NCBI GenBank assembly: GCA_964551375.1
Contig: CAZKBG010000001.1
Coordinates: forward strand, 42,833-106,832
Origin: an uncultured archaeon
GTDB lineage: Archaea > Iainarchaeota > Iainarchaeia > Iainarchaeales > JAAZKV01
Direction of reading: 5' to 3'
Length of the DNA: 64,000 nt
The notes below the pieces were generated by a model that made no database searches, had not been told where the DNA came from, and was given only the letters and a program-made list of their open reading frames with translations. Below, piece by piece: positions 1-64,000 of this stretch; positions within the stretch are counted from its first letter, which is position 1; every line of letters begins with the position of its first letter. A program made the translations under genes and the position numbers.

Positions 1-180
1 TACTCGCTTGGAAACACAATTCTTGACAAAGGATGGACTTCATTATTCACATTTTGGGCGCTAAGAACCCCAAGTCAGTGGCTAGATTTGAGCTATTACA
101 ACAGAATGGATCCAGGCGCAGGATACTGGATATCTGTGCCTAGTGATGATGTTTTAAGCTACTCTTCAACATGCAGTTAG
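1..180 (+). CDS. 3' end of an upstream gene (partial, C-terminal ~59 aa)
   Basis: Frame 1 is open from the window edge to TAG at 178-180 (...YWISVPSDDVLSYSSTCS*); no family recognised. Confidence 0.3.
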   Translation, partial: YSLGNTILDKGWTSLFTFWALRTPSQWLDLSYYNRMDPGAGYWISVPSDDVLSYSSTCS

Positions 181-257
181 AAGATACGCTGGAAGATAAG
201 TTGTTTTTGCCAATCAAGAAAGGTTTTTATGCACTTTGCAAAGGAATTATGATAGAT

Positions 258-280
258 AGTTAATTTGTTAACTATAAAAG
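258..280 (+). promoter_or_regulatory. TATA-like element (ctataaaag) overlapped by inverted repeat AGTTAA-N4-TTAACT, ~20-25 nt upstream of ORF 297/306
   Basis: Read directly; spacing fits an archaeal leaderless promoter; the palindrome could be a regulator site. Confidence 0.3.
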
Positions 281-296
281 AGGAGTATTTGGGGGA

Positions 297-1364
297 TTGA
301 TTTTCATGGGGTCAGCAAAGTATTTTTCAATGCTAATTTTTTCTATTTTTATTTTAGGAGTTGCTCTTGCGGCTCCAGGGATACCACACCAGTTTTATGG
401 ATTTGTGACAATCAACGGAGCGCCGGCAAATGGAGCGTTAATAGTTGCAAAAATAAATAACGTTGAAGTTTCAAGAACCCTGAGCTCAAACGGAAATTAC
501 GGGTACAATCCAAATATTTTCTATGTTCCAGACCCAAACAGCAACAACGCTGGAAAAAGAATTGACTTTTATTTAAGCGGAACGCTTGTAGCAAACAAAT
601 ACTTTGAAAGTGGAACAAGCACAAAACTTGATTTTAATTTAGGAATAGCTCCATTTTGCGGAGACACTAGCTGCAACGCAGGAGAAACATGCTCAACATG
701 CGCAACTGATTGCGGAGTATGCCCTTCAACAGGTGGCGGAGGGGGAGGCGGCGGTGGCGGAGGAGCTCCAGTAGCCCAAAGCATTAATGTTCAAGTAACA
801 GGAAACTGCCTTGGAAAACCAATAGTATTGAAAGCAACAGCAGGAACAACAGCACTTGGCTCAGCAACAGTAAGCGTAAAACACAACAACAATACTTCCC
901 AAACAACAACAGATGCAAATGGCGGAATAACATTCACATTCAATGAACTTGGAAAATACGAGTTCACAGTAACAAAGAACTCCTATAGCCCTGCAACAAA
1001 ACAAGTTGATGTATTAAACTGCACAGGGGAAACAACAAACACAGGGACTGGAAGCGGCGCAGGTGCTGATTTATGCTCAAACAAAAACTGCAACGACTTA
1101 AACCCATGCACTGATGATTCATGCGCGCTAGGCGTATGCAACTATGCATTCAAATCAGATGGAACAACATGCGGAACAGAACTAACATGCCAGAAAGGAG
1201 AATGCGTTGCAAAAATTGTGGAACCAGTTAACACAGCTACTGGGGCAGGGGCTGCAACAGGATTATTCGCACTTGGAACAGATACTGCTATGCCAATAGT
1301 TCTTGTAATAGTAATAATTGCCATATTTGCAATACTATTGCTATTAAGCAGAAGAAAAAAGTGA
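297..1364 (+). CDS. secreted Cys-rich cell-surface protein with N-terminal signal peptide, Gly11 linker and C-terminal TM anchor with basic tail
   Basis: N-term MLIFSIFILGVALAAPG hydrophobic; many Cys (CGDTSCNAGETCSTCATDCGVCP); C-term MPIVLVIVIIAIFAILLLLSRRKK resembles archaeal C-terminal anchor/sorting signals; the ATG at 306 may be the true start. Confidence 0.6.
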   Translation: MIFMGSAKYFSMLIFSIFILGVALAAPGIPHQFYGFVTINGAPANGALIVAKINNVEVSRTLSSNGNYGYNPNIFYVPDPNSNNAGKRIDFYLSGTLVANKYFESGTSTKLDFNLGIAPFCGDTSCNAGETCSTCATDCGVCPSTGGGGGGGGGGGAPVAQSINVQVTGNCLGKPIVLKATAGTTALGSATVSVKHNNNTSQTTTDANGGITFTFNELGKYEFTVTKNSYSPATKQVDVLNCTGETTNTGTGSGAGADLCSNKNCNDLNPCTDDSCALGVCNYAFKSDGTTCGTELTCQKGECVAKIVEPVNTATGAGAATGLFALGTDTAMPIVLVIVIIAIFAILLLLSRRKK

Positions 1365-1437
1365 AAATTAGTTAAATAAAAAAATGATTTGTTTGGCGGG
1401 CAAGAGCCTGCCAAAAATATTATTTTCCAAAGTAAAA

Positions 1438-1722
1438 TTACTTCTTCTTTTTTTTGTTCCCAAAAATCTTATCCCACTGACTTTGTTTAACCCCATGAAA
1501 TCCTACTGTAGTGCCTATATTTGATTCAGAAATCCTTGGGGTAATATATTTTAATTTTGGCTGGAGAACTTGCGCAGCCTTTGTATACGCTTGATGAGAA
1601 TCAGCAATCCTTCTCTGGCTTCCGGTTTCAACAATCATCGGACCGTGGCGCGTGCCGGTTTCCTTATTATGAAAAGTCATTACAAGTTTTCTTTTCGGAC
1701 CTTTAGGTTTCATAAAAATCAT
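1438..1722 (-). CDS. small basic hypothetical protein (94 aa), translationally coupled downstream of the giant adhesin gene
   Basis: Start lies 2 nt after the stop of ORF 1725..4439 on the same strand; Lys-rich C-terminus; no family recognised. Confidence 0.35.
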   Translation of the reverse strand: MIFMKPKGPKRKLVMTFHNKETGTRHGPMIVETGSQRRIADSHQAYTKAAQVLQPKLKYITPRISESNIGTTVGFHGVKQSQWDKIFGNKKKKK

Positions 1723-1724
1723 CT

Positions 1725-3953
1725 TTAAACAAGTGGAACTATTTGAAGCCCTGCGATTTGAGAATACCCGCCTATTGAAGGAACATCAATCACAACAGTG
1801 TCGCTTCCTCCAACAGAAATATTAGAAAATACACTATACTGCTCTCCTTCCATCCATCTTGCAAGAGTGGCTGAGTGAGTTCCGGCATTTGTTTTAGTTC
1901 CTTGGCTTATGCCTCCAACAGAAAGAGTGTATTGGCAGGAAGTAGCATCCCAAGGGCTGCAATAAAGCACAAAGTTGTAATCATTTGCGCTAAGCCCGGT
2001 TAGGGTAATGCTTGAAGCCGCGCCTGAGCGATAAATATAGCCGTTAAACATTGCATCATTTAGATTTGTGCTTCCACCCCACCCTCCGCCAAATCCTCCA
2101 AGCGTCATTGAAACCCCTGTAACATTTCCATTAGCATCAAGAACATTTGGAGAGCTCATGCTTGATGAAGTCAAGTTCCAATAGTAGGTGTTTCCATCAT
2201 TATACATTCCGCTTCCAGAATATGATGAGGGGCTGTAATCAAAATTAATCGCTCGTTTTCTTCTTGCATCCTGCGATGGGGTTTGCGCGGTTAAATTATT
2301 TGAAGTAATTATCTGCAGTCCTGACATGTTTTGCCCTATTGTAATTTTAATAGGGTCATTATAATCCGACACATGAATGTTGTTAATTGTAGTGTACTGC
2401 TCTCCCGCCATCCACCTTGACAAAAACTTTGCATGCCCATTTCCGGCAGATTTTGAGCCGTAATTCACAAGGTCAGTTGCAATTGTAAAGTTGTTCACAG
2501 TTGCGTCATCAGGAACGCCGTACAATACTAAATTGTAATCCCCTGCGGGAAGTCCAATTATTTTGACTAAACTTCCGTTGTAAATATATCCGTTAAACAT
2601 TGAGTCATTCACTCCGCTTGTCCCTCCCCAGTTTCCAGCCATGTTTGAAATTACCGCAATCCCTTCTGTGGAATTATTATTCCCGTCCTTAATTGTGGAT
2701 GATGTGGTGGTTCCGTTTGCAAGAGGATTCCATTTGTAAGTATTCCCATCGTTGAATTTTCCATTTCCAGTGTAAGAACCGTCCCCTCCGCAGTCAAAGT
2801 GAAGAGACTGCTTTAGATATGGATTTTGTTCAGAAGGAAGAGCTGTGACAAGGGAAGATCCGTTTACTGGAATAATCTGCCATCCTGAAATATTTGAGCT
2901 TACATTCACCTTAATTGGATCGTTATAATCCGAAACATGAACATTGCTGAATGTGTGATATTGTTCCCCCTCAACCCAGCTCGCAAGATTTCTATTGCTC
3001 CCTGAAGAAGTGCCTGCAGTTTTTGCACCATAGCTTGCAAGATCAGTTGAAACAGTGTGAGTATCAACTCCAGTAGGCGCAACATAAAGAACAAGATTGT
3101 AATCCCCTGCAGGAAGACCGATTATTTTTGCGAGATTTCCTGTATAGCTGTAATTTTCAAACATTGAGTCATTAACTCCATTAGAAAGTCCCCAACCTCC
3201 AGTAAAGTTTGATGTAAAAGAAACTCCTGGGACTGCATTGTCATTTGCATCCTTTATTGAAGGCGAGTATAAGGTAGTGTTACCAACAGTATTCCATTTA
3301 TATGATTGGCCGTTGTTGAATTTTCCGCTCCCTGTGTAAAGACCACTCCCTGCAAAGTCAAAGAATATTCCATAAGAAATTGGATTAGCAAGAACAGTAA
3401 TTGTAATCAAAAAGTCGCTTGTGTTTGGGTTGCCAGCAGTGTCAATGCATCTGATATAAACATTATTACTTCCAGTCGCAAGCCCGCTAATAGTTGCCGA
3501 GTGGGAAGTCACTGAATCAGTAAAACTATTGGTCATGCTTGCATATGCGACTCCTGTAGAAGTTGAATATCTGCAAGCCGCATTTTCATCCGTGGTGATT
3601 GTGAGTCCGTAAGTTGTAGTTCCAAACGCAAGCGCGCTGGGGTTTGAGCCTGATATAACCGGAGGGGTGGCATCAGCGCCAACTGTAATAGTTACAAGCG
3701 TGTCGTCTGAGATAGAGCTGTTTGAAACACTTTGACATTTAATATAAATATTATTGGCTCCAGTTACTAACGAACCCACAGTTGCTGAGTGGGTTAATTC
3801 ACTTCCTGAAAAACTATTAGCTTGGCTGGAAAAAGCAACTCCACTAGAAGAATCATACTTACAATTAGCATTAACATCAGTGTTAATATCAAGAGCATAA
3901 CTTGCTGTTCCATAAGCAAGGGTGGCTGGGTTTGATGCGCTGATTATTGGAGG
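1725..3953 (-). repeat. intragenic tandem protein-domain repeats (3 x ~185 aa at ~1725-3407; 2 x ~90 aa at ~3404-3953)
   Basis: Repeated blocks are visible in the translated ORF (GKFN(D/N)G(N/Q)(T/S)YKWN..., NDSMFNGYIY...GLPAGDYNLVLY...). Confidence 0.6.
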
Positions 3954-4439
3954 CGCAGCAAGAGCAACAGCTCCGCGTGCAATGCAATCAATGTAAAGTG
4001 TTCCATAATCCACTGTTTTTTCTAAACCAGCATCAGAAACATAATTTACTTTAACAGTGTAAGTCTTTTGATTCGGGGAGTCACAGGCGGGAAGGTTGCT
4101 CAATGAAAAGCTTTTCACATCATTTTGAGCAAATGAAAGACTTGAACCGATTGGATAATTTGTGTCATTAATTATAAACCCGGTAATTCTAATTGTTTCC
4201 CCAGTGTTATTTTGGAGAACAAATAATCCATTAGCATCAGTTCCAATTGCAGCGTCATTTACTCCTACAATTTGGGACATTGCATTTATTTTGCTTGATT
4301 TGGATGCTCCCCCCGAAGAGCTTTGGGCAGTTGTATCGACAAGAAGCCCGACAACAACAAGCGCAATTACAATTACAATTGCAATAATTACAAGATATTC
4401 GATTGTCCCTTGGGCGCGGTTGTTTTTATTTTCAGCCAT
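1725..4439 (-). CDS. giant pilin-like adhesin (904 aa) with class III (prepilin-type) signal peptide and internal tandem repeats
   Basis: N-term MAENKNNRAQ|GTIEYLVIIAIVIVIALVVVGLL (archaeal type IV pilin-like); three ~185-aa tandem repeats each ending ...IIGLPAGDYNLVLY...GEQY...SDYNDPIK...; two ~90-aa tandem domains (PPVISGSNPSALAFGTT...). Confidence 0.7.
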   Translation of the reverse strand: MAENKNNRAQGTIEYLVIIAIVIVIALVVVGLLVDTTAQSSSGGASKSSKINAMSQIVGVNDAAIGTDANGLFVLQNNTGETIRITGFIINDTNYPIGSSLSFAQNDVKSFSLSNLPACDSPNQKTYTVKVNYVSDAGLEKTVDYGTLYIDCIARGAVALAAPPIISASNPATLAYGTASYALDINTDVNANCKYDSSSGVAFSSQANSFSGSELTHSATVGSLVTGANNIYIKCQSVSNSSISDDTLVTITVGADATPPVISGSNPSALAFGTTTYGLTITTDENAACRYSTSTGVAYASMTNSFTDSVTSHSATISGLATGSNNVYIRCIDTAGNPNTSDFLITITVLANPISYGIFFDFAGSGLYTGSGKFNNGQSYKWNTVGNTTLYSPSIKDANDNAVPGVSFTSNFTGGWGLSNGVNDSMFENYSYTGNLAKIIGLPAGDYNLVLYVAPTGVDTHTVSTDLASYGAKTAGTSSGSNRNLASWVEGEQYHTFSNVHVSDYNDPIKVNVSSNISGWQIIPVNGSSLVTALPSEQNPYLKQSLHFDCGGDGSYTGNGKFNDGNTYKWNPLANGTTTSSTIKDGNNNSTEGIAVISNMAGNWGGTSGVNDSMFNGYIYNGSLVKIIGLPAGDYNLVLYGVPDDATVNNFTIATDLVNYGSKSAGNGHAKFLSRWMAGEQYTTINNIHVSDYNDPIKITIGQNMSGLQIITSNNLTAQTPSQDARRKRAINFDYSPSSYSGSGMYNDGNTYYWNLTSSSMSSPNVLDANGNVTGVSMTLGGFGGGWGGSTNLNDAMFNGYIYRSGAASSITLTGLSANDYNFVLYCSPWDATSCQYTLSVGGISQGTKTNAGTHSATLARWMEGEQYSVFSNISVGGSDTVVIDVPSIGGYSQIAGLQIVPLV

Positions 4440-4540
4440 GACTTATGAGGGTATGGTTTCCTAAAATATAAACCTTCTTTTGAGCGGGTTTAGAGAATAA
4501 TTTTGAGTTAAGATTTTATAACCAACTAAGCCTTGTTTTA

Positions 4541-5053
4541 GTGATGAAACAAAAAAAAGTAGTTGTGAATGATAAGATGCAAAAAGGGTATGAATATTAC
4601 TTGACTGAGCCCGCGGGGGAAAACTTCTCTGCTGAATTTAATCCCGAACTTACTCCAAAACAAATGCTTGAAATGGGCGTGTTTGGGGGGAAGTACATGA
4701 CTGACTGCCAAGCGGAATTCCCTGTTGATTGGTTTAAGAAAGCAAAATTATCTCCTGAAAAGAAAAATCCTAAATTAAATTACTTTGAAGTAGATGCATC
4801 CCTTCCTTTAAGCGAGTGGCAGAAAAAAGGATGGATTCACCCTGCTGATCCAAGAGGGTGGTTTCAATGGTACTGCAGATATTATATGGGAAGAAGAATG
4901 GAAGGGGAAGATGAAAGGCAAATTAAAAGATGGAAAGCGATTAAGAGGCATGCTGGGATAATAAAACAAAGATGCAAGCCTGGCGAGATTTACTGCCTTC
5001 CACGAGCAAGGCAGGCTTTATTACACTGGGCGTATGATTCAAGACTTATTTAA
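4541..5053 (+). CDS. hypothetical protein (170 aa) with conserved-looking motif GWFQWYCRYYMGRR
   Basis: Clean ORF, no TM segment; family not confidently recognised. Confidence 0.4.
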   Translation: MMKQKKVVVNDKMQKGYEYYLTEPAGENFSAEFNPELTPKQMLEMGVFGGKYMTDCQAEFPVDWFKKAKLSPEKKNPKLNYFEVDASLPLSEWQKKGWIHPADPRGWFQWYCRYYMGRRMEGEDERQIKRWKAIKRHAGIIKQRCKPGEIYCLPRARQALLHWAYDSRLI

Positions 5054-5373
5054 AAAATGAATAAGTCTTTTTGAATATTTTTTACTATTTGCTTTTTAAC
5101 AGTTATTTATTTTACTGAAGCATCCATGATGCTTTGCTCAGTTGAGGAACGCTTATCCTTAAGCCATTTTTCGTTTCTGGCAAGTTCTTTTGCTGCTCTG
5201 TTAGCAGATTCGCTTTTAGCAGCGTCGCTTTTAGCTGATTCACTTTTTTCTACAGGTTTAATTTTTTTAGACATGCAAATATTGTGCCCGCATGGCATTA
5301 TATTCAAGTCAGTTTGAATAATTGGGTATTTACTTGGAAAAAGTATAAGTATTACTTTGGTTAAATTATCTTT

Positions 5374-6282
5374 ATGCCTTTAAAGAAATTCGGATTCAGC
5401 TTAGGGTACAATGTAGGAAATGCTTTTTCTGCTAAAAAAAAGACTTCCAAAACTCAAAAACCAAAACCAGCTCAAGTTCCTGCCGTTTCTGCGCCTGTTC
5501 AGGCAAGAAAGAGATTAAAAGATTTTAGAGTGGTTGAACTTGGGCATGGAAAAGTTCCTGCAGGGTTAGTAAAAGTTGCTTCTAAAAAAAGAGGGCGAAA
5601 AACAAGCTTTTTAGGAGTGGAAACAGAAAAAGTAAATCTTGCCAAAGCGCTGAAACTTGCAGGCGCAGAAAAACTTCCGAAAAATTTAACATTTGAAAAA
5701 ACATGCGCATTAAAAGCCTTGCAAAAAATGCCTTCTGGAAAAACGCACGTAGTATTTGCAAGCTATTTATTGAATAATCTTTCATATAAGCGGGTTGTTA
5801 GAAGAGGAGGGGAAGCTGTGCCAATGGATGTTGCGGTTATTAATGAAGCAAAAAGAGTATTGGTTCCAGGGGGGAGATTTGTTGCAATTGGGGACAGGGG
5901 GAGCATAGATAAGTACATGGGACTGGCTGCTGCCAGCGGCCTTAAATTTCATGCAATTGCAATTCCTGACGCAGTTGCGCAAAAATCACTTGCCCAATAC
6001 ATAAGAGAAAGAGGAACTCCTGCAGGAAGGGCGGATTATTTTATGAAATACATGCGAGGCGGACCTGAAGTGTTAATAGAATTTGAAATGATGGCCCAGC
6101 AGGGACTTGTGAAAGATTTTGGGGACATGGCGAAACCGACAATATACCTTTTAAGAAAACCAAAGGCTGAAGAGAAAGGAATAAAGCAAGTTGGAATTTA
6201 TCACACTGTTTCTGGGACAGAAGCGTTAAATGAAAGAGAAAGAGCAATAGTGCGCGAAATACTAAGCGGACAAAATGAATAG
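5374..6282 (+). CDS. hypothetical protein with Lys-rich N-terminus; weak Rossmann/methyltransferase-like motifs
   Basis: Segments HVVFASYLL and VLVPGGRFVAIGD resemble class I MTase motifs II/III; weak. Confidence 0.4.
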   Translation: MPLKKFGFSLGYNVGNAFSAKKKTSKTQKPKPAQVPAVSAPVQARKRLKDFRVVELGHGKVPAGLVKVASKKRGRKTSFLGVETEKVNLAKALKLAGAEKLPKNLTFEKTCALKALQKMPSGKTHVVFASYLLNNLSYKRVVRRGGEAVPMDVAVINEAKRVLVPGGRFVAIGDRGSIDKYMGLAAASGLKFHAIAIPDAVAQKSLAQYIRERGTPAGRADYFMKYMRGGPEVLIEFEMMAQQGLVKDFGDMAKPTIYLLRKPKAEEKGIKQVGIYHTVSGTEALNERERAIVREILSGQNE

Positions 6283-6321
6283 TTAAAGATAATAAAAATA
6301 GTTGGATTCAAAAAGGATAAT

Positions 6322-7875
6322 TTACTTTGAAGCCTGATTTCCAATTCTAACTCCATAATTAATGAATTTAGTTAACTTCATCTTCTGCGCGTCGTCATAT
6401 GGAATAAAAAGAGGAACACAAGTTTTTTGAGTATTCTTGTTATATTCTTCAAAAAGCTTTTTCATCAAAGGCCCGTTATTCAAAATCTTAATTAAAGCCG
6501 AATCATAAAAATTTCCTTTTGAATTATAATTTCCCAAGTCAACGCTGATTCCAAATTTAGTTGCCCATGATTTAATTGCATTTCCGGTTCCAGTTCCAAT
6601 ATACCCGTCAAAGCGCTCAATTTCAGAAACCCCGCTGTAATCAGCGCCAGCTTTATAAAACGCGTATTGGATACCTGCTGTTAAAGGAGCAAGCACTCCT
6701 GCATTATACGCTGTGCCTTCAACAAAATACCTGTCAAGAGAGCCATAAGGTGGAATTACGCAAGTATAACTTGAAATTGAAGAGTATGAAGAAATCACGC
6801 CTTCATTTGATTTTAATAAAGCAAAAGCAACTGTTTTTCCTCCTGAAGAGGTTTCAAGAACTTTGCTAATTTCTGAATCAGAAACTTGCGCTGAATTTTT
6901 GTTTCCAAAAAGAGCTTTAACCTCAGGATAAGTGAATAAGTTTCTTGCGCTTGAAATTCCAACCTGATACTCGCCATATGTCTTTCCTAAACCCAACCCT
7001 TCCCAAACAGAGCTGGCAACTTTTCTTAACCCTGTGGAGTTTCTTCCGCTTTCTTCAAAACGAATGTATTCAAGGAGCTTATTGTAATACTCTTCCCTTG
7101 GCATTACTTTTGCGGCGTCATAATCACAGCCTCTGTTCACGCCTGCTGGGGTGTTTAAGTAAAGCACTTCAATTGGAGTGAATTGGCTTAAGAGAACTGA
7201 ATCATCAAACACTCTTATCTCATTTGCATAAAGATCAGCAAACCTTGGCGCCCCGCTTGAAGTATTCCCAAGATAAATTACAACATGCGTGTATTTCACT
7301 TTTGAGTTTTTAGAATCAATTGTATTATTGTACTCGCTTAATGGAGTATAAACTCCAATTAATCTTCCCTTTGCAAGAATTCCATTACTAATAAGCGAAC
7401 TAATAGTTTCCCCGTTTGAAATAACATGCGTGTTCATTTTATCAGCGTACTTTAATTCCCAAGCATCCGTTGAAGGGTAACATTCACCAAACAAATCCTT
7501 CGCCACGTACTTAACATACCTTGAGCAGTAAAACGGAGGAGTTTCACTTTCAGAATAAATTGGAATGCCAAGCTTTCCGGAACTTACTTCAACAGAGTGA
7601 TATTTTGGAGATTCCCCTTTTGGCAGAATAGTGCTTGCCATTAAAAAACCTGAAGCGCTGGAAACTGAAGTTGAAGGCGGTTGTGTTATACTATTATCAC
7701 CCAAAAGATTTGCATTAAAAATTTTCAAATAATCAGCGACTGATTTTCCTCCGCTTGAAGCGGTTGAACCGTCGCTTGGAGGCAAAGGCGCATCAATTTG
7801 AGTAACCGCAAAAACAAAAGCAAAAAGCATTAATAGAGCCAGAAGCACTCCAATAACAAAAATTCCTTTTTTCAT
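6322..7875 (-). CDS. membrane-anchored/secreted hypothetical protein (517 aa)
   Basis: N-terminal TM/signal MKKGIFVIGVLLALLMLFAFVFAV; long ORF with coding-like composition. Confidence 0.5.
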   Translation of the reverse strand: MKKGIFVIGVLLALLMLFAFVFAVTQIDAPLPPSDGSTASSGGKSVADYLKIFNANLLGDNSITQPPSTSVSSASGFLMASTILPKGESPKYHSVEVSSGKLGIPIYSESETPPFYCSRYVKYVAKDLFGECYPSTDAWELKYADKMNTHVISNGETISSLISNGILAKGRLIGVYTPLSEYNNTIDSKNSKVKYTHVVIYLGNTSSGAPRFADLYANEIRVFDDSVLLSQFTPIEVLYLNTPAGVNRGCDYDAAKVMPREEYYNKLLEYIRFEESGRNSTGLRKVASSVWEGLGLGKTYGEYQVGISSARNLFTYPEVKALFGNKNSAQVSDSEISKVLETSSGGKTVAFALLKSNEGVISSYSSISSYTCVIPPYGSLDRYFVEGTAYNAGVLAPLTAGIQYAFYKAGADYSGVSEIERFDGYIGTGTGNAIKSWATKFGISVDLGNYNSKGNFYDSALIKILNNGPLMKKLFEEYNKNTQKTCVPLFIPYDDAQKMKLTKFINYGVRIGNQASK

Positions 7876-7951
7876 AACCCTTGCATAAAACTAATCCAAT
7901 TACTAGTATTTATTTTAACTGGTGGAGGCAGGGTGGATTAAATTATAAGCT

Positions 7952-8398
7952 CTATCCTAATTTTGCAATATCTTGCTCAAGTTTTTCCTTTTCCTGCTTG
8001 AGTTCTTTTATCAGCGCTTTTAATTGGATTTTATCTTTTTCAAGTATGGAAAGGATGGATTCTGTTTTATCATACAACCTCTGCTCTTTCTCCTGCGCGC
8101 TTTCATTTAGCATTGTCCAAAGAAGAGAATTTTCAGCATGCAGTTTATTGTACTCCCTGCGCTTTATTGAAATGGCTTTATTCAATCTGTCTTGGAGGGT
8201 CAAATTCTCCTCAAGCTTTGAGCTAACTTCCGCTGCTTTGCTCTTAAGTTCGCTAATTTTAGCAAGCCTTTCTTCTTCCTTATTTTGCAAAATCTTATAG
8301 TGCCTTTTTCTAAAAACAGAAAAAACAACTAATCCCGCAACTCCAACAACCACAATTACTGTAATTGGAACAATATTCTCAAAGCCAATTGAACTCAT
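7952..8398 (-). CDS. N-terminally membrane-anchored coiled-coil protein (148 aa)
   Basis: TM segment PITVIVVVGVAGLVVFSVF followed by a K/E-rich heptad-like sequence. Confidence 0.45.
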   Translation of the reverse strand: MSSIGFENIVPITVIVVVGVAGLVVFSVFRKRHYKILQNKEEERLAKISELKSKAAEVSSKLEENLTLQDRLNKAISIKRREYNKLHAENSLLWTMLNESAQEKEQRLYDKTESILSILEKDKIQLKALIKELKQEKEKLEQDIAKLG

Positions 8399-8596
8399 TT
8401 AGTAAGTTAATGCAGTTTCATCTTTATATTGGTTGCTGGATTTGGCGCTTTAGAGCATCTTTAAGTATAATTTAGGGAGTTATTCTATTATGCTTATTAA
8501 AATTGAAAGCGTGGAAGTGAATGGAAAAATGATTCACTTAATTGGAATAAAATATAGCTTAATTGGGGTGTTTGGAAGAAAAGGGGATTATTTTTT

Positions 8597-9358
8597 ATGA
8601 AAACATCCAACCAACGATTAAAGCTTAGCGCGCTAAAAAAGCATATTGAAGGCGCGAAGCGAAAAGTGCGTGTAAAACAATCCGGATTTGCGAGGATTGG
8701 ATACACTCCAGTGGGGAGAAAACTTGTTGCAAAGTTCCCTGGAATAATGCGCGCTTTTACAGCAGGGCGAGAGGCAATTTTAAGTGGAAAAGCGGCCCTA
8801 TCAACCCATCAAATAAAAGGAGTGGGGATGGTAAAAGTAAGAAAACAAGCGCTAATTGAAGGAATAATGCACACTCATGGATTTATTGTGGAAGCTACTG
8901 ATGCCCGCCATAGGCGCAAATACTCGTTTTTTGTAAAAGAACAGGAGATGCCTGGAAGAAGCGCTGAATTTAGAGCACACCTTGACATGGCACACCCTCA
9001 AATTAAAGCCCTTGAAAAAGCCTATTCCGCGCTTGGAAAAATTGCTGTTAAAGGAGTGGGGGGAGTGGAAGTTGCAGATTACTACTTGGCTTATACACAA
9101 GGAAATCATTCCTTTCTTGTCACAAAATTTTATTCTGATGCAATCAGCTATACTCACCTACCAACAGCAGAACGAAATCAAATTGCCCCTTTAATTGAAC
9201 GCTTAAGACATGAATTTGAGAAAGGCGCGGTGGGAAGAGAAGTTACTGATGTATTCAATGGAATTTTAATTCGAAACCTTCTATGGAGCTCGTCAAGAAA
9301 AAAACTAATAATGATTGATTTAAGGCCCAATATTAAAGTTGAAAATATGGGGTTCTGA
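8597..9358 (+). CDS. hypothetical protein (253 aa)
   Basis: Long ORF, basic N-terminus; no family recognised. Confidence 0.45.
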   Translation: MKTSNQRLKLSALKKHIEGAKRKVRVKQSGFARIGYTPVGRKLVAKFPGIMRAFTAGREAILSGKAALSTHQIKGVGMVKVRKQALIEGIMHTHGFIVEATDARHRRKYSFFVKEQEMPGRSAEFRAHLDMAHPQIKALEKAYSALGKIAVKGVGGVEVADYYLAYTQGNHSFLVTKFYSDAISYTHLPTAERNQIAPLIERLRHEFEKGAVGREVTDVFNGILIRNLLWSSSRKKLIMIDLRPNIKVENMGF

Positions 9359-9516
9359 AAATCCTCTCATGTGGCTGATTTATGCACTTATTTAATTTAA
9401 ACATTCTCAAAATTATTGGGGAAATGTATAATAACTAGAATAATACTTGTTTTGCTAAATTTTAGAAGTATTTTGAAGAGAATTAGTATTGATTTTGTCC
9501 TAATCGAGGTTGTTAA

Positions 9517-9921
9517 GTGGATAAAGACGATGAGCTGCACTGTGGAATGCGTGCTTCAAATGAAGATGTTCCCTCGTCCTGTGAAGAGCGTTTCACAGGA
9601 GTTATTACAAGAATTCATGATGGCGCCGCGTATGATGCCTCAAGCTTTATGATAATTGATGGAAAAACCGTTATATTCAATTTAGGCGGAGAAATGAACG
9701 CTGATATAAAAATGGGAAAATTAATCGGGTTTGAAGAAAATCCAAAATTTCCATATTCAGGCGGAGAAGAAGAACTCAAAACCAAATATGCTGGAAAGAA
9801 AGCTGAAGTGTTTGCATTAAGGCGCACTTATGACGGATTCAATAACAACGGGCAACTTGTTAGAATTACTGAATATATTCTAATAGGTTCTGAAAAATAC
9901 TATATAAAACTTTTAAAGTGA
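9517..9921 (+). CDS. small hypothetical protein, paralog A (134 aa) of ORF 11428..11844
   Basis: Shares the blocks (W/Y)DA(S/T)SF(I/M)(V/I)I(E/D)(D/G)K(M/T)VIF..GG, LIGF, K(V/A)EVFA and GxEKY(F/Y)(V/I)KL with ORF 11428. Confidence 0.5.
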   Translation: MDKDDELHCGMRASNEDVPSSCEERFTGVITRIHDGAAYDASSFMIIDGKTVIFNLGGEMNADIKMGKLIGFEENPKFPYSGGEEELKTKYAGKKAEVFALRRTYDGFNNNGQLVRITEYILIGSEKYYIKLLK

Positions 9922-9979
9922 AACTCTTCTTGTCAATACTTTAAGGTTTTAATATTGTTTGGTTTTCACTTAGGATAAT

Positions 9980-10441
9980 ATGAAAGCACTTGTTGTGTAC
10001 TATTCAAGAACCGGAACGACAAAAACAGTTGCTGAAGCTATTTCAAAAGAACTTAGATGTGATTTGGAAGAAATTATTGATGAAAAGAACCGCACAGGGG
10101 TGCTTGGGTGGCTTGGCGGAGGAAAGGATGCAAGTCAAAAGAAACTCACTCAAATAAAGCCAATCAAACACTCTCCAAAAAATTATGATTTGGTAGTTGT
10201 GGGCTCTCCAATATGGGCTGGATTAATGGCTCCTGCGTTAAGGACTTATCTTTCACAAAACAAGCCCTCAAATATCGCTGCTTTTTGCACAATGGGGGGA
10301 AATAATCCTGGAGCATTTTTTAAAGATCTTGATGAAAACTTTGGAAAACCGAAGACATGTGTTGCAATCCAAACAAGCGAAGTAAAACAGGGCAAAACTC
10401 CTGAAAAAATAAAGGAATTTATCACACTGATTTCCAAGTGA
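9980..10441 (+). CDS. flavodoxin-like fold protein
   Basis: N-term MKALVVYYSRTGTTKTVAEAI is a typical flavodoxin-family start; size ~150 aa. Confidence 0.6.
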   Translation: MKALVVYYSRTGTTKTVAEAISKELRCDLEEIIDEKNRTGVLGWLGGGKDASQKKLTQIKPIKHSPKNYDLVVVGSPIWAGLMAPALRTYLSQNKPSNIAAFCTMGGNNPGAFFKDLDENFGKPKTCVAIQTSEVKQGKTPEKIKEFITLISK

Positions 10442-10621
10442 TGTTTAGTCTAAGTGGTGTTTTGTCTAAGTGATGCCTAATCTAAGCAAGGTTTAATTTT
10501 TTAATAAATTTATTCTCAATTGGTTGTTTGACTTCAAATAGTATAATTTTTAAACACAAAAGATAAGCTAATGATAGAACTTGACAGTTGGTTAAGTAAG
10601 TGATAGCAGATTAATTGAATT

Positions 10622-10960
10622 TTGAAATGGAAGGGAATTTGTATGGCGCTTGACATGGACACAATAATTTTTGTTCTTGCGGGATTTTTTATTCTAATTG
10701 CGGTATTTTTCTTAATGTTGAGATTCTCAAGCAGTAAAATTGTGAAAAAATTCACTGTTGATAGCACTTTGCAGCAAAAAAATGATGAAAAATTTGCAAA
10801 GCTTTCAGCAAGCGTTGCCCAAAACTCAAAGGACATTGAACAAATTAAAAGAATGCTTAATGAAGAAAGAGTGTCTAAAGTAGGTCCTTATGATGATGTA
10901 ATAGCTAAGCCAAATAACAGCACTCAAGCGGCTATTGATGCAATTACAAAAACAATATAA
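10622..10960 (+). CDS. small single-pass membrane protein
   Basis: TM segment IIFVLAGFFILIAVFFLML; start may be the ATG at 10643. Confidence 0.4.
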   Translation: MKWKGICMALDMDTIIFVLAGFFILIAVFFLMLRFSSSKIVKKFTVDSTLQQKNDEKFAKLSASVAQNSKDIEQIKRMLNEERVSKVGPYDDVIAKPNNSTQAAIDAITKTI

Positions 10961-10968
10961 ACAAGCTT

Positions 10969-11292
10969 TTATTTTTCCTGCTTCATTCCAAATCCTTTCT
11001 CTGGGAAACGCTTTTTTCCTTTTTTTACTTCTGTTCCATATTCTCTAAACAATGCGTCCCAATCAGCTTTTTTTATAGTGGCTGGGTCCGCCATTTTTCC
11101 AGGGGTGCTTCTTGTTACTACTCTATAAGCTCCTTTTGAGCCGTAAAGTACTGCATCCTTTTGCATCTGTCTGATTTCTGCATTTGCTGATTTTACAGAC
11201 ATTGTTTTTACTGGCTTTGTTTTTCCTGGCGCAAATCCGCAGGGCATGTGGGAAGAGTGGACTTGTCCAACCATTCGGATAGTTTTTCGCAT
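10969..11292 (-). CDS. hypothetical protein (107 aa)
   Basis: ORF with basic C-terminus; no family recognised. Confidence 0.35.
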   Translation of the reverse strand: MRKTIRMVGQVHSSHMPCGFAPGKTKPVKTMSVKSANAEIRQMQKDAVLYGSKGAYRVVTRSTPGKMADPATIKKADWDALFREYGTEVKKGKKRFPEKGFGMKQEK

Positions 11293-11427
11293 AATAGTAA
11301 TTCTTACTGCTTAGGAACTATTTAACTTATTTGATTAATTGCAACTCCCTTTTGAAATGAACACTATTTGTTGGACGTTAGTTAAATTTCCAAAAAGAAA
11401 GTTTAAGTAAAAGAAAGCCATTAAATT

Positions 11428-11844
11428 GTGATAAATATTGGTGGTAAAATGGTTGTTGAAGAAAAGTTCTCTGGGAAAATATATCAAATCGTAAACGGGG
11501 CTCAATGGGATGCGACTAGTTTTATTGTAATTGAGGATAAAATGGTGATTTTTGGAGTTGGGGGAGTAGCATCAGAGGGAAATCCTGACCAAGCCAAAAG
11601 AGGCTCTCTTATTGGATTTAATCTTGAAAAAAGCGGCTGGGAAAAGAAATGCTTAAATAAGAAAGTTGAAGTATTTGCAAAACTTTCTGAAAACTCTGAT
11701 AAAATAGTTAAAAACAATAAACTTTCAGCAAAGCAGTACCTTGATGAGGGCGAAAAAGTTCCAAAAGATTACTTGTATTTAACAAAAGTGAATAAAGTGT
11801 ATACTTTGTACGGGAATGAAAAATACTTTGTGAAATTGGGCTAA
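11428..11844 (+). CDS. small hypothetical protein, paralog B (138 aa) of ORF 9517..9921
   Basis: See paralog A; ~35-40% identity by eye across the full length. Confidence 0.5.
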   Translation: MINIGGKMVVEEKFSGKIYQIVNGAQWDATSFIVIEDKMVIFGVGGVASEGNPDQAKRGSLIGFNLEKSGWEKKCLNKKVEVFAKLSENSDKIVKNNKLSAKQYLDEGEKVPKDYLYLTKVNKVYTLYGNEKYFVKLG

Positions 11845-11847
11845 TTT

Positions 11848-12222
11848 TCACTTCTTTAGTTTTGCTTTTTGCTTGGCTTCATTTTCCTTCAACCTTGCTT
11901 TTACAATTTTCTTTACAAGGGTTTTTGGAATAGGGTGCTCAAGGGAAAAGTACAGCGTCCCAGTGGATGCTTTAAACGGCTTTAATTCTTTCTCAAACTT
12001 TTTCATAGTTTTAGCGCTCATTACAAAAAAACTTAAGTGCCCTTTGAAAGCAGCATATCCTACAAGCATTCCTCCGTAGAAAAAAATAGGCATTCCGTAG
12101 CTGATTTTCTCCGCCGCATCAGGAGCAGAGGAAATAATTGTTTTTCTAATATTATTTAATGCAGTTTTTTGTTCCTTTGGCAGGGCTTGGAAATACTCTG
12201 ACACTGATTTTGCTTTATTCAT
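11848..12222 (-). CDS. DUF1801 (YdhG-like) domain protein
   Basis: ...KISYGMPIFFYGGMLVGYAAFKGHLSFF... pattern and ~120 aa size fit the YdhG/DUF1801 family. Confidence 0.45.
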   Translation of the reverse strand: MNKAKSVSEYFQALPKEQKTALNNIRKTIISSAPDAAEKISYGMPIFFYGGMLVGYAAFKGHLSFFVMSAKTMKKFEKELKPFKASTGTLYFSLEHPIPKTLVKKIVKARLKENEAKQKAKLKK

Positions 12223-12295
12223 GGTGACAAATACTACTGCGAAGAAGTTAATAGATTAACCTTTGCATTTGGCGGATTAATTTTTGATTAATAAA

Positions 12296-12694
12296 TTAGT
12301 TTTTTGAGCCAGGGGGCTTTTTCTTTTTAATTTGTGGTTTAAATTTAGTCGGCTTTGACCATTTGAATCCTTTAATATTTTTTAAGTTTTTAGAATAAGC
12401 TCCGCCAGGGCCGATTTGATGCCCAACTTGCGGTTCTTTTTCCAAATCTCTAACTATAATTGTAGTTGGGAGTCCTTCTTTCTGCCTTTGTTTTGCAAGC
12501 CTTTCTGCAAGTCTTTGTGCCTGATCCTTTTCTTCAAACCCTGCTGCAATTACTTGGTTTTTTCCTCCGTGAGAACGAGGGCCCATTACTTCGAGAGCTG
12601 CATTAGCGCCCTGCTTGCTACTTCTTGTAAACATTTGCCCAATTGGAGTTTGGTGCAAGTGGTATTTTTTCCCAGCCAAAATTTTTCTTTGCAT
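12296..12694 (-). CDS. hypothetical basic protein (132 aa)
   Basis: ORF only. Confidence 0.35.
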   Translation of the reverse strand: MQRKILAGKKYHLHQTPIGQMFTRSSKQGANAALEVMGPRSHGGKNQVIAAGFEEKDQAQRLAERLAKQRQKEGLPTTIIVRDLEKEPQVGHQIGPGGAYSKNLKNIKGFKWSKPTKFKPQIKKKKPPGSKN

Positions 12695-12756
12695 AATGAA
12701 CTAATTTATTTGAATTATTTAAAGCTATCCTGGCAACTGAAAGTAGATTTTGCCAG

Positions 12757-13389
12757 TTAGTTTTCTTCATTAACCATTCTTGCAAAGTGCCCTATAATTA
12801 GAACTACATATCCTAAAGCAAGAACTGCTACAAATATGTTCATTACATTCATGGACAATAAAACCGCAATTTTTGCAATGAATGAGCTTTGAGCTGAAAC
12901 ATTGATTGCGCTAAATACTGCTCCAATTAACCATGCTACAAATGCAATTCCTGCTGCTGAAATTATTGGCTTTATGAAGTACTTGAAGTGTCCAAGCGAT
13001 TTTGAAATGTACTCCATGTAGCTGAATAATAACCCGGCAGCAAAAAACCAAGCCAAGTTGGCTGAAACAAACCCAGTTAAAGAAGTAATGAAAGTGCTTC
13101 CAAGTCCGCCGTTAATCCAATTAATTATCCAAACAATTATTACTAAAACAACAATTCCAATAATGCTTCCAATTAAAGGTCCTATAATTCCAAAAGGGTG
13201 CCAAGTGCAGTCCCACTTTTCCTTGAAGTGCTTGCCTTTTTTCTCAAACATGCTTTCCATTTTTCTTTCAAAAGCTTCGCCTTTTTTCTCCATCTTCTTT
13301 CCAAAGCGCTCTCCCCACTCGTCCCAATACTCTTCATCGCTTAATCGTCTTGAGGTTTTTGCTTTAACTTTTTTAGCCATTAAAATCAC
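12757..13389 (-). CDS. multi-pass membrane protein with charged cytoplasmic N-terminus
   Basis: K/E-rich N-terminal ~70 aa followed by 4-5 hydrophobic helices. Confidence 0.5.
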   Translation of the reverse strand: MILMAKKVKAKTSRRLSDEEYWDEWGERFGKKMEKKGEAFERKMESMFEKKGKHFKEKWDCTWHPFGIIGPLIGSIIGIVVLVIIVWIINWINGGLGSTFITSLTGFVSANLAWFFAAGLLFSYMEYISKSLGHFKYFIKPIISAAGIAFVAWLIGAVFSAINVSAQSSFIAKIAVLLSMNVMNIFVAVLALGYVVLIIGHFARMVNEEN

Positions 13390-13466
13390 TTAAGTAACGG
13401 CTTTGAAATATTTAAATGTTGTTTTGGGTAATTTGAGCAGGGGGAAAAAGTTTAATAGCGGAGCAA

Positions 13467-14096
13467 TTAATTTGTGCCCGCTATTTTTCCTGCAACAATT
13501 GATGCAAGAGCTGTTGCTTCTGCGCTCCCCGCAGTAGTTGTTACTGAGACAAGTTTTGCTGCGTATACTCCTTGAGCAAAATTAAATCCCATGTTCTTGC
13601 ATGAAACATCGCCGATATTTAAAGAGTCCTTCCCAGCGCATCCCCAAATGCCTGTAACATAGCTCTGTGCAACTGTGGCGCTGCTTGCTTTTAAAATTGC
13701 AATATTTCCGCTTGGCTTCATTTCAGTTCCTTCCATTGGAACAGGATCAAGCCAAATAGCGTTGCATCCATCTTTAATTGATTTATAAGTAACTTCAGTG
13801 CCTGCTGAAAGCTTTAATGAACTAACAATATCTTCTTTTGAAATAAAATTTGCGCAGTTAATGCTTGGCGAGGTTGGTTCATTACCTGAAACTTCTCCTG
13901 TTCCTGGATTTGTAACTGGATTATCAGAAGCATCTACATTACTCCCGCTTCCAGCCGGAACAGTAGCGCTGCCGTCTGAAATAAAATTAAAATCCGAATT
14001 TGCATCAGCATTATTATTTGCTGGTGTTTGAGTGCATCCAAATAAAACAAAAGCGCTCAACAAAACTAAAACTATTGCCATAATTTTCTTACTCAT
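13467..14096 (-). CDS. secreted lipoprotein (lipobox LFGC|TQT)
   Basis: MSKKIMAIVLVLLSAFVLFGCTQT: signal peptide plus lipobox Cys; remainder G/S/T/N-rich. Confidence 0.5.
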   Translation of the reverse strand: MSKKIMAIVLVLLSAFVLFGCTQTPANNNADANSDFNFISDGSATVPAGSGSNVDASDNPVTNPGTGEVSGNEPTSPSINCANFISKEDIVSSLKLSAGTEVTYKSIKDGCNAIWLDPVPMEGTEMKPSGNIAILKASSATVAQSYVTGIWGCAGKDSLNIGDVSCKNMGFNFAQGVYAAKLVSVTTTAGSAEATALASIVAGKIAGTN

Positions 14097-14222
14097 AAAA
14101 TCACACTACAAGTAATGCCCAAGTCGTATATAAAACTGATGATTTGTGCTTTTGATTAAGGAAAGTTTAAGGCAATGGTTTATCCAAGAAGATTTAAGTA
14201 AAAGAAAATACCTTATTATTTT

Positions 14223-14822
14223 ATGCCAAATAATTCCAATAAACCCTCAAAAGTCCGCCTCACTGGCGCAGCTCGAGAGGAGAGATTAACAGTTCTAAAA
14301 TCAGCAAGAAAATTTAAGGAACTTAATTTGTGGTACGCAAAAGAAGCACGAAGAATGGGATTAACTACTGCGAAAATTGCTCACGGGGTGGGCGCTGAAA
14401 TTCAAATCTTTATTTTAAAAAAGCTAAAATTAGAAGAGCAAGCAAAAAAGCGCGCAATAGAACTCATCACAGAAGATGGGCGAAATATGGTTTTAATGGT
14501 GGAAGCCAATGCAAGAATTCCTTATAAAAAAGCAGATTTTATTGCAAGGATTGACCATGCGTTAAAAATATTGCCGGATGTTAAGGAAGCTCTCATAAAA
14601 GAAGTTCCTCATGGAAAAGAAATTATTAAAGGACTTCCAGGGGTTAGAGAAAAACTCGCCTCAGACCCAAGAACAACCTCTGTAGGCGGAGCAGGAATAA
14701 TGCAGGATATTTCTCTGATAAATCTCCTCAAACTCCAGCAAATCCTTGGAAAAGAAAAATTTAGCGAATTAACAAGGCTAACTGCGCAAACAATGGATGA
14801 AGTTAGGAAAAGAGGATATTGA
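14223..14822 (+). CDS. hypothetical protein (199 aa)
   Basis: ORF only. Confidence 0.4.
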   Translation: MPNNSNKPSKVRLTGAAREERLTVLKSARKFKELNLWYAKEARRMGLTTAKIAHGVGAEIQIFILKKLKLEEQAKKRAIELITEDGRNMVLMVEANARIPYKKADFIARIDHALKILPDVKEALIKEVPHGKEIIKGLPGVREKLASDPRTTSVGGAGIMQDISLINLLKLQQILGKEKFSELTRLTAQTMDEVRKRGY

Positions 14823-15002
14823 AAAAAAGGAATTTAATTTTTTAAAATAACTCTCATTAAATAACTCATTTTGTTGGACATTAATTTTGCTAATGTTTTT
14901 ACAGTTGTGATATTTTATTTGTTTTTCATATATAGTGTATATTTTTACTTTATTCTCTTAACTTAGAAGGTTTTTTCGAATTATCGTCTCAAGTATATCC
15001 TC

Positions 15003-15815
15003 GTGGTTGAAATGAGAAAAGAATCCGCGGTTTTAGTTGAAAAGACAATGAATGCCCAGAGTGATATTTGGGGAACAAAAGCGAGTGATTGGGCAACTTA
15101 TCAGGAGCCCGCGCATATTGCAATTTACAGCGCAGTACTTTCAGAAACAGGCGCCGGGGTTGGAAAGAAAATTCTTGATGTTGGGTGCGGAACAGGATTA
15201 TTTTTAGAAATGGCTTCAAAAACCGGTGCTGAAATCACCGGAGTTGATTTCTCTCCAGGATTTCTTGAATTTTCAAAGCAAAGACTTCCAGAAGGAGATT
15301 TTCACTTAGCTGAAATGGAAAAGCTTCCATTTGCTGACAATACCTTTGACGCAGTGGTTGGAGTAAATTCCTTCCAATTCTCAAAAGATCCCGTTAAAGC
15401 GTTTAAGGAAGCAAAAAGAGTGTCAAAAGACAAAGTAATAATTAGTTTTTTCACTTCTCCCAAAGAAAATGACTTATTTGATTTCATCTCAAGCGTTCGC
15501 CCGTTTATGCCTCCTGAATTTTCAAACGGACCAACCCCGTTTACTCTTTCAAAAGAAGGAAAATTTGAAGAAGTTGCAAAAAATGCGGGACTTAAAATTA
15601 TTGATAAGTTAAACGTAGAATCGCTTTGGACATATCCAAATATGGAAATCGCTCTAAAAGCTCTTGGCTCTTCAGGCCCTGCTGCAATGGCAATGAAAGG
15701 CGCAGATGCTAAGAAAGTAAAGGCTTCAATTGAATCTGCCCTAAAAAAGCACGAGACAAAAACAGGATCTATTCAATTAAGGAACCGATTGAATTACTTT
15801 GTAATGCAAAAATAA
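15003..15815 (+). CDS. class I SAM-dependent methyltransferase (Methyltransf_11-like)
   Basis: Motif I KILDVGCGTGLF; acidic motif II ITGVDFSP; motif III FDAVVGV; GTG start at 15003 or ATG at 15012. Confidence 0.75.
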   Translation: MVEMRKESAVLVEKTMNAQSDIWGTKASDWATYQEPAHIAIYSAVLSETGAGVGKKILDVGCGTGLFLEMASKTGAEITGVDFSPGFLEFSKQRLPEGDFHLAEMEKLPFADNTFDAVVGVNSFQFSKDPVKAFKEAKRVSKDKVIISFFTSPKENDLFDFISSVRPFMPPEFSNGPTPFTLSKEGKFEEVAKNAGLKIIDKLNVESLWTYPNMEIALKALGSSGPAAMAMKGADAKKVKASIESALKKHETKTGSIQLRNRLNYFVMQK

Positions 15816-15860
15816 TTGTGTGATTCATAAATATTTCTCAAAGTCTTTCGTATTAAAAGA

Positions 15861-16523
15861 TTGTCAAAATCACAATATATGGGACACTTTTTATTTTTGA
15901 AAAGCTTAAATAATTCCTCAACCCCCTATCATCTGTTTATGCCACCAGGGGTTTATCGAAAAATCAAACGCTTTATTGCAAAGAAAAAAGCAAGAGTAAT
16001 TCGCACAGTTCCAGTTACAATGGAAGAACTCTTGACTAAACCAATCTATTTCCAAGCAGGGGCTAAAAAAGCTCAGCAAAATAAGAGCTCAAGTTTTGCT
16101 TTCAAAAATAAGTACAGAATGCATGACTCTTTTTTGTCACGTTACAAAGGGAAGATAAAAGTTTTTGCAGACATAGGGTGCGCGCTTAATCAAGGTGCCC
16201 CAGCAACGCAAGCATCAAAAAAAGCCCTTGGGGCAGGCTCAAAAGTATACGCTGTTGACATCTTCCCGCTGCCAAAAGGCCACAAACCTGTTAATTTTAT
16301 TCCAGTAATTCACTCAATAGTAAAGGGGAAACTGCCTCAGCAATGCGATGCAATAAGAATGGCAAACTTATCGAATCACCTTACTCCTGAAGAGAACCGC
16401 GCGGCACTAATTCATGTTCATGCAAGCCTAAGAGAAGGGGGATTTTTACTCGGCGCAAGACTCGACGACCAATTCATCCTCCAAAAAAGAGGGGCTGGAT
16501 TTAGGATAGTTGCAAGATTTTGA
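15861..16523 (+). CDS. hypothetical protein (220 aa), possible degenerate Rossmann-fold
   Basis: VFADIGCALNQGA...KVYAVDI is loosely MTase motif I/II-like; weak. Confidence 0.35.
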   Translation: MSKSQYMGHFLFLKSLNNSSTPYHLFMPPGVYRKIKRFIAKKKARVIRTVPVTMEELLTKPIYFQAGAKKAQQNKSSSFAFKNKYRMHDSFLSRYKGKIKVFADIGCALNQGAPATQASKKALGAGSKVYAVDIFPLPKGHKPVNFIPVIHSIVKGKLPQQCDAIRMANLSNHLTPEENRAALIHVHASLREGGFLLGARLDDQFILQKRGAGFRIVARF

Positions 16524-16584
16524 TGACACTCTGAAACTGATACATAACAATTAGTCTCACTTTTAGTTTCTGGTGTGTGTTTGT

Positions 16585-16974
16585 TTAATTTGGGGTGTTA
16601 GGGTTGTATTCAAATCCTTGGGGCATGGGGTATTCTTCAAAGCAATTGTTTTGGTCATGTCTCCATATTTTTTCACAAGAAGCATCGCATTTTTCCTTAT
16701 TGTATTCGGCTGCATCTATGCATATACTATTGCATGATTCAAATTTAGAAGTTGCTTTGTCTGTGCAGTATTCGCTAAGCCCTTTCCATAATTGGTAGTC
16801 AATTCTATGAGTTTGGCTGTTTAAGTCGCCGGCCCTTGCCTCAAGAACTGCAACTTTGTTTTCAAGAGCAGCAATCTTCGCTGCGCTGGGGTCATCAGCA
16901 ACTGATTGAGTGCATCCGAAAATGAATGTTAAAGCAATTAGTGTGATTATTAAAAATCCAGTTTTAAATTTCAT
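16585..16974 (-). CDS. small Cys-rich secreted lipoprotein (lipobox IFGC|TQS)
   Basis: MKFKTGFLIITLIALTFIFGCTQS; 8 further Cys; coiled-coil segment AALENKVAVLEARAGDL. Confidence 0.5.
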   Translation of the reverse strand: MKFKTGFLIITLIALTFIFGCTQSVADDPSAAKIAALENKVAVLEARAGDLNSQTHRIDYQLWKGLSEYCTDKATSKFESCNSICIDAAEYNKEKCDASCEKIWRHDQNNCFEEYPMPQGFEYNPNTPN

Positions 16975-17495
16975 GACTTAGTAAGGTTTTCCTGTTATAA
17001 ATATCTTTCTAAAACGCTGGACTAATACATAACTTGATACATAACTTTGAACTCACTTTTGATTTAGGCTTCTTTTAGTCTTGTCCTTTATTTCCAAGGT
17101 CGCCTCAATCCTTTGGTGACCCAAAATTTTCGCGCAAAAACCTGACGTAACCCTTCATTTTGGCACGTCAACTGACGTAAAGAATTGATAAAGTCCTTCA
17201 TTTAGCCAATTTGACGCACTTTAGAGTTTCGTCTGATTTTGAAAGTGGCTCAAAATGCCCTAAAATCAACCCTTTTTCAATGCGTAATGTCGGATAATCA
17301 TTCTTATCCGGTATTTCCCCTTCACAAAATATGTAAGTTTTTTTAAAAGTGCCCTGAATAATTTAGTAGTGGAAGTCCGCCACCGTGGGGGTGGCATAAA
17401 TAAAGGTGGCCTAAAATCAAAAGTATGGAAAACAGCCCCTATATTGTTATGTATAAAGTAAGATTAATATTTGAGTTTGGCAGTTAATTTTCCTT

Positions 17496-17684
17496 ATGAA
17501 AGCGCCAAAAACAATAACAAGCCGAGGAGTCCTTGGACTTAGGACTTCAAAAAAAGCCAGGCCAATGAGTTCAACAACTGCTTGGGCAGCTGGGGGCCAA
17601 AATCCAGCTAGGAAAATGACTCGAAAACAGGAGCGGCTGATGAAAGATTATCTGCGCTACTTGGAAGAGAATCGCAAACAATGA
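17496..17684 (+). CDS. small basic ORF (62 aa), doubtful
   Basis: Isolated in a ~1 kb gene-poor region; could be spurious. Confidence 0.2.
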   Translation: MKAPKTITSRGVLGLRTSKKARPMSSTTAWAAGGQNPARKMTRKQERLMKDYLRYLEENRKQ

Positions 17685-18015
17685 CTGGGGTTATCGCAGA
17701 CAATGAATTGAATTGTTGTCCACAGATCTATCCAAATCAACACACAAAACAAACCCTATTTTTTCATTAAACTGATTTTAAGCATTTTTGACTAATTTCA
17801 GCCTAAATTTGAACTTTATTTGTTATGGTGGCTTATGGCTAATTAGTGGCTAAAGTTAGATAATGGTTATTTTGAAGGGGGGTTGGGGATTGTAAAAAAT
17901 GTCCAAGAAAGTGAGTGAATTTATTGAAAAACATAATTTTTGAGGCAGGTAAAGCCCAAAATAGTTATGTTTAATTAAGGAATAAAGTGTTTCTTTTGCT
18001 AATAGTTTTTTCAAC

Positions 18016-18936
18016 TTATTTTTTAAAGGTTTTTGGCTTGGTTGATTTTTGCTTTGCCCAAGTATCGCTTCCACGGGCAAGAGCAATATTGGCAGCTACT
18101 TTGCGATACACTTTAAGCCCTGACCTAATGGCTCTTTTTATTGGGGTTCCTTTTTGTTTCTGCCCCTTTGGCGGGCCAAGTTTATCCAATAAAGGAGTAA
18201 GGCTTGGGTAGTATTTTTTTATAAGCGTTCTTGAAACCTCGTTTCGCTTATGTAGCCTCAAAGTATCAAGCAAAGTTGGGGCATATGAATAAACATGCGC
18301 TTCATTAACCACTCTAAATCTTCCCCACAATTTTAAAGTCAAAAAAGTGTCTTCATGAATTCGCTGATCTTTTGGCATGATAATCTTTCTTGCCTCTTCC
18401 CTTCTAATGGCATAGCATCTCCCGTGAATTATTCCTTGGGTGAATGAATCAGGGTTGATTTTTGTTTTCATCACCATTTTCTTTGCGGGTTGAAATTTAG
18501 TCAATTTTTCATTCACATAAATCGCCTTTGCGCTTGCCGCGGCAAGGTTTGGCTCTTTATGGAGAGTTTTGAGCAGCTTTCCAAAACTATCTTCTTTTAG
18601 CACAACATCAGCATCAGCAAACAACAATACTTTTGACTTTGGATTGCTTCTTCTGACAAGCTCCATCCATGCATTATTTTTTCCCTTTTCTTGTAGAACA
18701 AGCACTCTCACATGCGGGTCGCGCTTGGCAATTTCCAGCGCAATTCTTTCGCTGTTATCAGTGCTTCCATTGATGCAAAATACAAGCTCTTTTTCAGCTG
18801 ATGTTTTCCAAAGTCCGAGTCGGGTTATATTTTCATAAATATTTCTGATTGACTCTTCTTCGTTATATGCCGGAATGCAGATTGAGAACATGAAGTAATT
18901 AGTTTTGTCTATGGTTATATACTTTTGTAAGGGCAA
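18016..18936 (-). CDS. family 2 glycosyltransferase
   Basis: FSICIPAYNEEESI near the N-terminus plus downstream D..D region (LLFADADVV) typical of GT2. Confidence 0.75.
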   Translation of the reverse strand: MPLQKYITIDKTNYFMFSICIPAYNEEESIRNIYENITRLGLWKTSAEKELVFCINGSTDNSERIALEIAKRDPHVRVLVLQEKGKNNAWMELVRRSNPKSKVLLFADADVVLKEDSFGKLLKTLHKEPNLAAASAKAIYVNEKLTKFQPAKKMVMKTKINPDSFTQGIIHGRCYAIRREEARKIIMPKDQRIHEDTFLTLKLWGRFRVVNEAHVYSYAPTLLDTLRLHKRNEVSRTLIKKYYPSLTPLLDKLGPPKGQKQKGTPIKRAIRSGLKVYRKVAANIALARGSDTWAKQKSTKPKTFKK

Positions 18937-19028
18937 GAGCAGCTTTTTGGCAAGTGATTTTTTAAAAAAAAATCAAAAACCCTTAGTGAATATATTTTGT
19001 TTTAAGGAAAAAGAGTATTCTATTGGGC

Positions 19029-19670
19029 TTATTTTTCAAGAACTGAAAATGCATGTTTCCATATATTCTGCCTTGCGCCATATCTTACCCAAAGAACAAC
19101 AAGCGCTTCAAGCCAATAGGACTCATTAATTTCGCCTAAATCAATTATTTTTTCCCAGCCTAATTTTTTTGCAATTTCAATAACTTGTTTTTTTGCATCC
19201 TCGTCATTTCCGCAGATGAAAAAATCAGGCGTTCCTGCTTCCATTTTTGGATTAATCATGGTGTCTGCGTTAATGGTGTTAAATGCTTTGACCACTCTTG
19301 ATTTTGGGAGCCACTCCTGCACCATTGCTCCGCCTGATTTTTGGGGAGTTGAGAGAATTCCAGGCAAATCTCCTTTTGAAAAATCAAGTGGGTTAGTGAC
19401 ATCAATGACAATTTTGTTTTCAAAATTTTCTTTTCCTGCAAGATTAATCGCATTCTTTAGCCCAGTCCACTTGGCTGCGAGGACTATTATTTCTCCAAAT
19501 TTTGCCGCGTCAGAAAAGCTTCCTATTGAGGCTTGTTTTCCCTTTCCCTTAAACCATGCGTTTAACTTGATAGGGTTTCTTGTCCCAATTTTGATTTCAT
19601 GCCCGAGGTTCAAAAAACCTTCAGCAAGGCTTGTTCCAACAATTCCGGAGCCAAGAATTCCAATTTTCAT
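19029..19670 (-). CDS. NAD(P)-binding oxidoreductase, F420_oxidored/COG2085-like dinucleotide-binding family
   Basis: MKIGILGSGIVGTSLAEGF Rossmann GxGxxG start; ~213 aa. Confidence 0.55.
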   Translation of the reverse strand: MKIGILGSGIVGTSLAEGFLNLGHEIKIGTRNPIKLNAWFKGKGKQASIGSFSDAAKFGEIIVLAAKWTGLKNAINLAGKENFENKIVIDVTNPLDFSKGDLPGILSTPQKSGGAMVQEWLPKSRVVKAFNTINADTMINPKMEAGTPDFFICGNDEDAKKQVIEIAKKLGWEKIIDLGEINESYWLEALVVLWVRYGARQNIWKHAFSVLEK

Positions 19671-19794
19671 TTATAACACTTCCATTATTCCTCGCGCAAA
19701 AGAAGCGATGCGCATGGAGTGTAATTAATGTGTTTAACTTGTCTAAATTTCTGTCGAAGAAAAGAGAATGTGTGAAAAATAATCACATGTGTCT

Positions 19795-20589
19795 CTAAAT
19801 GCTTTCTTTTATTGCAAAAGTAACTCTTTCCCTTCCGCGAGTTTTTGCCCTGCTGCAAAGCCTATCAGCAGTGACTTCAGCTCTTTCAATAGAATCTCCT
19901 CGTTTCATCCCAACAATTCCCGCGCTGTAATTAAACCTCAATCCTTCCTTTCTTGCTTTTGGATACATTTTCCAGCTCTTTAATTCTTCCTGCCTTGCTC
20001 TCTCAAATTCAGTTGCAAGAAGCGCTTTTGCCGCTCTTGGAGGCATTGGGAGGTATGCTAAAAATTCATCTCCGCCTATGTGTCCGGCAAATCCTCTGGC
20101 TTTAGGAACTACTTTTGCAAGTGAATCAGCAAAGGCGGTTAAGAATCCAAGCCCTCCTTCCTTTCTTCCAAAAAGTGTATTTACTCTTTTGAGTTCATCA
20201 ATGTCAATATAAACAAGCGAGTGATATCCTTCAGATTGAGTGGATTTTAAAAGCTTTGAAAAGAAAAATTCTCTATTAAGCAAGCGGGGAAACTCTTTGT
20301 CCCGTGAAGTAAGTTTTGCTTCCTGGAGAAGATAGTGCTGGGTAAGCCCGTGTCTTTTTGCCCTAAAACTCTTAATTACTTTTATCTGCTCCGCGATTTT
20401 TTCCTTAGGAAAATTTTTTTGAAGCATTAATTCAAGCGTCCTAAATTCTCTTAACAGGCCCTTGTTTCCAATATCCTGCAATCTCATTAATCCTCTAATT
20501 AGTCTTGGTCCATTAGTTATTTTTACTCTCTTCCCCCTCATTTTGTAAAGCGGTTTTTTTATTCCTGTGCTCTGCGGATTTTGATGCAT
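19795..20589 (-). CDS. GGDEF-domain protein (diguanylate cyclase-like) with ~130-aa uncharacterised N-terminal domain
   Basis: SLVYIDIDELKRVNTLFGRKEGGLGFLTAFADSL...ARGFAGHIGGDEFLAYLP...NYSAGIVGM...RLCSRAKTRGRERVTF matches GGDEF blocks including the exact GGDEF. Confidence 0.7.
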   Translation of the reverse strand: MHQNPQSTGIKKPLYKMRGKRVKITNGPRLIRGLMRLQDIGNKGLLREFRTLELMLQKNFPKEKIAEQIKVIKSFRAKRHGLTQHYLLQEAKLTSRDKEFPRLLNREFFFSKLLKSTQSEGYHSLVYIDIDELKRVNTLFGRKEGGLGFLTAFADSLAKVVPKARGFAGHIGGDEFLAYLPMPPRAAKALLATEFERARQEELKSWKMYPKARKEGLRFNYSAGIVGMKRGDSIERAEVTADRLCSRAKTRGRERVTFAIKESI

Positions 20590-20622
20590 AATAAACTTTT
20601 AGGCATACTTTGTATTTAACAC

Positions 20623-21138
20623 TTACTCGATGTAACTTTGTTTTGAATAAGGGCAGCACTCATCAAATTCATCTTTTTCCTTGCTTTCCTGTTGCGTGGG
20701 GTTGTCACAGCGCCCTGACTTTAAGTATTCTTCAAAAACCTCATGCAAGTTCTTAATCAAATTATGTTCTTTGTATTCCTTTGGATTAATCCACTCAAAC
20801 TTATCGTGGTCCTTGCTTAGTTTCACTTCGCTTGTTTTTGATTTGCACTTAAAAAAAATTCTCACAATTTGAAGCTGTTCTCCTTTTACAACAGGATAAG
20901 CTTCATTAACAAAAAACGCATTTCCTACTTCAATTTGGTTATGTTTAAGTCCAGTCTCTTCTTCTATTTCTCTAAGCAAATTTTCCTGAATTGTTTTGCC
21001 CGCCTCAATTCTTCCGCCAACAACATCAAAAAATCCTTCTTGAGTTCCATCAGCATACTTTTTAGACTCGCGCAGAACAAGCACCCTGCCCTCATGCTCA
21101 ATGAATGCTTTGGCAGCAACAAATAGTTTTGTTTCCAT
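20623..21138 (-). CDS. NUDIX hydrolase
   Basis: Nudix box GGRIEAGKTIQENLLREIEEETGL (Gx5Ex7REUxEExGU). Confidence 0.75.
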   Translation of the reverse strand: METKLFVAAKAFIEHEGRVLVLRESKKYADGTQEGFFDVVGGRIEAGKTIQENLLREIEEETGLKHNQIEVGNAFFVNEAYPVVKGEQLQIVRIFFKCKSKTSEVKLSKDHDKFEWINPKEYKEHNLIKNLHEVFEEYLKSGRCDNPTQQESKEKDEFDECCPYSKQSYIE

Positions 21139-21247
21139 TTAGATTATCTTGGATTTTGAAGTATAATTAATTTTGCTTTATTGTTCCTTAATTTGTTTTA
21201 TTGTCCCTTAAACTTGAACTAATAACAATTAAATATGTGGAAGAAGT

Positions 21248-21679
21248 TTGATAGTTTGGACTGGGATAATTTTGGATTTAATAAAACAGCTAAATGATGA
21301 GCACAAAGAAATTCTGTACCTGCTATCTTCGCTTGAATCAGCTGCAAAAACAGGGGTTGTGGAACAGCACACTTTTCTTAATCAAATCACTGAATTAAAA
21401 GAACTTTTAGTAAATCATCTTGCGGTTGAAGATAATTTGTTGTATTCAAAAATCAGGCAAAGTAAATCAGCAAAAGATCGTGAAACAGGGGAAGCTTTTT
21501 CTAAAGAAATGGGCAAAATTGCTGAGAAGGCAATGAAGTTCTTTAATACGTATGATAAGATGCCGGTTTCTTCTCTCCTTAAAAACAAAAAATTTATTTC
21601 GGATTTTGAAGAAATCACTTCAGCAGTGAGAAAAAGAGTTGCAGTTGAAGAAAGTGTTTTATTTAAGCTGTATAATTAA
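21248..21679 (+). CDS. hemerythrin-like (HHE cation-binding) domain protein
   Basis: LNDEHKEI...LVNHLAVEDNLLY resembles hemerythrin H..E / H..ED motifs; ~140 aa helical. Confidence 0.45.
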   Translation: MIVWTGIILDLIKQLNDEHKEILYLLSSLESAAKTGVVEQHTFLNQITELKELLVNHLAVEDNLLYSKIRQSKSAKDRETGEAFSKEMGKIAEKAMKFFNTYDKMPVSSLLKNKKFISDFEEITSAVRKRVAVEESVLFKLYN

Positions 21680-22031
21680 GCTTATTTTGAAAACCCTATG
21701 ATTTTAAGTTAGTGGATTTTGGGGGCAGACAAATTGTCCAATAAAGTGTGTACTCATTTTTTCTTGGATTTTTTTAACTCTTCCTCAAGAACAATGAGCT
21801 GTTTTTTGCAGGTATAAATAGTCTGGGCGGCTTCGCTAAGCCTTGATTCAGAATACAAATTTGCGTCAAGCTTTTTGTTCTTAGACTGCCTAAGCTGAGC
21901 GGAAGCAATTCTCTTTCTCAATCTGCTGATTTTTTTATGCAGTTCTGACATATAAGTAAATTAAGCCTGCTTGTTGTATTTAATCCTGCTTTAGGTAAAC
22001 TATATATCCCGCAAATGAGGATAATTATGTT

Positions 22032-22730
22032 ATGCAAAACAAGCCTGTGCGAAAAAACTCTTTTTCAAAGCCAAAAGTGGACAAAACAGACCCTGCAAGA
22101 TTTAGGCGAACAACAAGATTAACTTGGCATTTAATGGAAGCCTCAAGAAAGCTTGGAAGAGGCCCTCCAAACGTAAAAGCAAAAAAAGTCGCTGAACTGG
22201 TTCTTGAAAAAATTCCAACTGATTTAAACATTATTCACTCTGAAAAAAACCGCCTTTTTAGAAGAAGCGCGCATAATGCTCTGCTTTATAAAAAGCCAAT
22301 CGGACCAATGCAATGCGCAGAGAGGTGCAATTTAGCAATTGCTCTTCTTAACGCATCAGGAGTAAAATCCTGGCTTGCGCGCGTAATTTATTTAGAAAGA
22401 AAAACAAAAACTTGGCATTTTCATGATTACGCAGAATTTGTTTCCGGAGAACGCGTTTACACACTGGTTTTTGGAACAAAGCCTGACGGAAGAGGGGATT
22501 ATACAATAATACCTGACGCGGTCGAACAAGTTTTTAAAGGCTCAAATCCGGTGGTGTTTAGGGCAACTGATTCAAAGCAAATAGGCGGGGTTGACAGCTG
22601 GGCAACTTACAAAGCATATTCAAGAAAGCTTAACCAGAGCTTTACAAAAGAAATGGTAAAAAATAGAAGAAGATTGGACCTGTTAATTAGAGAAGGAATA
22701 ATTCCTCAAGAAGCCCTTTGGCATATTTAA
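22032..22730 (+). CDS. transglutaminase-like cysteine peptidase superfamily protein (cytoplasmic), paralog 1
   Basis: QCAERCNLAIALLNASGVKSWLARVIY...WHFHDYAEF...D fits the Transglut_core pattern Cys...ALL.A.G(I/V)(P/K)AR.V...H.W.E.Y...D; no signal peptide; TATA (ctatatat) ~30 nt upstream. Confidence 0.6.
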   Translation: MQNKPVRKNSFSKPKVDKTDPARFRRTTRLTWHLMEASRKLGRGPPNVKAKKVAELVLEKIPTDLNIIHSEKNRLFRRSAHNALLYKKPIGPMQCAERCNLAIALLNASGVKSWLARVIYLERKTKTWHFHDYAEFVSGERVYTLVFGTKPDGRGDYTIIPDAVEQVFKGSNPVVFRATDSKQIGGVDSWATYKAYSRKLNQSFTKEMVKNRRRLDLLIREGIIPQEALWHI

Positions 22731-22771
22731 CGAACTTATTAATTCAGGCTCTGATAAATTCAACGCATTGA

Positions 22772-23578
22772 TTATTTTCTACGCATTAATCTATTTTGTT
22801 TCGGCTTAAGCATGGGCAAAACGCCTTGTTGAGTTCCCCTCAAAAATCTGGCAACAGCTTTTTGCTCAAGCCAGTCATATTTTCTTTTTGCTCTTGGAAA
22901 AGATTTGTACTTGCTTTTTTGAGGAACTCTTCGCCTTGCTTTTTCAGCAATTTGTGCTCTTAAATCTTTTTCTCTAAGATTTTGCGCGGTTTTTTTAAAT
23001 TTTCTTTCAGCAAGAACAGCGTCCCTTGCGCCTGCGCCAAGCCCAAATTTCGGCGGAATATTAGTTAATTTAAAATCCTTATTAGCCCACCCATGCGGAA
23101 TTTGAAGAAGCCTTGCCGCAGCCGCATCTTCTTTTAATCTTGAGCCAATCATAAGAGCATCTCTTCTTTCAATTCCCTCTCTTCGCATAATCTCAGCAAT
23201 TCTAATTGCTTTCCCGAATGCTTCTTCAGAAAGATAACCTGAATCCCGTGCTCTATCAACTCGCTGTTCATATGACGCTGATTTGAATACCACTCCGTTA
23301 TGCGCAGCTCTTTCAAAAAATTCTCTTTTAGTAATAGGTCTCACAATTTGAACGCTGTCAAAAATAGAAAAATCCCTGTACCCTGCCGATTTAAGCTGGT
23401 CGATTAATTTTGAAGGAGTGGTAGCCTGCGCTGTCACAAGCGTAATTTTAACACCCGCTTCAACAATTTGTTTTAACTTTAGCGGCAAATGTTTTGAAGG
23501 CGGTTTGTATGGTTTATGTTTATTTCCAGTAGGAACGACAAGAGTGTATTGGGGTTCAATAAAAAGCATCTTTTGCAT
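22772..23578 (-). CDS. hypothetical protein (268 aa)
   Basis: ORF only; basic C-terminus. Confidence 0.4.
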   Translation of the reverse strand: MQKMLFIEPQYTLVVPTGNKHKPYKPPSKHLPLKLKQIVEAGVKITLVTAQATTPSKLIDQLKSAGYRDFSIFDSVQIVRPITKREFFERAAHNGVVFKSASYEQRVDRARDSGYLSEEAFGKAIRIAEIMRREGIERRDALMIGSRLKEDAAAARLLQIPHGWANKDFKLTNIPPKFGLGAGARDAVLAERKFKKTAQNLREKDLRAQIAEKARRRVPQKSKYKSFPRAKRKYDWLEQKAVARFLRGTQQGVLPMLKPKQNRLMRRK

Positions 23579-23675
23579 AATTACTCTTCTTCTTTGATAT
23601 ATTTAACATATGAGGTTATGCCCAAGATTATAGCATATGTTAATTTTATATTTAGGAAAGTTCTATTTTCTGTGT

Positions 23676-25577
23676 ATGCAAAATAAGGATCAGAAAGGAC
23701 AGGGTACTATTGAGTACTTGGTTATTATTGCAGTAGTGATTGTGATAGCGTTAGTGGTAGTTGGCTTGCTCACAGGGCTTTTTGGTGACCTTGGATTGAG
23801 CTCAATTTTTGTTACTCCTGAAATTAAAGGACAAATCGGCTCAGGCGGGGTTAGCGTAGTTGATGCTGCTTCAGACCTTGATGGAAAAATACTTTTAGTA
23901 CTGCAAAATGACTCAAGCGATTCTTTTGAAATTACCGACATTAATTCAGGCGGTGGAAAATCTTCCTACCTTCCGACAAATTTAATTTTAGGGGACGAAA
24001 GGAGATTTTTGCTTGATGCTTCAAATCTTGAATGCATATGCTCCGCGGGAGAAACCCGCAGGATTTGCGAATTTACTGTGACGCTTACTTCAGCCGCGGG
24101 GCTTATAAAACAGGAGCAAATAAAAACTACCGTTGACTGCATTTCGCAGATAGTTGACAATCCAACAATAATTCACCCTTCAACTGTTGGTTTAATGTCT
24201 TTATCATGGGCGCGGGCGTCGCATGATATTAATCCGCCAATTGCAAATATGGAAAGCGCCGGAGAGCAAGTTGGAATTGATTCAAGTGGAAATGTATTTG
24301 TTTATGGATACGCGCATAGGGAATATACTGACATAAATTTTGGAGATGTGTATCTAAGCGCTTCCCCAAGCGAAGGAAGGTATGCATTTTTGGCAAAATA
24401 TAACCCGACAGGAACTGTTTTGTGGGCAATTGGAATTCCAAATGCTTGGTCCGGAGCATACCCTCAGCCGCTTGCAGTTGATTCCAGCGGAAATGTGTAT
24501 ATCACTGGAAATACAGACAGCAACATAGATTTGGGCGGGGGAGTAATTTATTATTCAAATGACTGGCGTGATTTTTTCATTGCAAAAATAGCGTCAAATG
24601 GAACTCCATTATGGATTAGGGGAGCTGGCGCAAATTCAGCTAATAGCGAAGGATTTACTGTGGGGCTTGATTTAAGCGGAAATCCAATGCTTGCGGGGTT
24701 ATTTGGCGGAGATTTAAATATTGACAATCACATCCTGACTGATTTAGGCGACGCGATGGTTTTTGTTGTGAAATATGATTCAGACGGAAATTATCTTTTG
24801 AGCCACACAAGCAGAATAAACGGCGCGATGAATATAAAAAATGGAATCGTTGACTCAAGTGGAAATTCATATTTCACAGGAGTTCAGCAGGCTGATGTAA
24901 ACTTTGGCGGAAATGTAACAATTGCTTCAAATGGTAACCAAAATTATTATGCAGTAAAATATGATTCAAATGGAAATCCGCTTTGGGCAAAAACAAGCTA
25001 TTCAAGAAACACCGATCTTAGAAGCATTGCAATTGACACTTTGGGAAACGTGCTTTTTACAGGATATTATTCAGGAGGATTTTTTGGAAATCCTGATTTA
25101 AATATCGGCGAAACAGTGCTTCACGGAACCAGCGCTGACAATTTATTTGTTCTTAAATATTCTTCTGCAGGGAGCCTTGTTTGGGCAAAAGTATCTGACA
25201 TTTTAGGAGCTTCAACAGTTTTATTCCCTGGGGGAATGGTTTCGGATTCAGAGAACAATGTATACATTGCAGGGCAGTATAGAAGCGGGGATGCAAATTT
25301 CGGCTCAATTTATTTTCCAACACCAATTCTTTCAACATTTAATTTCTTTGTCTTAAAATATTCTTCATTAGGAGTTCCAATTTGGGGAGATTATGCAAAA
25401 AGCTCTCAGGCGCTAATGTCGATATATTTGAATTCAATAAGTGCAAGCTCAAACGGAAGCATAGCAACAATAGGTGAGTTTAATACAATTGACATTAATT
25501 TTGGAAGTTATATCCTTCCAGCTTTGTATGACAGAAACACGAGTTTTTTTGTGGTGAAATACGCGCAGGCACAGTAA
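23676..25577 (+). CDS. pilin-like secreted protein: class III signal peptide fused to SBBP-type beta-propeller repeats
   Basis: MQNKDQKGQ|GTIEYLVIIAVVIVIALVVVGLL; repeats DSSGN(V/S)Y(I/F)TG ... (F/Y)(V/A)(V/L)KYDS(D/N)GN(Y/P)LW typical of SBBP beta-propeller repeats; TATA ttttatattt 22-31 nt upstream (leaderless); list ORF starts at 23637 but ATG 23676 is more likely. Confidence 0.65.
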   Translation: MQNKDQKGQGTIEYLVIIAVVIVIALVVVGLLTGLFGDLGLSSIFVTPEIKGQIGSGGVSVVDAASDLDGKILLVLQNDSSDSFEITDINSGGGKSSYLPTNLILGDERRFLLDASNLECICSAGETRRICEFTVTLTSAAGLIKQEQIKTTVDCISQIVDNPTIIHPSTVGLMSLSWARASHDINPPIANMESAGEQVGIDSSGNVFVYGYAHREYTDINFGDVYLSASPSEGRYAFLAKYNPTGTVLWAIGIPNAWSGAYPQPLAVDSSGNVYITGNTDSNIDLGGGVIYYSNDWRDFFIAKIASNGTPLWIRGAGANSANSEGFTVGLDLSGNPMLAGLFGGDLNIDNHILTDLGDAMVFVVKYDSDGNYLLSHTSRINGAMNIKNGIVDSSGNSYFTGVQQADVNFGGNVTIASNGNQNYYAVKYDSNGNPLWAKTSYSRNTDLRSIAIDTLGNVLFTGYYSGGFFGNPDLNIGETVLHGTSADNLFVLKYSSAGSLVWAKVSDILGASTVLFPGGMVSDSENNVYIAGQYRSGDANFGSIYFPTPILSTFNFFVLKYSSLGVPIWGDYAKSSQALMSIYLNSISASSNGSIATIGEFNTIDINFGSYILPALYDRNTSFFVVKYAQAQ

Positions 25578-25614
25578 ATTTTTAAGTTACTAAACCTCAC
25601 TCAGATGATTAAAA

Positions 25615-26424
25615 CTATTTTTTAACAATTTTCACTTCATCAGGGTCAATTCGGTGGCTGTTTGCATAATCATGCATTTCCATTTCCGCTTCAGTGATTT
25701 GTTTTTGAAGAATTTTTGAAAGCTGGATTGACTCAGCGCTTAAATTTTCAGTCCTCAATAAATTAGCTTTTTGCGCTTCTCTTTGCGCAATAAACTCTTT
25801 TACTGATTTGATTAGCATTTTTGGATTAGTTCTGTATAATTCAAAAGTCGTTGGAATTATGGAAATATTCACCGCTGCGTTTGCAAAAGCATCGCTTTTT
25901 GTCTGCCTTTGGACAAGCGTGCTATTTGCCATTTTGTGAAGCGAAGTGGCTTCATGCCCGATAAATTCAATTATGGGCTCCATAAGAGCTTCTCTTGATC
26001 TGCCATCAATAGCAGGCATTCTGTTAATAATTTTCATTAAGTAAAATTGCCTTGGCGGAGCCTGCTTAATGTTTGTTCCCTTAAAAACAGCTTCCCTTCC
26101 CCTTATCATGGATTCCATGAGCCTGAGCACTTGAGGGTTTCTCACAAAATGCCTTGAATTTGCAACCACTTGTTTTGCAATAAGGGCTCTTGCAACTTCC
26201 TGCGCATTTGAGAATGTTCCTGATTTTTTTCTTAAAAATACAGTGTCATGAGAGCGGATTGTTCCAACGCTTGGATTTCCTTTAAGTCTCTTCATCCACC
26301 CATTGTCAGCCATTATCATGGTGAGTTCATTAACCTGCCCGTTTCTGCGCAATACAGGCGCGCGGTTAAATCTTTTTTGCGCTGCTCCTTGCTGAGTTCT
26401 GTTATGCGGATGTCCATTAGCCAT
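25615..26424 (-). CDS. hypothetical protein (269 aa)
   Basis: ORF only. Confidence 0.4.
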   Translation of the reverse strand: MANGHPHNRTQQGAAQKRFNRAPVLRRNGQVNELTMIMADNGWMKRLKGNPSVGTIRSHDTVFLRKKSGTFSNAQEVARALIAKQVVANSRHFVRNPQVLRLMESMIRGREAVFKGTNIKQAPPRQFYLMKIINRMPAIDGRSREALMEPIIEFIGHEATSLHKMANSTLVQRQTKSDAFANAAVNISIIPTTFELYRTNPKMLIKSVKEFIAQREAQKANLLRTENLSAESIQLSKILQKQITEAEMEMHDYANSHRIDPDEVKIVKK

Positions 26425-26504
26425 ATTACTAATTTTGTGTTTTCGCTTAATTTAAAGGTTTTGGAGGAGGAAAATATCCTGTCCAATATTTTGAGATTAG
26501 CTTT

Positions 26505-27329
26505 TTGGATAAGCTTTTTAACAACCCTTGCATCAAGTTGTTTATGAGCGCAGGAAAAAAAATGAGGGTGTTTAGAAAACTCGCCGCGCACGATGCCAAG
26601 ATTTATGATGCACTACTCCCAAAACGCTCCTCAATTGCTCCTCACTTTAACAATACTCCAGTTGCTTCTTCAAAACATGTAAAAGTCGCAAAAACAGATC
26701 CTGCAAGATTTAGGCGAACAACAAGAGCAAATCATTTAGTTCATGAATTTGCCGCGCAGGTTAAAGGAGATAGTTTTCAAAAAGCAGAACAAATTGCAAA
26801 AAAAGTTCTTGAACAGATCCCAGGCTCTGATACAATTAAGGTAATTGAAAAGCGCAGAATATTCGCCCGCGGAGCAGGAATAGCGATGGCAGAAAAAAAA
26901 CCAATAGGGCCTTTTCACTGCGTTGAAAGATGCAATTTAGCACTTGCTCTATTAAACGCATCAGGGGTAAAATCCTGGCTTGCAAGAGTGATTGTATTTA
27001 ACCGCAAAATAAAGAAAGTTGAATTTCACGACTATGTTGAATTTTCAGCAGGCGGAGGAGTCTGCACATTAATGTTCACAAATCACAAAGGCACAGACAA
27101 AAACTTTGTTGTTCTTGAAGGCCCAGTTGAGTTATCAGTTCATTCCGTTGGGAATATGACACTTAGAGCTCTTGATTCAAAACAAATAGGCGGAACAGGA
27201 AACTGGAATGAGTATAAAAGATTTGAACGAAGAATTAGCGGCATGGGATTTTATAGGGAAATTAAAAAAAACGAGCGCAGAATTGAACTGCTTCAAAAAG
27301 AAGGATTAATGCCTCATAGATTATACTAA
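26505..27329 (+). CDS. transglutaminase-like cysteine peptidase superfamily protein, paralog 2
   Basis: Shares TDPARFRRTTR, KKPIGP(F/M)(H/Q)C(V/A)ERCNLA(L/I)ALLNASGVKSWLARVI, FHDY(V/A)EF and DSKQIGG with ORF 22032. Confidence 0.6.
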   Translation: MDKLFNNPCIKLFMSAGKKMRVFRKLAAHDAKIYDALLPKRSSIAPHFNNTPVASSKHVKVAKTDPARFRRTTRANHLVHEFAAQVKGDSFQKAEQIAKKVLEQIPGSDTIKVIEKRRIFARGAGIAMAEKKPIGPFHCVERCNLALALLNASGVKSWLARVIVFNRKIKKVEFHDYVEFSAGGGVCTLMFTNHKGTDKNFVVLEGPVELSVHSVGNMTLRALDSKQIGGTGNWNEYKRFERRISGMGFYREIKKNERRIELLQKEGLMPHRLY

Positions 27330-27366
27330 ACTTAACAATTATATTCTCAAGAGCTATTTTTCTATA

Positions 27367-28626
27367 ATGCAAAAAAGAGCGCAGTGCGTCCACAAAGGAC
27401 AGGGCGCAATAGAATATCTTCTGATTATAGGCGTTGCAATTCTAATAATTGCTGTAGTGATAATTGCAGTAATTGGAATATTAGGGCAGGGGCAGAATCA
27501 AAAAGACGATTCGCTTAATTTAGCCGGCTCAAGCTACAAAGGAATTTATGATATAATTGATACCATGCATAATGCAGTTAAATTAAAGATTCTGCTTAAT
27601 GTTGGAACTAATGAAATTAAGGTTCCTTCAGATATGTCTGCAGGGGATATATTTTTCTCAGCACCTCCTGAAGGAACAATACTAAAAAATCTTCCTTGTC
27701 CAGTTGCAACTTCTACTTTCACTTCAGGCGCTTGGGCTCCAACAATTGACTCCTGCAATGTTCCGGGCGGAAGCACAATTATTGTTGATGTTCCAAATAA
27801 TGGTTCTGAGGCAAATGTTGCTTTTACACTTCCAAATGAAGGGGTTCCTGAATTGATATTCTTTTCAGGCGGTAAGGGAACAATTGAGGACCCGTTTAAA
27901 ATTTCCACAATTAACCAGCTTCAAAATATTGACCGCGCTCTTGGGAAAAATTTTATTTTAGAAAATGATATTGATGCAAGTTCTAAAGTGGATTTTATTC
28001 CAATTGGGGCCAGAAGCGGAGTTCCATTTACTGGGACTTTTGATGGGAACAATAAAAAAATTTATAGATTAACAATTAATCAAATAAATGTTGATTCTGC
28101 TCTTAATGGATTAGTTCCTGTAAAAGTGACTAACTTAGGTCTTTTTAGCAAACTTGGCGCTGCGGGGCCTAATCGCGCACAAATTCATGATCTTAAAATT
28201 GAAGATGTTAAAATTTATGTTATTCCTGATGATGATTTTTTAGCCGCGGCAGCACAACCAAGTTCAGGCGGAGCTAATTCGGGGATATTATCAGGGCAAG
28301 CTGATTTAGCAAATGTTTCTTTTTCAAATATTGTAATTACAAGAGGGGAAATAAATTACACCTTCATGTCCACAATAAATCCGGGGTATACTGATGTTTC
28401 TTCAGTTGGGTGCTTATTTGGAAAAAACTCCCGCGCGACAGAGGGTAATACTTGTGTTTCACAAGATGTAAAAGTTACTTTGGTAAAAATTGATACTTTG
28501 AATTCTGGGGAGCCTGTGATTCATCCAACGCAAATTAACAATTGTAAGACAGTAAGTATTGTTCGCACAAGCGGGCTTAATCCGATTGGTTTTCAAACTA
28601 ATTGTGTTTCTTCTAATGACTCCTGA
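27367..28626 (+). CDS. pilin-like secreted protein with class III signal peptide (419 aa)
   Basis: MQKRAQCVHKGQ|GAIEYLLIIGVAILIIAVVIIAVIGIL; body includes a GTFDGNNKKIYRL-type motif seen in beta-helix/adhesin-like repeats. Confidence 0.6.
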   Translation: MQKRAQCVHKGQGAIEYLLIIGVAILIIAVVIIAVIGILGQGQNQKDDSLNLAGSSYKGIYDIIDTMHNAVKLKILLNVGTNEIKVPSDMSAGDIFFSAPPEGTILKNLPCPVATSTFTSGAWAPTIDSCNVPGGSTIIVDVPNNGSEANVAFTLPNEGVPELIFFSGGKGTIEDPFKISTINQLQNIDRALGKNFILENDIDASSKVDFIPIGARSGVPFTGTFDGNNKKIYRLTINQINVDSALNGLVPVKVTNLGLFSKLGAAGPNRAQIHDLKIEDVKIYVIPDDDFLAAAAQPSSGGANSGILSGQADLANVSFSNIVITRGEINYTFMSTINPGYTDVSSVGCLFGKNSRATEGNTCVSQDVKVTLVKIDTLNSGEPVIHPTQINNCKTVSIVRTSGLNPIGFQTNCVSSNDS

Positions 28627-28669
28627 TTGAATAGAAAACCCTTAAATTCTCTTAGATTGTATTCTTTTC

Positions 28670-29632
28670 ATGGCAAGGAAGTTAGTTTTGGCAGTTCTTC
28701 TGCTTTTTTTGACTGCGAGTGTATTTGCGCTTTGTGAAACAACTCCTGATAAAATAAAACGAATTGATTTGAGTTATAATATTCTTTCAGACGGAAGCGC
28801 GGATGCTACATTTGTGCTTTTAGTTGATTATTCCGAATCCTGCTTGATTGAACAATTTAAGGATTCAATTGACCGAAATCTTGATTCAAATTTTCAAATA
28901 GTTGAAATATCTTCAGATCAAGTATATTGTCCAAAAGAGTTTATTTTGAATAATGTAAAAACCGAGCTTGGGAACTTTCCTGACGGGCTAAATTGCATTT
29001 CAACTTTTGGAAACGACAAAAACACTGTGCGAATGAATTTAACAGGAAAAGCAACCAGTTTCGCAAAGAAAGTTGATTTGAACGGAGAAAGCGCTTATGA
29101 GCTCACGCTTGGCGGGACAGGTTTTATGGCTTCTCTTCCAAATGACAGTTCTCTTGTAATCCAGCTCCCAAATAATGCTTACTTTGTAAATCACTCTCCA
29201 TTAGAAGGGAGCACAAAGCAGCCTACTAAATTAACTTGGGCGCCTGTTCCAAGCGAAAAGGTTTTGGTTAATTATGCTCAAGAAGGCTCAATTTTAATCG
29301 CACAGCCGATTGTTCAGCAAAAGGATGATACAAATTATTTGTTAATCTTGATGATGGTGATTTTGGTTTTATTTGTTTTAGTTATAATTAATGTTCGCTC
29401 AAAAAGAGCAAGTATCCCAATTGCTGAGCAAAGCCTTGAAGCACAGCTTAAGGATGTAAAGGACAAAATAAAAAATTTAGAGCAGATGTACATGAAAAGA
29501 ATGATTGATGAAACAACTTACCGCCACCTAAACGAGCAGTATCAAGTGCAGTTGAATGAAGTTGTTGTTAAGATAAAGAAACAAAATGAAAGCAAAAATC
29601 CAGCAAATCCAACTCCTTCAAAAACAGAGTAA
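28670..29632 (+). CDS. secreted, C-terminally membrane-anchored protein with cytoplasmic coiled-coil tail
   Basis: Signal MARKLVLAVLLLFLTASVFA; TM LLILMMVILVLFVLVIINV near the C-terminus followed by a coiled-coil. Confidence 0.5.
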   Translation: MARKLVLAVLLLFLTASVFALCETTPDKIKRIDLSYNILSDGSADATFVLLVDYSESCLIEQFKDSIDRNLDSNFQIVEISSDQVYCPKEFILNNVKTELGNFPDGLNCISTFGNDKNTVRMNLTGKATSFAKKVDLNGESAYELTLGGTGFMASLPNDSSLVIQLPNNAYFVNHSPLEGSTKQPTKLTWAPVPSEKVLVNYAQEGSILIAQPIVQQKDDTNYLLILMMVILVLFVLVIINVRSKRASIPIAEQSLEAQLKDVKDKIKNLEQMYMKRMIDETTYRHLNEQYQVQLNEVVVKIKKQNESKNPANPTPSKTE

Positions 29633-29702
29633 AAATAAATAGTGTCCAATTAATTGTGTTATAACTTAGAAAGTTTTAATGTAATGCTTTTTTTTAACTT
29701 GT

Positions 29703-31676
29703 TTAAATTTTAATTTTAAAAAACTCTTCAACTTCTTTCTCAGGCTCTTTAGTATGCACTGCGACAAAGTCTTTGGGATAAAATCTCTTGTACCTGTCCT
29801 CTCCAAACCTTTCATCAAGGAATACGCAAACCCCTCTGTCCGTTTCAGTTCTAATAACCCTTCCAGCCGCCTGCATTGCTTTATTTATTGCAGGGGCATT
29901 GTAAGCATAATCCCAACCTTTTCTAAACTTTTTTTCGCAGTAATTGATTAAAGCGTTTGAGTAAATATTCATTTTAGCAAAAGGAATTCCAACAATAATT
30001 GCGCAGCTTAAGTAATCTCCGGGAAAATCAAGCCCTTCCGCAATGCTTCCCCCGCTCACGGCAAGCAGCACTCCGCCAAAACCGCTTCCAAGAGTTTTGA
30101 ATTTATTCACAAGCTTGGTTTTCTCATCCTGCGTCATTTCCCTCTCCTGCTTTAACACCTGCCTTCTTGTTTTGAGAAGATTTGCGATAGAGTACATTAG
30201 TTCAAACGAAGGGAAGAATACAATAGTATTTCCAGGAACTTTTGAAACAATTTTATCAATCTCGTTTGCAATATCAAAGTACTGCGTAGAGCTTCTGGCA
30301 GTGTATTTAGTAGTGGTTTTAGTTGCGATTAAATTCAACCTGTTTTCTTTTGGAAAAGGGCTTTTGTATTCTTTAGTAATCACTTTTAGCGTGTCAAAAT
30401 TTTGCCCTTCAAGCTCCTGTTTGTGAATTGAAAGCGCAGTAGCCGCTCCAAGCGAATTATTTTTGAGCCCTGCTTCTTCCTGTTGTTTAGCGTTGAATTT
30501 AGAATTTAACTGGGTGACTCCAAAAACATCAGAAAACATCGCAAGCGGCAAGAGGGTTCCAGACATAAGCACTGCGGAATGAACCTGCGAGAGAACATTA
30601 CTTGTCATATCAGCAGGATCAAGCGGCTGAACGGTAATGGTGAGCGAGCCCTTTCTTTCAATAACAAAATGAGTATGCTCCTTTTCATTATGAATATCAT
30701 GCAAAAACTCATCCACTGCAAGCAGGTAACAGTTCTCGGTCTTATTTTTGTTCATGAATTTTGTAGACGCTTCGCTGATTTTTTCCCTTTCCATAAGCCC
30801 TACTTTTCTTAAAAATAGCAAATCAGTTCCTTCAAGCACCGCTTCATTTTTCTCAAGCGAAAGCTTTTTTCCAAGGTTAAGAATTTCTTTCCCAATATCC
30901 TTAATCAAAAACTCCATTTCAAAATCCCCCACATTTTTAGCTTCCTTCTCCGCTTTCTCAATTGCATTGAGGTCAATGCTTGTCGTCATCATATCCCTAA
31001 TTCTTTCAGGCATATTGTGGGCTTCATCCACCACAAGAACTATGTCCTCAAGTGCAAGTTCGCTTGGGCCAAGTATTCCTTCCCTGATTTCAGGGTGGAA
31101 TAAGTGAGAATAATCTCCAATAACTAAATTAGCTCCCTTAATCATTTCAAGCGTGATTTCATAAGGGCAAAGCCCCTTGAATTGGCAAGTATCTTTCATA
31201 TAAGCGTAAGAATTATTGTAAGACTGCAAAATCTCCCTTTTTCTTCTATGCGCAATCGCTTTTTGCTTTGGAGAAAACCCTTTAGTGTTATTATAGTAAC
31301 TGCACGCCTTGTCCTTTTTCTTTTTCGCGCATGCTTCATAAAACCCCATTCCCACTCTTGAAATAAAAGAATCCACGCACATCTGCTTTCTTCCCACAAG
31401 ATCCACCGCTTTAATTCCAAGCTGGAATTTTGAATTCATCAAATTCGCAGTTTCAAGAACAATTTCGTGCTGGGAAATTTTAGGAGTGAGAAAGAAAACC
31501 TTTTTGTTATTATCAAGCGCATAGCTAAGCGCAGGCGCTAATGAAGAAACGGTTTTTCCTAGGCCAGTCGGGGCATGCGCAAGAAAAATCTTCTGCTTTG
31601 AAACAGCGTGGCTGACATCTTTTACAAGTTCCTGCTGCTCTGCCCTTACTTTTTCATAAGGAAAATAAACCTTCAT
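29703..31676 (-). CDS. xpd: XPD/Rad3-family ATP-dependent 5'-3' DNA helicase (FeS-cluster helicase)
   Basis: MKVYFPYEKVRAEQ...HAPTGLGKT (Walker A), four-Cys FeS module (C..C..C..C between motifs I and II), VVDEAHNM (DEAH), QAAGRVIRTETDRG (motif VI). Confidence 0.8.
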   Translation of the reverse strand: MKVYFPYEKVRAEQQELVKDVSHAVSKQKIFLAHAPTGLGKTVSSLAPALSYALDNNKKVFFLTPKISQHEIVLETANLMNSKFQLGIKAVDLVGRKQMCVDSFISRVGMGFYEACAKKKKDKACSYYNNTKGFSPKQKAIAHRRKREILQSYNNSYAYMKDTCQFKGLCPYEITLEMIKGANLVIGDYSHLFHPEIREGILGPSELALEDIVLVVDEAHNMPERIRDMMTTSIDLNAIEKAEKEAKNVGDFEMEFLIKDIGKEILNLGKKLSLEKNEAVLEGTDLLFLRKVGLMEREKISEASTKFMNKNKTENCYLLAVDEFLHDIHNEKEHTHFVIERKGSLTITVQPLDPADMTSNVLSQVHSAVLMSGTLLPLAMFSDVFGVTQLNSKFNAKQQEEAGLKNNSLGAATALSIHKQELEGQNFDTLKVITKEYKSPFPKENRLNLIATKTTTKYTARSSTQYFDIANEIDKIVSKVPGNTIVFFPSFELMYSIANLLKTRRQVLKQEREMTQDEKTKLVNKFKTLGSGFGGVLLAVSGGSIAEGLDFPGDYLSCAIIVGIPFAKMNIYSNALINYCEKKFRKGWDYAYNAPAINKAMQAAGRVIRTETDRGVCVFLDERFGEDRYKRFYPKDFVAVHTKEPEKEVEEFFKIKI

Positions 31677-31778
31677 TTAAGAGAGAAAGTTAAGCGGGTT
31701 TTTAAGTGTTGCTGGGGCACTGTGCCGATTTAGTTTAGTTGTTCGCTTTGTTTATTTTCTTTGATTTTTGCTTGTTAA

Positions 31779-32345
31779 TTATTTATTTTTATAATGCGCT
31801 TCAATATCCCAAGAGCTCCAAGCAAGGCACTCTTTGTCACTAAATCCCAATTTTTTTGCCAATTGATGAACCGCTTTAATGCTTGGCCCCTCAATTTCCA
31901 AAAAACACGGCACAAATCTGTGCTTTCCAAGGTACTTTTCAATTTCAACATGACTTTTTCCTAACTTCCAGCTGGTTCTGTTCTTATCCATGCCGCCGAT
32001 TTTCACAAGCCCAAGCGCAGTGAAGATTTTTTGCATATCTTCAAAGCTTCCAATTTCAAATTCAGTTTCTTCAGCAGTTTTTGCTTTTGCGCTCTTGTGC
32101 TTTTGATGTTTATGAGTAAGAACGCACTGCACTTTGCCCTTAGTGTCAGTCATTTTTCTTAATCTTAGTATTTGCTTGTTTTTCTTTAATCTCCTGTCAG
32201 GGTAATCCATAATAATTGCTTCAATTTTTCCTTCAAATGCTTTTTTAGCCCCAAGTTTTGCAAGCCTAGCCTCAACTTTTTTTTTATTAATCTCAATTAT
32301 CTTAACTTCAATCTCTTTCATAATCTCACATTCATTTCCATTCAA
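31779..32345 (-). CDS. CYTH-domain protein (triphosphate tunnel metalloenzyme family)
   Basis: N-terminal EIEVKIIEI and C-terminal EIE acidic triads; size ~180 aa; the start may be the internal Met (MKEIEVK) at 32321. Confidence 0.55.
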   Translation of the reverse strand: MNGNECEIMKEIEVKIIEINKKKVEARLAKLGAKKAFEGKIEAIIMDYPDRRLKKNKQILRLRKMTDTKGKVQCVLTHKHQKHKSAKAKTAEETEFEIGSFEDMQKIFTALGLVKIGGMDKNRTSWKLGKSHVEIEKYLGKHRFVPCFLEIEGPSIKAVHQLAKKLGFSDKECLAWSSWDIEAHYKNK

Positions 32346-32390
32346 TTAATGCTCAATTAAGCTTTAATATTTCCGTTTCATATTCTAACC

Positions 32391-33158
32391 ATGCCAAACA
32401 CAATAAGCGGTTTTGAGTTTATGTCTAATCCCATAGGCATTACAAAAAAAGCTCTTTTAAATTTGCCAAACGACGCTTCAGCATTGATAATATTAATTTC
32501 AAATCTTCTTTTCATAATAGTTGCCGTGCTTCAAAACGTTTCCCTTCAGGAAGTATGGCTGGTATATTGGTGCCAGAGCATCATAATAGGATTTTTTGCG
32601 CTTCTTAGGATGCTTACTTACAAACTGAAATCAGATTCTTCAAAAGTTAGTGGAATGAAGGAAGTATCAAGGATTTTTATTGCAGGATTCTTTGTTTTCC
32701 ACTACGGTTTCTTTCATTTTGTGTATTTAATGTTCATAGGATTCTCATTTATTTCCTCTGCATTTATGGATGTCTTCACGTCACCCGGCACTATTGTTGA
32801 TGCCGCGAGCACTGCCCAGTTTGCAGGGCCAAACATGATGCTTGTATTTTTAGGAGCAGTAATTTTCTTTTTTGCGCACTTGATTTCATTTATTCTAAAT
32901 TTTGCAAAAGACAACCAGAAAGAATGGGACTTAGGCGAACTGATGTTTGCGCCTTATTCAAGAATAATCCCAATGCATATTTCAATAATTGCCGCAGGAT
33001 TTATCGCAATGTTCCTTGGGATACCTCTGTCTTTAATGTTTGGAGCATCAGGGGCAAGAGCAGTTGAAGTTGTAATAATAGTATTTTTCCTTGGATTAAA
33101 GGTAGTTCTTGATTTGACTTCGCATGACTCTGCTCACCGCTTGGAGCATAATATTTAA
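32391..33158 (+). CDS. multi-pass membrane protein (255 aa)
   Basis: Six or more hydrophobic helices. Confidence 0.5.
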   Translation: MPNTISGFEFMSNPIGITKKALLNLPNDASALIILISNLLFIIVAVLQNVSLQEVWLVYWCQSIIIGFFALLRMLTYKLKSDSSKVSGMKEVSRIFIAGFFVFHYGFFHFVYLMFIGFSFISSAFMDVFTSPGTIVDAASTAQFAGPNMMLVFLGAVIFFFAHLISFILNFAKDNQKEWDLGELMFAPYSRIIPMHISIIAAGFIAMFLGIPLSLMFGASGARAVEVVIIVFFLGLKVVLDLTSHDSAHRLEHNI

Positions 33159-33192
33159 ACAAAGGTTGAAGCATTATATAACTGGTAAATTT

Positions 33193-33690
33193 ATGCCTAA
33201 TCCTCCATCAAGAAGAAGTGTTCGCAAATCGATTACCCGCCCGCTTCCAAAAGGAATGCCTAACGCAGAAAAACTTGCAATCCTTCGCGAGCGAGTGAAA
33301 ACTGCAAGAGAACTTGCAAAATCCCCGCGTCCTCTTCCTCCAAAAATGATTGTTGCTGCCCTTGCTGCGCGCGGAAAATTAGGCGTTAGTTTTGCTGATA
33401 GAAGAATAAGCGATGTGATGCGAATCGCCCAAGGGAAGAAACCTTATGCTGGAGTAGCAAAGGCGCTTGTGAAGATTTGGAAATGGCAAAGAGACGGCAG
33501 AAATGAAATGATTCTTGAAGACCATAGAATACTTACTCAAATAGCAAATAAACTCAGAAAAGCTGAGCGCCCAAGCTCAAAAAAATCCCCTCTTCCTCTG
33601 ACAACAAGAGAGAAAAAAGTTTTGCGTGATTATTTGCTCAGGCTTGACAAAAGCGGAAAAAATCCTGAGTTTGACTTGTCAGGCGATTAA
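33193..33690 (+). CDS. basic hypothetical protein
   Basis: ORF 33124..33690; ATG at 33193 (MPNPPSRR) avoids overlap with the preceding gene. Confidence 0.4.
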   Translation: MPNPPSRRSVRKSITRPLPKGMPNAEKLAILRERVKTARELAKSPRPLPPKMIVAALAARGKLGVSFADRRISDVMRIAQGKKPYAGVAKALVKIWKWQRDGRNEMILEDHRILTQIANKLRKAERPSSKKSPLPLTTREKKVLRDYLLRLDKSGKNPEFDLSGD

Positions 33691-33823
33691 AAGTAAAGCT
33701 AAATTAATAAAATCAAAGCTAAAGTCAAGTCTAAATCCAAGCGCTGATTTTTTGTTAAAAATATTTGTTGATTAAAGCAAAACTGCTTTAATCAAATTAA
33801 AAAGTTTGAATTGTTTTTTCTAT

Positions 33824-34204
33824 TCAATCAATTCTTACTGTAAGTTCTTTTACTTTTTTGCTTTGAACGTACTGATAAGAGCCGTTGTAGTGCTCCGCAA
33901 CAAGGATTGTAATAGTCTCCACTCCTCTGTCAGCATTAGCCGCAGGGTAAACGTGGTAATAATCCCTGATTCTTTCGCCCGGTTTAAATGAGTCAATTTT
34001 CTTGGTTATTACTCTCATTCTTCCGCCTTTATCAAAAGCAAGCATGTCTCCCCCTCCGATTTCAAGGGAAACCATTTGTACCTTATTTGAGCCATTAACA
34101 AGCTCAATCATTAACTCCAAAGGCTCTCTTCTGGAAAGAACCATTCTAAAGGGAATTAATTCAGCCTTAACATCTATCATAACTACCACCGAAAAGTTAT
34201 ACAC
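33824..34204 (-). CDS. hypothetical protein (126 aa)
   Basis: ORF only. Confidence 0.4.
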   Translation of the reverse strand: MYNFSVVVMIDVKAELIPFRMVLSRREPLELMIELVNGSNKVQMVSLEIGGGDMLAFDKGGRMRVITKKIDSFKPGERIRDYYHVYPAANADRGVETITILVAEHYNGSYQYVQSKKVKELTVRID

Positions 34205-34326
34205 TTAATACAAGGGTGGTTATTAAACATTTCCCCTTTGGAAAAAACAAAACTAAAGTTATGTATTAGTCTTGCCTGTGGGGCTGTTTGCAAAACTATT
34301 TATTTGCAAAAGTGCTAATGGTAAAC

Positions 34327-34479
34327 ATGGCTAAATCAAATAAGTTGTCAAAAAATCAAATGATTGCGGTTGCACTCTTAATCGCTCTTGCGTTGCAATA
34401 CGTTCCAGTAGTTAATGCGCTTTCCATAATAGGCTCGTTAATTGTTCTTGGAGCAGCAGTTTATTTATTGATTAAGTGA
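34327..34479 (+). CDS. small membrane protein (~50 aa)
   Basis: MAKSNKLSKNQMIAVALLIALALQYVPVVNALSIIGSLIVLGAAVYLLIK: two hydrophobic segments. Confidence 0.3.
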   Translation: MAKSNKLSKNQMIAVALLIALALQYVPVVNALSIIGSLIVLGAAVYLLIK

Positions 34480-34541
34480 ATAGGCAGGCATAATTTTTTC
34501 TGCCTGCATTAGTTTTTATTAAGAAAAGCTGGTATTATTTT

Positions 34542-35558
34542 ATGGCTGATGAGCAAAACCCAGTGCGTGTTTCAAAAAATGAAAAGTACCGCGGAAAAGT
34601 TGTTCAGTTTAGAAACAAAAAAGCTCACCGCGAAGTAATGTCCACTCATTATTCCCTTGATGAGTTATTCGGATTTTATAACGCAATGTTTCACACTTAT
34701 CGAGATATTTATGCGCAGCGCTCCGATGCAATAGTATCTCCTTTGCGCGGTTCGGAGCCTTTAGTGAAATCAGTAAAACTTGTTGCAGGGCTTGAAGGGC
34801 ATTCAAGCGCGCTCCCAAAAGTGTATTATCCAAAAGTGGGGCAGGTAAATTATGGAAAATACTCTGGCGGAGTAATTCCTCACATAGGGGGAGATTATGC
34901 GGTAACCCACAATCAGGTGGAAACAGAGCAAAAGAAAGAAATGAACAGAATTGTTGAAGGGGTATTTAGAGACGCTCATTATCCAAAGCATCCTAAAAAA
35001 AGAATTCTAATCACAGTGCTTGATGAAGTATACAGCGGGGGTTCAATTTCAAAAAATGTCCAGCTGCTAGAGGAAGCTCTTCAGGAAGTAACCACAAAGA
35101 GATTAAAAAAAGGGGGAAAAGTTCCTACTGTTTATATTAGAGTAATTGCAATTGCAAACAAAAATTCTTACCGCTGCAAAGAGTACCGCTCGCTTCTTTC
35201 AAGAGGGATAGTAAAAGAATTTGTTGTTCCAAAACTTTTTACCACTGATTCCCCGCATTTTTTGTATCCTTTGGTAAAAGAAAGGGCATCGGGAAAATTC
35301 CAGTGGCTTAGAAGAGAAAAACCAGTTAAATTAGCTCTTACAAGAAAATCAATTGACGGGCGCTCAACTTTGTTTGAAGATTTAGCGTCAATTCACCAGT
35401 TAAGAAAACACTGGGGTGTAAAAGACGCGCAGGGATTTAAGCACATGGCAATGCACACTCAAAGAGAGGTTGCTCTTTTAATGCTTCCAAGACTTCAAAA
35501 ACGTGCTTATGCGGGCTTTGCAAGAGATATTGGAAGAATTTCAAGATTCAAAAGATAA
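34542..35558 (+). CDS. hypothetical protein with phosphoribosyltransferase-like PRPP-binding motif
   Basis: RILITVLDEVYSGGSI resembles the type I PRTase signature (four hydrophobic residues, D-[DE], hydrophobic, x, [ST]-G-G-[ST]); otherwise unrecognised. Confidence 0.4.
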   Translation: MADEQNPVRVSKNEKYRGKVVQFRNKKAHREVMSTHYSLDELFGFYNAMFHTYRDIYAQRSDAIVSPLRGSEPLVKSVKLVAGLEGHSSALPKVYYPKVGQVNYGKYSGGVIPHIGGDYAVTHNQVETEQKKEMNRIVEGVFRDAHYPKHPKKRILITVLDEVYSGGSISKNVQLLEEALQEVTTKRLKKGGKVPTVYIRVIAIANKNSYRCKEYRSLLSRGIVKEFVVPKLFTTDSPHFLYPLVKERASGKFQWLRREKPVKLALTRKSIDGRSTLFEDLASIHQLRKHWGVKDAQGFKHMAMHTQREVALLMLPRLQKRAYAGFARDIGRISRFKR

Positions 35559-35660
35559 AATTTGAATACTAATGTTTTGGCTGGTCGCCCTGCAATTTTA
35601 TATACTTCCTCAACACTAAAAGTTAAAGGGAAAACTCTTTTTCCTTTTTTGGTGGTTTAG

Positions 35661-36140
35661 TTGGCAGAAATAATCCCTGAAGCAGAATTAATTAGGCGAG
35701 AATTTATAGTGAGGCAGATTGACCTCCCAGCTTCAGTAACTTTAACAAAAAAATCGCTTCTAAGATGGTGCTGTCTCTCGCTTGGCTTAATTTCCCCAAA
35801 AGAAACCCGCGACAAGGGATTTTTAGTATTTGACGCGCTCTTTACATTTATCTTTACAAAAAAACAATCTCCCACCACAATTGAAATAATGGATTTTATT
35901 AAAGAAAAAAACTCCGTTGAAATGAGCGAAAAATTAATCCGCTACCACTTAAACCGCTTAATTGAACTTGGGGTGATTAAAAGAGACGGACTTACATATT
36001 TAATAAATCCTTCTCCTACTTCAGAATCCCGAACTTCAATAAAAGAATCCTACAAATCTTGGGCGAAAAAACAGCTTGAGGAAGAAATGGACAAAATCAG
36101 CGAAGCGCTTGACAAACTACAAAAAAGCTATGAAAAATAG
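35661..36140 (+). CDS. putative winged-helix DNA-binding protein
   Basis: MDFIKEKNSVEMSEKLIRYHLNRLIELGVIKRDG looks wHTH-like; TTG start; sits immediately upstream of the platform/pilin locus. Confidence 0.4.
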   Translation: MAEIIPEAELIRREFIVRQIDLPASVTLTKKSLLRWCCLSLGLISPKETRDKGFLVFDALFTFIFTKKQSPTTIEIMDFIKEKNSVEMSEKLIRYHLNRLIELGVIKRDGLTYLINPSPTSESRTSIKESYKSWAKKQLEEEMDKISEALDKLQKSYEK

Positions 36141-36264
36141 GATTTGTTTTAACCTTCGCAGGTTTTTTGCCTGCAATTTTTTAGCGTTTTAGTTTAAGGT
36201 TTTTCTTTCTAATTACCTTTTTATAGTAAAAGATTGTATTATTCTTGGAAAAATTGGTGTTGTT

Positions 36265-38703
36265 TTGCCTCCTCTAAAAAAAATGAGTTATGAAGCCAGC
36301 CCCGGCGAACTCTATAAAGGAATAACCTCAACAGGCGAAGTTTTTGAAGGCGAAACAAAGCTTGTGATGGAAAAAGACCCTGAATTTGTTATTCTTTGCA
36401 AAAAAATGTATAAAACTTTTCCCGGATTTGGAGCGGGAGCAAAATTTCCTGAAGAACATTTAGAAGCAGTGCGATTTCTTGGGTGGCGCTTATCTCCTCA
36501 AGAATTTATGGCGGCAGTAAAAGGAACCGCAGTAATAGGAGGAGTGGGCGGATTTATTGCACTCATTGTTTTAGCATTTGTAGGACTAAGCATTGATTTA
36601 GGAATTGGCTCCCCAATAGGACTTGGATTGTTCAGTGAAATGCTCGGCGATTTTGCAATGGTAATAATTCTCGCAGGAGGAGTAGTCCTTTTTGGAATTG
36701 TGGGCGCAATTGCATACACAATTTATGTAACTCCAATAAACATGGCTGAGGATGAAAGAACAAGAGCGCTTACGTATGTTCCCGAAATGATTGGATATTT
36801 AATAATGTCAATGAAACTTGTTCCAAATTTAGAAAAAGCAATTGAATTCTCCGCAAAGCACGGAAAAGGAAAAGTTGCGGACGATTTTAACAAAGTTATT
36901 TGGGATTTTCAGAACGGATTTTACTCCTCAATCAGCGAAGGGCTTGACGCAATGGCTTTTAGATGGGCAAAGTACTCCGTTGAACTAAAAGAAGCTTTAA
37001 TGAAAATAAGGGCAAGTGTAATGGAGCCAAGCGAATCAAAAAGATATTCTCTTTTAGACAAAACAATGCTTGATGTTCTTGACAGTGTTAAGGATAAAAT
37101 GGGGGATTATGCAAGAAGCTTAAACCAGCCATCAGTAATGCTGTTCTATATTGGAGTCTTGCTCCCTTTATTACTTGTAATAATTCTTCCAGTGGGCTCA
37201 GCATTTTCAAACATGCCATTTGCAACAACCCCAATTCTTGTTGGAATTTACTGTTTCATGATTCCTTTCATGGCATTTAGCTTTGCAAAAGGAGTGATTA
37301 AGAAAAGGCCTCCTACTTACGAGCCTCCAGTTATTACCGATAATTTTGCAGGACTTCCGCCAAAATGGTCAATGAAACTTGGCGGGGGAATGATTGACGC
37401 GCGTCTTGCAGTAATAGGAATATTAATTTTAGGAATAGCAGGCTCTTTTATTATTTCATTTGAAGGAATTCCTCCAAAGCATTTATTTCCAATAGAAGAT
37501 GGAATATTCCAAGTTCCAATCCAAATAATTCCAGCAGATCCACAGCCAGATGAACTTTACAAAGATTTTTTAGGCGGAAAGAATTATTTTGAAAAAGTTG
37601 TGCTTGATTTGTACGCATTTCAAATAGGCGAAGGATTTGGCGGAGGATTAAAAGAAGGGGAAAGATACAAACAGTTGATTAAAGAACAAGTATCTCCAGT
37701 AGCAGCAGAAATTCAAGTAGTAAAAGAACGTCTTGATTTTACTTCAAAATCAGCAAGAAACGATCCAACAAAATATGTGTTCTGGGCAGGGCTTATTTTA
37801 ACAATCGCATGCGCTGGAAGCTTCCTTTTGTATCATAGAAATATTTACAAACTCAAAGCGCAGGAGCAAATTGTTCAAATGGAAGATGAATTCAAAGAAT
37901 CAATGTACATGATTGCTTCAAGAATGGGGGAGAACAAGCCAGTTGAAAGCGCATTAAAGCAGGCAAAAGAATATTTGCCAAACCTCTTAGTCAGCAAAAG
38001 AATTTTTGGAAAAACCGTTGAAAATATTGAGCTTATGGGACTCCCTCTTGAGAACGCAGTGTTTGACCCGGTGTATGGAGCAATGCGCGGAATTCCCTCA
38101 AAAATTTTAACCACCGCAATGCGACTGCTTGTTGATTCAGTAACTCTTGGAGTGGAAGTTGCGTCAAGAACCCTAATGTCACTCTCGCTTCAAATGGAAA
38201 ACATGGACAAGGTAAACAAATCCCTAAAAGACATGGTTTCGGATGTAACAACCACTATGTCCACTATGGCGATTTTTATTGCGCCAATGGTTCTTGGGAT
38301 AACTACCGCGCTTCAAAAAGTTGTGCTAAATACACTTGGTAGTGTAGTATCCTCTCCGTCTCTTGAAGCAACAGGAAGCGTTGGAGACATTAGCGGGGGA
38401 GCAGGAAGCCAAATCCTTCAATCCACTGGCCTTGGCGGAGGAATGGGGGATATTAACAGTATTTTCAGCGTGAGTATAGATGCTTTCCGCTCATTTGCAA
38501 CTCCTCTTGAATACATGCTGATAATTGGAACATACGTTGCAATGATAGTAATAATTCTAACTTATTTCACTGTGAAAATAAAAGAAGACAATGACTTGAT
38601 ATTTAGAGTAACTCTTGCAAAACAACTTCCAATCGCAATGGCGGTTTACTTATTCACAACCGTTGCTGCAAATTTAATGGTTGGAGGATTGATGTCAAGG
38701 TAA
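36265..38703 (+). CDS. FlaJ/PilC/TadC-like polytopic platform protein (812 aa) with two T2SSF-like cytoplasmic domains
   Basis: Two helical cytoplasmic domains (…KAIEFSAKHGKGKVADDFNKVIWDFQNGFYSSISEGLDAMAFRW… and …SALKQAKEYLPNLLVSKRIFGKTVENIELMGLPLENAVFDPV…), each flanked by TM helices, as in T2SSF platform proteins; TTG start. Confidence 0.5.
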   Translation: MPPLKKMSYEASPGELYKGITSTGEVFEGETKLVMEKDPEFVILCKKMYKTFPGFGAGAKFPEEHLEAVRFLGWRLSPQEFMAAVKGTAVIGGVGGFIALIVLAFVGLSIDLGIGSPIGLGLFSEMLGDFAMVIILAGGVVLFGIVGAIAYTIYVTPINMAEDERTRALTYVPEMIGYLIMSMKLVPNLEKAIEFSAKHGKGKVADDFNKVIWDFQNGFYSSISEGLDAMAFRWAKYSVELKEALMKIRASVMEPSESKRYSLLDKTMLDVLDSVKDKMGDYARSLNQPSVMLFYIGVLLPLLLVIILPVGSAFSNMPFATTPILVGIYCFMIPFMAFSFAKGVIKKRPPTYEPPVITDNFAGLPPKWSMKLGGGMIDARLAVIGILILGIAGSFIISFEGIPPKHLFPIEDGIFQVPIQIIPADPQPDELYKDFLGGKNYFEKVVLDLYAFQIGEGFGGGLKEGERYKQLIKEQVSPVAAEIQVVKERLDFTSKSARNDPTKYVFWAGLILTIACAGSFLLYHRNIYKLKAQEQIVQMEDEFKESMYMIASRMGENKPVESALKQAKEYLPNLLVSKRIFGKTVENIELMGLPLENAVFDPVYGAMRGIPSKILTTAMRLLVDSVTLGVEVASRTLMSLSLQMENMDKVNKSLKDMVSDVTTTMSTMAIFIAPMVLGITTALQKVVLNTLGSVVSSPSLEATGSVGDISGGAGSQILQSTGLGGGMGDINSIFSVSIDAFRSFATPLEYMLIIGTYVAMIVIILTYFTVKIKEDNDLIFRVTLAKQLPIAMAVYLFTTVAANLMVGGLMSR

Positions 38704-38777
38704 AGCAGATTACTGCTTGAATGCCTTGGCACTTAACTAATTAAAATTAAATGAAGTTTTGATTTTGAGGGGATGAA

Positions 38778-39260
38778 TTGGATAACAAAGGACAGGCAGA
38801 AGCAGTATTCCGCCTTATGATTGACTCAATAATTGGGCTTGCAATTTTAATGATAATAATAGCATCAATAGGCTACTTTGATGAACTAAGATTTATCCAG
38901 TCAACTTCTGATTTTAAACAGCTTGTAAAAGATGCAGTAAATTCTCCTGATGGGACTCTTCTCTCCGCAAAAGAATTAACATTTAAAGACGGCGCAGGAT
39001 TTGCAGCGGATGACTTTGAAGGATACACAGTAGTAAACAGAAAATGCTTCTCCTTTTTCTCTTCCTTTGCTTCAGTTGAAGTATCAGATGATGCCCAAGC
39101 AGTGCTCTTCAAACAAAGGCTCATTGCTTCGGTAAGCGCAAGGTGCATTCCAAATGCAGCAGCATCTTCATGCATATCAAGCGTTGATGCTGAAATAACT
39201 TCAGACAGCGACTGCTGCTTTAAGTGCGAAATATACTTTGGCAGAGTTCCTCAAAATTAA
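38778..39260 (+). CDS. pilin-like protein with class III signal peptide
   Basis: MDNKGQ|AEAVFRLMIDSIIGLAILMIIIA. Confidence 0.5.
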   Translation: MDNKGQAEAVFRLMIDSIIGLAILMIIIASIGYFDELRFIQSTSDFKQLVKDAVNSPDGTLLSAKELTFKDGAGFAADDFEGYTVVNRKCFSFFSSFASVEVSDDAQAVLFKQRLIASVSARCIPNAAASSCISSVDAEITSDSDCCFKCEIYFGRVPQN

Positions 39261-39358
39261 TCTTAATTGGATTAAAACCCTTAATTGCCCGCCAAAAAAG
39301 GCAAGTTTAAATACTTCAAAGTTCTTTTTCCTAAAGTGAATTCCTAAGGGGGATTATA

Positions 39359-39895
39359 ATGTTTAAGTTGAACCAGAAAGGACAGCAGTTCAGTGTTTTT
39401 GAGCTGATGATTGCGGGTATTGTAGCTTTTGCAATCTTGATGCTTTTACTCACAATAATAATGAAAGTTGATATCGGTGGACAGGGCGGAAATCCAAAAT
39501 CAGTAATTGAAAACGGAATTTCAAGCGCATTGCCATCATCAACAATAACAACAAATAATTTTACAATGAAAGCCGGAGATGAAGTGACTTCGGAGGATTT
39601 GATAAACAAAACAGGGCTTGATGCTTCAAGAATATACTTTGTCGCAGGTCAAATGAAGCTTGATACAGATGTAACAATAGTAGAACTCGACGACGGCGGA
39701 GCATCTTTAACAAACAAACGCTCAGGCGATTTAAGAGTTAGAGCAAAAGTAATTTGCAAAGCAAATGGACTTTCAGTTGCAGGCGCTCTTGAGAGACTAG
39801 GAGACAAATATGATGTTTCTTCATTTTCTGATAGCATGTGCGAAGAAGACAATCAGTCATGCTGTGTAGTAGTGCTTGAAAAACCAGGCAACTAA
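39359..39895 (+). CDS. pilin-like protein with class III signal peptide
   Basis: MFKLNQKGQ|QFSVFELMIAGIVAFAILMLLL. Confidence 0.5.
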   Translation: MFKLNQKGQQFSVFELMIAGIVAFAILMLLLTIIMKVDIGGQGGNPKSVIENGISSALPSSTITTNNFTMKAGDEVTSEDLINKTGLDASRIYFVAGQMKLDTDVTIVELDDGGASLTNKRSGDLRVRAKVICKANGLSVAGALERLGDKYDVSSFSDSMCEEDNQSCCVVVLEKPGN

Positions 39896-39962
39896 AGAGT
39901 TTTTTTGAATAGAAAAGAAGTATTATATACTTCTTTTCACTATTTCTTTTTGAGAGATTAAA

Positions 39963-40118
39963 ATGTCTAAGTCAAGCATACTTAAAGAAGAAGCTGCAGC
40001 AGGGGATTTTGGCGCGGTTTATATGATATTAGTTTTCGCAATAGTAGCGCTGTTATTGGTTCTAATAGTAAAGCCGATGTTTCAAAGCGCGCAAAAATCA
40101 ATCCCAAAAGCGCAATAA
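39963..40118 (+). CDS. unannotated sORF: 51-aa single-pass membrane protein inside the pilin array
   Basis: MSKSSILKEEAAAGDFGAVYMILVFAIVALLLVLIVKPMFQSAQKSIPKAQ; ATG 39963, TAA 40116-40118; below the 60-aa ORF-track cutoff. Confidence 0.3.
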   Translation: MSKSSILKEEAAAGDFGAVYMILVFAIVALLLVLIVKPMFQSAQKSIPKAQ

Positions 40119-40188
40119 TTTTTAATTTTCTAAATTAGTTTTTGTATTTTAGTGGTTTGTTTTAGTAGTTTAGAGTTTTGGTGTTGTA

Positions 40189-40773
40189 ATGAAGTTTATC
40201 CGCAAAAATAAAGGGCAGGTTTCTGCTCCGTTTGAGCTTTTAGTTGCGGTAGTAATAATGGCTTTTGTAGTAATTGTAGGCTGGAAAGTATTAACCGACG
40301 CAAAACTCCAATCCTGCCTTAACACAGTGGATAAATCAATGACTGATTTTAAAATAAATCTTGAAGACACTGCGAATAGAAGAAGCGAGAATTTTTTTAA
40401 TTTCAGCCCTGACAGGACCTGTTTTTATTCAAAAGATTCCGCAATGAAGATTTATCTTGAAAAGAGTTCAAGCGTCTGTGCGGCGATATGCAAGCGCCCC
40501 GTGCAGGAGTGCTATGTGCTAAAATTTGCAAACCAATCAATTCCAAACGCAGCTAAAAATAAATGCCTTGAGCTTCCGACTTATACAAGCTTCACCGCGT
40601 CAGGCGATTTGTGTACTAATATTGACCAAACTCTTTATCGTGGTTATGAGCCTGTGAATCCGCTTGGGGATGACGGGGATAATTTAGGAATCGGACAGTA
40701 TGTTTTCAAGTATGTTGCGCTTCAGGGACAGGCATTCCCGCAGATTTGCATTTGGTTTAGGCCAAGCGGCTGA
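40189..40773 (+). CDS. pilin-like protein with class III signal peptide
   Basis: MKFIRKNKGQ|VSAPFELLVAVVIMAFVVIVGW; Cys-containing body paralogous to ORF 40788. Confidence 0.5.
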   Translation: MKFIRKNKGQVSAPFELLVAVVIMAFVVIVGWKVLTDAKLQSCLNTVDKSMTDFKINLEDTANRRSENFFNFSPDRTCFYSKDSAMKIYLEKSSSVCAAICKRPVQECYVLKFANQSIPNAAKNKCLELPTYTSFTASGDLCTNIDQTLYRGYEPVNPLGDDGDNLGIGQYVFKYVALQGQAFPQICIWFRPSG

Positions 40774-40787
40774 TGAAGTGATAAAAT

Positions 40788-41330
40788 ATGCTTGAAAAAA
40801 TAATCCTTGCAGTGATTCTAATTGTTGCCGTGATTGGAGTAGTATACTACGGTCAGGACATTACCCCCGCTCTTGGGGCAGGGTGCAGCAATAATTCAAA
40901 GTTAAGCATTGAATCCTCAATTAAGGAATTTCGAATGGGGATCGAAACGGCAATGAAAGGCTCTGATTATGAATTTACATTTGCTCCTGATAGGGACTGC
41001 TTTGAATCAAAAGACTCTTCATTTAAGATTGAGTACATTACAAACATGTCGCTTTGCGGAGCGCTGTGCGATAATCCAGAAGATGAATGCAGAATGCTTG
41101 TTTACACAAACCCCACAGGATTTCCTTACAATAAAGTATCAACTTTTTGCATAAATAATTCAAAGTACATGGGGTTTGCTTTTGACAATGCTTCATGCGG
41201 AAATATTCCCCAAGGATACGTTCCAATAAATCCAATTAAGGAGGATTTAAATTCAGGGAAATACTTGATTAGGAATATGTCGCTTCCGCAGAACTCTCCT
41301 CGGATTTGCATATTGTATAAAGCAAGCTAA
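40788..41330 (+). CDS. pilin-like/secreted protein, paralog of ORF 40189
   Basis: N-terminal signal anchor; shares F(S/A)PDR(T/D)CF(Y/E)SKDS..(K/F)KI and C(A/G)A(I/L)C..P..EC..L with ORF 40189. Confidence 0.45.
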   Translation: MLEKIILAVILIVAVIGVVYYGQDITPALGAGCSNNSKLSIESSIKEFRMGIETAMKGSDYEFTFAPDRDCFESKDSSFKIEYITNMSLCGALCDNPEDECRMLVYTNPTGFPYNKVSTFCINNSKYMGFAFDNASCGNIPQGYVPINPIKEDLNSGKYLIRNMSLPQNSPRICILYKAS

Positions 41331-41431
41331 CTTAGCAAGTTGAAGTTTGGCGGGTTAAGTTAAGTAAGTGGGTTTAAGTTAAGAAAGTTAAACAGGATGA
41401 AGTTAAAGGTTATTTTCAAAAAGGTGTTAAG

Positions 41432-42253
41432 TTGTTAGGATTTGTTTTAGGAAAAATGCAGATGCTGTTTTTTGCAGTAGGGGTTGCAGTTGTCGCGCTT
41501 TTATTTTACAACTTTATAGTAACTCTTGGGCTTCATCAAGATGCAAATAATATGCTTCTTACTAATGCCAGAATTGTTTCAGACCAATTGAACAGCGATT
41601 TAACCTGCTCGTTCAAAACAACTTCCATTCAGGACAGATTTTACTATGGGATTGGCGGAATTCCGCTTTATTATGATTTAGAAATGACAAAGCAGAGCTT
41701 TGGGGATGCGTCGCTAGGAAACCAGCAAAACCAGCTGATTATGAGAATTGTTGAGCATAAATCCTCCACCCGCCAGAATCAGACAAAAAATGTTCTTGCC
41801 ACAAAAGCAATTCTAACAGATGCGCAAATAGTTCTAATCGACCCGGGATTTTTGAAAGAATTAGCGGGAATCAGCGATGTCCACTATAATAAAGATATTA
41901 TTGCGCTTTATCCAAGAGCCGGCTCTTCAAGCGAACTTCAAGCATCTTCTCCTGATTCTTTTGTTGCGCTAAAAGAAATTGAGAACGGAAAAACAACCAT
42001 TTACATAATCCCTTGCGCGACAGCAAAAGAAAGCCAGTCAAATAACTGTCTGAATAACATTCTAAGACTTGGGTGCTATAAACTTTCAAAAGAATACACA
42101 GGAAATCTTAATGCAGATAACCCTCTTCTTCCATCCTGCTTTAATGTAACAACACAACTGGGTCCTGAAATTGAGCGCTCAAAGAACTTCCGCTGGGCTG
42201 ACTGCTCTAATGTCGGATTTGTTAACGCAAACATTGGAATGTACACTCCCTAA
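41432..42253 (+). CDS. pilin-like/N-terminally anchored secreted protein
   Basis: MLGFVLGKMQMLFFAVGVAVVALLFYNFIV. Confidence 0.45.
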   Translation: MLGFVLGKMQMLFFAVGVAVVALLFYNFIVTLGLHQDANNMLLTNARIVSDQLNSDLTCSFKTTSIQDRFYYGIGGIPLYYDLEMTKQSFGDASLGNQQNQLIMRIVEHKSSTRQNQTKNVLATKAILTDAQIVLIDPGFLKELAGISDVHYNKDIIALYPRAGSSSELQASSPDSFVALKEIENGKTTIYIIPCATAKESQSNNCLNNILRLGCYKLSKEYTGNLNADNPLLPSCFNVTTQLGPEIERSKNFRWADCSNVGFVNANIGMYTP

Positions 42254-42305
42254 AGCAAATCAAAACTATTATTAATAAAGAAGAGTTACTTGTGGTAGTG
42301 GGTTT

Positions 42306-42881
42306 ATGTTTAAATCAAAAAAAGGTTTTATTGGCCCGATTGGGGACGACTTGCCTTCACTTGTTCCAATAGTTGTATCTCTGCTTTTGTTTTTCACAAC
42401 TTTCACCCTTGCGCTTAATACTTATAATACAAAAAATGCTTTCATAAACCAGCAGACTGAAATGACTTCGGTTGCGAGAGAATTAAAGGGAGATTCTCTG
42501 ATTTTGGGAGTGGATTGGTTTGAAAATAAATGCAAACAGCTCAAAATGAAAAGATATCCAAATAATTTCATTGCGGCGATTTATGATTCAGATGTTGAAA
42601 TGAATTTAATAATGGCGGATTTTTTAGGGCTCTCAGCAACAAATCCCACGCTTGACCCTACTGCCGCGACTTTATTAAAATCCGTATCCCAGTCAGACGG
42701 CTCCCAAAAACCATTTTACTGCGAGTACAAAAAGATTGGCGCGCAGCCATTTTCAGCGAGCTCAAAGAAGCGCTATCAGGTGAGATTTTATCCGGTTGCA
42801 GTTCAATATGGATTTACTGCGGCAGGAACAACTAATCACTTAATTATCCCTGGATTAATGGCGATGGTGGTTTGGGAATGA
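42306..42881 (+). CDS. pilin-like/N-terminally anchored secreted protein
   Basis: MFKSKKGFIGPIGDDLPSLVPIVVSLLLFFTTFTLAL. Confidence 0.45.
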   Translation: MFKSKKGFIGPIGDDLPSLVPIVVSLLLFFTTFTLALNTYNTKNAFINQQTEMTSVARELKGDSLILGVDWFENKCKQLKMKRYPNNFIAAIYDSDVEMNLIMADFLGLSATNPTLDPTAATLLKSVSQSDGSQKPFYCEYKKIGAQPFSASSKKRYQVRFYPVAVQYGFTAAGTTNHLIIPGLMAMVVWE

Positions 42882-43693
42882 ATAATTTCTCAATTTTAAA
42901 TAGAAGAGGGCAGGCGGCGCTTGTTGACTCGCTCTTTTTCATTGCAATTGTCTCAATAGTATGCACCGGGCTTTTTTACTTTACAATAAATTACGGCACT
43001 TCAACAGAGACTTTGTTAAATTCATTTTATGCCTCGGACTTTTCAATGGACTCTCTAAAAGTAATTTCTTATGTTAATGTAATGCGTGACGGAACAGGCG
43101 TTTCATCGCAATCAGTATCAGGCGCAGGAGCAAATCCTGCCCAGTTTGATTATATGCTTGCAATGATTAAGGAAGATTATGCAAGAAACAGGGAAGTAAG
43201 CTTTCAGACAAAAACCGCAATTGCAAACACAATCCACTCCGTCTTAAAACCGTTTGACGATTCCACTGATTATGTTTTTTACATTAAAAGAGAAGGAGGG
43301 GATGTTTCAGGAAAACAATTTTTGGCATTTATCATAGCTACAAGAAAATGCACTGGGGATTGCTGTGACGGAGAATGCACTCCGACTCCGGGGGATCCTC
43401 AATTAAGCGTTGAAAGAACTTATTATGCGTGCAATCCAGCGCAAGAGAATGTAATGCAGAAATTTGTCTATCCTTATGTCGGCAGGGTTGATTCAGCAGT
43501 GGGAAGAATTGCACTAAGCGACTTTGCAGGGAATTACACTTATTATTTGATGGGAATTGATTTGTGGGTTGCGAAGAAAACCAAAGCGACTGATGATATT
43601 GTCTCAAAATCAGAAGAAACAGATCCAGCATTAAGGGAATCGGATTTTGACTGCAACAGAATTCCAATTACTCCTGTTGCCGGGGCGCCTTAG
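42872..43693 (+). CDS. pilin-like protein with class III signal peptide
   Basis: MGMNNFSILNRRGQ|AALVDSLFFIAIVSIVCTGLFYF; 10-nt overlap with the preceding gene suggests an operon. Confidence 0.5.
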   Translation: MGMNNFSILNRRGQAALVDSLFFIAIVSIVCTGLFYFTINYGTSTETLLNSFYASDFSMDSLKVISYVNVMRDGTGVSSQSVSGAGANPAQFDYMLAMIKEDYARNREVSFQTKTAIANTIHSVLKPFDDSTDYVFYIKREGGDVSGKQFLAFIIATRKCTGDCCDGECTPTPGDPQLSVERTYYACNPAQENVMQKFVYPYVGRVDSAVGRIALSDFAGNYTYYLMGIDLWVAKKTKATDDIVSKSEETDPALRESDFDCNRIPITPVAGAP

Positions 43694-43748
43694 TTAAGTT
43701 TTTTTCTTAGTTAAGCTTTTTTGATTTTATTTTAACCGCGGGTTTTAT

Positions 43749-44633
43749 TTATCTGGAAGTCTTTGTCCCACATTTTGGGCATAAATAGGAATCGCCCTGT
43801 TTTTTTGAGCACTTATCACAAAATGCAGTTCCGCAGTTAGGACAGTATAAAATTTTATCAGTATCCTTTTTGCAATTAGGGCATTCTTCTTTATCATCAA
43901 GCTCAATTCCGCCTATGTCATCCTCTTTAATGTCTTCAATGCTTGAAATATCATTCATTCCAGAGCCAGAAGAATCATCGCCCAAATCAAGGCTGAAATC
44001 ATCATCAAAATTTTTCTTTTTCTGTTTGTCCTGCCTTTCATTATTTCCAAGAATATCCTTAATATCCCCAATCGGCGCCGTCTGTTCATCCGGGCCTATT
44101 GAATTTGTATTTTGTTTATCCTCTCCAGGCATTACTCTTCCAGAGTCAGCTCCTCTTCGCCCTCTCCTTTGACTTTGTCCGTGTGAAACTGGGGCGGCTG
44201 TTAATCCTTTTTCCGCAGCAAGCTCGTTAATATTGGAATTTTTTAATTGAGTAAAAAGATTCTCTGCAATAGTGTCAGATTCTTTTTGATTTGGAAGCCT
44301 CTTATTTTCTCTCTTAAATTTCTCAATTTCATTAAGCGCAAGTTTTTCTTCAAGATTCTTCTCTTGGATTTTTTTAAATTCTTCAGCATTCTTCTGGTCC
44401 ATTTCAAGATTTACATCCTCATAATCCATTGTCGGAATGTGGCTAAGTATGCTTCTTCCAGTAGGAGACTCATTATCTTCCTCATTTTTTTGCTGTCTAT
44501 TTTGCAAAAATCTCCCGCTATTCTGCTCCCTATAAGGCGCGTTGTATCCTTCATTGTACTGCTCTTTCTTCTGCTCTGCAGTGCGGTAAAAACGCATCAT
44601 CCTTCTTGGGACTTTTTCATCCATAAAAATCAT
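43749..44633 (-). CDS. disordered acidic protein with C-terminal double zinc-ribbon
   Basis: C-term CPNCKKDTDKILYCPNCGTAFCDKCSKKQGDSYLCPKCG (4 x CxxC). Confidence 0.5.
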   Translation of the reverse strand: MIFMDEKVPRRMMRFYRTAEQKKEQYNEGYNAPYREQNSGRFLQNRQQKNEEDNESPTGRSILSHIPTMDYEDVNLEMDQKNAEEFKKIQEKNLEEKLALNEIEKFKRENKRLPNQKESDTIAENLFTQLKNSNINELAAEKGLTAAPVSHGQSQRRGRRGADSGRVMPGEDKQNTNSIGPDEQTAPIGDIKDILGNNERQDKQKKKNFDDDFSLDLGDDSSGSGMNDISSIEDIKEDDIGGIELDDKEECPNCKKDTDKILYCPNCGTAFCDKCSKKQGDSYLCPKCGTKTSR

Positions 44634-44674
44634 CTATAAAAATTACTCAATAAAATTAACCTATTCTAATTAAA

Positions 44675-45394
44675 TTATTCTTTTTCATCTCCAAGCTCGT
44701 TTAATAGTCCTTCTTCAATCTCTTCAATTTCTTCATCCTCTTCCTTATACGCTTCCTCTTTTTTCTTCTTGCCTGTGGATTTTTTCTTGTCGTTAATATC
44801 AAGCGCCATTTGTCTTAATTTTGCAAGCGCGGCATTCTTCTGCTCCTTATTTGATTTACTTTCAAGTTCTTTTGTGTTTTTATCAATAACCTTTAGCACA
44901 TTAGTGTTTTTGTCCTTAAAAACCTGATTTTTTATCATAGCAGGAGTAACTTTAGGAGTCGGACTGCTTCCTTTAGTCATCAACCCTTCTTCAAATCTAA
45001 TCCTATCCGCCACAGGCATTTTCTCTTCCTTTGTAAGCCCCATTTTTGGAATAGCAACTTTTCTCTTCTTTTCCTCAACAAAAATTTCAGGATCAGCCTC
45101 TTCATGATACATTCTTTTTGCAAATGCAATTCCCATCAAAATAACATACATAGTTATTCCAAGCAAAAAGAAGTAATCCGAATTCATTCCTCCAAGCACT
45201 ATTGCAGCAATTGGAATTCCAAAAATTAAAGCACCCGCTCCGTATCCATAAGCGATTTTATTAGTCAAAGCCTCAAGCTGAACATTAGGCATAGCAGTTC
45301 TTACTACCGAGTACCCAACGGAGAAACTCCCAAGCAAGAAAAAAGCATAAATAAGTTCCTGCATCAAACCAAATCCTGTTCCTAATGCAATCAT
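44675..45394 (-). CDS. membrane protein with acidic low-complexity cytoplasmic tail
   Basis: Four N-terminal TM helices; C-terminal EEAYKEEDEEIEEIEEG. Confidence 0.5.
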   Translation of the reverse strand: MIALGTGFGLMQELIYAFFLLGSFSVGYSVVRTAMPNVQLEALTNKIAYGYGAGALIFGIPIAAIVLGGMNSDYFFLLGITMYVILMGIAFAKRMYHEEADPEIFVEEKKRKVAIPKMGLTKEEKMPVADRIRFEEGLMTKGSSPTPKVTPAMIKNQVFKDKNTNVLKVIDKNTKELESKSNKEQKNAALAKLRQMALDINDKKKSTGKKKKEEAYKEEDEEIEEIEEGLLNELGDEKE

Positions 45395-45507
45395 AAAAGT
45401 TTTTTGTAGTATTTATTAGTTCTCCTATTCAAAATGCGCCAAAATTGCAACTTTTAATAAGCCAAAATTAAGTCCAAAAGTTAGGGGGTAATTCTTTTAT
45501 ACTATTA

Positions 45508-46116
45508 ATGCGTTATTTTTTCATGGAATTAGTAGAAGTAATATTTGCTATTTTTGATTTTCTAAAACTGGCGATTCCGCTCACAATCCTTGTTTTTGTG
45601 CTCTATAAGGCATTTTCCCCCGCAAAATTATGGCTTATTGAAAAGTATAATTTATCCTGGATGAAATCAGTAATCCTGCTAAATTTCATTATTGTTTTTG
45701 TATCTCTATTAGTATTTTATTTTTATTTTGTTCTCACAGGAACATTAGGCGCGGCTCCAATGGACCCTGATCTTCAATATACTTTAGGCGAGAATGCAAT
45801 AATGGTTCTAATAGGAGCAGTTAGAGTTCTTGTTGCTGCAGTAATTCTCACACTCATTGTTTTGTTCTTTGAATTTATAGCAAGCCTTGCAATGGATTCA
45901 AATATAATAAAATTTGGGGCAAATACTGTAAAATCAAAAAAACATTCTTCTGAAGGGGCATCAATGGTGATGCAGATATTTGGCGTATTTGTTTCAGTAG
46001 TGATATTTTTGATTCTATTTTTGTTCATATTCGCATGGGTTCCACTTGGGCTTGTTGTATTCATTTTTTACGGCGGAGTAAAGGAAATTCCTCTGCTATT
46101 GATAGGGTTGATATGA
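45508..46116 (+). CDS. multi-pass membrane protein (202 aa)
   Basis: Hydrophobic throughout. Confidence 0.45.
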   Translation: MRYFFMELVEVIFAIFDFLKLAIPLTILVFVLYKAFSPAKLWLIEKYNLSWMKSVILLNFIIVFVSLLVFYFYFVLTGTLGAAPMDPDLQYTLGENAIMVLIGAVRVLVAAVILTLIVLFFEFIASLAMDSNIIKFGANTVKSKKHSSEGASMVMQIFGVFVSVVIFLILFLFIFAWVPLGLVVFIFYGGVKEIPLLLIGLI

Positions 46117-46249
46117 ACAGGGAAAGGGTTTATATTTGTTAAAACCGCATATTTCTTATTAGAATAAAGCGGTTTTAGTCGTTAGAGAAAGTAAAAGTTT
46201 AAGTTTTAGTGAGAAAATTTAAGTTTTAGGGTTAAAGGTTAGTGATGAA

Positions 46250-49200
46250 ATGAGTCAGGCAAGACAGATTTTTTTGCATTCCTTAATAACAGGAATAATG
46301 CTTCTGTCGCTAATTTTAGCAAACCCCGGCTTTGCATATGCTGTTGAGTCAAGCGCAGGCGTTTTTAGTTTTGCTGCCCCTGCAGTAACTCCAAATACAA
46401 CAGGGGGAATAGTTCTTCCAGCCTCAACAAGCGCAGGCACTGGCAGTACAAGCACTGGCGGCAGTACAAGCGGAATAGTCCTTCCAGGCGGAAGCGGCAG
46501 CGGTTCCACAGTAATTCCAAATTCTGTTCCTGCAGGAACATGCTCTGTTTCTCAATTAAAACCCTCCGAAGTGAAAGGAATACTTGACTTAACTCACGAA
46601 GGATTCAACGGAAAAACAATATCCGATAAAAAAATAGGGGATTCAAATGATTCAAACAAAAACGGAGTAAAAGACTTAGGAGATATGAGCGCAATTGGAA
46701 AAGATATTTCAGGAAAACAAGCTGTAAAAGTTGATTTGCCAACAATAGCCGCTCCCGCAAACAGATTTGCTTTCTTTGACGGCTCAAGAATTACAGGCCC
46801 ATTTGGAATAGGATTAATTTTAGATGATACTTTAAGAGTGGGAAGATGCGATTATCCTGCTCAGGAACAGGCGCTTTGCAAAATAAACGGCTCCGGGCTT
46901 CAAGTGCGAACAAGCGGAGTAGGATTCACTTCAGATATTACAAACGCGTTTAATTCGCTGAAAAACACCGGGAAAAATCTTGCTGAAAACGCTCTTTCCC
47001 CAGATGATTACAACAAGATGCGCGGAAATTACCTTGACATTAACAGCAATGATTTCACAACAGGCTCGTTTGGAACAGGCGCTCAATTAAAAAATTCCAT
47101 TCTTACCCAGCAGTATAATGCAAGAAACGCAACAACCTGCAATAACAGCTCATGCGTAATAAGCACTTACTCTGCATTTGACAAATACTTTAATTCATGG
47201 CTAACAACTGACATGGTTGTTTCAAACATTGGTCCAACTTTGCTTCACAAAGGGTACAAATTATTTACAAAAGGAGCAAAGTCATTTGGTGACGGATCGC
47301 TTGCAGGTCCATGGAACCAAGTAATGAAAGCAAAAAGAATGGTTTCTCCAAGCGAGATATTCGGGAAACAAAGATACGCAAAGTATAATGCCTTGATTAA
47401 GGAAGAAGGATTTGGAAAAATATTTGAACCTCTAACTATACAAGGAAAGTTATTTAGCTCAGGCGCGGCCGGAGAAATAGATAAATTAGTTGCAAAAGAC
47501 TCTCCAATTTGGAAACTTGACTCTGAGCAAAGAAAAAAATTCTTTGAGGCAGTGGAGCATTTGAGAGCTTATTCAATAGCAAATTCCGAGGCAATGTCTG
47601 CTGCAGAAGCGGCATTTAAGGCACAATCAGACGCAGCAAGCTTAATTGCAAATCCAGCAGCAAGAGCGCTTGCTGAAAAAAATGCGAAAATATCTTGGGG
47701 GCAAGATGTTTCAAGAGTATTCAACGATTGGGATGACACAGTATTTTTGGATTCGCCAGCATGGCTTGCAAAGAATGAAGATTTGCTTTCTCTTGGCGGA
47801 TACGCGATGAAAAGAAACGGGCCTCCAGGGGCATGGCCTGATGGGCAGGGATATATTGATGTTTCAACAAGCGGTTCATTTAATTTCAAAGAAGCATTGA
47901 AAAAATTCAGAGATGAAGGCGGTTGGTCAGGCTGGGCGAACAGCACCGACGCAAAGTCATTTGCAGCAAATGCTGACGGGAGCTTAAAACTTTATAAAAT
48001 AAGCGAAGAAGGAACTGCGATTGCACAAAACGTTGGACTGCAGGACTTGAAATTTCATTTATCTAAATCAGGCTCAGGAACTTACAGCGTAAAACTTCCT
48101 GACGGAAGACTAATTCCTTTGAATGATGCTTCAATTGACATGATTGCGGGAAACCCTGCACTCCCAGGGCATGTAACGATATTCAAATCAACTTATGTTG
48201 AAGCAACTCCTCTTACTCCAGAAGACTTTGCAAACAGAGTAACACACTCAAGAATAACAGGAAGGCCAAACACAGCAGTAAGAAATATGGATGACTTGCA
48301 CAATGCTCTCCTTCAGAATGATTTTGCCCCAAGAAGATTCACAAGCGCACTTGATGAACAGTTTGCAAAAGAAGGGGATATGATAAAAAAATATTACAAA
48401 GACCCAACAGTTGGGATTTACAAAGGGACAATTCTTCCTGTATTTTACTGGAATGCAAAAAGAGGATTTGGGCAGGAACAATTCTCCGCATTTATGCTTC
48501 CTGATACATGGACAACTCTTACCGTATCTCAGGGAACAGACAAGATATACAAAGATTCCTATATTGACTTTTACGCAAATGAAGGCTCGGATCAGGGAGA
48601 CATGTTCAAAAGAGCATTCAACAGCTTAGCATTTGTTTGGACAAAAGCGTTGGATCTTGCTGCAGAAACTAACACTTTCCTAAAAGATGGGATTTCAAAA
48701 GTGAGCGGCGGATTCTTTGAAGGAAGCGCGACAAGAGACATAGTTGGGGATTTGGCATTCTACTCTCATAACGAATCATGCGCAGGATGCACAGGAAATA
48801 TTAATTTCAAAAACAATTATTTCACACTTAATGGATTTAATTCAGGAATAGCAATGCAGGCATTTTTGCTTGAAGCAAAAACTCCTGAAGAAAAAGCAAA
48901 AGAAGGAAGCTTGATTGTTTCATATACACACCACTCAAACTTGAACGGAAAAAGCACTCAAATTGAGGGCGGCTCAATTGATATTGCAAAAGCAAGAATC
49001 AGCGGAGAAACATGCGACCAGAAACTAAGAAAAATGGGCTTAGGATGGGCAGGTTCAGGAGCAGGCGGAGTACTGGCACTTGCAGAAAATTTAGGATATG
49101 TAGTTGGATTTGGGCCAGGGCTTGTTGCAAGCTTAGTTCAGCAGATGTACTTTGGAAGAGAATTACAAGATTGTGTTGATGATGTTGAAGGGTATTACAC

Positions 49201-50911
49201 TCACTTCTACGCTCCTCCTGCAAAAGACGCAAGCAAGAATAAGACAAAAGAAATGCTTTCAAATGAAAATGTTACAGGCGCACTATCTGACATGAGCACA
49301 AAGCTTGACGAGTTTGTAAAAGAAACACAAGCAAATCAAAAAACAACAACCGCAAAAACTCCGACAAACCCAGTTGAAAAATCAATGGACAGCTTGAGCA
49401 CTCAATTCAAAGACTTCGCAGAAAAAGCAAAGCAGACAAACATACTTCAGGCAACAGTAGAACTTCTTCCTCCATCAAGCGGAACATTATCAGGAAAAGA
49501 TGTATTTTACATTTGGTTTAAAGAAACACTAATGCCTTCAGGGTACCGCTCAACAGGAAAAATGATTATTTCAGACGGCAATAACTCAGTTGAAGCAAAC
49601 TTTGCAGAAGGCACTTTGAAAGTGAATGGAAAAGAAGTGATTGGAAAAGACAGTGCAGATCACACAAGACTGCTAACTCAAGACAACAGAATCCCTGCAG
49701 AAGTAGTTCCAATGACACTAAATAGAATCGCGGCTCCAATGAACGAAGGAACTGTATTTGAAATGAATTCATACGGCGAAGTAAAAATTCTTAACTCTGA
49801 TGTATTAAACTGCTTCCAAAAAGCAGTAAGAGACCAGACAGGAATAACTTACAGCGGAAGCGAAGTAACACAAGTAATGGGAAATCTCCAGGCAATAAGC
49901 ACAGACATGTACGGCTCTGTTTTCGCAAGAGATACTAAGATTTTCCTTGAGGGAACTGCAGCAAGAATGCAGGGAAGCTCATACTCTAAGTTTATAATAA
50001 ACGGATTTTGGAATACAAAATTAGTTGACGGCAACGGCTCGCTTGATTCAGGAAAATTCGTTGGAATGAACTTTGCAAACGGAACAATAGTTCTAAAGCC
50101 AGAAACAAATGAACTTGTTATTTGGATAAGACAGCACAAAGACGCAATATTAACAAGCAAGGACGTAAAAGATTTGAAAGCTACTCCCACAACAGTAAAA
50201 GATCCTGCGACAGATTGTGACACTCCCGCAATTGACCTTGAAGCAGTGCCATTTGCTAATGATGAACTTGGAGCTCAAAAAGTAGGCAACTTCAACACTT
50301 CAATGAATCACCTTGGTCCATTCACTCAATTCACAACCGACAAAAGAATTTATGAATTTTATTCAAAAAGAGACGGAAATAACGGAGACTGCAAGAATTA
50401 CTTTAGAGTAAGAGACAAAGACACTGGAAAAATATTGACAGACCAGGAAATAGTCGGACCAATAACTCAAGATGCTGACGGCACAATAAAATTCAGGACA
50501 GCAGACGGCAAACAGCAGTCCTTAAAGTTTGACGCAGAAAACGGGGTTCCAAAAGTTTCATACAATGGAGGAGCTCCAGAAACACTACTTTCAGCGCAGG
50601 GACCAAAAGGCTCATTCTGGTACGATCCAAATACAGGGCAGTGGTACCCAGAGAACGGACTGCAGATTCCTCTAAATCAAGCTTTCAAAGATAACGGTGC
50701 TTGGTTTGAGCCTGACAAAAATGGAAATGTTGTTGGTACACCTGAAAATAAAATGACATTTAACATCGGACAGGGAAAGGACTCAAGCTTTAACTTGCCA
50801 TCAATGCCAGAAACAGCGGCAGGAATAGCAGTATTCATGATGTTATTCTTATTAGTAGCATTCATGACAACACAGGGTAGATACAAAAGAAAAAGAAAAG
50901 ATTTACTTTAA
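46250..50911 (+). CDS. giant cell-surface protein (1553 aa) with signal peptide and C-terminal TM anchor
   Basis: Signal LITGIMLLSLILANPGFAYA; G/S/T-rich stalk; C-term AAGIAVFMMLFLLVAFMTTQGRYKRKRKDLL. Confidence 0.65.
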   Translation: MSQARQIFLHSLITGIMLLSLILANPGFAYAVESSAGVFSFAAPAVTPNTTGGIVLPASTSAGTGSTSTGGSTSGIVLPGGSGSGSTVIPNSVPAGTCSVSQLKPSEVKGILDLTHEGFNGKTISDKKIGDSNDSNKNGVKDLGDMSAIGKDISGKQAVKVDLPTIAAPANRFAFFDGSRITGPFGIGLILDDTLRVGRCDYPAQEQALCKINGSGLQVRTSGVGFTSDITNAFNSLKNTGKNLAENALSPDDYNKMRGNYLDINSNDFTTGSFGTGAQLKNSILTQQYNARNATTCNNSSCVISTYSAFDKYFNSWLTTDMVVSNIGPTLLHKGYKLFTKGAKSFGDGSLAGPWNQVMKAKRMVSPSEIFGKQRYAKYNALIKEEGFGKIFEPLTIQGKLFSSGAAGEIDKLVAKDSPIWKLDSEQRKKFFEAVEHLRAYSIANSEAMSAAEAAFKAQSDAASLIANPAARALAEKNAKISWGQDVSRVFNDWDDTVFLDSPAWLAKNEDLLSLGGYAMKRNGPPGAWPDGQGYIDVSTSGSFNFKEALKKFRDEGGWSGWANSTDAKSFAANADGSLKLYKISEEGTAIAQNVGLQDLKFHLSKSGSGTYSVKLPDGRLIPLNDASIDMIAGNPALPGHVTIFKSTYVEATPLTPEDFANRVTHSRITGRPNTAVRNMDDLHNALLQNDFAPRRFTSALDEQFAKEGDMIKKYYKDPTVGIYKGTILPVFYWNAKRGFGQEQFSAFMLPDTWTTLTVSQGTDKIYKDSYIDFYANEGSDQGDMFKRAFNSLAFVWTKALDLAAETNTFLKDGISKVSGGFFEGSATRDIVGDLAFYSHNESCAGCTGNINFKNNYFTLNGFNSGIAMQAFLLEAKTPEEKAKEGSLIVSYTHHSNLNGKSTQIEGGSIDIAKARISGETCDQKLRKMGLGWAGSGAGGVLALAENLGYVVGFGPGLVASLVQQMYFGRELQDCVDDVEGYYTHFYAPPAKDASKNKTKEMLSNENVTGALSDMSTKLDEFVKETQANQKTTTAKTPTNPVEKSMDSLSTQFKDFAEKAKQTNILQATVELLPPSSGTLSGKDVFYIWFKETLMPSGYRSTGKMIISDGNNSVEANFAEGTLKVNGKEVIGKDSADHTRLLTQDNRIPAEVVPMTLNRIAAPMNEGTVFEMNSYGEVKILNSDVLNCFQKAVRDQTGITYSGSEVTQVMGNLQAISTDMYGSVFARDTKIFLEGTAARMQGSSYSKFIINGFWNTKLVDGNGSLDSGKFVGMNFANGTIVLKPETNELVIWIRQHKDAILTSKDVKDLKATPTTVKDPATDCDTPAIDLEAVPFANDELGAQKVGNFNTSMNHLGPFTQFTTDKRIYEFYSKRDGNNGDCKNYFRVRDKDTGKILTDQEIVGPITQDADGTIKFRTADGKQQSLKFDAENGVPKVSYNGGAPETLLSAQGPKGSFWYDPNTGQWYPENGLQIPLNQAFKDNGAWFEPDKNGNVVGTPENKMTFNIGQGKDSSFNLPSMPETAAGIAVFMMLFLLVAFMTTQGRYKRKRKDLL

Positions 50912-50999
50912 AAAATAGCTAATTAGTTTAAAGCAGTCAGTACCTTAAAGGATTTTAAGTCAAGCACTTTTTATTTTTTGATTTAAGTTATTTTTGATT

Positions 51000-51743
51000 T
51001 TAAGTGTACATTGGAGTTGAATCCGGCTTCACTTCTTTTGTTTCCTCAATAGTCTTTAAGTGCTTAATTATGGACTCTTCAAGCGTCTTTGCCTCTTCAA
51101 GAAGCGGCTTAACATCAATGCTGATCTTAGTCAATGCGCAGATTATTTTCACCACTTCAGCAGCGGCATTATAATCAGCATTATTTTTTGCGTTTCCAAG
51201 CACGCAGAACGCTTCAATATTATTATCCTTAAGCCCAAGCATTAAAAGAGCAGTAACTCCTGAAGTAATTCCATTGTCAATCATTGGGATATTATTTTTA
51301 TGGATAATTTTCTTTGAAGCCTCATTGCTTGCAAAAGCATAAACAGGCTTTCCGTCAGGAATTCTTACCCCTGAAGTGGAAATAACCCTTGTAATTCCTT
51401 TCTTTTTAATCCAAGCAACCAGCTCATCCGAAGTAGGGGCTGCTATGATGTTATCAATAATCTGTTCAGCAAGTCCAATAACAACTTTGTACTTTTTATT
51501 GGCATAAATCCTCACAGGGTGCACAGGAAGCCCGTTTTGAATTCTAATCATGGGCATAAAATGCCTTGAGTCAATATACCCTATCTGCTCAAATTTTAAT
51601 TTATCAACAAGGTACCTTGAGCCGATAGTCCCTGCAAGTCCAAGATCCGGAAATCCTTCAATAAAAGTAAAGCCTTTAAGAGGCATATTTTTAGTTTCAA
51701 CAATTTTGATTAATTTATTTGTCTGCATTTCTTTCTCCGCCAT
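51000..51743 (-). CDS. PAC2-family proteasome assembly chaperone (COG1938, PbaA/PbaB-like)
   Basis: N-term ...LKGFTFIEGFPDLGLAGTIGSRYLV matches the PAC2 signature (IEGFPG.G.VG); start set at ATG 51743 (MAEKE) to abut the upstream gene rather than 51863. Confidence 0.55.
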   Translation of the reverse strand: MAEKEMQTNKLIKIVETKNMPLKGFTFIEGFPDLGLAGTIGSRYLVDKLKFEQIGYIDSRHFMPMIRIQNGLPVHPVRIYANKKYKVVIGLAEQIIDNIIAAPTSDELVAWIKKKGITRVISTSGVRIPDGKPVYAFASNEASKKIIHKNNIPMIDNGITSGVTALLMLGLKDNNIEAFCVLGNAKNNADYNAAAEVVKIICALTKISIDVKPLLEEAKTLEESIIKHLKTIEETKEVKPDSTPMYT

Positions 51744-51790
51744 TAACACACCTTGACAAAGAATTACTTTTATTGTTAATAAACCTTTCT

Positions 51791-52738
51791 TCAGTGAGCA
51801 AAAGTTTGCGACAAAGTGAATACTGCCATTGCAGCGGGGATTAATATCAGCGAATAAATCCAAAAATTTTTCTTATTTCCTTCCTGTAGTGCAAGGAAAA
51901 ATGAGCTTAACGCGCTGTATTCAAATATGTAAATAGCGGTTGAAAGAATTGCTGAGTCAAACAGCGCCGCGCGCTGTTCTTTATTCAATCCAAGCTCAAT
52001 TCCAGCAAGCCCGCTTCCATTAAATCCTCCAACAAGCCCGATGATTGCTCCAAGCACTGCGGGGACAATCAATCCTGCTGAAAGAAGAAGCGTATATTTA
52101 GTTATTAGCATTGTCGCCTGCCTTTCTTTAATTATCGCCTTAGTCTCAAGCAAATCTTCAGCGCTTTCTTTAAGCATATTTGATATTTTTGCCCCTGTTT
52201 TGTATCCATGAATGAATAAATCAATTGCTCTTGAGTATGCTTTGCTGTCATTAAGGAACTTTATCCTATTAAGCGCCTCTTCCACGCTTGCCCCGTTTGT
52301 TATTTCCTTATGCGCTCGCTTAAAATCGCTATCAATTAATTCAAATTCATGCTGTGAAATAATTGCAATGGTTTTTGCCATTGATGACTCATCGCAAAAA
52401 ACGCTTGCCTCAAGGAGGAGGTCGCTTAGCATTTCCTCCTTTTTTTGTTTTCTTCTTTCAAAAACAAGGTCCTGAAAGATATAGTTAAAGAGAAACGGGG
52501 CAAAGAATCCAAAAATTCCTGTGATTATTAAAAATTCAATTTTTTGCCCTATGAATTGCCAATAAATCATCATGGCGCAAATCATAAGCGCAGTTCCTTC
52601 AATTATGCTGATCGAAATAAATCCTTTGAAAGTTCTCATTTTGGAATTATTGATGGTGAGTTTATTTTCAAATTTAATAACTTTATTTGCGTCAAATAAT
52701 TCTCTTAACAACAGCTCAATTGCTTTATTTGCTTCCAT
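51791..52738 (-). CDS. type II/IV secretion system platform protein, TadC/FlaJ-like (T2SSF domain)
   Basis: Cytoplasmic helical domain (...AYSRAIDLFIHGYKTGAKISNMLKESAEDLLETK...) flanked by TM helices. Confidence 0.6.
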   Translation of the reverse strand: MEANKAIELLLRELFDANKVIKFENKLTINNSKMRTFKGFISISIIEGTALMICAMMIYWQFIGQKIEFLIITGIFGFFAPFLFNYIFQDLVFERRKQKKEEMLSDLLLEASVFCDESSMAKTIAIISQHEFELIDSDFKRAHKEITNGASVEEALNRIKFLNDSKAYSRAIDLFIHGYKTGAKISNMLKESAEDLLETKAIIKERQATMLITKYTLLLSAGLIVPAVLGAIIGLVGGFNGSGLAGIELGLNKEQRAALFDSAILSTAIYIFEYSALSSFFLALQEGNKKNFWIYSLILIPAAMAVFTLSQTFAH

Positions 52739-52789
52739 AACCAGTTCACATCCTGCTAATTTTGCTTTTAGAGTTTTTCTTCGTTAATT

Positions 52790-53692
52790 TTATTGTTTGA
52801 GAAAGATTGGCGTCTTTGATTCAATCATCATTAACACTGCAAAATCGATTACTGGAAAGCCAACGCATCCAATCAGTAGGATTTGTTGGGGGGTAAATTT
52901 TAGACTCATAAAAAAAGAGCCTATTAATACAAAGCTCATAAACATTGCTGGCACAATTGCGGATACTGCAATAAATACAAGCGCAAAGAGAACCATTTTT
53001 CCTGAAAATTCTTTAGTTTCAATTTTTTGCTTTAAGAGAAGCTCTTCCGCCAGTTTTTTTATTGAGGTGGAATCAGCAGAGCCTTGTTTTTGAAGATTTG
53101 CAAGATTTGCATTCATCCTCCTAATATTAAGCGAATCAAGCCTCTCGTTTAAATTTTCAAGTGCTTTCTCAAAACTTAATCCTTTTTTTAAGTCCTGCCC
53201 AATTATAGTAAATTCTTTAGCTGCTTCACCGCTTTCCATTCCTGCCTGCGTCACAGCTTTAGTTAATGATTTGCCAAACTGCACTTCATTAGCTATTTTG
53301 ATTAAAATTAAAGGCAGTTCTGCTTCAATCTGCTTCAATCTTTTTTTGTGCTTCATTAAAGGGATATTCAGCATTATTACAAAAATTACTGCTGTTAGTA
53401 TTGTTGCAATTGCTGCCGAAAGGAGAATATTTTTTTGCCATATTCCTATAATGAGCCAGATAAAAAGTCCGACAAAAATGCTTGTTTTGATTGAGTTTAA
53501 CTTGTGCGCATTATACTCTTTTTCGCGCATTTTTGCCTTCTTTTTTAAAAGATTATCAAAAATTCCATTTTCTTTATCTTTCATTAAATCACTTTCTTTA
53601 TTTCCCATATCTTGTGTTATTGTCCTATTATTTGTGTAATAAATGGTTTTTCTTGGCGAGTTAAAGTTAATCCTCATTCCCTGCCAGTTCAT
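52790..53692 (-). CDS. type II/IV secretion system platform protein, TadB/FlaJ-like (T2SSF domain)
   Basis: ...GKSLTKAVTQAGMESGEAAKEFTIIGQDLKKGLSFEKALENLNERL... plus TM helices; alternative start ATG 53608 avoids the 26-nt overlap with the ATPase gene. Confidence 0.6.
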   Translation of the reverse strand: MNWQGMRINFNSPRKTIYYTNNRTITQDMGNKESDLMKDKENGIFDNLLKKKAKMREKEYNAHKLNSIKTSIFVGLFIWLIIGIWQKNILLSAAIATILTAVIFVIMLNIPLMKHKKRLKQIEAELPLILIKIANEVQFGKSLTKAVTQAGMESGEAAKEFTIIGQDLKKGLSFEKALENLNERLDSLNIRRMNANLANLQKQGSADSTSIKKLAEELLLKQKIETKEFSGKMVLFALVFIAVSAIVPAMFMSFVLIGSFFMSLKFTPQQILLIGCVGFPVIDFAVLMMIESKTPIFLKQ

Positions 53693-55091
53693 AAAATTCC
53701 ATAAACTTAGCCACGTTTGTCAATTTTCTTAAAATGATTTCCTTATTTTTAGCAAGAGTTTCAATATCCTCTTCACTACATCTGAACGCCTGCTTAATCT
53801 TTTCATTTATTCTTTTTGAAGAAGCAGTTTTTTTCAAAAGATTGGCTCCATAATCAAATTCAAAAATTGGTTTTGCAGTTACTTTGCCTTTTCTTTCAAA
53901 AATTTCGCAGATTTGAGTAACTTTTCTTGTCTCAATTCGATTTTTGTTTTGGATTAAGTTAATTCTTTTTTGGACAAGCACTAAGTCAATTGATTTTAAT
54001 GTATTTTCCATTATTCCAAAAGAAATTAATCTCTGAATTGCTTCCTCCGAGCTTTCAGCGTGAAAAGTTGCATAAGAGCCCTTTGCCTGCCCAGCAAGCA
54101 TCGTATTTACATAAGCGCCTGATTCTTCTCTTGTTCGAATTTCTCCAATTATTACTCTATCCGGACGCATCCTAAATGTATTGTCAATTAATCCGCTCAT
54201 GGAAATGTTCTGCTGTTCAGCCGTGTTCATTTTAATAGTGTGATTTTGAGGCAGCAAAAGTTCAGGAGTTTCTTCAACTACTACAATTCTTTCATCTTTT
54301 GGCAGAAAGCAGAATAATGCATTAAGCGTGGTTGTTTTTCCAGAGCCTGTATTTCCACACACAAGAATTGAACAGGAGGACTGCATTGCAAGCCACAAAA
54401 ATGCCATTGCCTCAAAACTAATTGTTCCAATATCTGCCAAATCTGAAGGAGTAAAAGGATTTTCTTTAAATTTTCGAATTGTTGCATTAATTCCTGAAAA
54501 TGCGACAGGATTAATTGATGCATTAAGTCTTGAGCCGTCTTTAAGCACCGCATTAAGCATCGGCTTGTGGTAGGATAATTGTCTTCCGAGCGGTGAAGCC
54601 ATTTTGTTAATTATTGTTCTAATTCGTTCTTCATTTTCAAAGCTTAAATTTGTAGTCAGCCAGCCAAAAGTTCGGTGGTAAACCATAATGGGTTTTTTTG
54701 GGCCGTTAATTACAATTTCTTCAAAATCAGGGTCAGATAATAATGGAGTTAAGATACTTTCTCCAATTGACTCCCACTCGAGCAAAGTGCTGATTTTTTC
54801 CCGCTGTTCTTTTGTGAGTAAAATCATTCTTTCAAGGCAGTATTCTTTTAAGAAAAAATATATGTCCGCTTTTGATGCAATCATTTTGTTATGTAGTTTT
54901 AGTTCTTTTAGGGCGCTGGCAAAAAAGATTTTTTCTTTTTCATTAAGCTCTGGAATTTTTGCCAAAAGAAACCGCTTGTCCTTTACTGCGACAATTTCTC
55001 CGCTTAAACATTCACTAAGCTTCTTTGAGTACTCAATATCTTCAACTTTAAAATCAATCTTTTCCATTAAATTGAATTTTGCTTGTGGCAA
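53667..55091 (-). CDS. FlaI/TadA/VirB11-family secretion ATPase (archaeal pilus/archaellum assembly ATPase)
   Basis: Walker A ILVCGNTGSGKTT, Asp box ERIVVVEETPEL, Walker B DRVIIGEIR, His box SYATFHA; N-domain ...DGSRLNASINPV...IRKF. Confidence 0.8.
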   Translation of the reverse strand: MPQAKFNLMEKIDFKVEDIEYSKKLSECLSGEIVAVKDKRFLLAKIPELNEKEKIFFASALKELKLHNKMIASKADIYFFLKEYCLERMILLTKEQREKISTLLEWESIGESILTPLLSDPDFEEIVINGPKKPIMVYHRTFGWLTTNLSFENEERIRTIINKMASPLGRQLSYHKPMLNAVLKDGSRLNASINPVAFSGINATIRKFKENPFTPSDLADIGTISFEAMAFLWLAMQSSCSILVCGNTGSGKTTTLNALFCFLPKDERIVVVEETPELLLPQNHTIKMNTAEQQNISMSGLIDNTFRMRPDRVIIGEIRTREESGAYVNTMLAGQAKGSYATFHAESSEEAIQRLISFGIMENTLKSIDLVLVQKRINLIQNKNRIETRKVTQICEIFERKGKVTAKPIFEFDYGANLLKKTASSKRINEKIKQAFRCSEEDIETLAKNKEIILRKLTNVAKFMEFYELAGNED

Positions 55092-55436
55092 TTAAATACT
55101 TTTCTTAAAATTCGTTTTCTGACGAACAGAACTTGCCAAAATATCCTCTTTTTGTTATGTTTATTTTGTTTTTGCAGAAAAACAAACCTCGTTATTTTGG
55201 TTAGTTTTGGCTGAATAAGTAATTTTAGAAGGGGTTGCTGATTATGTTTAGTTAAAAAATCCATTTTTTGGTTGCTTTACGCAAAACGTAATTTTTATAT
55301 ATTAGTTAGGCTCTAATAATAGTCGGGTTATCACCCCGATTTCTATAGGTAAAGGCAAGAAAAGGCAAAGGAGGAAAGGAAAGCGTCTGATTAAAGGCTT
55401 TCTTTCCTTCTTTTAAAAAACTTTTTTAGCATTAGT

Positions 55437-55811
55437 TCATTTTTTGGGCTTGTCCCATTCAACTTTCTGCCCTATTCTAAGTTGGAAAATTTTGTTTTCA
55501 GGCATTTCAATAACATACTTAGCAGCTTTTTTTGGAGTGTAATTAGGCGTGAATGGAGTTAATGTAACCTTATCCACAATAATTTTATTTTTATCCAAAA
55601 ACAGGACATCAATTGGAAAGAAAACAAAAAGCATGTGAAGAGAGGTCCCAATCTTGCTCTCAACAGGGAAATCAAAAATAAGCGCATAATTAAAGTTCTT
55701 TTTATCCTCAAACATTAATCCCTTTGTCCGTTCCCAGCTGTTATTTGCGAAACGAACATTCTTCATCAATACTTTATTTCCTACTTTTAGCACCATTATC
55801 CACTCAAGCAA
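55437..55811 (-). CDS. DUF192-like (COG1430) small protein
   Basis: MLFVFFPIDVLFLDKNKIIV and ~120 aa size resemble DUF192; weak. Confidence 0.4.
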   Translation of the reverse strand: MLEWIMVLKVGNKVLMKNVRFANNSWERTKGLMFEDKKNFNYALIFDFPVESKIGTSLHMLFVFFPIDVLFLDKNKIIVDKVTLTPFTPNYTPKKAAKYVIEMPENKIFQLRIGQKVEWDKPKK

Positions 55812-55873
55812 GTTATGTTTTATATACGTTCTTGTTTTTTCAAAAAAATAAATGAAAATTAACTTATGTTTAA

Positions 55874-56287
55874 TTACTTTAACAGCTCAAGCGAAGGCAC
55901 TTTAATTTCAGTCAGAAGCATTTCAGTTTTTTTTGGAAGATTTTTTTCCTTTTCTTCTCTCTTTTTCAACTCAGCAATTATTTTATCAATTTCGCCCATT
56001 TTTGACTTAAGCTCGTCAATGACTTTTTTTATGTCCTCTTTTTGAGCAGGATCAATATTAGAAGGCACTTTTGGCTGTTCTGCACTTGGATTAGCCAAAG
56101 GGGCTTGTGCTGGCTGAGGTTGTGAAGTTTGAACTGATGCTGGCTTTGCCTGGGCTTCATTTTGAGCCTGGTTTTGATTAGCGTTAGTATTTGTATTTTG
56201 CGCATTCTGCTGGTTTTGCTGGACCTTATTTTTAGGATATAATCCTGAAAACAATTCATCAAGTAGGGGATTTCTTTCATCAGACAT
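55874..56287 (-). CDS. Q/N/A-rich low-complexity protein with C-terminal coiled-coil
   Basis: QQNQQNAQNTNTNANQNQAQNEAQ... then KEDIKKVIDELKSKMGEIDKIIAELKKREEKEK. Confidence 0.4.
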   Translation of the reverse strand: MSDERNPLLDELFSGLYPKNKVQQNQQNAQNTNTNANQNQAQNEAQAKPASVQTSQPQPAQAPLANPSAEQPKVPSNIDPAQKEDIKKVIDELKSKMGEIDKIIAELKKREEKEKNLPKKTEMLLTEIKVPSLELLK

Positions 56288-56383
56288 GCAATTAGTACGT
56301 CTTTAGAGTATAAATATTTTTCATTAAAAGCATTAAATCCAAAAATCCGAAAGCTATTTATTCTACCCTTTACTTTATACCTT

Positions 56384-57043
56384 ATGCGAAGTGAATATGC
56401 TGACAAAATGATAACCGACTTGTCGGCAAGGAAAATTCCCCGTGTGGAAACTGTTTCTGGAGTAATGATTTCAATTACTTCTAATTCAGTTTATCCTCCA
56501 AAAGGAACTGTTTCTGAAGCAGTTGCAAGCGCAATACCAAAAATACTAAAGAGATACACTAATCCGAGGGTTCTTGATTATGGATGCGGAACTGGATTTT
56601 TAGGAATAGTTTCCGCAAAATACGGCGCAAAAGTAACTGCGCTTGATTTATCCCCGGATGCTATTGAACACACCTCAACAAATATGGTTCTTAACGGCGT
56701 TGATTTTGATGTGCGCTACAGCGACGGCTTCTCCGCACTACTTGGAACAGAAAAATTTGATTTAATCCTTGCGGTTCTTCCCTTTGAGGAAGCAAAGCCA
56801 AATACCCAGCTTGAAGTTGCATTTTATGATGAAAACTCAGTTGCAAAAAATACTCTTTTTGCAAATGCAAAAAAACATTTGACAAAAGAAGGCACAATTT
56901 TGTTTGTGTATTCCGACAGGATGCAAAAAATACTTCCAATGGAAACATTTGTGAAAGGATTTAATTTTAAAAAAATAGTTTCAAGCACAGTAATGGGCGA
57001 TAATTACTTTGTGGTTCAATTAACTCCAAAAACTTTTTACTAA
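56384..57043 (+). CDS. class I SAM-dependent methyltransferase (methyltransferase small-domain type)
   Basis: Motif I VLDYGCGTGFLGIV; motif II KVTALDLSPDAI; motif IV-like FDLILAVLPF. Confidence 0.65.
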   Translation: MRSEYADKMITDLSARKIPRVETVSGVMISITSNSVYPPKGTVSEAVASAIPKILKRYTNPRVLDYGCGTGFLGIVSAKYGAKVTALDLSPDAIEHTSTNMVLNGVDFDVRYSDGFSALLGTEKFDLILAVLPFEEAKPNTQLEVAFYDENSVAKNTLFANAKKHLTKEGTILFVYSDRMQKILPMETFVKGFNFKKIVSSTVMGDNYFVVQLTPKTFY

Positions 57044-57072
57044 AATAAATGCTGATTATTTATAACTGTTAA

Positions 57073-57711
57073 TTATTTCAGCACATCCCCAGTCTCATTG
57101 CTCCAGAAGATTAAATCAAGCTCCGCAAAGCTAAGCTTATGCTTTAAGCAGAATTCACTCATTTTATTCTCAATTTCAAGATATTTTTTCTTTGTAATCG
57201 TTTTTGGAAGTGCATCAATAACTCCGCATTTAACAAGATTCTTCAAAATATGCCTGTCAAGTATAGCCACATGCTCTCCAAAGCCAATATTTCTCAAAAA
57301 GTGAGATGCTTCTTTGTACCCATATCCGTTAACTTCGCTTACCAAAAACTCCCTGCATTTAATAGGCGCATTAGGAAGCCCAGCTTCTTGAAGGATTTTA
57401 TTTACTTTATTCACAGCAAATTTTTTTTGAACTTCAACAAGCCGCAAAGCCTTGGTTCTGAAAAATCTAACATTTTTTAAAAAAGGTTCTTTATCCTTGG
57501 CAGTTCCTTTAGTCAACAAGTTATGTTGTTTTAGAAGATTAATAGTTTTAATTGCCTGCTTTGCAGAGCTTTGGGGGGTGAGAATGCAAAAGCAAAGCTC
57601 CTCATAAACTTTTTCGTTTGAATTCCAATTTGATTTAAACTCATTAAGCGCTTTGTCAATTTTTGCGCTGATTTCACCTCTTGCAATGCAGATTTGGGGT
57701 TTCATGCACAA
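57073..57711 (-). CDS. N-glycosylase/DNA lyase, Ogg2-like 8-oxoguanine DNA glycosylase (HhH-GPD)
   Basis: HhH motif ...YKEASHFLRNIGFGEHVAILDRHILK...; ~210 aa. Confidence 0.65.
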   Translation of the reverse strand: MCMKPQICIARGEISAKIDKALNEFKSNWNSNEKVYEELCFCILTPQSSAKQAIKTINLLKQHNLLTKGTAKDKEPFLKNVRFFRTKALRLVEVQKKFAVNKVNKILQEAGLPNAPIKCREFLVSEVNGYGYKEASHFLRNIGFGEHVAILDRHILKNLVKCGVIDALPKTITKKKYLEIENKMSEFCLKHKLSFAELDLIFWSNETGDVLK

Positions 57712-57826
57712 CTCCAGTTTTGGTTGTTGTTTAAAACCTTCTCCCTGGATTATTAGTACATTATTCGAATAGGACTTCTGCCGAGTAATTTATAAACAAA
57801 TTAAGTTCTCAATATATAGAGCAGTT

Positions 57827-58534
57827 TTGGGTGATAAGTTGATTGAATCAATAGCATTTATCCCTGACGGGAACAGAAGATATGCTAAAACCGCAGGCAT
57901 ATCATACGCTCAAAGTTACTTGATTGGAACACAAAAAGCATGGGATGTAATTGATTGGATAAAAAAATACCCTTCAATAAAGAACGGAGTGTTTTACACA
58001 TTTTCTTTAAAAAACTTTGAACGCTCAAAAGCAGAGCTTTCAGTGTTAATGAAAATTTTTGAGCATGAGCTTGACAGGGTAAAGAAGCACAAAATCATAA
58101 CAGAAAATGGGATAAAATTAAAATTCATTGGGAGAAAAGAAGTATTTTCAAAAAAACTGCAGACAAAAATGAATGAGGTTGAAGAATATACTTCACAATT
58201 CGATTCAAAAACAATTTACCTTGCGCTTGGCTATGACGGACAGGCTGAAATAGTTGATGCGAGCAAGAAATTTGCGCAGGATGTAAAGAGCGGCAAAATT
58301 TCGCTTAACGAACTTGACACTAAAACATTCCAGCATTATTTATACGCTGATTTTAAAGCGCCTGATTTGATTGTGAGAACCTCAAAAGAACAGCGCTTGA
58401 GCGGATTTTTAACTTACCAAAGCTCTTATTCAGAACTTTCCTTCATTAACAAGTACTGGCCGGAGTTAAAAGAAAAAGATGTTGATAAAGTAATTCACGA
58501 CTTTGAAAACAGAGAAAGAAGATTTGGAAAGTAA
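57827..58534 (+). CDS. uppS: isoprenyl (cis-prenyl) transferase, undecaprenyl-diphosphate synthase family
   Basis: IAFIPDGNRRYA matches the cis-IPPS signature (IMDGNRRWA); ...LIVRTSKEQRLSGFL (RTSGExRxSxF); TTG start; TATA (aatatata) just upstream. Confidence 0.8.
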   Translation: MGDKLIESIAFIPDGNRRYAKTAGISYAQSYLIGTQKAWDVIDWIKKYPSIKNGVFYTFSLKNFERSKAELSVLMKIFEHELDRVKKHKIITENGIKLKFIGRKEVFSKKLQTKMNEVEEYTSQFDSKTIYLALGYDGQAEIVDASKKFAQDVKSGKISLNELDTKTFQHYLYADFKAPDLIVRTSKEQRLSGFLTYQSSYSELSFINKYWPELKEKDVDKVIHDFENRERRFGK

Positions 58535-58572
58535 TTGCCTATTTTGTTCTTTTTTAATTAAAAAATAGAAAT
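58535..58572. terminator. bidirectional oligo-T/oligo-A tract between uppS (+) and tRNA (-)
   Basis: ttgttcttttttaattaaaaaatagaaat: T6 on the plus strand after uppS; ATTTCTATTTTT on the minus strand after the tRNA. Confidence 0.4.
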
Positions 58573-58644
58573 AGCCCCTCCCAGATTCGAACTGGGGTCT
58601 GGAGATCCAGAGTCTCCCATCCTTGGCCACTAGACGAAGGGGCT
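58572..58644 (-). tRNA. tRNA-Gln (anticodon CUG), no encoded CCA
   Basis: Minus-strand read AGCCCCT-TC-GUCU..GGAU-G-GGAGA-CUCUGGA-UCUCC-AGAC-CCCAG-UUCGAAU-CUGGG-AGGGGCU-A: 7-bp acceptor stem, T-loop UUCGAAU, anticodon loop cU-CUG-GA, discriminator A, followed by a T-tract. Confidence 0.75.
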
Positions 58645-58663
58645 ATTAATACTGATTTAGTTC

Positions 58664-58671
58664 GCTCTGCG
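58664..58671 (-). promoter_or_regulatory. TATA box (minus strand ATTATATG) ~20-27 nt upstream of the tRNA 5' end
   Basis: Read directly; spacing fits an archaeal promoter. Confidence 0.4.
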
Positions 58672-58812
58672 AACATATAATCCCTTCGGCTATTTTTTCG
58701 CAAGCCTTTTATCAAAAGGCTTCTAGACGAAGGGGCTAATCAGCGCTTAGCGCTAATACAAGACTAGAGTTTGAGAAAATTTATAAAGCAGATTATTGGG
58801 TGTTTTTTGACG

Positions 58813-59961
58813 TCAGCTAGTCATGAATTTTAAGAAAGTGCCCGCAAGGAAGAAGTACTTGGGGTTAGTTGCAAGTTTGCCGATGAATTTTCCCGGCTCG
58901 TCCATATCCCCTTCTTTCTCAAGGAATTCTTCAATTCCCTTCTGTTTTAATTTTAAGAATAAATCATCAATTTCTTTTGAGGAAAGAGAGTTAAGGTATT
59001 TTCTAATCTTCCAGTGCAGTTTTAATTCCTTATTTATTTTATCCATTTTCTTTTCATAATCCGCAAGCATTGTTTTATTCTTAACTGCAGCAGCAACAAC
59101 ATCTCCAAGCAAAAGGGCTGATTTCATTCCAAATATCACTCCGCCCCCAGTGGTTGCTTTAGTCTGAAAAGCCGCATCTCCCACAATTGCAAGATTATCT
59201 TTTGAAATGCCGCTAAGAGGAGGCCCGCATGGAACAAGAGCTGAATCAACTTTGTATATTCTTGCATTAGGAAGCCTTTGTTTAACAAAAGCCCTAAATC
59301 TCTCATTAACATCCTCTCCAAGAGTTGTTCCAATCCCTACTTTTGCTTTCTCCGCGCTTATTGGCACAACCCAAGCAAAAAAGCCTTTTGCGAACTCGTT
59401 TAAGTGAACCTCAACCATGTCTTTTTCAAATTCTCCGCTAAGAGTCGCCTGCATGGTGTGGACAAAGTTTTCTTTAGGAGCTTTTATTCCAAGAAGGTGC
59501 CTTACTGTTGAATTAACTCCGTCAGCTCCGATTATGTACTCTGCTTTTCTTAATTCGCCCCTGTTTTCAGACTGGACAAAAAGCGTGTTCTTCCTCACAT
59601 CAATAAGCTTAGTGTTAGTTGCAACGTGGATATTGTGAAGCCGAGCTTTCCTTACAAGCATTTCATCAAACTTTTTTCTATCCACAACATACGCCACAGT
59701 TTCTTTTCGCTTAATTTTCAGCATGTGCCCTGAAGGAGAAAATATTTTTGCGCCTTTAATTTCGTTTTGAAGCGAGTCGCTTGGGGCAAGTCCCAAATCC
59801 TCAACGCCTTTTTTTGAAATAAGCCCTGAACAGTGCACAGGCTCTCCGACATTATCATGCTCTTCAAAAACAGTTGCGTCAATTCCGAGCTCTTTGATTC
59901 TTAACGCCGCCATGAGCCCTGCAGGCCCCGCGCCGATTATTGCAACTGTATTTAGCCCCAA
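58813..59961 (-). CDS. geranylgeranyl reductase family FAD-dependent oxidoreductase (digeranylgeranylglycerophospholipid reductase-like)
   Basis: MGLNTVAIIGAGPAGLMAALRIKELGIDATVFEE (FAD GxGxxG, beta-alpha-beta); ~380 aa; ...NLAIVGDAAFQTKATTGGGV... typical of GGR. Confidence 0.75.
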   Translation of the reverse strand: MGLNTVAIIGAGPAGLMAALRIKELGIDATVFEEHDNVGEPVHCSGLISKKGVEDLGLAPSDSLQNEIKGAKIFSPSGHMLKIKRKETVAYVVDRKKFDEMLVRKARLHNIHVATNTKLIDVRKNTLFVQSENRGELRKAEYIIGADGVNSTVRHLLGIKAPKENFVHTMQATLSGEFEKDMVEVHLNEFAKGFFAWVVPISAEKAKVGIGTTLGEDVNERFRAFVKQRLPNARIYKVDSALVPCGPPLSGISKDNLAIVGDAAFQTKATTGGGVIFGMKSALLLGDVVAAAVKNKTMLADYEKKMDKINKELKLHWKIRKYLNSLSSKEIDDLFLKLKQKGIEEFLEKEGDMDEPGKFIGKLATNPKYFFLAGTFLKFMTS

Positions 59962-60092
59962 TATAACACCTATCTAATAATGGCTGTTGAGGTTTTAAAG
60001 TTTCTCTTTTGAAAATAAGTTTTGAATATAAACAAAGGAACTTGGCTTTTATTTTTTGTAAAAGCCAGTTCTTTTATTTAATTTTTATTTTG

Positions 60093-62873
60093 TCATGGCT
60101 TATTTGCTTCCCATTTCTTTGCTTCGGGTTTTTGTTCAGGAGTAAAGCGATCAATTATTGATTTCTTTGCCCCAAAACCATGCGCTCCGCTTCCGCCTTT
60201 GAATTTAATGAAAAATACTACTACTAAAACTATTATTATAATGATTATAATCACTGCGATTATCATCATTGTTCCATCATCAACAAGAGGGGTTCTTGTT
60301 AAATCTGCCGCGCTGCTTGTCCCTTCAATTAATAATGGAGGCGCTTCAAATTTAGCTATTACATTTGTTGCAATTAATGCTTTTGCAGCATCGCTTGTCA
60401 TTTCTCCAAGACCATACCTTACCGTAGCCTTAGCTCCTTTTGCAACATCAACAGTGAACTCCACAACAGGATCGTCCTTGATTATTGACCATGAGTGGCT
60501 TACCATCTTGATTTTCTTTGCGCTGTCCAAAAGTTCTTTTGGAATATATTCAACAATTTTAACTTTTCCAGATTCTGTGTTGTTTGTGAACTCAATCTCA
60601 ACTTTTACCTGAACTGTGTTTGAGTCCCCAGTTTCAACTATTACAAGTCTTCTTGCCATCTTAGCTCCGTTAACTGTCTGCGCAATAGTTTTTGCATTCT
60701 GCGCAGGTATTCCAAGAGCAGTAATCAGATTTTCAGTATTTGCATTATCGAATGTATAATTTGCTATATTTGCGTCCCTAAAGTTAGTTGATGCTTTGAA
60801 TTCATCATATAATGAATTTGCAAGCGTTGCTTTTACAAGCGCATTTGCGGGAGCTGTAACTAAATCCTCTTCAGCTTCAGCAAGGGCTTCATCAGCGCTC
60901 GCTTTTTTTGTTCTCATGCTTTCAGAAATTACAAGCCCGAGCGACTTTGCATTATCCAAAACTCGTTGAGCATCGCTTTTCTTAATATTAGCCTGTGAAA
61001 TTTTCAAAGCAGCATCCTCGTTTGAAGGAAGCGCGTTTGAAATTGTGATGGTCCTTGTTATTTCTCTTGAGTTTCCTGCTTTATCAGAAACTTTTGCGCT
61101 TAAAGAATAGCTTCCATTTTTGAAATTGTGTGTGTTTAAGTCAATATAGAATATGTTTGTAACTGAAGTATCCCTTGTCGAGCTTATTTTTCCGCCGTTG
61201 AAATCGAATTCAACTTTTTCAATTAATTCAGTATCAATTGCGGTAACTCCGACTTTTTTTGCTCCAATAAATGTCGCGTTTGTGTCATTCCATGAAATTG
61301 AAGGCGGGTTGTTGTCAATTGTTACATAAAGTAAATTTGATGTTGTCCTCCCGCTTTCTTCGCACCAGAAGTTTATTCTCTTGTATCCATTGCTTCCTGA
61401 ATTAATTGACAGGCTTTGCGAGATTACATTAACACTGCTTGTGTTTGAAGCAAGCTGTGTTGTTGTCCCAGTCGGATCAAGATACTGGTAAAATATTTTT
61501 CCGCTTGTTGTGTTCTGCGAGTAAGTGCATTCAACAGCCAGACTGTCTCCGTTTTTTGCATAATCCGTAGCTGCGCCAAGTCTTTTTACAGTAATTGTCG
61601 CGGTTGTTGAAATAGGAATTACAGTAACTTCATTGCTTGAAATGCTTTCATTTCCTGCCCCGTCTCTTGTATGAATCCTGAATTTGTAATCAGTGTCATT
61701 AGTGAGTCCGGTTGCGGTGTAAGTTACAGTTGATGCGCTGTTTACTCTGTCAAAATAAGTAAATGCTCCCGCTCCGATTGCTCTGTAAATATTATATCCT
61801 GCGTTTCCTGAATTATTATCAGCTGCGCTTGGAGCCGTCCAGTTTAGAACTGCGCTGCCGTTGCCTGCCGTTATAGTTAAGCTTGTTGGAGCGCTTGGAG
61901 CAACGCTGTCATACAAAACATATGTTGTGTGAAGATTAGCATCAATATTTCCAACAGCATCTTTGAACTGAACATAAACATCCTTGTTCCAGTCTGATTT
62001 TGCAGTGCATCCATAAGTTGTGTCATTAATGTTAAAATCAGAGTATGTTGTTGCATAAGTAATCCATGAAGTCCAAGATGAGTTATTGCATGATAATCTC
62101 ATCAAAACTCCCGGCCAAGCATGCGAATTGCTGATGCTAAAAGAAGGTTTTTCGCTGTTAGTCCACCCTGAATAGCTTATGCTTCCAGAAGTAGGAGCAA
62201 GTGTGTCGATAGTAAAAGTAAAACTTCCGCTTGCCGCGTTTCCCAAGGCATCATTAACATCATATGCTACAGTGTGTGTTCCTTCGCTCATGTTGTTTAT
62301 AACAAATGTTGCAGGGCTTGTTGCTGTGCTTACTTGGTGGTTTGAATCCACGCTTACTTTTATCATTGAAATACTGCTAAAATTATCGCTGAATGCGAGA
62401 CTGAAATTAAAATCAGCTTTGTTATAATCAGTGCTTGCTACTGGATATGTTGTTCCAATAACAGGCGCAGTTTGGTCATCAATTGCCCATGCTCCGCGAT
62501 AAGCATAAGTTGGAACATCTGTGTTCCCATCCAAAAGAACCGCCCAAATTGAATTGTTCCTGTCATTTGACCAAAGGCTTGCGTCATAAGTTGAAACTGA
62601 TACAGTCATTGGGGTTCCATTAAAGTCAATAAAATTTGCGCATGAAGCGGGCTGCGATGCGGAATAAGTGAAACAAACTTTATTGTTATCCGCTCCGCCG
62701 TCAGTTGTAAGAACTAAAGTAATATCGGAAGAATTTTTGTTTACTATTGTTCCGTTTAATACATTTGCCCCTTCCTTTATTTCCAGATTTGTTATTCCAA
62801 GGGAAAAAACAGTTGCTGATACTAATACTAACGCTGCCAATAGTGCCCAAAATTTCATTAAATTCACTTCCAA
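60093..62873 (-). CDS. large cell-surface protein (926 aa) with signal peptide, FN3-like domain(s) and C-terminal TM anchor
   Basis: Signal MKFWALLAALVLVSATVFS; FN3-like LNWTAPSAADNNSGNAGYNIYRA...TVTYTATGLTNDTDYKFRIHTRDGAGNES; C-term MMIIAVIIIIIIIVLVVVFFIKFKGG + basic tail. Confidence 0.6.
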   Translation of the reverse strand: MEVNLMKFWALLAALVLVSATVFSLGITNLEIKEGANVLNGTIVNKNSSDITLVLTTDGGADNNKVCFTYSASQPASCANFIDFNGTPMTVSVSTYDASLWSNDRNNSIWAVLLDGNTDVPTYAYRGAWAIDDQTAPVIGTTYPVASTDYNKADFNFSLAFSDNFSSISMIKVSVDSNHQVSTATSPATFVINNMSEGTHTVAYDVNDALGNAASGSFTFTIDTLAPTSGSISYSGWTNSEKPSFSISNSHAWPGVLMRLSCNNSSWTSWITYATTYSDFNINDTTYGCTAKSDWNKDVYVQFKDAVGNIDANLHTTYVLYDSVAPSAPTSLTITAGNGSAVLNWTAPSAADNNSGNAGYNIYRAIGAGAFTYFDRVNSASTVTYTATGLTNDTDYKFRIHTRDGAGNESISSNEVTVIPISTTATITVKRLGAATDYAKNGDSLAVECTYSQNTTSGKIFYQYLDPTGTTTQLASNTSSVNVISQSLSINSGSNGYKRINFWCEESGRTTSNLLYVTIDNNPPSISWNDTNATFIGAKKVGVTAIDTELIEKVEFDFNGGKISSTRDTSVTNIFYIDLNTHNFKNGSYSLSAKVSDKAGNSREITRTITISNALPSNEDAALKISQANIKKSDAQRVLDNAKSLGLVISESMRTKKASADEALAEAEEDLVTAPANALVKATLANSLYDEFKASTNFRDANIANYTFDNANTENLITALGIPAQNAKTIAQTVNGAKMARRLVIVETGDSNTVQVKVEIEFTNNTESGKVKIVEYIPKELLDSAKKIKMVSHSWSIIKDDPVVEFTVDVAKGAKATVRYGLGEMTSDAAKALIATNVIAKFEAPPLLIEGTSSAADLTRTPLVDDGTMMIIAVIIIIIIIVLVVVFFIKFKGGSGAHGFGAKKSIIDRFTPEQKPEAKKWEANKP

Positions 62874-62948
62874 AATTTGTATTTATTAGTGCTTAATCAT
62901 TTATTAATGTTTTTAGCCCGTTTTTGCGAGGCAAATATGAATCAGAAT

Positions 62949-63182
62949 TTATTTGAAGTAGTTAATTAATTCTTCCCGGGTTAATTTGGCCTGATTTAAA
63001 ATTCCTTTTAGAGTTCCTGGGTCAATTGATTTGTGAATTGGCACTACAGTTGTTATTTTGCCAGTTAATGTGTGTTTTACTAAAACTATGTGGCTTCCTT
63101 TTTGCCTGGTTGTAGAAAATCCATTTTGTTCAAGAAATTTTATGAGTTCTATTCCTGAAAGAATTGGTAATTTCATTTGCAT
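62949..63182 (-). CDS. hicA: HicA-family toxin (mRNA interferase)
   Basis: 77 aa; ...LEQNGFSTTRQKGSHIVLVKH... matches the YcfA/HicA pattern; immediately downstream of the HicB-like gene. Confidence 0.65.
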   Translation of the reverse strand: MQMKLPILSGIELIKFLEQNGFSTTRQKGSHIVLVKHTLTGKITTVVPIHKSIDPGTLKGILNQAKLTREELINYFK

Positions 63183-63186
63183 CAGT

Positions 63187-63438
63187 TTACCCAGTAAGTG
63201 TTACTGAGCATACTTTTGCTTTTTTTAGAGTACTTTCTTTTAGTTTGGTAGGCATATTTTCTTCTTCAAGAAATAATTCAATTGCTTCTTTTATATTTGC
63301 TAATGCTTCTTTTTCAGTATTTCCTTGGCTTACTACGCCAAGTTTTGGGCATTCTGCAACAAAAGCAATTTCTCCTTTTTTGATTATTACTTGGTACTCT
63401 TTTTCCATGTTATCAAGCATATTATCGCCCGAACACAT
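63187..63438 (-). CDS. hicB: HicB-family antitoxin (UPF0150)
   Basis: ...YQVIIKKGEIAFVAECPKLGVVSQGNTEKEALANIKEAIELFLEE... matches the HicB N-domain; 4-nt gap to hicA. Confidence 0.6.
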   Translation of the reverse strand: MCSGDNMLDNMEKEYQVIIKKGEIAFVAECPKLGVVSQGNTEKEALANIKEAIELFLEEENMPTKLKESTLKKAKVCSVTLTG

Positions 63439-63501
63439 AATAAAACAATCTTTTTATTTTTAGGATTTAAACTAATCAGCTATTTTCGACTATTGTCGAA
63501 A

Positions 63502-63972
63502 CTATTTTTTGTTTTTTTCAAGCCAAGCGGAGAGGAATTTTAAAAATACGGTTGCATATTCTCCCCTTCCAAGTTCAAAGTTCAGTTCAAATATATTATC
63601 CTTCACATTCCTTGCGTTAAATTTTCCTGCAGAAGTGAATGTTCTTCTAACTAGTGTTCCTTTTCTGAAATTTTTCTCAAATTCAGTAGGTTCAATTGTT
63701 AATTCTCTTGTGAATGCTTTTGAGGAACTCATAGCAAATTGGGGTTTGTCATCATTTTGCCCAACTATTTGAGCATAAATATTATCTGGTTTTCTTTCTT
63801 TAGCAAGTTCATTTAATTTTTCATTAAATCTCATAGCCTGCGCGGTTTTAACTAAAATTTTCACGCTCTTTGGCTCGGCATGCAAAAAAGCTCCCTTAAA
63901 ATCAAGAGGGTTCTTTTTCAAATATTCAAACAAAATAACTTTCTTTGTTTCCTTAACTTCAACATCCTGCAT
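63502..63972 (-). CDS. hypothetical protein (156 aa)
   Basis: ORF only. Confidence 0.4.
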   Translation of the reverse strand: MQDVEVKETKKVILFEYLKKNPLDFKGAFLHAEPKSVKILVKTAQAMRFNEKLNELAKERKPDNIYAQIVGQNDDKPQFAMSSSKAFTRELTIEPTEFEKNFRKGTLVRRTFTSAGKFNARNVKDNIFELNFELGRGEYATVFLKFLSAWLEKNKK

Positions 63973-64000
63973 TATCTTTTCCCAATTTCCCCAATTCTTC

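Follow-up and report, generated by a model that had tools for sequence, protein, structure and literature searches.

The archaeal DNA analysed here, a stretch of 64,000 nucleotides referred to as the window, encodes a stand-alone protein of the GGDEF family whose base-recognition loop departs from that of all characterised relatives. The reading we favour, and to which we give about an even chance, is that its gene is native to a DPANN archaeon of the Iainarchaeota/Diapherotrites type, where it was inherited vertically, and would encode a small, soluble, sensor-less GGDEF cyclase with a non-canonical base specificity, as predicted from its active-site residues. An earlier note on this DNA had remarked that c-di-GMP signalling is nearly undocumented in archaea, in agreement with a literature that describes it as almost absent or unconfirmed (PMC5847659, PMC8646023, PMC10086821). 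A census of complete archaeal genomes found essentially no GGDEF domains (PMC5847659), tests of two model archaea did not detect c-di-GMP (PMC8646023), and a 2022 review held that archaeal GGDEF genes still "need to be confirmed in archaeal contigs" (PMC10086821).

A stand-alone GGDEF protein with an N-terminal helical hairpin

The three open reading frames of the region, encoding the GGDEF protein, a Nudix hydrolase and a hemerythrin-like protein, lie where the earlier note had placed them (Table 1). The GGDEF domain, which that note had called unmistakable, passed the Pfam search, as PF00990 matches residues 102–255 with E=3.1e-16 and 60 bits (cut-off 23.8), and TIGR00254 matches the protein with 49 bits (cut-off 37.4); the motifs that had been quoted (DIDELKRVN, GHIGGDEF, SAGIVGM and AKTRGRERVTF) were all found in the reading frame. 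The AlphaFold2 (AF2) model has a mean pLDDT of 90, and its best Foldseek matches in the PDB are PleD, WspR, SiaD and DgcB. Membership in the GGDEF domain superfamily (PF00990) is therefore indicated both by sequence scores that exceed the curated cut-offs and by a palm-like GGDEF fold.

Table 1 Features of the GGDEF locus (residue numbers refer to the GGDEF protein).
Feature	Residues	Position in window	Strand	Basis or remark
F420_oxidored/NpdG-like oxidoreductase gene		19029..19670	(-)	PF03807 3.4e-20; immediately downstream of the GGDEF gene
Stand-alone GGDEF-family protein gene, 264 aa		19795..20589	(-)	Divergent "A1" subfamily of archaeal hairpin-GGDEF proteins
GGDEF (palm) catalytic domain	97-258	19816..20301	(-)	Pfam and PDB profile alignments
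A-site G-G-D-E-F	172-176	20062..20076	(-)	H170 shortly before it replaces the canonical Arg
Remodelled base-recognition loop G-R-K-E-G-G-L	141-147	20149..20169	(-)	Replaces G-H-x-x-G-D, one residue longer
Antiparallel helical hairpin (H27-57 and H62-94)	27-94	20308..20511	(-)	AF2 secondary structure
Basic N-terminal tail	1-26		(-)	7 K/R, 0 D/E (charge count)
Spacer between Nudix stop and GGDEF start, 33 nt		20590..20622	(-)	Contains TTAAATA, a TATA-like sequence, at -30 to -24 relative to the ATG
Nudix hydrolase gene, 171 aa, MutT/NudI-like		20623..21138	(-)	PF00293 8.4e-16, 58.6 bits
Hemerythrin-like four-helix protein gene, 143 aa		21248..21679	(+)	PF01814 1.6e-11, 45 bits; divergent from the Nudix gene
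Pilin-like surface protein gene, class III signal peptide and SBBP beta-propeller repeats		23637..25577	(+)	Pfam SBBP, Class_IIIsignal

An N-terminal extension is present, as the earlier note had said, and in the AF2 model it spans about 95 residues rather than the ~130 proposed there. It consists of a basic tail followed by an antiparallel hairpin, in which L30, G33, L37, E48, L52, S74 and K78 are conserved across the family, and which we presume from the model to be a dimerisation stalk. No transmembrane segment was found in the protein. Nucleic-acid binding was considered on account of the basic tail and a pI of 10.4, and was dropped because the window proteome is basic overall (median pI 8.9, with a pI above 10 in 16 of 64 proteins), which deprives the high pI of evidential value.

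Among known systems, the arrangement recalls the stalk or coiled-coil cyclases, namely SiaD with its activator SiaC, Caulobacter DgcB and WspR, in which a helical N-terminus likewise runs straight into the GGDEF domain. SiaD is one of the best matches (NF038266 9e-11; 7e6g over ~255 columns), but the rmsd of 19.9 Å implies a different relative orientation, and the archaeal protein differs from these cyclases in its intramolecular hairpin of ~68 residues, placed after a basic tail, and in having no known SiaC-like partner. The Cas10 palm domain, a distant relative that uses ATP, gave weak matches far below the GGDEF score (PF22335 0.0021, PADLOC 2.5e-5), and no CRISPR-associated genes were found near the GGDEF gene.

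The gene is probably a long-standing resident of an archaeal genome

The earlier note's claim that an archaeal genome harbours a true member of the GGDEF family was upheld by the archaeal character of the 64-kb context and by an identical protein on a 946,135-bp NCBI contig. Three large proteins of the window carry class III signal peptides, and the window further encodes a FlaI-like ATPase accompanied by two T2SSF genes and a protein of the geranylgeranyl reductase family, all of which agree with the surroundings listed in that note; the PAC2 gene that it had also listed was not seen in Pfam scans of the window. A rad3/XPD helicase that includes an HBB domain (TIGR00604, 260 bits) and an Ogg N-glycosylase of archaeal type are further archaeal features.

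Named relatives of the GGDEF protein are assigned to "Candidatus Iainarchaeum / Diapherotrites archaeon". The A1-type family is rare, with ~20 sequences among billions, found in MAGs of the Iainarchaeota/Diapherotrites type; a family search returned 12 representatives at E<=1e-30 among 1.84 billion proteins, and a scan of metagenome contigs added three further loci, one of them a duplicate of L003. A search with the hairpin alone, intended for further fusions and a census of the family, returned only the three closest sequences, and a scan of viral contigs found no relatives and no sign of a virus-borne origin.

Galperin and colleagues raised concern over GGDEF matches in archaeal MAGs, for which contamination was suspected (PMC5847659), and two loci of the present family do lie in MAG bins labelled Thaumarchaeota and Chloroflexi (L005 and L007), where Pfam scans of the neighbouring genes found none diagnostic of a domain that could settle these labels. 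However, we give almost no weight to the possibility that the gene under study is of bacterial origin and came into an archaeal contig by mis-assembly or mis-binning. The gene lies well within 64 kb of archaeal-type genes of uniform composition, the arrangement is identical in an independent Logan assembly of run SRR12133403, and orthologues elsewhere keep archaeal neighbours, such as proteins with class III signal peptides and XPD. Leaving L005 and L007 out of the count, the full-length relatives that have an organism name or a context that can be judged are archaeal.

The suggestion that the gene was horizontally acquired was not supported either. The comparison of GC and codon usage with flanking genes that the earlier note had proposed gave no transfer signal: the gene has a GC content of 0.397, where the window averages 0.380 (sd 0.025), and its codon-bias distance (B = 0.254) is among the lowest for genes of similar size. 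Across GGDEF orthologues of 42–51% identity the neighbourhood is conserved, with its SBBP pilin-like gene, XPD and F420_oxidored. Homologues of the pilin-like gene adjoin the GGDEF orthologues in L003 and L026/L027, so that this marker is found in three lineages, and in L026/L027 an F420_oxidored orthologue, 55% identical, lies downstream of a GGDEF gene of 42% identity. Against the 82%-identical orthologue in L002 the GGDEF gene has a dN/dS of 0.087, the lowest among four syntenic genes, and is thus under strong purifying selection. The window-typical composition and codon use, the low dN/dS and the neighbourhood common to relatives of 42–51% identity together show that the gene is no recent import.

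In a neighbour-joining tree the A1 subfamily was monophyletic in 94 of 100 bootstraps, and in ~94 of 100 its sister was a group of short hairpin-GGDEF proteins of archaeal type rather than any of the 55 other GGDEF domains sampled, which are mostly multidomain and presumed bacterial. This placement, together with the synteny, argues for a long residence of the gene. Distances in the tree exceed 1, so that it is saturated and cannot say whether the archaeal hairpin-GGDEF proteins form one clade, nor how the archaeal groups are related at depth to bacterial GGDEF proteins; the canonical members were not recovered as monophyletic.

Those canonical members (group A2), which occur in DPANN archaea, are the best matches outside the family and its usual sister in the tree. 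They have the length and architecture of the window protein (P0164, on the 1,048,949-bp Candidatus Iainarchaeum contig CP064981.1, is one example), including the basic tail, the hairpin, an RDPxF linker and a GFAG motif, and like it they lack an I-site. Their genes have housekeeping genes of archaeal kind as neighbours: GatE/GatD, ATP-dependent DNA ligase, diphthamide synthase, NMD3 and aCPSF.

Adjacency of the Nudix and hemerythrin-like genes is lineage-specific

The earlier note had envisaged a horizontally acquired module of three genes, in which the hemerythrin would sense O2 or NO, the GGDEF protein would make the signal and the Nudix enzyme would degrade it. The Nudix gene does lie directly upstream of the GGDEF gene on the same strand, as had been described, the gap being one nucleotide shorter than the 34 nt given; the hemerythrin-like gene is adjacent and divergent, the same trio is adjacent in L002, and the Nudix protein matches the PADLOC candidate family PDC-S07. 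Nevertheless, we regard such a module as very improbable, and the synteny largely refutes it. Adjacency was found in L002 only, where the Nudix–GGDEF spacer is 462 nt, and is absent at the six other family loci compared (L003, L005, L006, L007, L024 and L026). Because it is confined to the closest relative, there is no conserved module, and the composition of the locus carries no transfer signal. TATA-like boxes before both genes weakly suggest separate promoters, the TTAAATA of the spacer being a putative element only, because the genome is AT-rich.

The proposed chemistry fared no better. Nudix enzymes cleave pyrophosphate bonds, of which cyclic dinucleotides have none, and this speaks against the Nudix protein as a degrading partner. 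Its best NCBIfam matches, all below cut-off, are NTP pyrophosphatases of the NudI, NudG and MutT types, and its Nudix box (Gx5Ex7REUxEExGU) reads G42x5K48x7R56E57IxE60E61xG63L, in which Lys in place of the first Glu is the only departure. As for the hemerythrin-like protein, which also matches Rsd_AlgQ at 6.9e-5 in Pfam, alignment with YtfE showed no more than H19, H57xxxE61 and E134 to be preserved, with Lys and Arg in place of H160 and H204. With about two His and two Glu of the di-iron ligands retained, it falls short of the His and carboxylate ligands that two irons require, which tells against the O2/NO sensor that had been proposed; only two His are common to it and its orthologue, which was found only in L002. 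Neither gene is a functional partner; both are neighbours specific to the lineage.

The active site keeps its catalytic residues and has a remodelled base-recognition loop

The fold matches that of the canonical diguanylate cyclases (PleD, WspR, DgcZ/DosC), with a Foldseek probability of 1.0 to PleD and WspR, and much of the active site is shared with them. D129, D131, N137, K249 and the GDEF residues are invariant in the A1 family; D129 corresponds to the metal-binding Asp (PleD D327), N137 to the guanine-binding Asn (N335) and K249 to the phosphate-binding Lys (K442), and R253, equivalent to the phosphate-binding R446, is found in the window protein, most members of the family having Lys or Arg there. 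The A-site (G172-G173-D174-E175-F176) is YGDEF in four members of the family. The RxxD I-site is common in diguanylate cyclases, yet not obligatory; in the window protein K-A-R-G stands at the corresponding place, five residues ahead of the A-site, and across the family this region is variable or gapped. Sensor and receiver domains, present in canonical cyclases, are also missing.

The major departure is in the loop that contacts the base. HMMER alignments to SadC, RbdA and DosC showed that the subfamily has GRxEGG[L/F/M/H] where canonical enzymes have GHxxGD, with one additional residue. We tabulated 340 GGDEF domains, 320 from outside the family and 20 from A1: the column of the guanine-binding Asp (PleD D344) is Asp in 308 of the 320 and Gly in all 20 family members. 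Depending on where the one-residue gap is placed, the D344 equivalent in the window protein is G146 or L147, and none of the 20 members has Asp, Ser or Thr there. Two further conserved positions are changed, the His of the loop to Arg (R142) in 19 of 20 members and Arg366 to His (H170) in 20 of 20. In one subgroup (P0004/5/17/19), His147 co-varies with the Tyr that replaces the first Gly of the motif. Unlike these proteins, A2 proteins keep GHxxGD and the Arg before the motif, which is GGEEF, and thus look like ordinary diguanylate cyclases where the window subfamily does not.

Replacement of the D344 equivalent has a precedent in the Hypr GGDEF enzymes, which make 3',3'-cGAMP (GacA of Geobacter, Bd0367) and which combine Ser or Thr at that position with GGDEF (PMC6456294). 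The "Goldilocks" model (eLife 2019, PMC6456294) links base selection to the D344 residue and to the D/E of the motif, and the window protein has GGDEF and not GGEEF, as the model requires of variants without the Asp. However, the Ser/Thr of Hypr enzymes can still hydrogen-bond the base, whereas the window subfamily has Gly, a hydrophobic residue (Leu, Phe, Met) or His together with an insertion, and the window protein lacks a receiver domain.

The simplest alternative to an altered specificity is an ordinary diguanylate cyclase that converts GTP to c-di-GMP despite its altered loop and serves bacterial-style signalling, with receptors encoded elsewhere in the genome. The intact motif, metal Asp, base-contacting Asn and phosphate-binding Lys/Arg are consistent with it, as are best fold and sequence matches that are active cyclases, public annotation of relatives as "diguanylate cyclase" and the fully canonical pocket of the sister proteins in related archaea; R142 could in principle stand in for guanine recognition. 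Nevertheless, we hold this to be rather doubtful, as the guanine-specifying Asp, kept in 96% of the compared domains and reported to be essential for activity (PMC7288161), is missing from every subfamily member, and two more highly conserved positions are changed. The surroundings offer no support: a Pfam scan of the 69 window ORFs, covering 64 kb of a contig of ~946 kb, detected no EAL, HD-GYP or PilZ gene, and an Rfam search of the window found no riboswitch for c-di-GMP, cGAMP or c-di-AMP, its sole match being a tRNA. By eye, no MshEN-type c-di-GMP-binding motif was seen in the N-terminus of the FlaI-like ATPase, and PADLOC reported no known defence system in the window, only the weak Cas10 palm similarity and the generic Nudix candidate family.

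Loss of the Asp could also mean inactivity and not a new specificity, because D327, N335 and D344 are all reported to be essential for diguanylate cyclase activity, while changing D344 to Ser alters specificity (PMC7288161). The protein would then be a dead or re-purposed domain, either a module that binds or hydrolyses NTP, like that of GdpP/YybT, or a scaffold, and would make no cyclic dinucleotide. The canonical Arg before the motif is lost too, neither an I-site nor a sensor domain nor any known downstream component was found nearby, and the ATPase activity of the GdpP (YybT) GGDEF domain, a distant palm relative that uses ATP rather than GTP, provides a precedent in the literature, cited in PMC8646023. 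We think this reading unlikely. The motif of GdpP is not intact, in contrast to that of the window protein. Degenerate GGDEF domains usually lose the motif itself, but here G173, D174, E175, F176, D129, N137 and K249 are invariant at only ~36–40% identity, and with a dN/dS of 0.087 such constraint on catalytic residues would be hard to explain without catalysis. The co-variation of residue 147 with the first position of the motif further suggests that a substrate pocket is maintained.

A possible cyclase mechanism and its meaning for DPANN archaea

We therefore return to the native cyclase with a non-canonical base specificity. Two copies of the protein would pair through their N-terminal hairpins to form a four-helix stalk, as in WspR, DgcB and SiaD, and the dimer would join two half-active sites, each of which would condense one NTP into a cyclic dinucleotide. 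The base preference is probably not the strict GTP of canonical enzymes, because the Asp that contacts the Watson–Crick face is gone, and a different or mixed cyclic dinucleotide may result. As the protein has no sensor domain and would not be inhibited by its product, its output would depend on how strongly it is expressed or on a partner bound to the hairpin. The earlier note had offered a GGDEF protein with a non-canonical product as an alternative; the lost Asp and the altered loop fit this idea, which stands as a prediction.

More tentatively, the subfamily marked by GRxEGG and GHIGGDEF may be an archaeal invention that produces a messenger other than c-di-GMP, namely a purine, mixed or conceivably pyrimidine-containing cyclic dinucleotide. 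The last of these would agree with the Goldilocks model, which predicts that a shorter distance from the base-contacting residue to the metal could admit pyrimidines (PMC6456294).

The locus is a clean case of a GGDEF gene in archaea, given its 64 kb of archaeal DNA on a contig of nearly 1 Mb, its purifying selection, a neighbourhood shared by orthologues down to 42% identity and canonical sisters in archaeal contexts. The base-recognition loop of the 264-aa enzyme is unlike that of every characterised GGDEF protein and offers a direct test of nucleotide choice, and the enzyme is small, easily expressed and possibly the source of a new messenger. If the more tentative reading of an archaeal invention is true, it would mean, taken with the canonical sisters, that some DPANN archaea run one or two native second-messenger systems based on GGDEF proteins. 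The recurring pilin-like neighbour only suggests a link to surface or pilus functions, which a GGDEF signal could control in organisms that are thought to live attached to a host.

Divergent and canonical hairpin-GGDEF proteins

All three open reading frames named in the earlier note are present in the window at the coordinates it gave, and its assignment of a GGDEF domain was borne out by Pfam (PF00990, residues 102–255; E=3.1e-16, 60 bits, cut-off 23.8) and by TIGR00254 (49 bits, cut-off 37.4). An AlphaFold2 model built from a 15-sequence family alignment (mean pLDDT 90) gave PleD, WspR, SiaD and DgcB as top Foldseek matches in the PDB, with probability 1.0. The catalytic domain is preceded by about 95 residues rather than the 130 or so first estimated: a basic tail (residues 1–26, seven Lys/Arg and no Asp/Glu) and, in the model, an antiparallel helical hairpin (H27–57 and H62–94). 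The protein is soluble and has no transmembrane segments.

Features discussed, with coordinates in the window or in the related locus
Feature	Locus	Coordinates	Strand	Evidence
GGDEF protein, 264 aa	window	19795-20589	-	Pfam GGDEF, TIGR00254
Nudix protein	window	20623-21138	-	Pfam, 8.4e-16
Hemerythrin HHE family protein	window	21248-21679	+	Pfam, 1.6e-11
Paralogue 1	window	22032-22730	+	faint transglutaminase-core match
SBBP pilin-like protein	window	23637-25577	+	class III signal, SBBP beta-propeller
Paralogue 2	window	26505-27329	+	faint transglutaminase-core match
CYTH-domain protein	window	31779-32345	-	Pfam, 5e-18
1553-aa ORF	window	46250-50911	+	no Pfam match
SBBP pilin-like protein	L003	2524-4998		class III signal, SBBP beta-propeller
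SBBP pilin-like protein	L026	7816-9879		class III signal, SBBP beta-propeller
Tyrosine recombinase split by intein	L007	862-3003	-	Phage_integrase family; LAGLIDADG domain in intein
DAC-domain (diadenylate cyclase) protein	L022	7173-7904
DAC-domain (diadenylate cyclase) protein	L023	7179-7916

Whole-protein matches numbered only 15 among 5.8 billion clustered proteins, and a profile search of 1.84 billion representatives returned 12 at E<=1e-30, beyond which the matches graded continuously into GGDEF proteins at large. Only a handful of extra loci of this subfamily (A1) came from 185,579 species genomes and JGI metagenome contigs, and none from the viral contigs scanned. The next-best profile matches (A2) are short DPANN proteins (240–345 aa) which share with A1 the basic tail, the hairpin, a linker of RDPxF type and a GFAG motif ahead of the A-site but, unlike A1, keep a fully canonical catalytic pocket (GHxxGD ... 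GRxGGEEF).

All A2 genes with readable context lie among archaeal housekeeping genes. The gene for P0164, on the 1,048,949-bp contig CP064981.1 of Candidatus Iainarchaeum, adjoins GatE, ATP-dependent DNA ligase, diphthamide synthase and archaeal ProRS, a neighbourhood that is syntenic in a second assembly; P0024 adjoins NMD3, an aCPSF-type beta-CASP nuclease and FtsZ, and P0062 adjoins GatD and DNA ligase. On CP064981.1 and a syntenic contig (L022 and L023), a DAC-domain gene lies about 2 kb from the A2 GGDEF gene, so that these organisms could carry cyclases of both the c-di-AMP and the GGDEF type.

The base pocket is remodelled

At pairwise identities down to about 36%, the A1 proteins share an invariant set of catalytic residues: D129 and D131 (the metal-binding DxD; PleD D327), N137 (N335), G173-D174-E175-F176, S222-x-G224 and K249 (K442). 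Neither A1 nor A2 has an RxxD I-site.

Three positions near-universal in other GGDEF domains are altered and fixed in A1. The loop G-H-x-x-G-D has become G-R-x-x-G-G-[L/F/M/H], one residue longer, with Gly in 20/20 A1 sequences where 308 of 320 other domains with an intact motif have Asp; the loop His is Arg in 19/20 (His in 295/320 others); and the Arg two residues before the motif (PleD R366) is His in all 20 (Arg in 314/320). A bacterial sequence, GHTEGGD, carries the same insertion and retains the Asp; by that comparison the position that corresponds structurally to D344 would be residue 147, a Leu in the window protein. Under either alignment, this protein has no hydrogen-bonding side chain at the D344 position. 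In the four A1 members with His147, Tyr replaces the first Gly of the motif (YGDEF), a co-variation that one would predict for two positions lining the substrate pocket.

D327, N335 and D344 are reported to be essential for diguanylate cyclase activity, and a change of D344 to Ser underlies the cGAMP-making Hypr enzymes (PMC7288161). The Goldilocks model ties base selection to the D344 residue and to the choice of Asp or Glu in GGDEF, and its authors speculate that shortening the distance concerned could admit pyrimidines (PMC6456294).

The gene is very probably native to an archaeal lineage

The archaeal context proposed in the earlier note holds. A rad3/XPD helicase that carries an HBB domain (TIGR00604, 260 bits) and an Ogg N-glycosylase of archaeal type both score above their cut-offs, and the window also has a geranylgeranyl-reductase family protein, two T2SSF genes adjoining a FlaI-like ATPase and three large proteins with class III signal peptides. 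Pfam scans did not confirm the PAC2 gene. One NCBI contig of 946,135 bp carries the GGDEF, Nudix, hemerythrin-like and XPD proteins, among others, unchanged in sequence, and gene order is identical in an independent Logan assembly (run SRR12133403). Named relatives are labelled 'Candidatus Iainarchaeum archaeon', 'Candidatus Diapherotrites archaeon', 'archaeon' or 'uncultured archaeon'. Two full-length A1 members from one study sit in bins labelled 'Thaumarchaeota' and 'Chloroflexi bacterium' (L005, L007); these are probably mis-binned, although their neighbours there are not diagnostic. L007 and L006, a contig labelled 'uncultured archaeon', have ABC-2 permeases that are 76% identical.

Horizontal acquisition had been suggested, and the GGDEF gene proved typical of the window in composition: its GC is 0.397 (window mean 0.380, sd 0.025), its GC3 0.321 (mean 0.320), few genes of similar size lie closer in codon usage to the rest of the window, and no compositional step was found in the region. 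Against the 82% identical orthologue of the closest relative (L002), dN/dS is 0.087, the strongest constraint among four syntenic genes. An SBBP pilin-like homologue lies beside GGDEF orthologues of 51% (L003) and 42% identity (L026/L027); L003 also retains XPD (65% identical), and L026/L027 an F420_oxidored gene (55%) downstream of the GGDEF gene, all three neighbours being present in the window. In a neighbour-joining tree of 98 catalytic domains, A1 was monophyletic in 94/100 bootstraps, and its sister consisted of short hairpin-GGDEF proteins in about 94/100 replicates even though more than half of the sample (55 of 98, drawn from the searches) came from other, mostly multidomain and presumed bacterial, GGDEF proteins. 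Deeper branching is beyond the tree's resolution, since distances rise above 1 and this domain alone does not recover A2 as monophyletic.

Together, composition, constraint, synteny and tree argue for long vertical inheritance in this archaeal lineage and against recent transfer. They likewise make it extremely improbable that the gene is a contaminant foreign to the contig, and we are highly confident that it encodes a native archaeal member of a divergent GGDEF subfamily. The SBBP pilin-like protein recurs beside GGDEF orthologues in three lineages (42–100% GGDEF identity), which may mean no more than conserved gene order or may point to a functional connection with surface structures. The pilin-like gene is flanked in the window by two paralogues about 46–48% identical, with a homologue also in L002.

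Neighbouring genes do not form a conserved module

The earlier note had raised the possibility that the GGDEF gene and its Nudix neighbour form a horizontally acquired module, with the hemerythrin-like gene alongside. Orthologues of both neighbours adjoin the GGDEF gene only in L002, where the Nudix-GGDEF spacer is 462 nt (33 nt in the window, previously read as 34); in six other loci (L003, L005, L006, L007, L024, L026) the neighbours are unrelated and include tRNA-dihydrouridine synthase, MatE, GlmS, HerA-like ATPase, GrpB and pterin dehydratase. Such a module is therefore very unlikely. TATA-like boxes 24–32 nt upstream of the Nudix and GGDEF start codons weakly hint at separate promoters in this AT-rich genome.

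The suggested role of the Nudix protein as a degrading partner is at odds with its chemistry: Nudix enzymes cut pyrophosphate linkages, and cyclic dinucleotides have none. Its closest families are NudI/NudG/MutT-type NTP pyrophosphatases (all below family cut-offs), and its Nudix box is intact apart from a first Glu changed to Lys. Its last 30 residues, outside the domain, are acidic and Cys-containing, and PADLOC matched it to candidate defence family PDC-S07 (1.4e-14), with no known defence system in the GGDEF/Nudix region.

Aligned to YtfE, the hemerythrin-like protein, for which the earlier note pointed to O2/NO sensing by such domains in bacteria, keeps only H19, H57xxxE61 and E134, part of the di-iron ligand set, and has only two His in common with its orthologue, which makes a standard di-iron gas-sensing site unlikely. 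It also matches Rsd/AlgQ (6.9e-5), a relative with this helical fold but no metal, and its TTG start may sit too far upstream by comparison with the orthologue.

No EAL, HD-GYP or PilZ domain was found by Pfam in 69 window ORFs (all 64 of at least 80 aa and five shorter; 64 kb of about 946 kb), and no cyclic-dinucleotide riboswitch by Rfam in the 64-kb window. The CYTH-domain protein, 11 kb from the GGDEF gene, falls short of the cut-off for class IV adenylate cyclase (TIGR00318, 45.8 bits against 57.95) and is possibly a second nucleotide-signalling or triphosphate-tunnel enzyme. Around the 1553-aa ORF, AT skew is unusually high (up to +0.24).

Discussion

The window protein is a soluble GGDEF-fold protein under purifying selection, whose catalytic core is complete and whose base pocket is remodelled. 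By analogy with stalk and coiled-coil cyclases, two chains would pair through their hairpins into a four-helix stalk that juxtaposes two half-sites, each holding one NTP through D129, D174/E175 and Mg2+, plus K249/R253, and the NTP pair would condense to a cyclic dinucleotide. Base choice would fall to N137 and the new loop (R142, G145-G146, L147, H170), with no Asp to set it, which makes strict GTP specificity doubtful. An ordinary c-di-GMP synthase, for which the invariant core would serve but whose pocket residues are replaced in A1, is rather unlikely; a non-cyclase or degenerate role, set beside that same core and its constraint, is unlikely. With neither sensor nor I-site, control may be exerted by expression or by a partner binding the hairpin. 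To the proposal as a whole, a native divergent enzyme with non-canonical specificity, we give an even chance.

A GGDEF domain in archaea is not in itself new, since some relatives are already annotated publicly as 'diguanylate cyclase' and more than 300 BLAST hits in Asgard and DPANN MAGs have been noted without analysis (PMC8646023). The searchable literature yielded no study of Iainarchaeota/Diapherotrites that treats GGDEF or c-di-GMP, and none of a GGDEF domain with the A1-type loop. What appears to be new is the demonstration of GGDEF as a native, syntenic and constrained gene of archaea, the definition of a hairpin-GGDEF family in DPANN with canonical and divergent subtypes, and, in A1, the fixed loss of the guanine-specifying Asp.

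Follow-up and report, generated by a model that had tools for sequence, protein, structure and literature searches.

T1 and T2, two proteins encoded in the 64-kb window (the whole stretch of archaeal DNA that was analysed), are probably old paralogous thiol enzymes, active in the cytoplasm, and the position of their genes beside those of class III-signal proteins probably reflects inherited gene order. The ORF calls in the window give the order T1(+) H1(-) S1(+) H2(-) T2(+) S2(+). T1 (22032..22730, + strand) codes for a 232-aa protein with a transglutaminase fold and with Cys95, His131 and Glu135, and T2 (26544..27329, + strand) for its 261-aa paralogue. Both ORFs are present and are clear paralogues, as the initial annotation had it, sharing 48% identity over 213 aa (E 2e-64). 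The shared motifs quoted there are genuine as well: Cys95 is the Cys of 'QC' in QCAERC and His131 the second His of HFHD. The start of T2 had been placed at TTG 26505 (274 aa); position 26544 is likelier and matches the 261-aa form in a public collection (P0009). Homology of T2 to the rest of the family starts only near 26680, and its N-terminal extension of ~35-45 aa is absent from other family members. A signal peptide had been reported missing from both proteins, and indeed hydrophobic segments are lacking in both (maximum Kyte-Doolittle 19-residue mean of 1.3). The pI of both is 10.2 and, lacking a transmembrane segment or signal, T1 and T2 are predicted to be cytoplasmic. A 46-nt stretch is 91% identical between the two genes (22073-22118 vs 26681-26726). 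It was considered as an RNA or DNA element, or as a result of gene conversion, and rejected because 56% of the codons for identical residues are already identical gene-wide; within the stretch 10 of 11 codons are identical (binomial P ~0.016, a hand calculation before correction for multiple windows).

The T family consists of soluble, strongly basic proteins of ~230 aa with an N-terminal RF(R/K)RTTR motif and a long C-terminal helix of its own. It is small, with 14 matches among 5.8 billion proteins and 45 representatives among 1.84 billion. T1 has an orthologue (P0002) that is 69% identical, T2 one in L004 that is 62% identical. The named relatives belong to the Iainarchaeota (DPANN), including Candidatus Forterrea, and most others come from unclassified archaeal MAGs. 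Genomes were scanned for the family with alignment A1, alignment A2 being too divergent. Searches of NCBIfam, PHROGs and PADLOC with T1, T2, H1 and H2 gave zero matches, and an origin in a defence system or a virus is therefore unsupported.

The two proteins had been assigned to the transglutaminase-like fold with a Cys/His/Asp triad; fold, Cys and His were borne out by the analysis, but the canonical Asp was not. Comparison with the Pfam model Transglut_core (PF01841) gave sub-threshold support: T1 scored 15.8 bits (E 0.018), below the gathering score of 23, T2 did not match, and weak sub-threshold matches were found in 8 of 14 family members (best E 5.7e-4). An alignment of 37 family sequences showed C95, H131 and E135 to be invariant and D132, D180, R98, W114 and R177 to be nearly so. 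Together with Met1, the first three are the sole invariant residues among members that are 18-50% identical. The position at ~His+17 (after F147) is variable, the members carrying G, T, E, D, H, R, L, F or A there, with Asp only in clade A. According to the model secondary structure, C95 directly precedes a helix (96-108) and H131 lies within a strand (127-138), in an H-D-x-V-E motif (H-x-x-V-E). Adoption of the transglutaminase-like (papain-type) alpha+beta core fold by T1 and T2 is supported by the sub-threshold Transglut_core matches and by the invariant Cys and His at canonical positions. T1 and T2 are thus likely to be thiol enzymes acting via a Cys-His acyl-enzyme intermediate, as judged from their sequences. 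Their activity would be that of a peptidase/amidase, a deamidase or an acyl-transferase on a protein or peptide. In place of the canonical Asp, either a backbone carbonyl (the arrangement of vasohibins and CPR-C4) or one of the residues Asp132 and Asp180 may provide the third position of the triad; which residue it is, and how Cys and His are placed relative to each other, is predicted purely from sequence and secondary structure.

Several known enzymes resemble the T proteins in part. As in the Transglut_core superfamily (e.g. PDB 3isr, 3kd4, LapG 4fgo and Streptococcus pyogenes TglA 9crn), the Cys is located at the N-terminus of the core helix and the His in the next beta-strand. The T proteins differ from this superfamily in remaining below its gathering score, in lacking a conserved canonical Asp, in their own terminal features and in being very basic, single-domain proteins of the cytoplasm. 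Vasohibins (VASH1/2) and CPR-C4 of Candidate Phyla Radiation bacteria use a catalytic Cys-His-Leu(carbonyl) (PMC9108980). The T core is structurally similar to that of these proteases, and the unconserved side chain at the third position is compatible with a backbone-carbonyl member. However, vasohibins and CPR-C4 are eukaryotic or bacterial while the T proteins are archaeal, and homology to them was not detectable at the sequence level: searches of the PDB with T1 and the A1/A2 profiles (phmmer and profile searches, E<=10) returned chance matches only. Arylamine N-acetyltransferases (NAT) are larger, with ~280 aa and an extra lid domain compared to the ~230 aa of T, and the T proteins display neither sequence similarity to NAT nor a sign of acetyl-CoA use.

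S1 (23676..25577, + strand; alternative start at 23637) starts with a class III signal followed by a pilin-like N-domain (aa ~1-170) and an SBBP beta-propeller; S2 (27367..28626, + strand) consists of a class III signal and the start of a Glug-type domain (aa 169-259). The class III signals had been recognized correctly, with PF04021 scores of 22.4 and 19.5 bits, just under the cut-off of 23.7, and with E-values of 4e-17 (S1) and 2e-13 (S2) against a custom class III HMM. Likewise, the propeller in S1 was confirmed by Pfam SBBP repeats (E 1e-12). Both proteins begin with a short, basic, charged leader that leads into QG|(T/A)IEY, with the cleavage-site Gly, and then into a hydrophobic helix (Kyte-Doolittle maximum of 3.4-3.6 at residues 15-36). 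They share these elements with archaeal type IV pilin-like proteins (PF04021/UPF0333), from which they differ by their fusion to large passenger domains. The N-terminal 170 aa of S1 are homologous to free-standing, PF04021-annotated pilin-like proteins of ~150 aa, and a pilin N-domain is also present in an unlinked 904-aa protein (1725-4439). S1 and S2 had been considered unrelated, and in a direct comparison they have only the signal peptide in common. This view is too simple: in relatives the enzyme gene is followed by one for a class III protein, and S1 and S2 match separate parts of it, aa 5-165 of S1 being homologous to the class III neighbour in L013 (E 1e-10) and aa 169-259 of S2 matching a Glug-annotated neighbour, also in L013 (E 2e-13). 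An orthologue of S2 with 43% identity is encoded in L021. A prepilin peptidase was not recognised within the 64-kb window.

The initial annotation had each T gene followed after ~0.9 kb by its class III gene, with an opposite-strand gene inside each pair. This describes T1 and S1, which are interrupted by H1 (22772..23578, - strand; a 268-aa basic orphan protein), but not T2 and S2, which are separated by a 37-bp gap; H2 (25615..26424, - strand; a 269-aa basic orphan protein) sits between S1 and T2, divergent from T2. In T2-S2 and in the clade A pairs the two genes are on the same strand with gaps of 37-85 bp. Both H1 and H2 are genuine genes, as proposed. H2 has an orthologue in the same position in L021 (60% identity) and no family match, and H1, with weak HAD-like matches only, corresponds to a syntenic gene of about the same length (272 aa) beside P0002. 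No similarity was found between H1 and H2. A very basic small ORF, o65 (21754..21951, - strand; 65 aa, pI 10.2, probably helical), lies divergent from T1. In L004 a homologue of o65 (66% identity) directly adjoins the T gene, in L021 one (61% identity) adjoins H2-T2, and on the P0002 contig its position is filled by a 76-aa gene. This ORF gives a positional hint only toward an SVBP-like small helical partner. Downstream of S2 follow genes for a 320-aa protein that has a Sec-type signal at the N-terminus and a TM helix at the C-terminus (28670..29632, + strand) and that also follows S2 in L021 (71% identity), for an XPD/Rad3 helicase (29703..31676, - strand), a conserved landmark near T genes with DEAD_2 and Helicase_C_2 domains in its orthologues (85% identity in L004, 66% in L016, 66% in L001), and for a CYTH-domain protein (31779..32345, - strand) syntenic with XPD. 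A Pterin_4a gene precedes the T gene in clade A and is located two genes upstream of it in L019; it is absent from the window.

The history of the locus can be traced in part by comparison with L021, which is collinear with the window except for the absence of the block T1-H1-S1 (about 21952-25614). The alternative that the T genes mark a duplicated cassette is thus partly right: this block is missing from an otherwise collinear relative. Direct or inverted repeats flanking the block were not found. The ancestral T gene would have adjoined a variable surface-protein locus close to XPD-CYTH and, possibly together with a neighbour of the pilin+Glug type, would have been duplicated to yield T1-(H1)-S1 and T2-S2. 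Distant members of the family have other neighbours (ResIII helicase/PIN/GNAT/Dus, LigT, Trm56/TFE).

It had been suggested that T is a dedicated maturation, cross-linking or proteolytic partner of the adjacent class III, pilin-fused proteins, the two genes forming a module. T might then trim or acylate the short leader in the cytoplasm, prior to export, or else act on the pilin module by cross-linking or processing it. The pairing does recur: class III genes of the QG(T/A)IEY subtype are adjacent to, or within two genes of, a T gene in eight contexts (T1 and T2 of the window, L021, L004, L001, L007, L009 and L013), with a remnant in L029. According to the custom HMM, the window holds three class III genes of this subtype, two of which adjoin T genes. 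Passengers vary (SBBP and Glug here, LamG in relatives) on a common leader and pilin module, the T proteins are very basic as opposed to the acidic S proteins, and an old duplication has left both T-S pairs in place. However, the NJ tree of the family, one tree without bootstraps, places all positive contexts in one group, comprising T1/P0002, T2/P0008 and clade A, and these adjacencies therefore count as approximately one evolutionary event. No class III gene is present within +/-6 kb of the T gene in L016, L017, L018 and L026, nor in the shorter flanks of L022; the adjacency is absent from L030 and was not seen on the short contigs L014 and L020, many of the contigs without the pairing being short. 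The intervening genes differ among contexts (H1, Metallophos, o65), and a separate TATA-like box precedes every T and S gene, 25-35 nt upstream in the S genes, so that the genes appear to be under individual promoters. By visual comparison, the leaders of class III proteins encoded next to T genes and elsewhere are alike. T lacks an export signal and therefore cannot reach the mature surface proteins. Leader removal in archaea is the job of membrane prepilin peptidases, and PF04021 class III proteins occur far beyond the T family. A dedicated partnership is thus not established and is rather unlikely, some chance of a functional link being left because the retained pairs and the eight contexts exceed random placement. 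A slightly lower chance is given to its narrower form, in which T, within the Iainarchaeota subgroup, would process or acylate pilin-fused precursors with a QG|xIEY leader at the cytoplasmic face before export.

A role beside SF2 DNA helicases (XPD, XPB-like) is very doubtful. By analogy to Rad4/XPC-PNGase, T would then serve as a DNA-binding partner or, as an enzyme, have a repair protein for its substrate. T genes are found 1-3 genes from XPD in the window (T2), L004, L016 (on the opposite side of XPD), L001 and L007, and XPD is present at the contig end of L009. Furthermore, a same-strand ResIII/Helicase_C helicase gene, whose best solved relatives are XPB proteins (E 8e-9), ends 42-57 bp upstream of the T gene in L017, L018 and L026, and the pI of T and its basic RFRRTTR motif would suit such a role. 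However, the proximity to XPD may be plain synteny, and a high pI is common among the orphan proteins neighbouring T genes. The helicase of the Forterrea clade scores 24 bits against the XPB model (cut-off 610), and a dnd restriction model scores better. Rad4 and XPC score below many unrelated transglutaminase-fold enzymes, and T, with one domain of 230 aa, has none of the beta-hairpin (BHD), PUB and zinc-binding modules known from PNGase and Rad4/XPC. Rad4/XPC is catalytically inactive while T keeps its Cys and His, both invariant, which argues for catalysis. That T is no enzyme at all, but a structural or regulatory protein that retained the fold and kept Cys/His e.g. for metal binding, is hardly credible: the unconserved canonical Asp, the sub-threshold Pfam scores and a second Cys (C99, in CxxxC spacing with C95) conserved in the core subfamily would fit, but other members have S, T or G instead of C99, and the invariant Cys and His coincide exactly with the catalytic positions in the fold, even in members of low identity.

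With T1 and T2 read as paralogous cytoplasmic thiol enzymes in an inherited gene order, the value of the locus lies in annotation and in a testable hypothesis and not in a new mechanism, because an enzyme-substrate system is not established. Within the transglutaminase-like cysteine-enzyme superfamily, the T family had not been catalogued before: Pfam, NCBIfam, PHROG and PADLOC have no model for it. Its bacterial parallel is CPR-C4, an orphan vasohibin-like protease from the Candidate Phyla Radiation. The locus also illustrates how pilin-fused surface proteins with swappable passengers (SBBP, Glug, LamG) diversify beside XPD. If T does act on QG|xIEY precursors, this would be a maturation step undescribed for archaeal type IV pilin-like proteins. 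If active, the T enzymes would add to a short list of predicted thiol hydrolases or transferases of the cytoplasm in the reduced genomes of these DPANN (Iainarchaeota) archaea and would be a target for substrate search.

The region holds six genes. T1 (22032-22730, + strand), coding for a transglutaminase-fold protein, is followed by H1 (22772-23578, - strand), coding for an orphan basic protein, and by S1 (23676-25577, + strand), coding for a surface protein with a class III signal. H2 (25615-26424, - strand), also coding for an orphan basic protein, lies between S1 and T2 (26544-27329, + strand), the paralogue of T1, which precedes S2 (27367-28626, + strand), the second class III signal gene. 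Downstream of S2 follow a membrane-anchored protein, an XPD helicase (- strand) and a CYTH protein (- strand). The initial annotation had placed an opposite-strand gene within each T-S pair. This holds for T1 and S1, which flank H1, but the gap from the end of T2 to S2 is 37 bp, and H2 is on the other side of T2; with this geometry corrected, the observation of T genes beside class III genes is real. Comparison of H1 with H2 gave no relationship. T1, T2, H1, H2 and o65, a 65-aa basic small ORF divergent from T1 (21754..21951, - strand), all have a pI >10, and S1 and S2 a pI of 4.5-5.2. Further large, very basic orphan proteins were seen at several loci carrying a gene of the T1/T2 family (TGL), e.g. 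L001 6365-7504 and L004 4596-5966. T2 is present in the public protein collection as a 261-aa form starting at 26544; family-wide homology starts ~45 residues inside this start.

The paralogy of T1 and T2 is unmistakable, with an alignment of 213 residues at 48% identity (E 2e-64). A stretch of 46 nt spanning the KTDPARFRRTTR motif (22073-22118 in T1, 26681-26726 in T2) shows 91% identity with identical Arg codon choices, which does not clearly exceed the baseline for the two genes (56% codon identity). T1 scored 15.8 bits against Transglut_core of Pfam, under the cut-off of 23, and weak sub-threshold matches to this profile were found in 8 of 14 family members; NCBIfam, PHROGs and PADLOC gave no match for the T proteins. 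AlphaFold2, given the family alignment, produced a confident model (pLDDT 85, pTM 0.83), whose structural relatives include vasohibins (7.4-7.6), then arylamine N-acetyltransferases (NATs), CPR-C4 (7.1) and Rad4/XPC (7.1, 6.4). Foldseek agreed on the fold with lower significance. In a 37-member alignment (18-69% identity to T1) only Cys95, His131 and Glu135 are invariant besides Met1, and Arg98, Trp114, Arg177, Asp180 and Gly186 are near-invariant. In the model Cys95 is situated directly ahead of helix 96-108 and His131 within strand 127-138, the positions canonical for the transglutaminase-like fold. The weak Pfam matches, the model with its structural relatives and the positions of the conserved residues therefore support the fold assigned initially. 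The Cys/His/Asp triad proposed with it stands for two thirds: Cys95 and His131 are invariant, whereas the position of the canonical Asp, expected in the next strand ~17 residues past His, varies across the family (G, T, E, D, H, R, L, F). The H-D-x-V-E of the T proteins resembles the HxWxE signature known from TG2 and from the Pfam consensus. In vasohibins and CPR-C4 the third position is a backbone carbonyl (PMC9108980), and the same is plausible for the T proteins. T1 and T2 are predicted to be cytoplasmic, since both lack a hydrophobic segment and have a pI of 10.2.

A word-indexed search of 5.8 billion proteins returned 14 family members and a profile search run exhaustively against 1.84 billion representatives 45, all ~200-250 aa or fragments; the latter search gave no bridge to larger TGase families. 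The genome matches include two Candidatus Forterrea sp. contigs (phylum Iainarchaeota, DPANN group (Nanobdellati)), and S1-like pilin modules match 'Candidatus Iainarchaeum sp.'. At one TGL locus the adjoining TFE and Trm56 genes confirmed the archaeal setting.

The class III signals of S1 and S2 are genuine: both proteins match PF04021 just under threshold, and a custom HMM gave E 4e-17 and 2e-13. Their hydrophobic helix spans residues 15-36, and direct S1-S2 similarity is limited to the N-terminal signal. The term pilin-fused is apt for S1, because its first 170 residues have free-standing homologues, pilin-like proteins of ~150 aa; the remainder is the SBBP propeller recognized earlier. In S2, residues 169-259 match related proteins where their Glug-type region starts. 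The leader subtype of S1 and S2 occurs in only three proteins of the 64-kb window, two of them beside T genes. A 904-aa class III signal protein (1725-4439, - strand; PF04021 24.1 bits) lies beside no T gene; it has a pilin-like N-domain with 35% identity to the S1 counterpart, and the rest apparently consists of three long internal repeats ('...GNGKFNDGNTYKWN...'). Other pilin-like ORFs and T2SSE/T2SSF pilus machinery are found 10-25 kb away, in a type IV pilus-like locus (36283-43693, + strand; 51791-55067, - strand). This locus harbours an 806-aa orphan, then six small ORFs whose N-termini are hydrophobic and class III-like (e.g. KGQ|QFSVFELMIAG at 39359 and KGQ|VSAPFELLVAV at 40189) and, further on, a T2SSE ATPase (E 9e-40) together with two membrane proteins, both T2SSF. 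No prepilin peptidase was recognized in the window.

The alternative that the T genes mark a duplicated cassette survives in part. Contig L021 is collinear with the window (GGDEF-like, Nudix, hemerythrin, o65, H2, T2, S2, TM protein) and lacks T1-H1-S1, which makes ~21952-25614 an additional block of the window. No repeats flanking this block were found. A second genome, on the contig of the T1 orthologue P0002, has the same arrangement (76-aa gene, T1-like gene, 272-aa gene on the opposite strand). The duplication is old, since T1 is as distant from T2 (48% identity) as from clade A, a TGL subgroup in related genomes (~44-50%). The protein encoded downstream of TGL in clade A (e.g. L013 1838-3331) aligns with S1 in the pilin domain (E 1e-10) and with S2 in the Glug start (E 2e-13). 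An ancestral T+S pair that was duplicated and later underwent domain replacement would account for both matches, but they fall short of proof, since the 904-aa protein, which is unlinked, carries the pilin domain as well. In L021 (5349-6012) the T2 orthologue occupies two reading frames, with the break near residue 114, more likely an assembly error than a pseudogene given the contig coverage of ~3.2x.

TGL has further recurring neighbours. XPD and TGL are 1-3 genes apart in the window (T2), L004, L016, L001 and L007, and XPD is at the contig end in L009. In the Forterrea-like clade an SF2 ResIII/Helicase_C helicase of 736-827 aa (L017 2663-5146; L018 3728-5938; L026 3689-5923) is encoded on the TGL strand and ends 42-57 bp before TGL. 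XPB proteins are its closest solved relatives (E 8e-9, PDB); it scores far under the XPB family cut-off, and its best NCBIfam match is a dnd restriction helicase. A Pterin_4a (PCD/DCoH-like) gene directly precedes TGL in clade A (L001 7604-7939, L007, L009, L011, L013) and lies two genes upstream in L019; the window has no homologue. o65 is divergently upstream of TGL in the window, L004 and L021. Since Rad4/XPC and PNGase share the transglutaminase-like fold, these neighbours might point to a nucleic-acid-related role of the TGL proteins, an unlikely reading; synteny explains them equally well.

Recurrence of the TGL-class III pairing in related genomes was partial. A class III protein with pilin domain and Glug region directly follows TGL in L001, L009 and L013, a Metallophos gene intervenes in L007, L004 has a class III LamG protein upstream with o65 between, and L021 has the order H2, T2-like, S2-like. 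The pairing was not seen in L016 (XPD(-), 280-aa gene(-), TGL, 137-aa gene), the Forterrea-like L017, L018 and L026 (ResIII helicase, TGL, PIN or GNAT(-), Dus), L020 (LigT, TGL), L030 (TFE, Trm56, TGL) or the short contig L014. On the Forterrea-like metagenome contig L029 (352-2503) a transposase-like 447-aa ORF separates a class III leader fragment from a TGL gene truncated at its 5' end. This looks like IS-mediated disruption and hints that a class III gene was formerly upstream of TGL in that clade too. In a single neighbour-joining tree without bootstrap, T1+P0002, T2+P0008 (a further family member) and clade A form one group, which contains every pairing-positive context; the recurrences would therefore represent roughly one ancestral arrangement, inherited and duplicated once, rather than independent associations. 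This argues against T as a dedicated maturation, cross-linking or proteolytic partner of class III proteins, as do the leaders of TGL-adjoining and non-adjoining class III proteins, alike by eye, and the separate TATA-like box ~25-35 nt upstream of each T and S gene, and we regard that proposal as an unproven and rather unlikely minority hypothesis.

The best-supported reading is that the T family comprises new, divergent, lineage-restricted, predicted cytoplasmic Cys-His enzymes of the transglutaminase-like superfamily, nearest in functional style to vasohibins, CPR-C4 and NATs. The T gene would have undergone an old duplication next to a variable locus for pilin-fused surface proteins, close to XPD.

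Follow-up and report, generated by a model that had tools for sequence, protein, structure and literature searches.

Type IV pili have been mentioned in general terms for Diapherotrites (PMC8561730), and the type IV pilus islands of DPANN archaea contain unrecognisable pilins (PMC6393860). Archaeal type IV pili, such as Methanococcus Epd, Sulfolobus Aap/Ups and Haloferax PilA (surveyed by Makarova, Koonin and Albers in 2016), are the systems most readily compared with the locus described here, which occupies positions 36265..43693 of a 64-kb stretch of DNA (the window). Like them, the locus family combines a FlaI/GspE2-type ATPase and a FlaJ/TadC-type platform with several proteins in which a short charged leader with [KR][GA] at its end precedes a hydrophobic helix, and its fast-evolving pilins are missed by standard models. 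The locus signals also carry Q at +1, a residue that Szabo et al. reportedly found in EppA substrates in 2007. The locus is a variant within archaeal type IV filament systems, an already known kind, but it differs from described members in several respects. The family's ATPase, ~765 aa long, is extended at its N-terminus by a unique stretch of ~300 aa and often contains an intein; the platform is 770–810 aa long, with ~9 transmembrane (TM) segments and an extra loop of ~100 aa between its halves; the conserved acidic residue of the signals lies at +7 (QxFSVFEL) rather than +5; unusual components are present (MLG|FTLSK with Lys at +5, KG|FIGPIGDD and a 50–65-aa sORF); and the locus is conserved beside a sortase-like gene and giant proteins.

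Three other systems share parts of this set. The archaellum (FlaI/FlaJ/FlaH/FlaF/FlaG/FlaB) has a homologous type of ATPase and platform, and JGI annotations of the relatives say 'FlaI'. An archaellum identity was rejected: Pfam and NCBIfam gave no match to archaellin (FlaB), FlaF/FlaG, FlaH or other archaellum-specific families in the ten locus proteins scanned, and none is annotated in the related loci. In Tad/Flp pili (CpaF-TadB-TadC-Flp), CpaF is related to the family's ATPase, and the single-helix 51-aa protein of the locus recalls Flp-size pilins. Tad systems, however, have two separate single-domain platform proteins, as at 51791..53692 in the window, whereas the platform domains of the locus are fused, and its pilins are 160–273 aa long with globular domains. 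The archaeosortase D/PIP-CTERM system (TIGR04175, TIGR04205) likewise combines class III signal proteins with an exosortase/archaeosortase-family enzyme and with proteins whose C-terminus carries a motif/TM/basic signal, but the sortase-like protein of the related loci scores on the generic signature model only, the motif is NLPSLPE rather than PIP, and a complete machine of ATPase and platform accompanies it.

We consider it probable (roughly 0.75) that 36265..43693 encodes the platform and the pilins of a type IV pilus-like system that is kept across Iainarchaeota/Diapherotrites and whose cognate ATPase was split off by rearrangement in the window's lineage. The original prediction, made from the DNA letters, was borne out in that the window has, separate from the Tad-like operon (51791..55091), a second set of type IV filament-like genes, in which pilin-like genes follow the gene for a FlaJ/PilC-type platform. 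An ORF check of the window found every ORF in place on the + strand. All nine ORFs are intact and have SD-like motifs, and their order is kept in 13–30 related Diapherotrites/Iainarchaeota loci.

Platform protein

The 812-aa protein (36265..38703, +) is probably a two-domain platform of the FlaJ/PilC/TadC type with ~9 predicted TM segments, a reading supported by profile alignments and by a high-confidence AlphaFold model. Two T2SSF-like domains had been proposed for it. As a single sequence, it has no PF00482/T2SSF match at E ≤ 1 in Pfam or NCBIfam, a result that the original prediction had named as speaking against itself; at the family level this is overturned, and both halves are recognisable as diverged T2SSF domains. 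PF00482 matches 17 of the 33 platform homologues in the N-terminal half (about residues 175–305; best score 27.4 bits against a cutoff of 25.2), and among distant members of the platform family it matches one (P0281) in the C-terminal half and another (P0367) twice. With hhalign, the N-terminal half aligns to the window's own TadB-like (T2SSF) protein (87%, E = 4e-6), as does the C-terminal half (76%, E = 2e-5), and the two halves align to each other (78%, E = 1.7e-5). The AF2 model (pLDDT 90.7, pTM 0.89) predicts two parallel six-helix cytoplasmic bundles (about residues 160–285 and 524–660) with a duplicated helix pattern. The platform family comprises 918 representatives. Upstream of the gene are an SD-like GGTG and a TATA-like box.

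Pilin-like proteins and their signals

The first two small genes encode paralogues. Protein A (p160; 38778..39260, +; 160 aa, 6 Cys) begins with MDNKGQ|AEAVFRLMID and a helix, and its orthologous group retains [KR][GA]Q in 26 loci. Protein B (p178; 39359..39895, +; 178 aa) has a near-invariant NQKGQ(A/E)FSVF(E/K)L(L/M)IA in 23 loci. The p178 gene occurs as tandem duplicates in relatives and has its own promoter-like box (TTTAAATA) upstream and a T7 run past the stop. Its AF2 model (pLDDT 80.5) has an N-terminal helix (residues 7–35) and a compact alpha/beta domain, a lollipop-type shape, with no significant fold match to solved pilins in the PDB. p178 is the best candidate for the major pilin.

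An unannotated sORF had been noted at 39963. It is a real gene (39963..40118, +) for a 51-aa single-pass membrane protein, a candidate mini-pilin-like protein or assembly factor, with orthologues in 17 loci at 41–81% identity (65–81% for the closer ones). Its N-terminus reads [KR]AQ(G/S)EW..Y(M/L)LIV...KPMFxxSQ in distant clades and AAAGDFGAVYMILVF in the window's clade, and the NCBIfam/Pfam scan gave a weak ComGC pilin match (E = 0.065). Protein C (p194; 40189..40773, +; 194 aa, 8 Cys) keeps [KR]GQxxAPFELLVAV in 18 loci and weakly matches TIGR04205 (class III signal, archaeosortase D-associated; E = 0.13) and DUF7289 (E = 0.08). The neighbouring p180 (40788..41330, +; 180 aa, 8 Cys) is its Cys-containing paralogue, as had been proposed (33% identity, E = 1.6e-25). 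The protein C gene is single-copy in all relatives examined, so the duplicate is lineage-specific; it has no leader and starts inside the helix (MLEKIILAV...).

Protein D (p273a; 41432..42253, +; 273 aa) has a 3-residue leader and a start, ML(G/S/A)F(T/I)LSK(I/M)N(L/M)L, that is invariant among the 15 orthologues aligned (blastp places orthologues in 18 loci). With Lys at +5, this start resembles a candidate G|FTL cleavage site, and a GGTG 6 nt upstream backs the TTG start codon. Membrane component E (p191; 42306..42881, +; 191 aa) has a near-invariant [KR]KG(F/Y)(I/L)GP(I/L)GDDLPSL(I/V)P plus TM segment in 16 loci, in which KG|F (KG|FIGPIGDD) is a candidate cleavage site. The gene for protein F (p273b; 42872..43693, +; 273 aa, 7 Cys) overlaps the 3' end of the 42306 gene by 10 nt; the protein keeps [KR]GQAA(L/V)(V/T)D(S/A)L(F/Y)F in 17 loci, and T-rich terminator-like runs lie 3' of its stop.

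Four of these proteins (38778, 39359, 40189 and 42872) had been credited with textbook class III signals ending in FEL, and four others with signal anchors. The former four do have [KR]GQ ahead of a hydrophobic helix, a specific pattern that occurs in 7 of 302 window ORFs and in none of the wrong frames, but the literal FEL is confined to 39359 and 40189. A short, charged leader closed by [KR][GA], with an N-terminal hydrophobic helix of ~20 residues, conserved among orthologues, is found in the same four proteins and, if the +1 residue is relaxed, in 42306; 41432 has its invariant ML(G/S/A)|F start, 40788 lacks the pattern, and 39963 is ambiguous. In place of signal anchors, 41432 and 42306 have invariant Gly-containing N-terminal motifs resembling cleavage sites. 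None of the eight small proteins matches PF04021 (Class_IIIsignal; Q-x-S/T-x-E at +1 to +5) at E ≤ 1, while three other large window proteins, serving as a positive control, do (E = 3e-5 to 9e-4); the signal dialect of the locus is therefore a divergent one.

The window's polytopic ORFs contain no Peptidase_A24 match and no GxGD-type motif; a prepilin peptidase encoded outside the window would cut the [KR][GA]|Q-type leaders. The shaft would then consist of p178, possibly with its paralogue p160, polymerised via the N-terminal helix, and the Cys-rich p194/p180, p273a, p191 and p273b would be minor pilins or base/tip components. Such a filament would most likely mediate attachment.

Cognate ATPase and rearrangement

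The window encodes a single T2SSE ATPase (53667..55091, -; 474 aa, Tad-like), which, as originally described, belongs to an operon with two single-domain T2SSF genes of its own (51791..53692). The observation that the platform-pilin locus has no ATPase in cis is correct for the window but does not extend beyond it: about 34 related loci, including L003, L004 and L005, have a dedicated T2SSE ATPase of ~765 aa directly upstream of the platform gene. This long ATPase belongs to the GspE2/CpaF/FlaI group (CpaF match, E = 2.8e-26). The pairing speaks against the suggestion that a platform homologue had been recruited for another structure.

Two junctions record how the arrangement changed. In the first, the long ATPase, beside the archaeosortase-like gene and a giant surface protein, adjoins aCPSF1 (-) and the proteasome (-), a layout common to L007/13, L008, L009, L010, L012, L040 and L060. 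In the second, common to the window, L001 and L006, the platform gene is directly preceded by a gene for a 159-aa wHTH-like protein (35661..36140, +; 72–81% identical to its counterparts in L001 and L006), a candidate regulator acquired at the rearrangement junction. Its position agrees with the original prediction; its matches to HTH_5/HTH_24/HTH_12 (E = 0.01–0.03) are weak and fall below the cutoffs. A wHTH of this type was not detected in loci with the ATPase still attached to the platform. The platforms of the window, L001 and L006 are 66–68% identical among themselves, against 58% to the outgroup, and, judging by gene order and identity, the three form one clade with one shared rearrangement. 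Given this rearrangement and the dedicated ATPase of about 34 loci, the ATPase-less state of the window is derived, not ancestral.

The ancestral layout would have been a giant surface protein and an archaeosortase-like gene facing a block of ~765-aa FlaI/GspE2-type ATPase, ~770–810-aa two-domain FlaJ/PilC-type platform and 6–8 proteins with class III-like signals. A single break between ATPase and platform in the window's lineage would have left the ATPase with the sortase-like gene, now next to aCPSF1, while the platform-pilin block was relocated to where a conserved wHTH gene now lies upstream. The long ATPase, encoded in trans, would dock onto the platform at its two cytoplasmic helix bundles. 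In all four clade genomes that could be traced, the long ATPase is indeed present in trans on the platform's contig, ~113 kb away in L001 and ~120 kb away in L006 (the two that were mapped), with the contigs of P0012 and P0014 also carrying it; these ATPases are intact and 83–93% identical to one another. It is presumably retained in the window's own genome as well.

Alternatively, the long ATPase could have been lost from, or never been present in, the window's genome, and the locus could borrow the 474-aa Tad-like enzyme. No long ATPase lies within the 64-kb window, none has been traced to its 946,135-bp contig (weak evidence), and Makarova et al. (2016; PMC4858521) note a precedent in ATPase/TadC pairs that seem to work with pilins from other loci. 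The Tad-like ATPase, however, shares only ~25% identity with the cognate long enzyme and has two platform genes of its own, and every traceable clade genome has kept an intact long ATPase. Sharing with the Tad-like operon, as first suggested, is unlikely, and we consider outright borrowing highly improbable. It is scarcely credible that the block is a decaying pilus-operon remnant, non-functional since its separation from the ATPase. Operon linkage has been lost and the duplicated pilin gene at 40788 has no leader; but the nine ORFs are intact with their SD-like motifs, the platform is 66–87% identical across the window's clade, the 51-aa sORF is conserved at the level given above, and the split layout persists in several divergent genomes.

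Giant surface proteins and sortase-like enzyme

The most interesting by-product of the comparison is the conserved linkage of the pilus locus to a sortase-like enzyme and giant NLPSLPE-CTERM proteins. Near the locus in the window is a gene for a 1553-aa surface protein (46250..50911, +) with a Sec-type signal peptide and a sortase-type C-terminus (FNLPSMPET, TM segment, RYKRKRK); its orthologues retain NLPSLPE/NLPSLPIQ with TM segment and basic tail, and in 13 loci its gene neighbours the pilin block. At least 30 loci have the long ATPase in linkage with an exosortase/archaeosortase-family gene and a 2,700–3,040-aa protein. This sortase-like gene is absent from the window. Its ~220-aa product matches TIGR04178 in L007 (E = 8.1e-11, 42.1 bits against a cutoff of 23) and in L005 (E = 4.5e-9, 36.5 bits), while all subfamily models (ArtD, XrtX and so on) stay below cutoff (ArtD, 21.6 against 125).

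These linkages are what one would expect if the locus encoded a short, T2SS-like pseudopilus or surface-display device rather than a mainly adhesive filament, one that with the archaeosortase-like enzyme exports, anchors or presents the giant proteins flanking the ancestral locus. The 6–8 different pilin-like proteins recall T2SS pseudopili, and NCBIfam holds a class III signal family tied to archaeosortase D, though the p194 match to it is weak. Linkage, however, does not prove functional coupling; the giant proteins carry Sec signals and need no type IV pilus-like exporter; in the clade of the window the pilin block lies away from the sortase gene and shows no decay; and the separate promoter-like box and terminator of p178 fit an abundant shaft subunit. 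We regard such a device as unlikely.

A tentative, rather doubtful extension of the pilus reading is a phylum-wide composite surface apparatus in Iainarchaeota, in which a type IV filament machine with non-canonical signals would be functionally coupled to a minimal archaeosortase processing the giant NLPSLPE-CTERM proteins. If so, giant adhesins could be mounted or presented, for example for host or particle attachment, and the window would hold a machine still working with its modules dispersed. The non-canonical features at issue are the acidic residue at +7, the Lys+5 pilin and the mini-pilin-sized sORF.

On the 3' side, the locus is met by a convergent gene for a 294-aa Zn-ribbon protein (43749..44633, -) with a C-terminal Cys4 ribbon and weak Zn-finger Pfam matches; in 16 loci, a Cys4 ribbon protein is encoded just beyond the final pilin gene.

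A conserved gene set in Iainarchaeota

DPANN archaea rely on cell-surface contact, yet the machinery at their surface consists for the most part of 'hypothetical proteins'. On the Iainarchaeota contig studied here, a gene for an 812-aa protein (36265..38703(+)) is followed by eight small plus-strand genes ending at 43693; all nine ORFs are present exactly where the original prediction placed them. A Shine-Dalgarno-like GGTG/GGGG precedes every start codon of the locus, TTG starts included. All eight small genes, the 51-aa sORF among them, have same-order orthologues in 13–26 related loci; they are genuine genes, not chance ORFs. Scanned directly against Pfam and NCBIfam, none of the nine proteins gave a significant match, and most members of the gene set are hypothetical in the NCBI annotation. 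The 812-aa protein has a database counterpart of 100% identity on a 946,135-bp NCBI contig, and its homologues carry the names Candidatus Diapherotrites or Iainarchaeum in their annotation.

We interpret the locus as the platform–pilin part of a type IV pilus-like system that is specific to this lineage and has its dedicated ATPase in trans after a rearrangement, a reading to which we give a probability of roughly three in four. The core logic is that of archaeal type IV filaments; the system is neither an archaellum nor a Tad system. Its ATPase and platform have sizes and extensions of their own, its signal dialect is different, and it is further set apart by several unusual small components and by a conserved linkage to a sortase-like gene and giant proteins. 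The analysis defines, for Iainarchaeota, a type IV filament gene set that is both conserved and lineage-specific. We found no published description of this architecture in the literature: nanoarchaea are the sole DPANN lineage covered by a 2016 survey of archaeal T4P (PMC4858521), a 2019 review describes DPANN T4P islands with unrecognisable pilins (PMC6393860), and a 2021 MAG study says of Diapherotrites reference genomes only that they 'have type-IV pili' (PMC8561730).

A platform protein with two predicted T2SSF-type domains

As a single sequence, the 812-aa ORF has no T2SSF match in Pfam or NCBIfam, an outcome that, taken literally, speaks against the FlaJ/PilC-like platform with two T2SSF-like domains originally proposed. 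Family-level evidence reversed it. PF00482 was matched by 17 of 33 platform homologues (approximately residues 175–305); among more distant representatives, one had a match in the C-terminal half and another had two matches. Using an alignment of 133 sequences, hhalign matched both the N-terminal half (87%, E 4e-6, 189 columns) and the C-terminal half (76%, E 2e-5) to the window's TadB-like protein; the halves also matched one another (78%, E 1.7e-5). An alignment of 33 sequences was too shallow to resolve the second T2SSF domain. An exhaustive profile search of the platform family returned 918 cluster representatives (403 at E <= 1e-30), and among PDB sequences the family profile found only marginal matches.

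The AlphaFold2 model is all-helical and of very high confidence (pLDDT 90.7, pTM 0.89), with a parallel pair of six-helix cytoplasmic bundles, TM helices flanking each (~9 TM in total) and an additional ~100-residue region separating the two halves. On the sequence profiles, with the model as support and not as proof, the 812-aa protein is a predicted two-domain platform of the FlaJ/PilC/TadC type; the family matches, hhalign and AlphaFold2 together bear out the earlier assignment. As a method lesson, family-level evidence overturned the HMM failure of a single sequence.

The ATPase is probably absent in cis only

The sole T2SSE ATPase of the window is, as predicted, a 474-aa protein (53667..55091(-)) encoded in a Tad-like operon (51791..55091(-)) with two single-domain T2SSF genes of its own. 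The locus had been read as ATPase-less, perhaps sharing this enzyme, and related loci do not support that reading. In L003, L004 and L005, a T2SSE ATPase of 761–768 aa is encoded directly upstream of the platform. When species-representative genomes were scanned for this long ATPase, 51 loci came up; counting these and L003–L005 together, the platform immediately follows the long ATPase in 34. The long ATPase shares only ~25% identity with the Tad-like ATPase, and its nearest solved relatives are A. fulgidus GspE2, CpaF and FlaI, the match being confined to the C-terminal ~400 residues.

Exceptions whose ATPase is at least 83% identical to P0127, the long ATPase of a relative, all show one junction, ATPase(+)/aCPSF1(-)/proteasome(-). 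The complementary junction, at which a highly conserved wHTH gene immediately precedes the platform, is common to the window and the related loci L001 and L006, which form a clade by platform identity (66–68% mutual vs 58% to the outgroup). The long ATPase lies ~120 kb from the platform on the same 985,290-bp contig in the L006 genome; in the L001 genome, a single 983,011-bp contig holds the two genes ~113 kb apart, with the ATPase at the aCPSF1/proteasome junction. Two more contigs of the clade carry both genes. Related loci with an attached ATPase and clade contigs with both genes thus indicate that the locus is ATPase-less in cis only, and the cause is a single ancestral rearrangement. The 64-kb window holds neither aCPSF1 nor proteasome genes, the ATPase's new neighbourhood. 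The ATPase homologue list, the species-representative scan and 30 ATPase clusters contained no long ATPase from the window's 946,135-bp contig, whose genome is not in the gene-position index. Retention of a dedicated ATPase in trans is seen in the genomes of the clade relatives and would extend to the window's own genome. The apparent ATPase absence is best read as a rearrangement artefact, not new biology, and claims of 'X-less' operons need comparative synteny before interpretation.

The wHTH-like gene (35661..36140(+)) was detected in split-arrangement genomes only and is 72–81% conserved, compared with 35–53% for the pilins. This strong conservation and restricted occurrence suggest a regulator recruited when the platform–pilin block lost its original upstream context.

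Many long-ATPase orthologues (e.g. P0142, P0146, P0153, P0173 and P0202; loci L042, L044, L049, L050 and L052–L054) measure ~1,270–1,290 aa, with an intein/homing-endonuclease insertion (PF14528, PF14890) after approximately residue 495. At loci L019 and L047, the ATPase is 77–79% identical to P0127 and has neither a downstream platform nor the aCPSF1 junction, and here the same operon may have broken up independently.

Small pilin-like proteins and their signals

Alignments of orthologues gave the N-terminal signatures [KR][GA]Q-x4-F(R/N/E)L for the p160 group (38778..39260(+)), NQKGQ(A/E)FSVF(E/K)L(L/M)IA for p178 (39359..39895(+)), [KR]GQxxAPFELLVAV for p194 (40189..40773(+)) and [KR]GQAA(L/V)(V/T)D(S/A)L(F/Y)F for p273b (42872..43693(+)). 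In the p191 group (42306..42881(+)), [KR]KGFIGPIGDDLPSL is followed by a TM helix. p180 (40788..41330(+)), a lineage-specific duplicate of p194, starts within the helix, without a leader. The p273a group (41432..42253(+)) has an invariant start, ML(G/S/A)F(T/I)LSK, in which a three-residue leader precedes a G↓FTL site of bacterial look; unlike bacterial pilins, it has Lys at the position of Glu5. Members of the p51 group (39963..40118(+)) are single-pass proteins of 50–65 aa, with [KR]AQ in distant clades and not in the window's clade. The charge distribution of p51 is the reverse of a pilin's, and the protein may serve as a mini-pilin or as an assembly factor.

The [KR][GA]Q plus helix signature is specific, occurring in 7 of 302 window ORFs and in none in wrong frames. 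None of the eight small locus proteins matches Pfam Class_IIIsignal, and three large window proteins of 904, 646 and 419 aa (1725..4439(-), 23637..25577(+) and 27367..28626(+)) do match it, with a canonical QG(T/A)IEYL. This difference points to two class III 'dialects' in the genome, and the locus proteins belong to a divergent one with the acidic residue at +7. Of the class III signals first described, the conserved [KR][GA]Q-type leaders hold up; the textbook type, with a Class_IIIsignal match, does not. These unusual pilins now have usable signatures.

p178 is the best candidate for the major pilin, because it has the most conserved N-terminus, tandem duplicates in relatives, its own TTTAAATA box with a T7 run past the stop, and a model with an N-terminal helix and an alpha/beta head (pLDDT 80.5; model depth limited, the homologue search having found 5 proteins only). 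Its head matched none of the solved pilins.

Sortase-like gene and giant surface proteins

Across Iainarchaeota, in at least 30 loci, a sortase-like gene and a giant-protein gene form a divergent pairing with the long ATPase. The former encodes a minimal four-TM protein of ~210–220 aa of the exosortase/archaeosortase family (TIGR04178, E 8e-11, above cutoff), as in the related loci L007 (9199..9867(-)), L005 (5309..5968(-)) and L060 (5097..5723(-)); it is absent from the 64-kb window. The second partner is a CarboxypepD_reg-containing surface protein of 2,700–3,040 aa.

Downstream of the pilin block, 13 loci encode a protein of ~1,550–1,690 aa. The window's version (46250..50911(+), 1553 aa) carries a Sec signal and, at its C-terminus, FNLPSMPET, a TM helix and a KRKRK tail. 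NLPS(L/M)PE, TM helix and basic tail are conserved in its orthologues (including those of L022, L025 and L030), and the 1553-aa protein matched no NCBIfam model, existing CTERM-signal models included. This C-terminal arrangement is a PEP-CTERM-like sorting signal and plausibly a substrate signal for the sortase-like enzyme, a coupling that we infer from linkage alone. If functional, coupling of pilus, sortase and giant protein would raise the significance of the system. The conserved association could help to direct cryo-ET, proteomics and annotation work on Iainarchaeota.

Prepilin peptidase candidates and neighbouring genes

No prepilin peptidase is encoded within the window. Two candidates (12757..13389 and 45508..46116) had no relevant match and no GxGD motif, a third (32391..33158) is DUF6498, and the ~220-aa ATPase neighbour was rejected as an exosortase/archaeosortase-family protein.

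The three large proteins are of DUF361 type, with [KR][GA]Q↓G(T/A)IEYL signals (PF04021, E 3e-5 to 9e-4) and, in the 646-aa protein, an SBBP beta-propeller repeat. As substrates of the locus machine they were rejected, the motif occurring in only 3 of ~60 related loci without systematic linkage; they may be part of the Tad-like system, or adhesins displayed on a pilus.

A Zn-ribbon gene (43749..44633(-)) is convergent to the last pilin gene. The Cys4 ribbon at the C-terminus of its product is kept at this place in 16 loci, and the N-terminal part is long, acidic and of low complexity. Between the pilin block and the giant protein lie genes for two membrane proteins of unknown family, conserved in place in ~5 closer relatives: 45508..46116(+) (202 aa, ~5 TM) and 44675..45394(-) (239 aa, Lys/Glu-rich tail). 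A DUF192 (COG1430) gene (55437..55811(-)) adjoins the Tad-like ATPase operon, and another lies near the long-ATPase locus L004 (4564..5214(-)). After the Tad-like operon comes a PAC2 (proteasome assembly chaperone) gene (51000..51863(-)), in which the longest ORF shares 73 nt with the end of the TadC-like gene (51791..52738(-)); the real start therefore probably lies further downstream.
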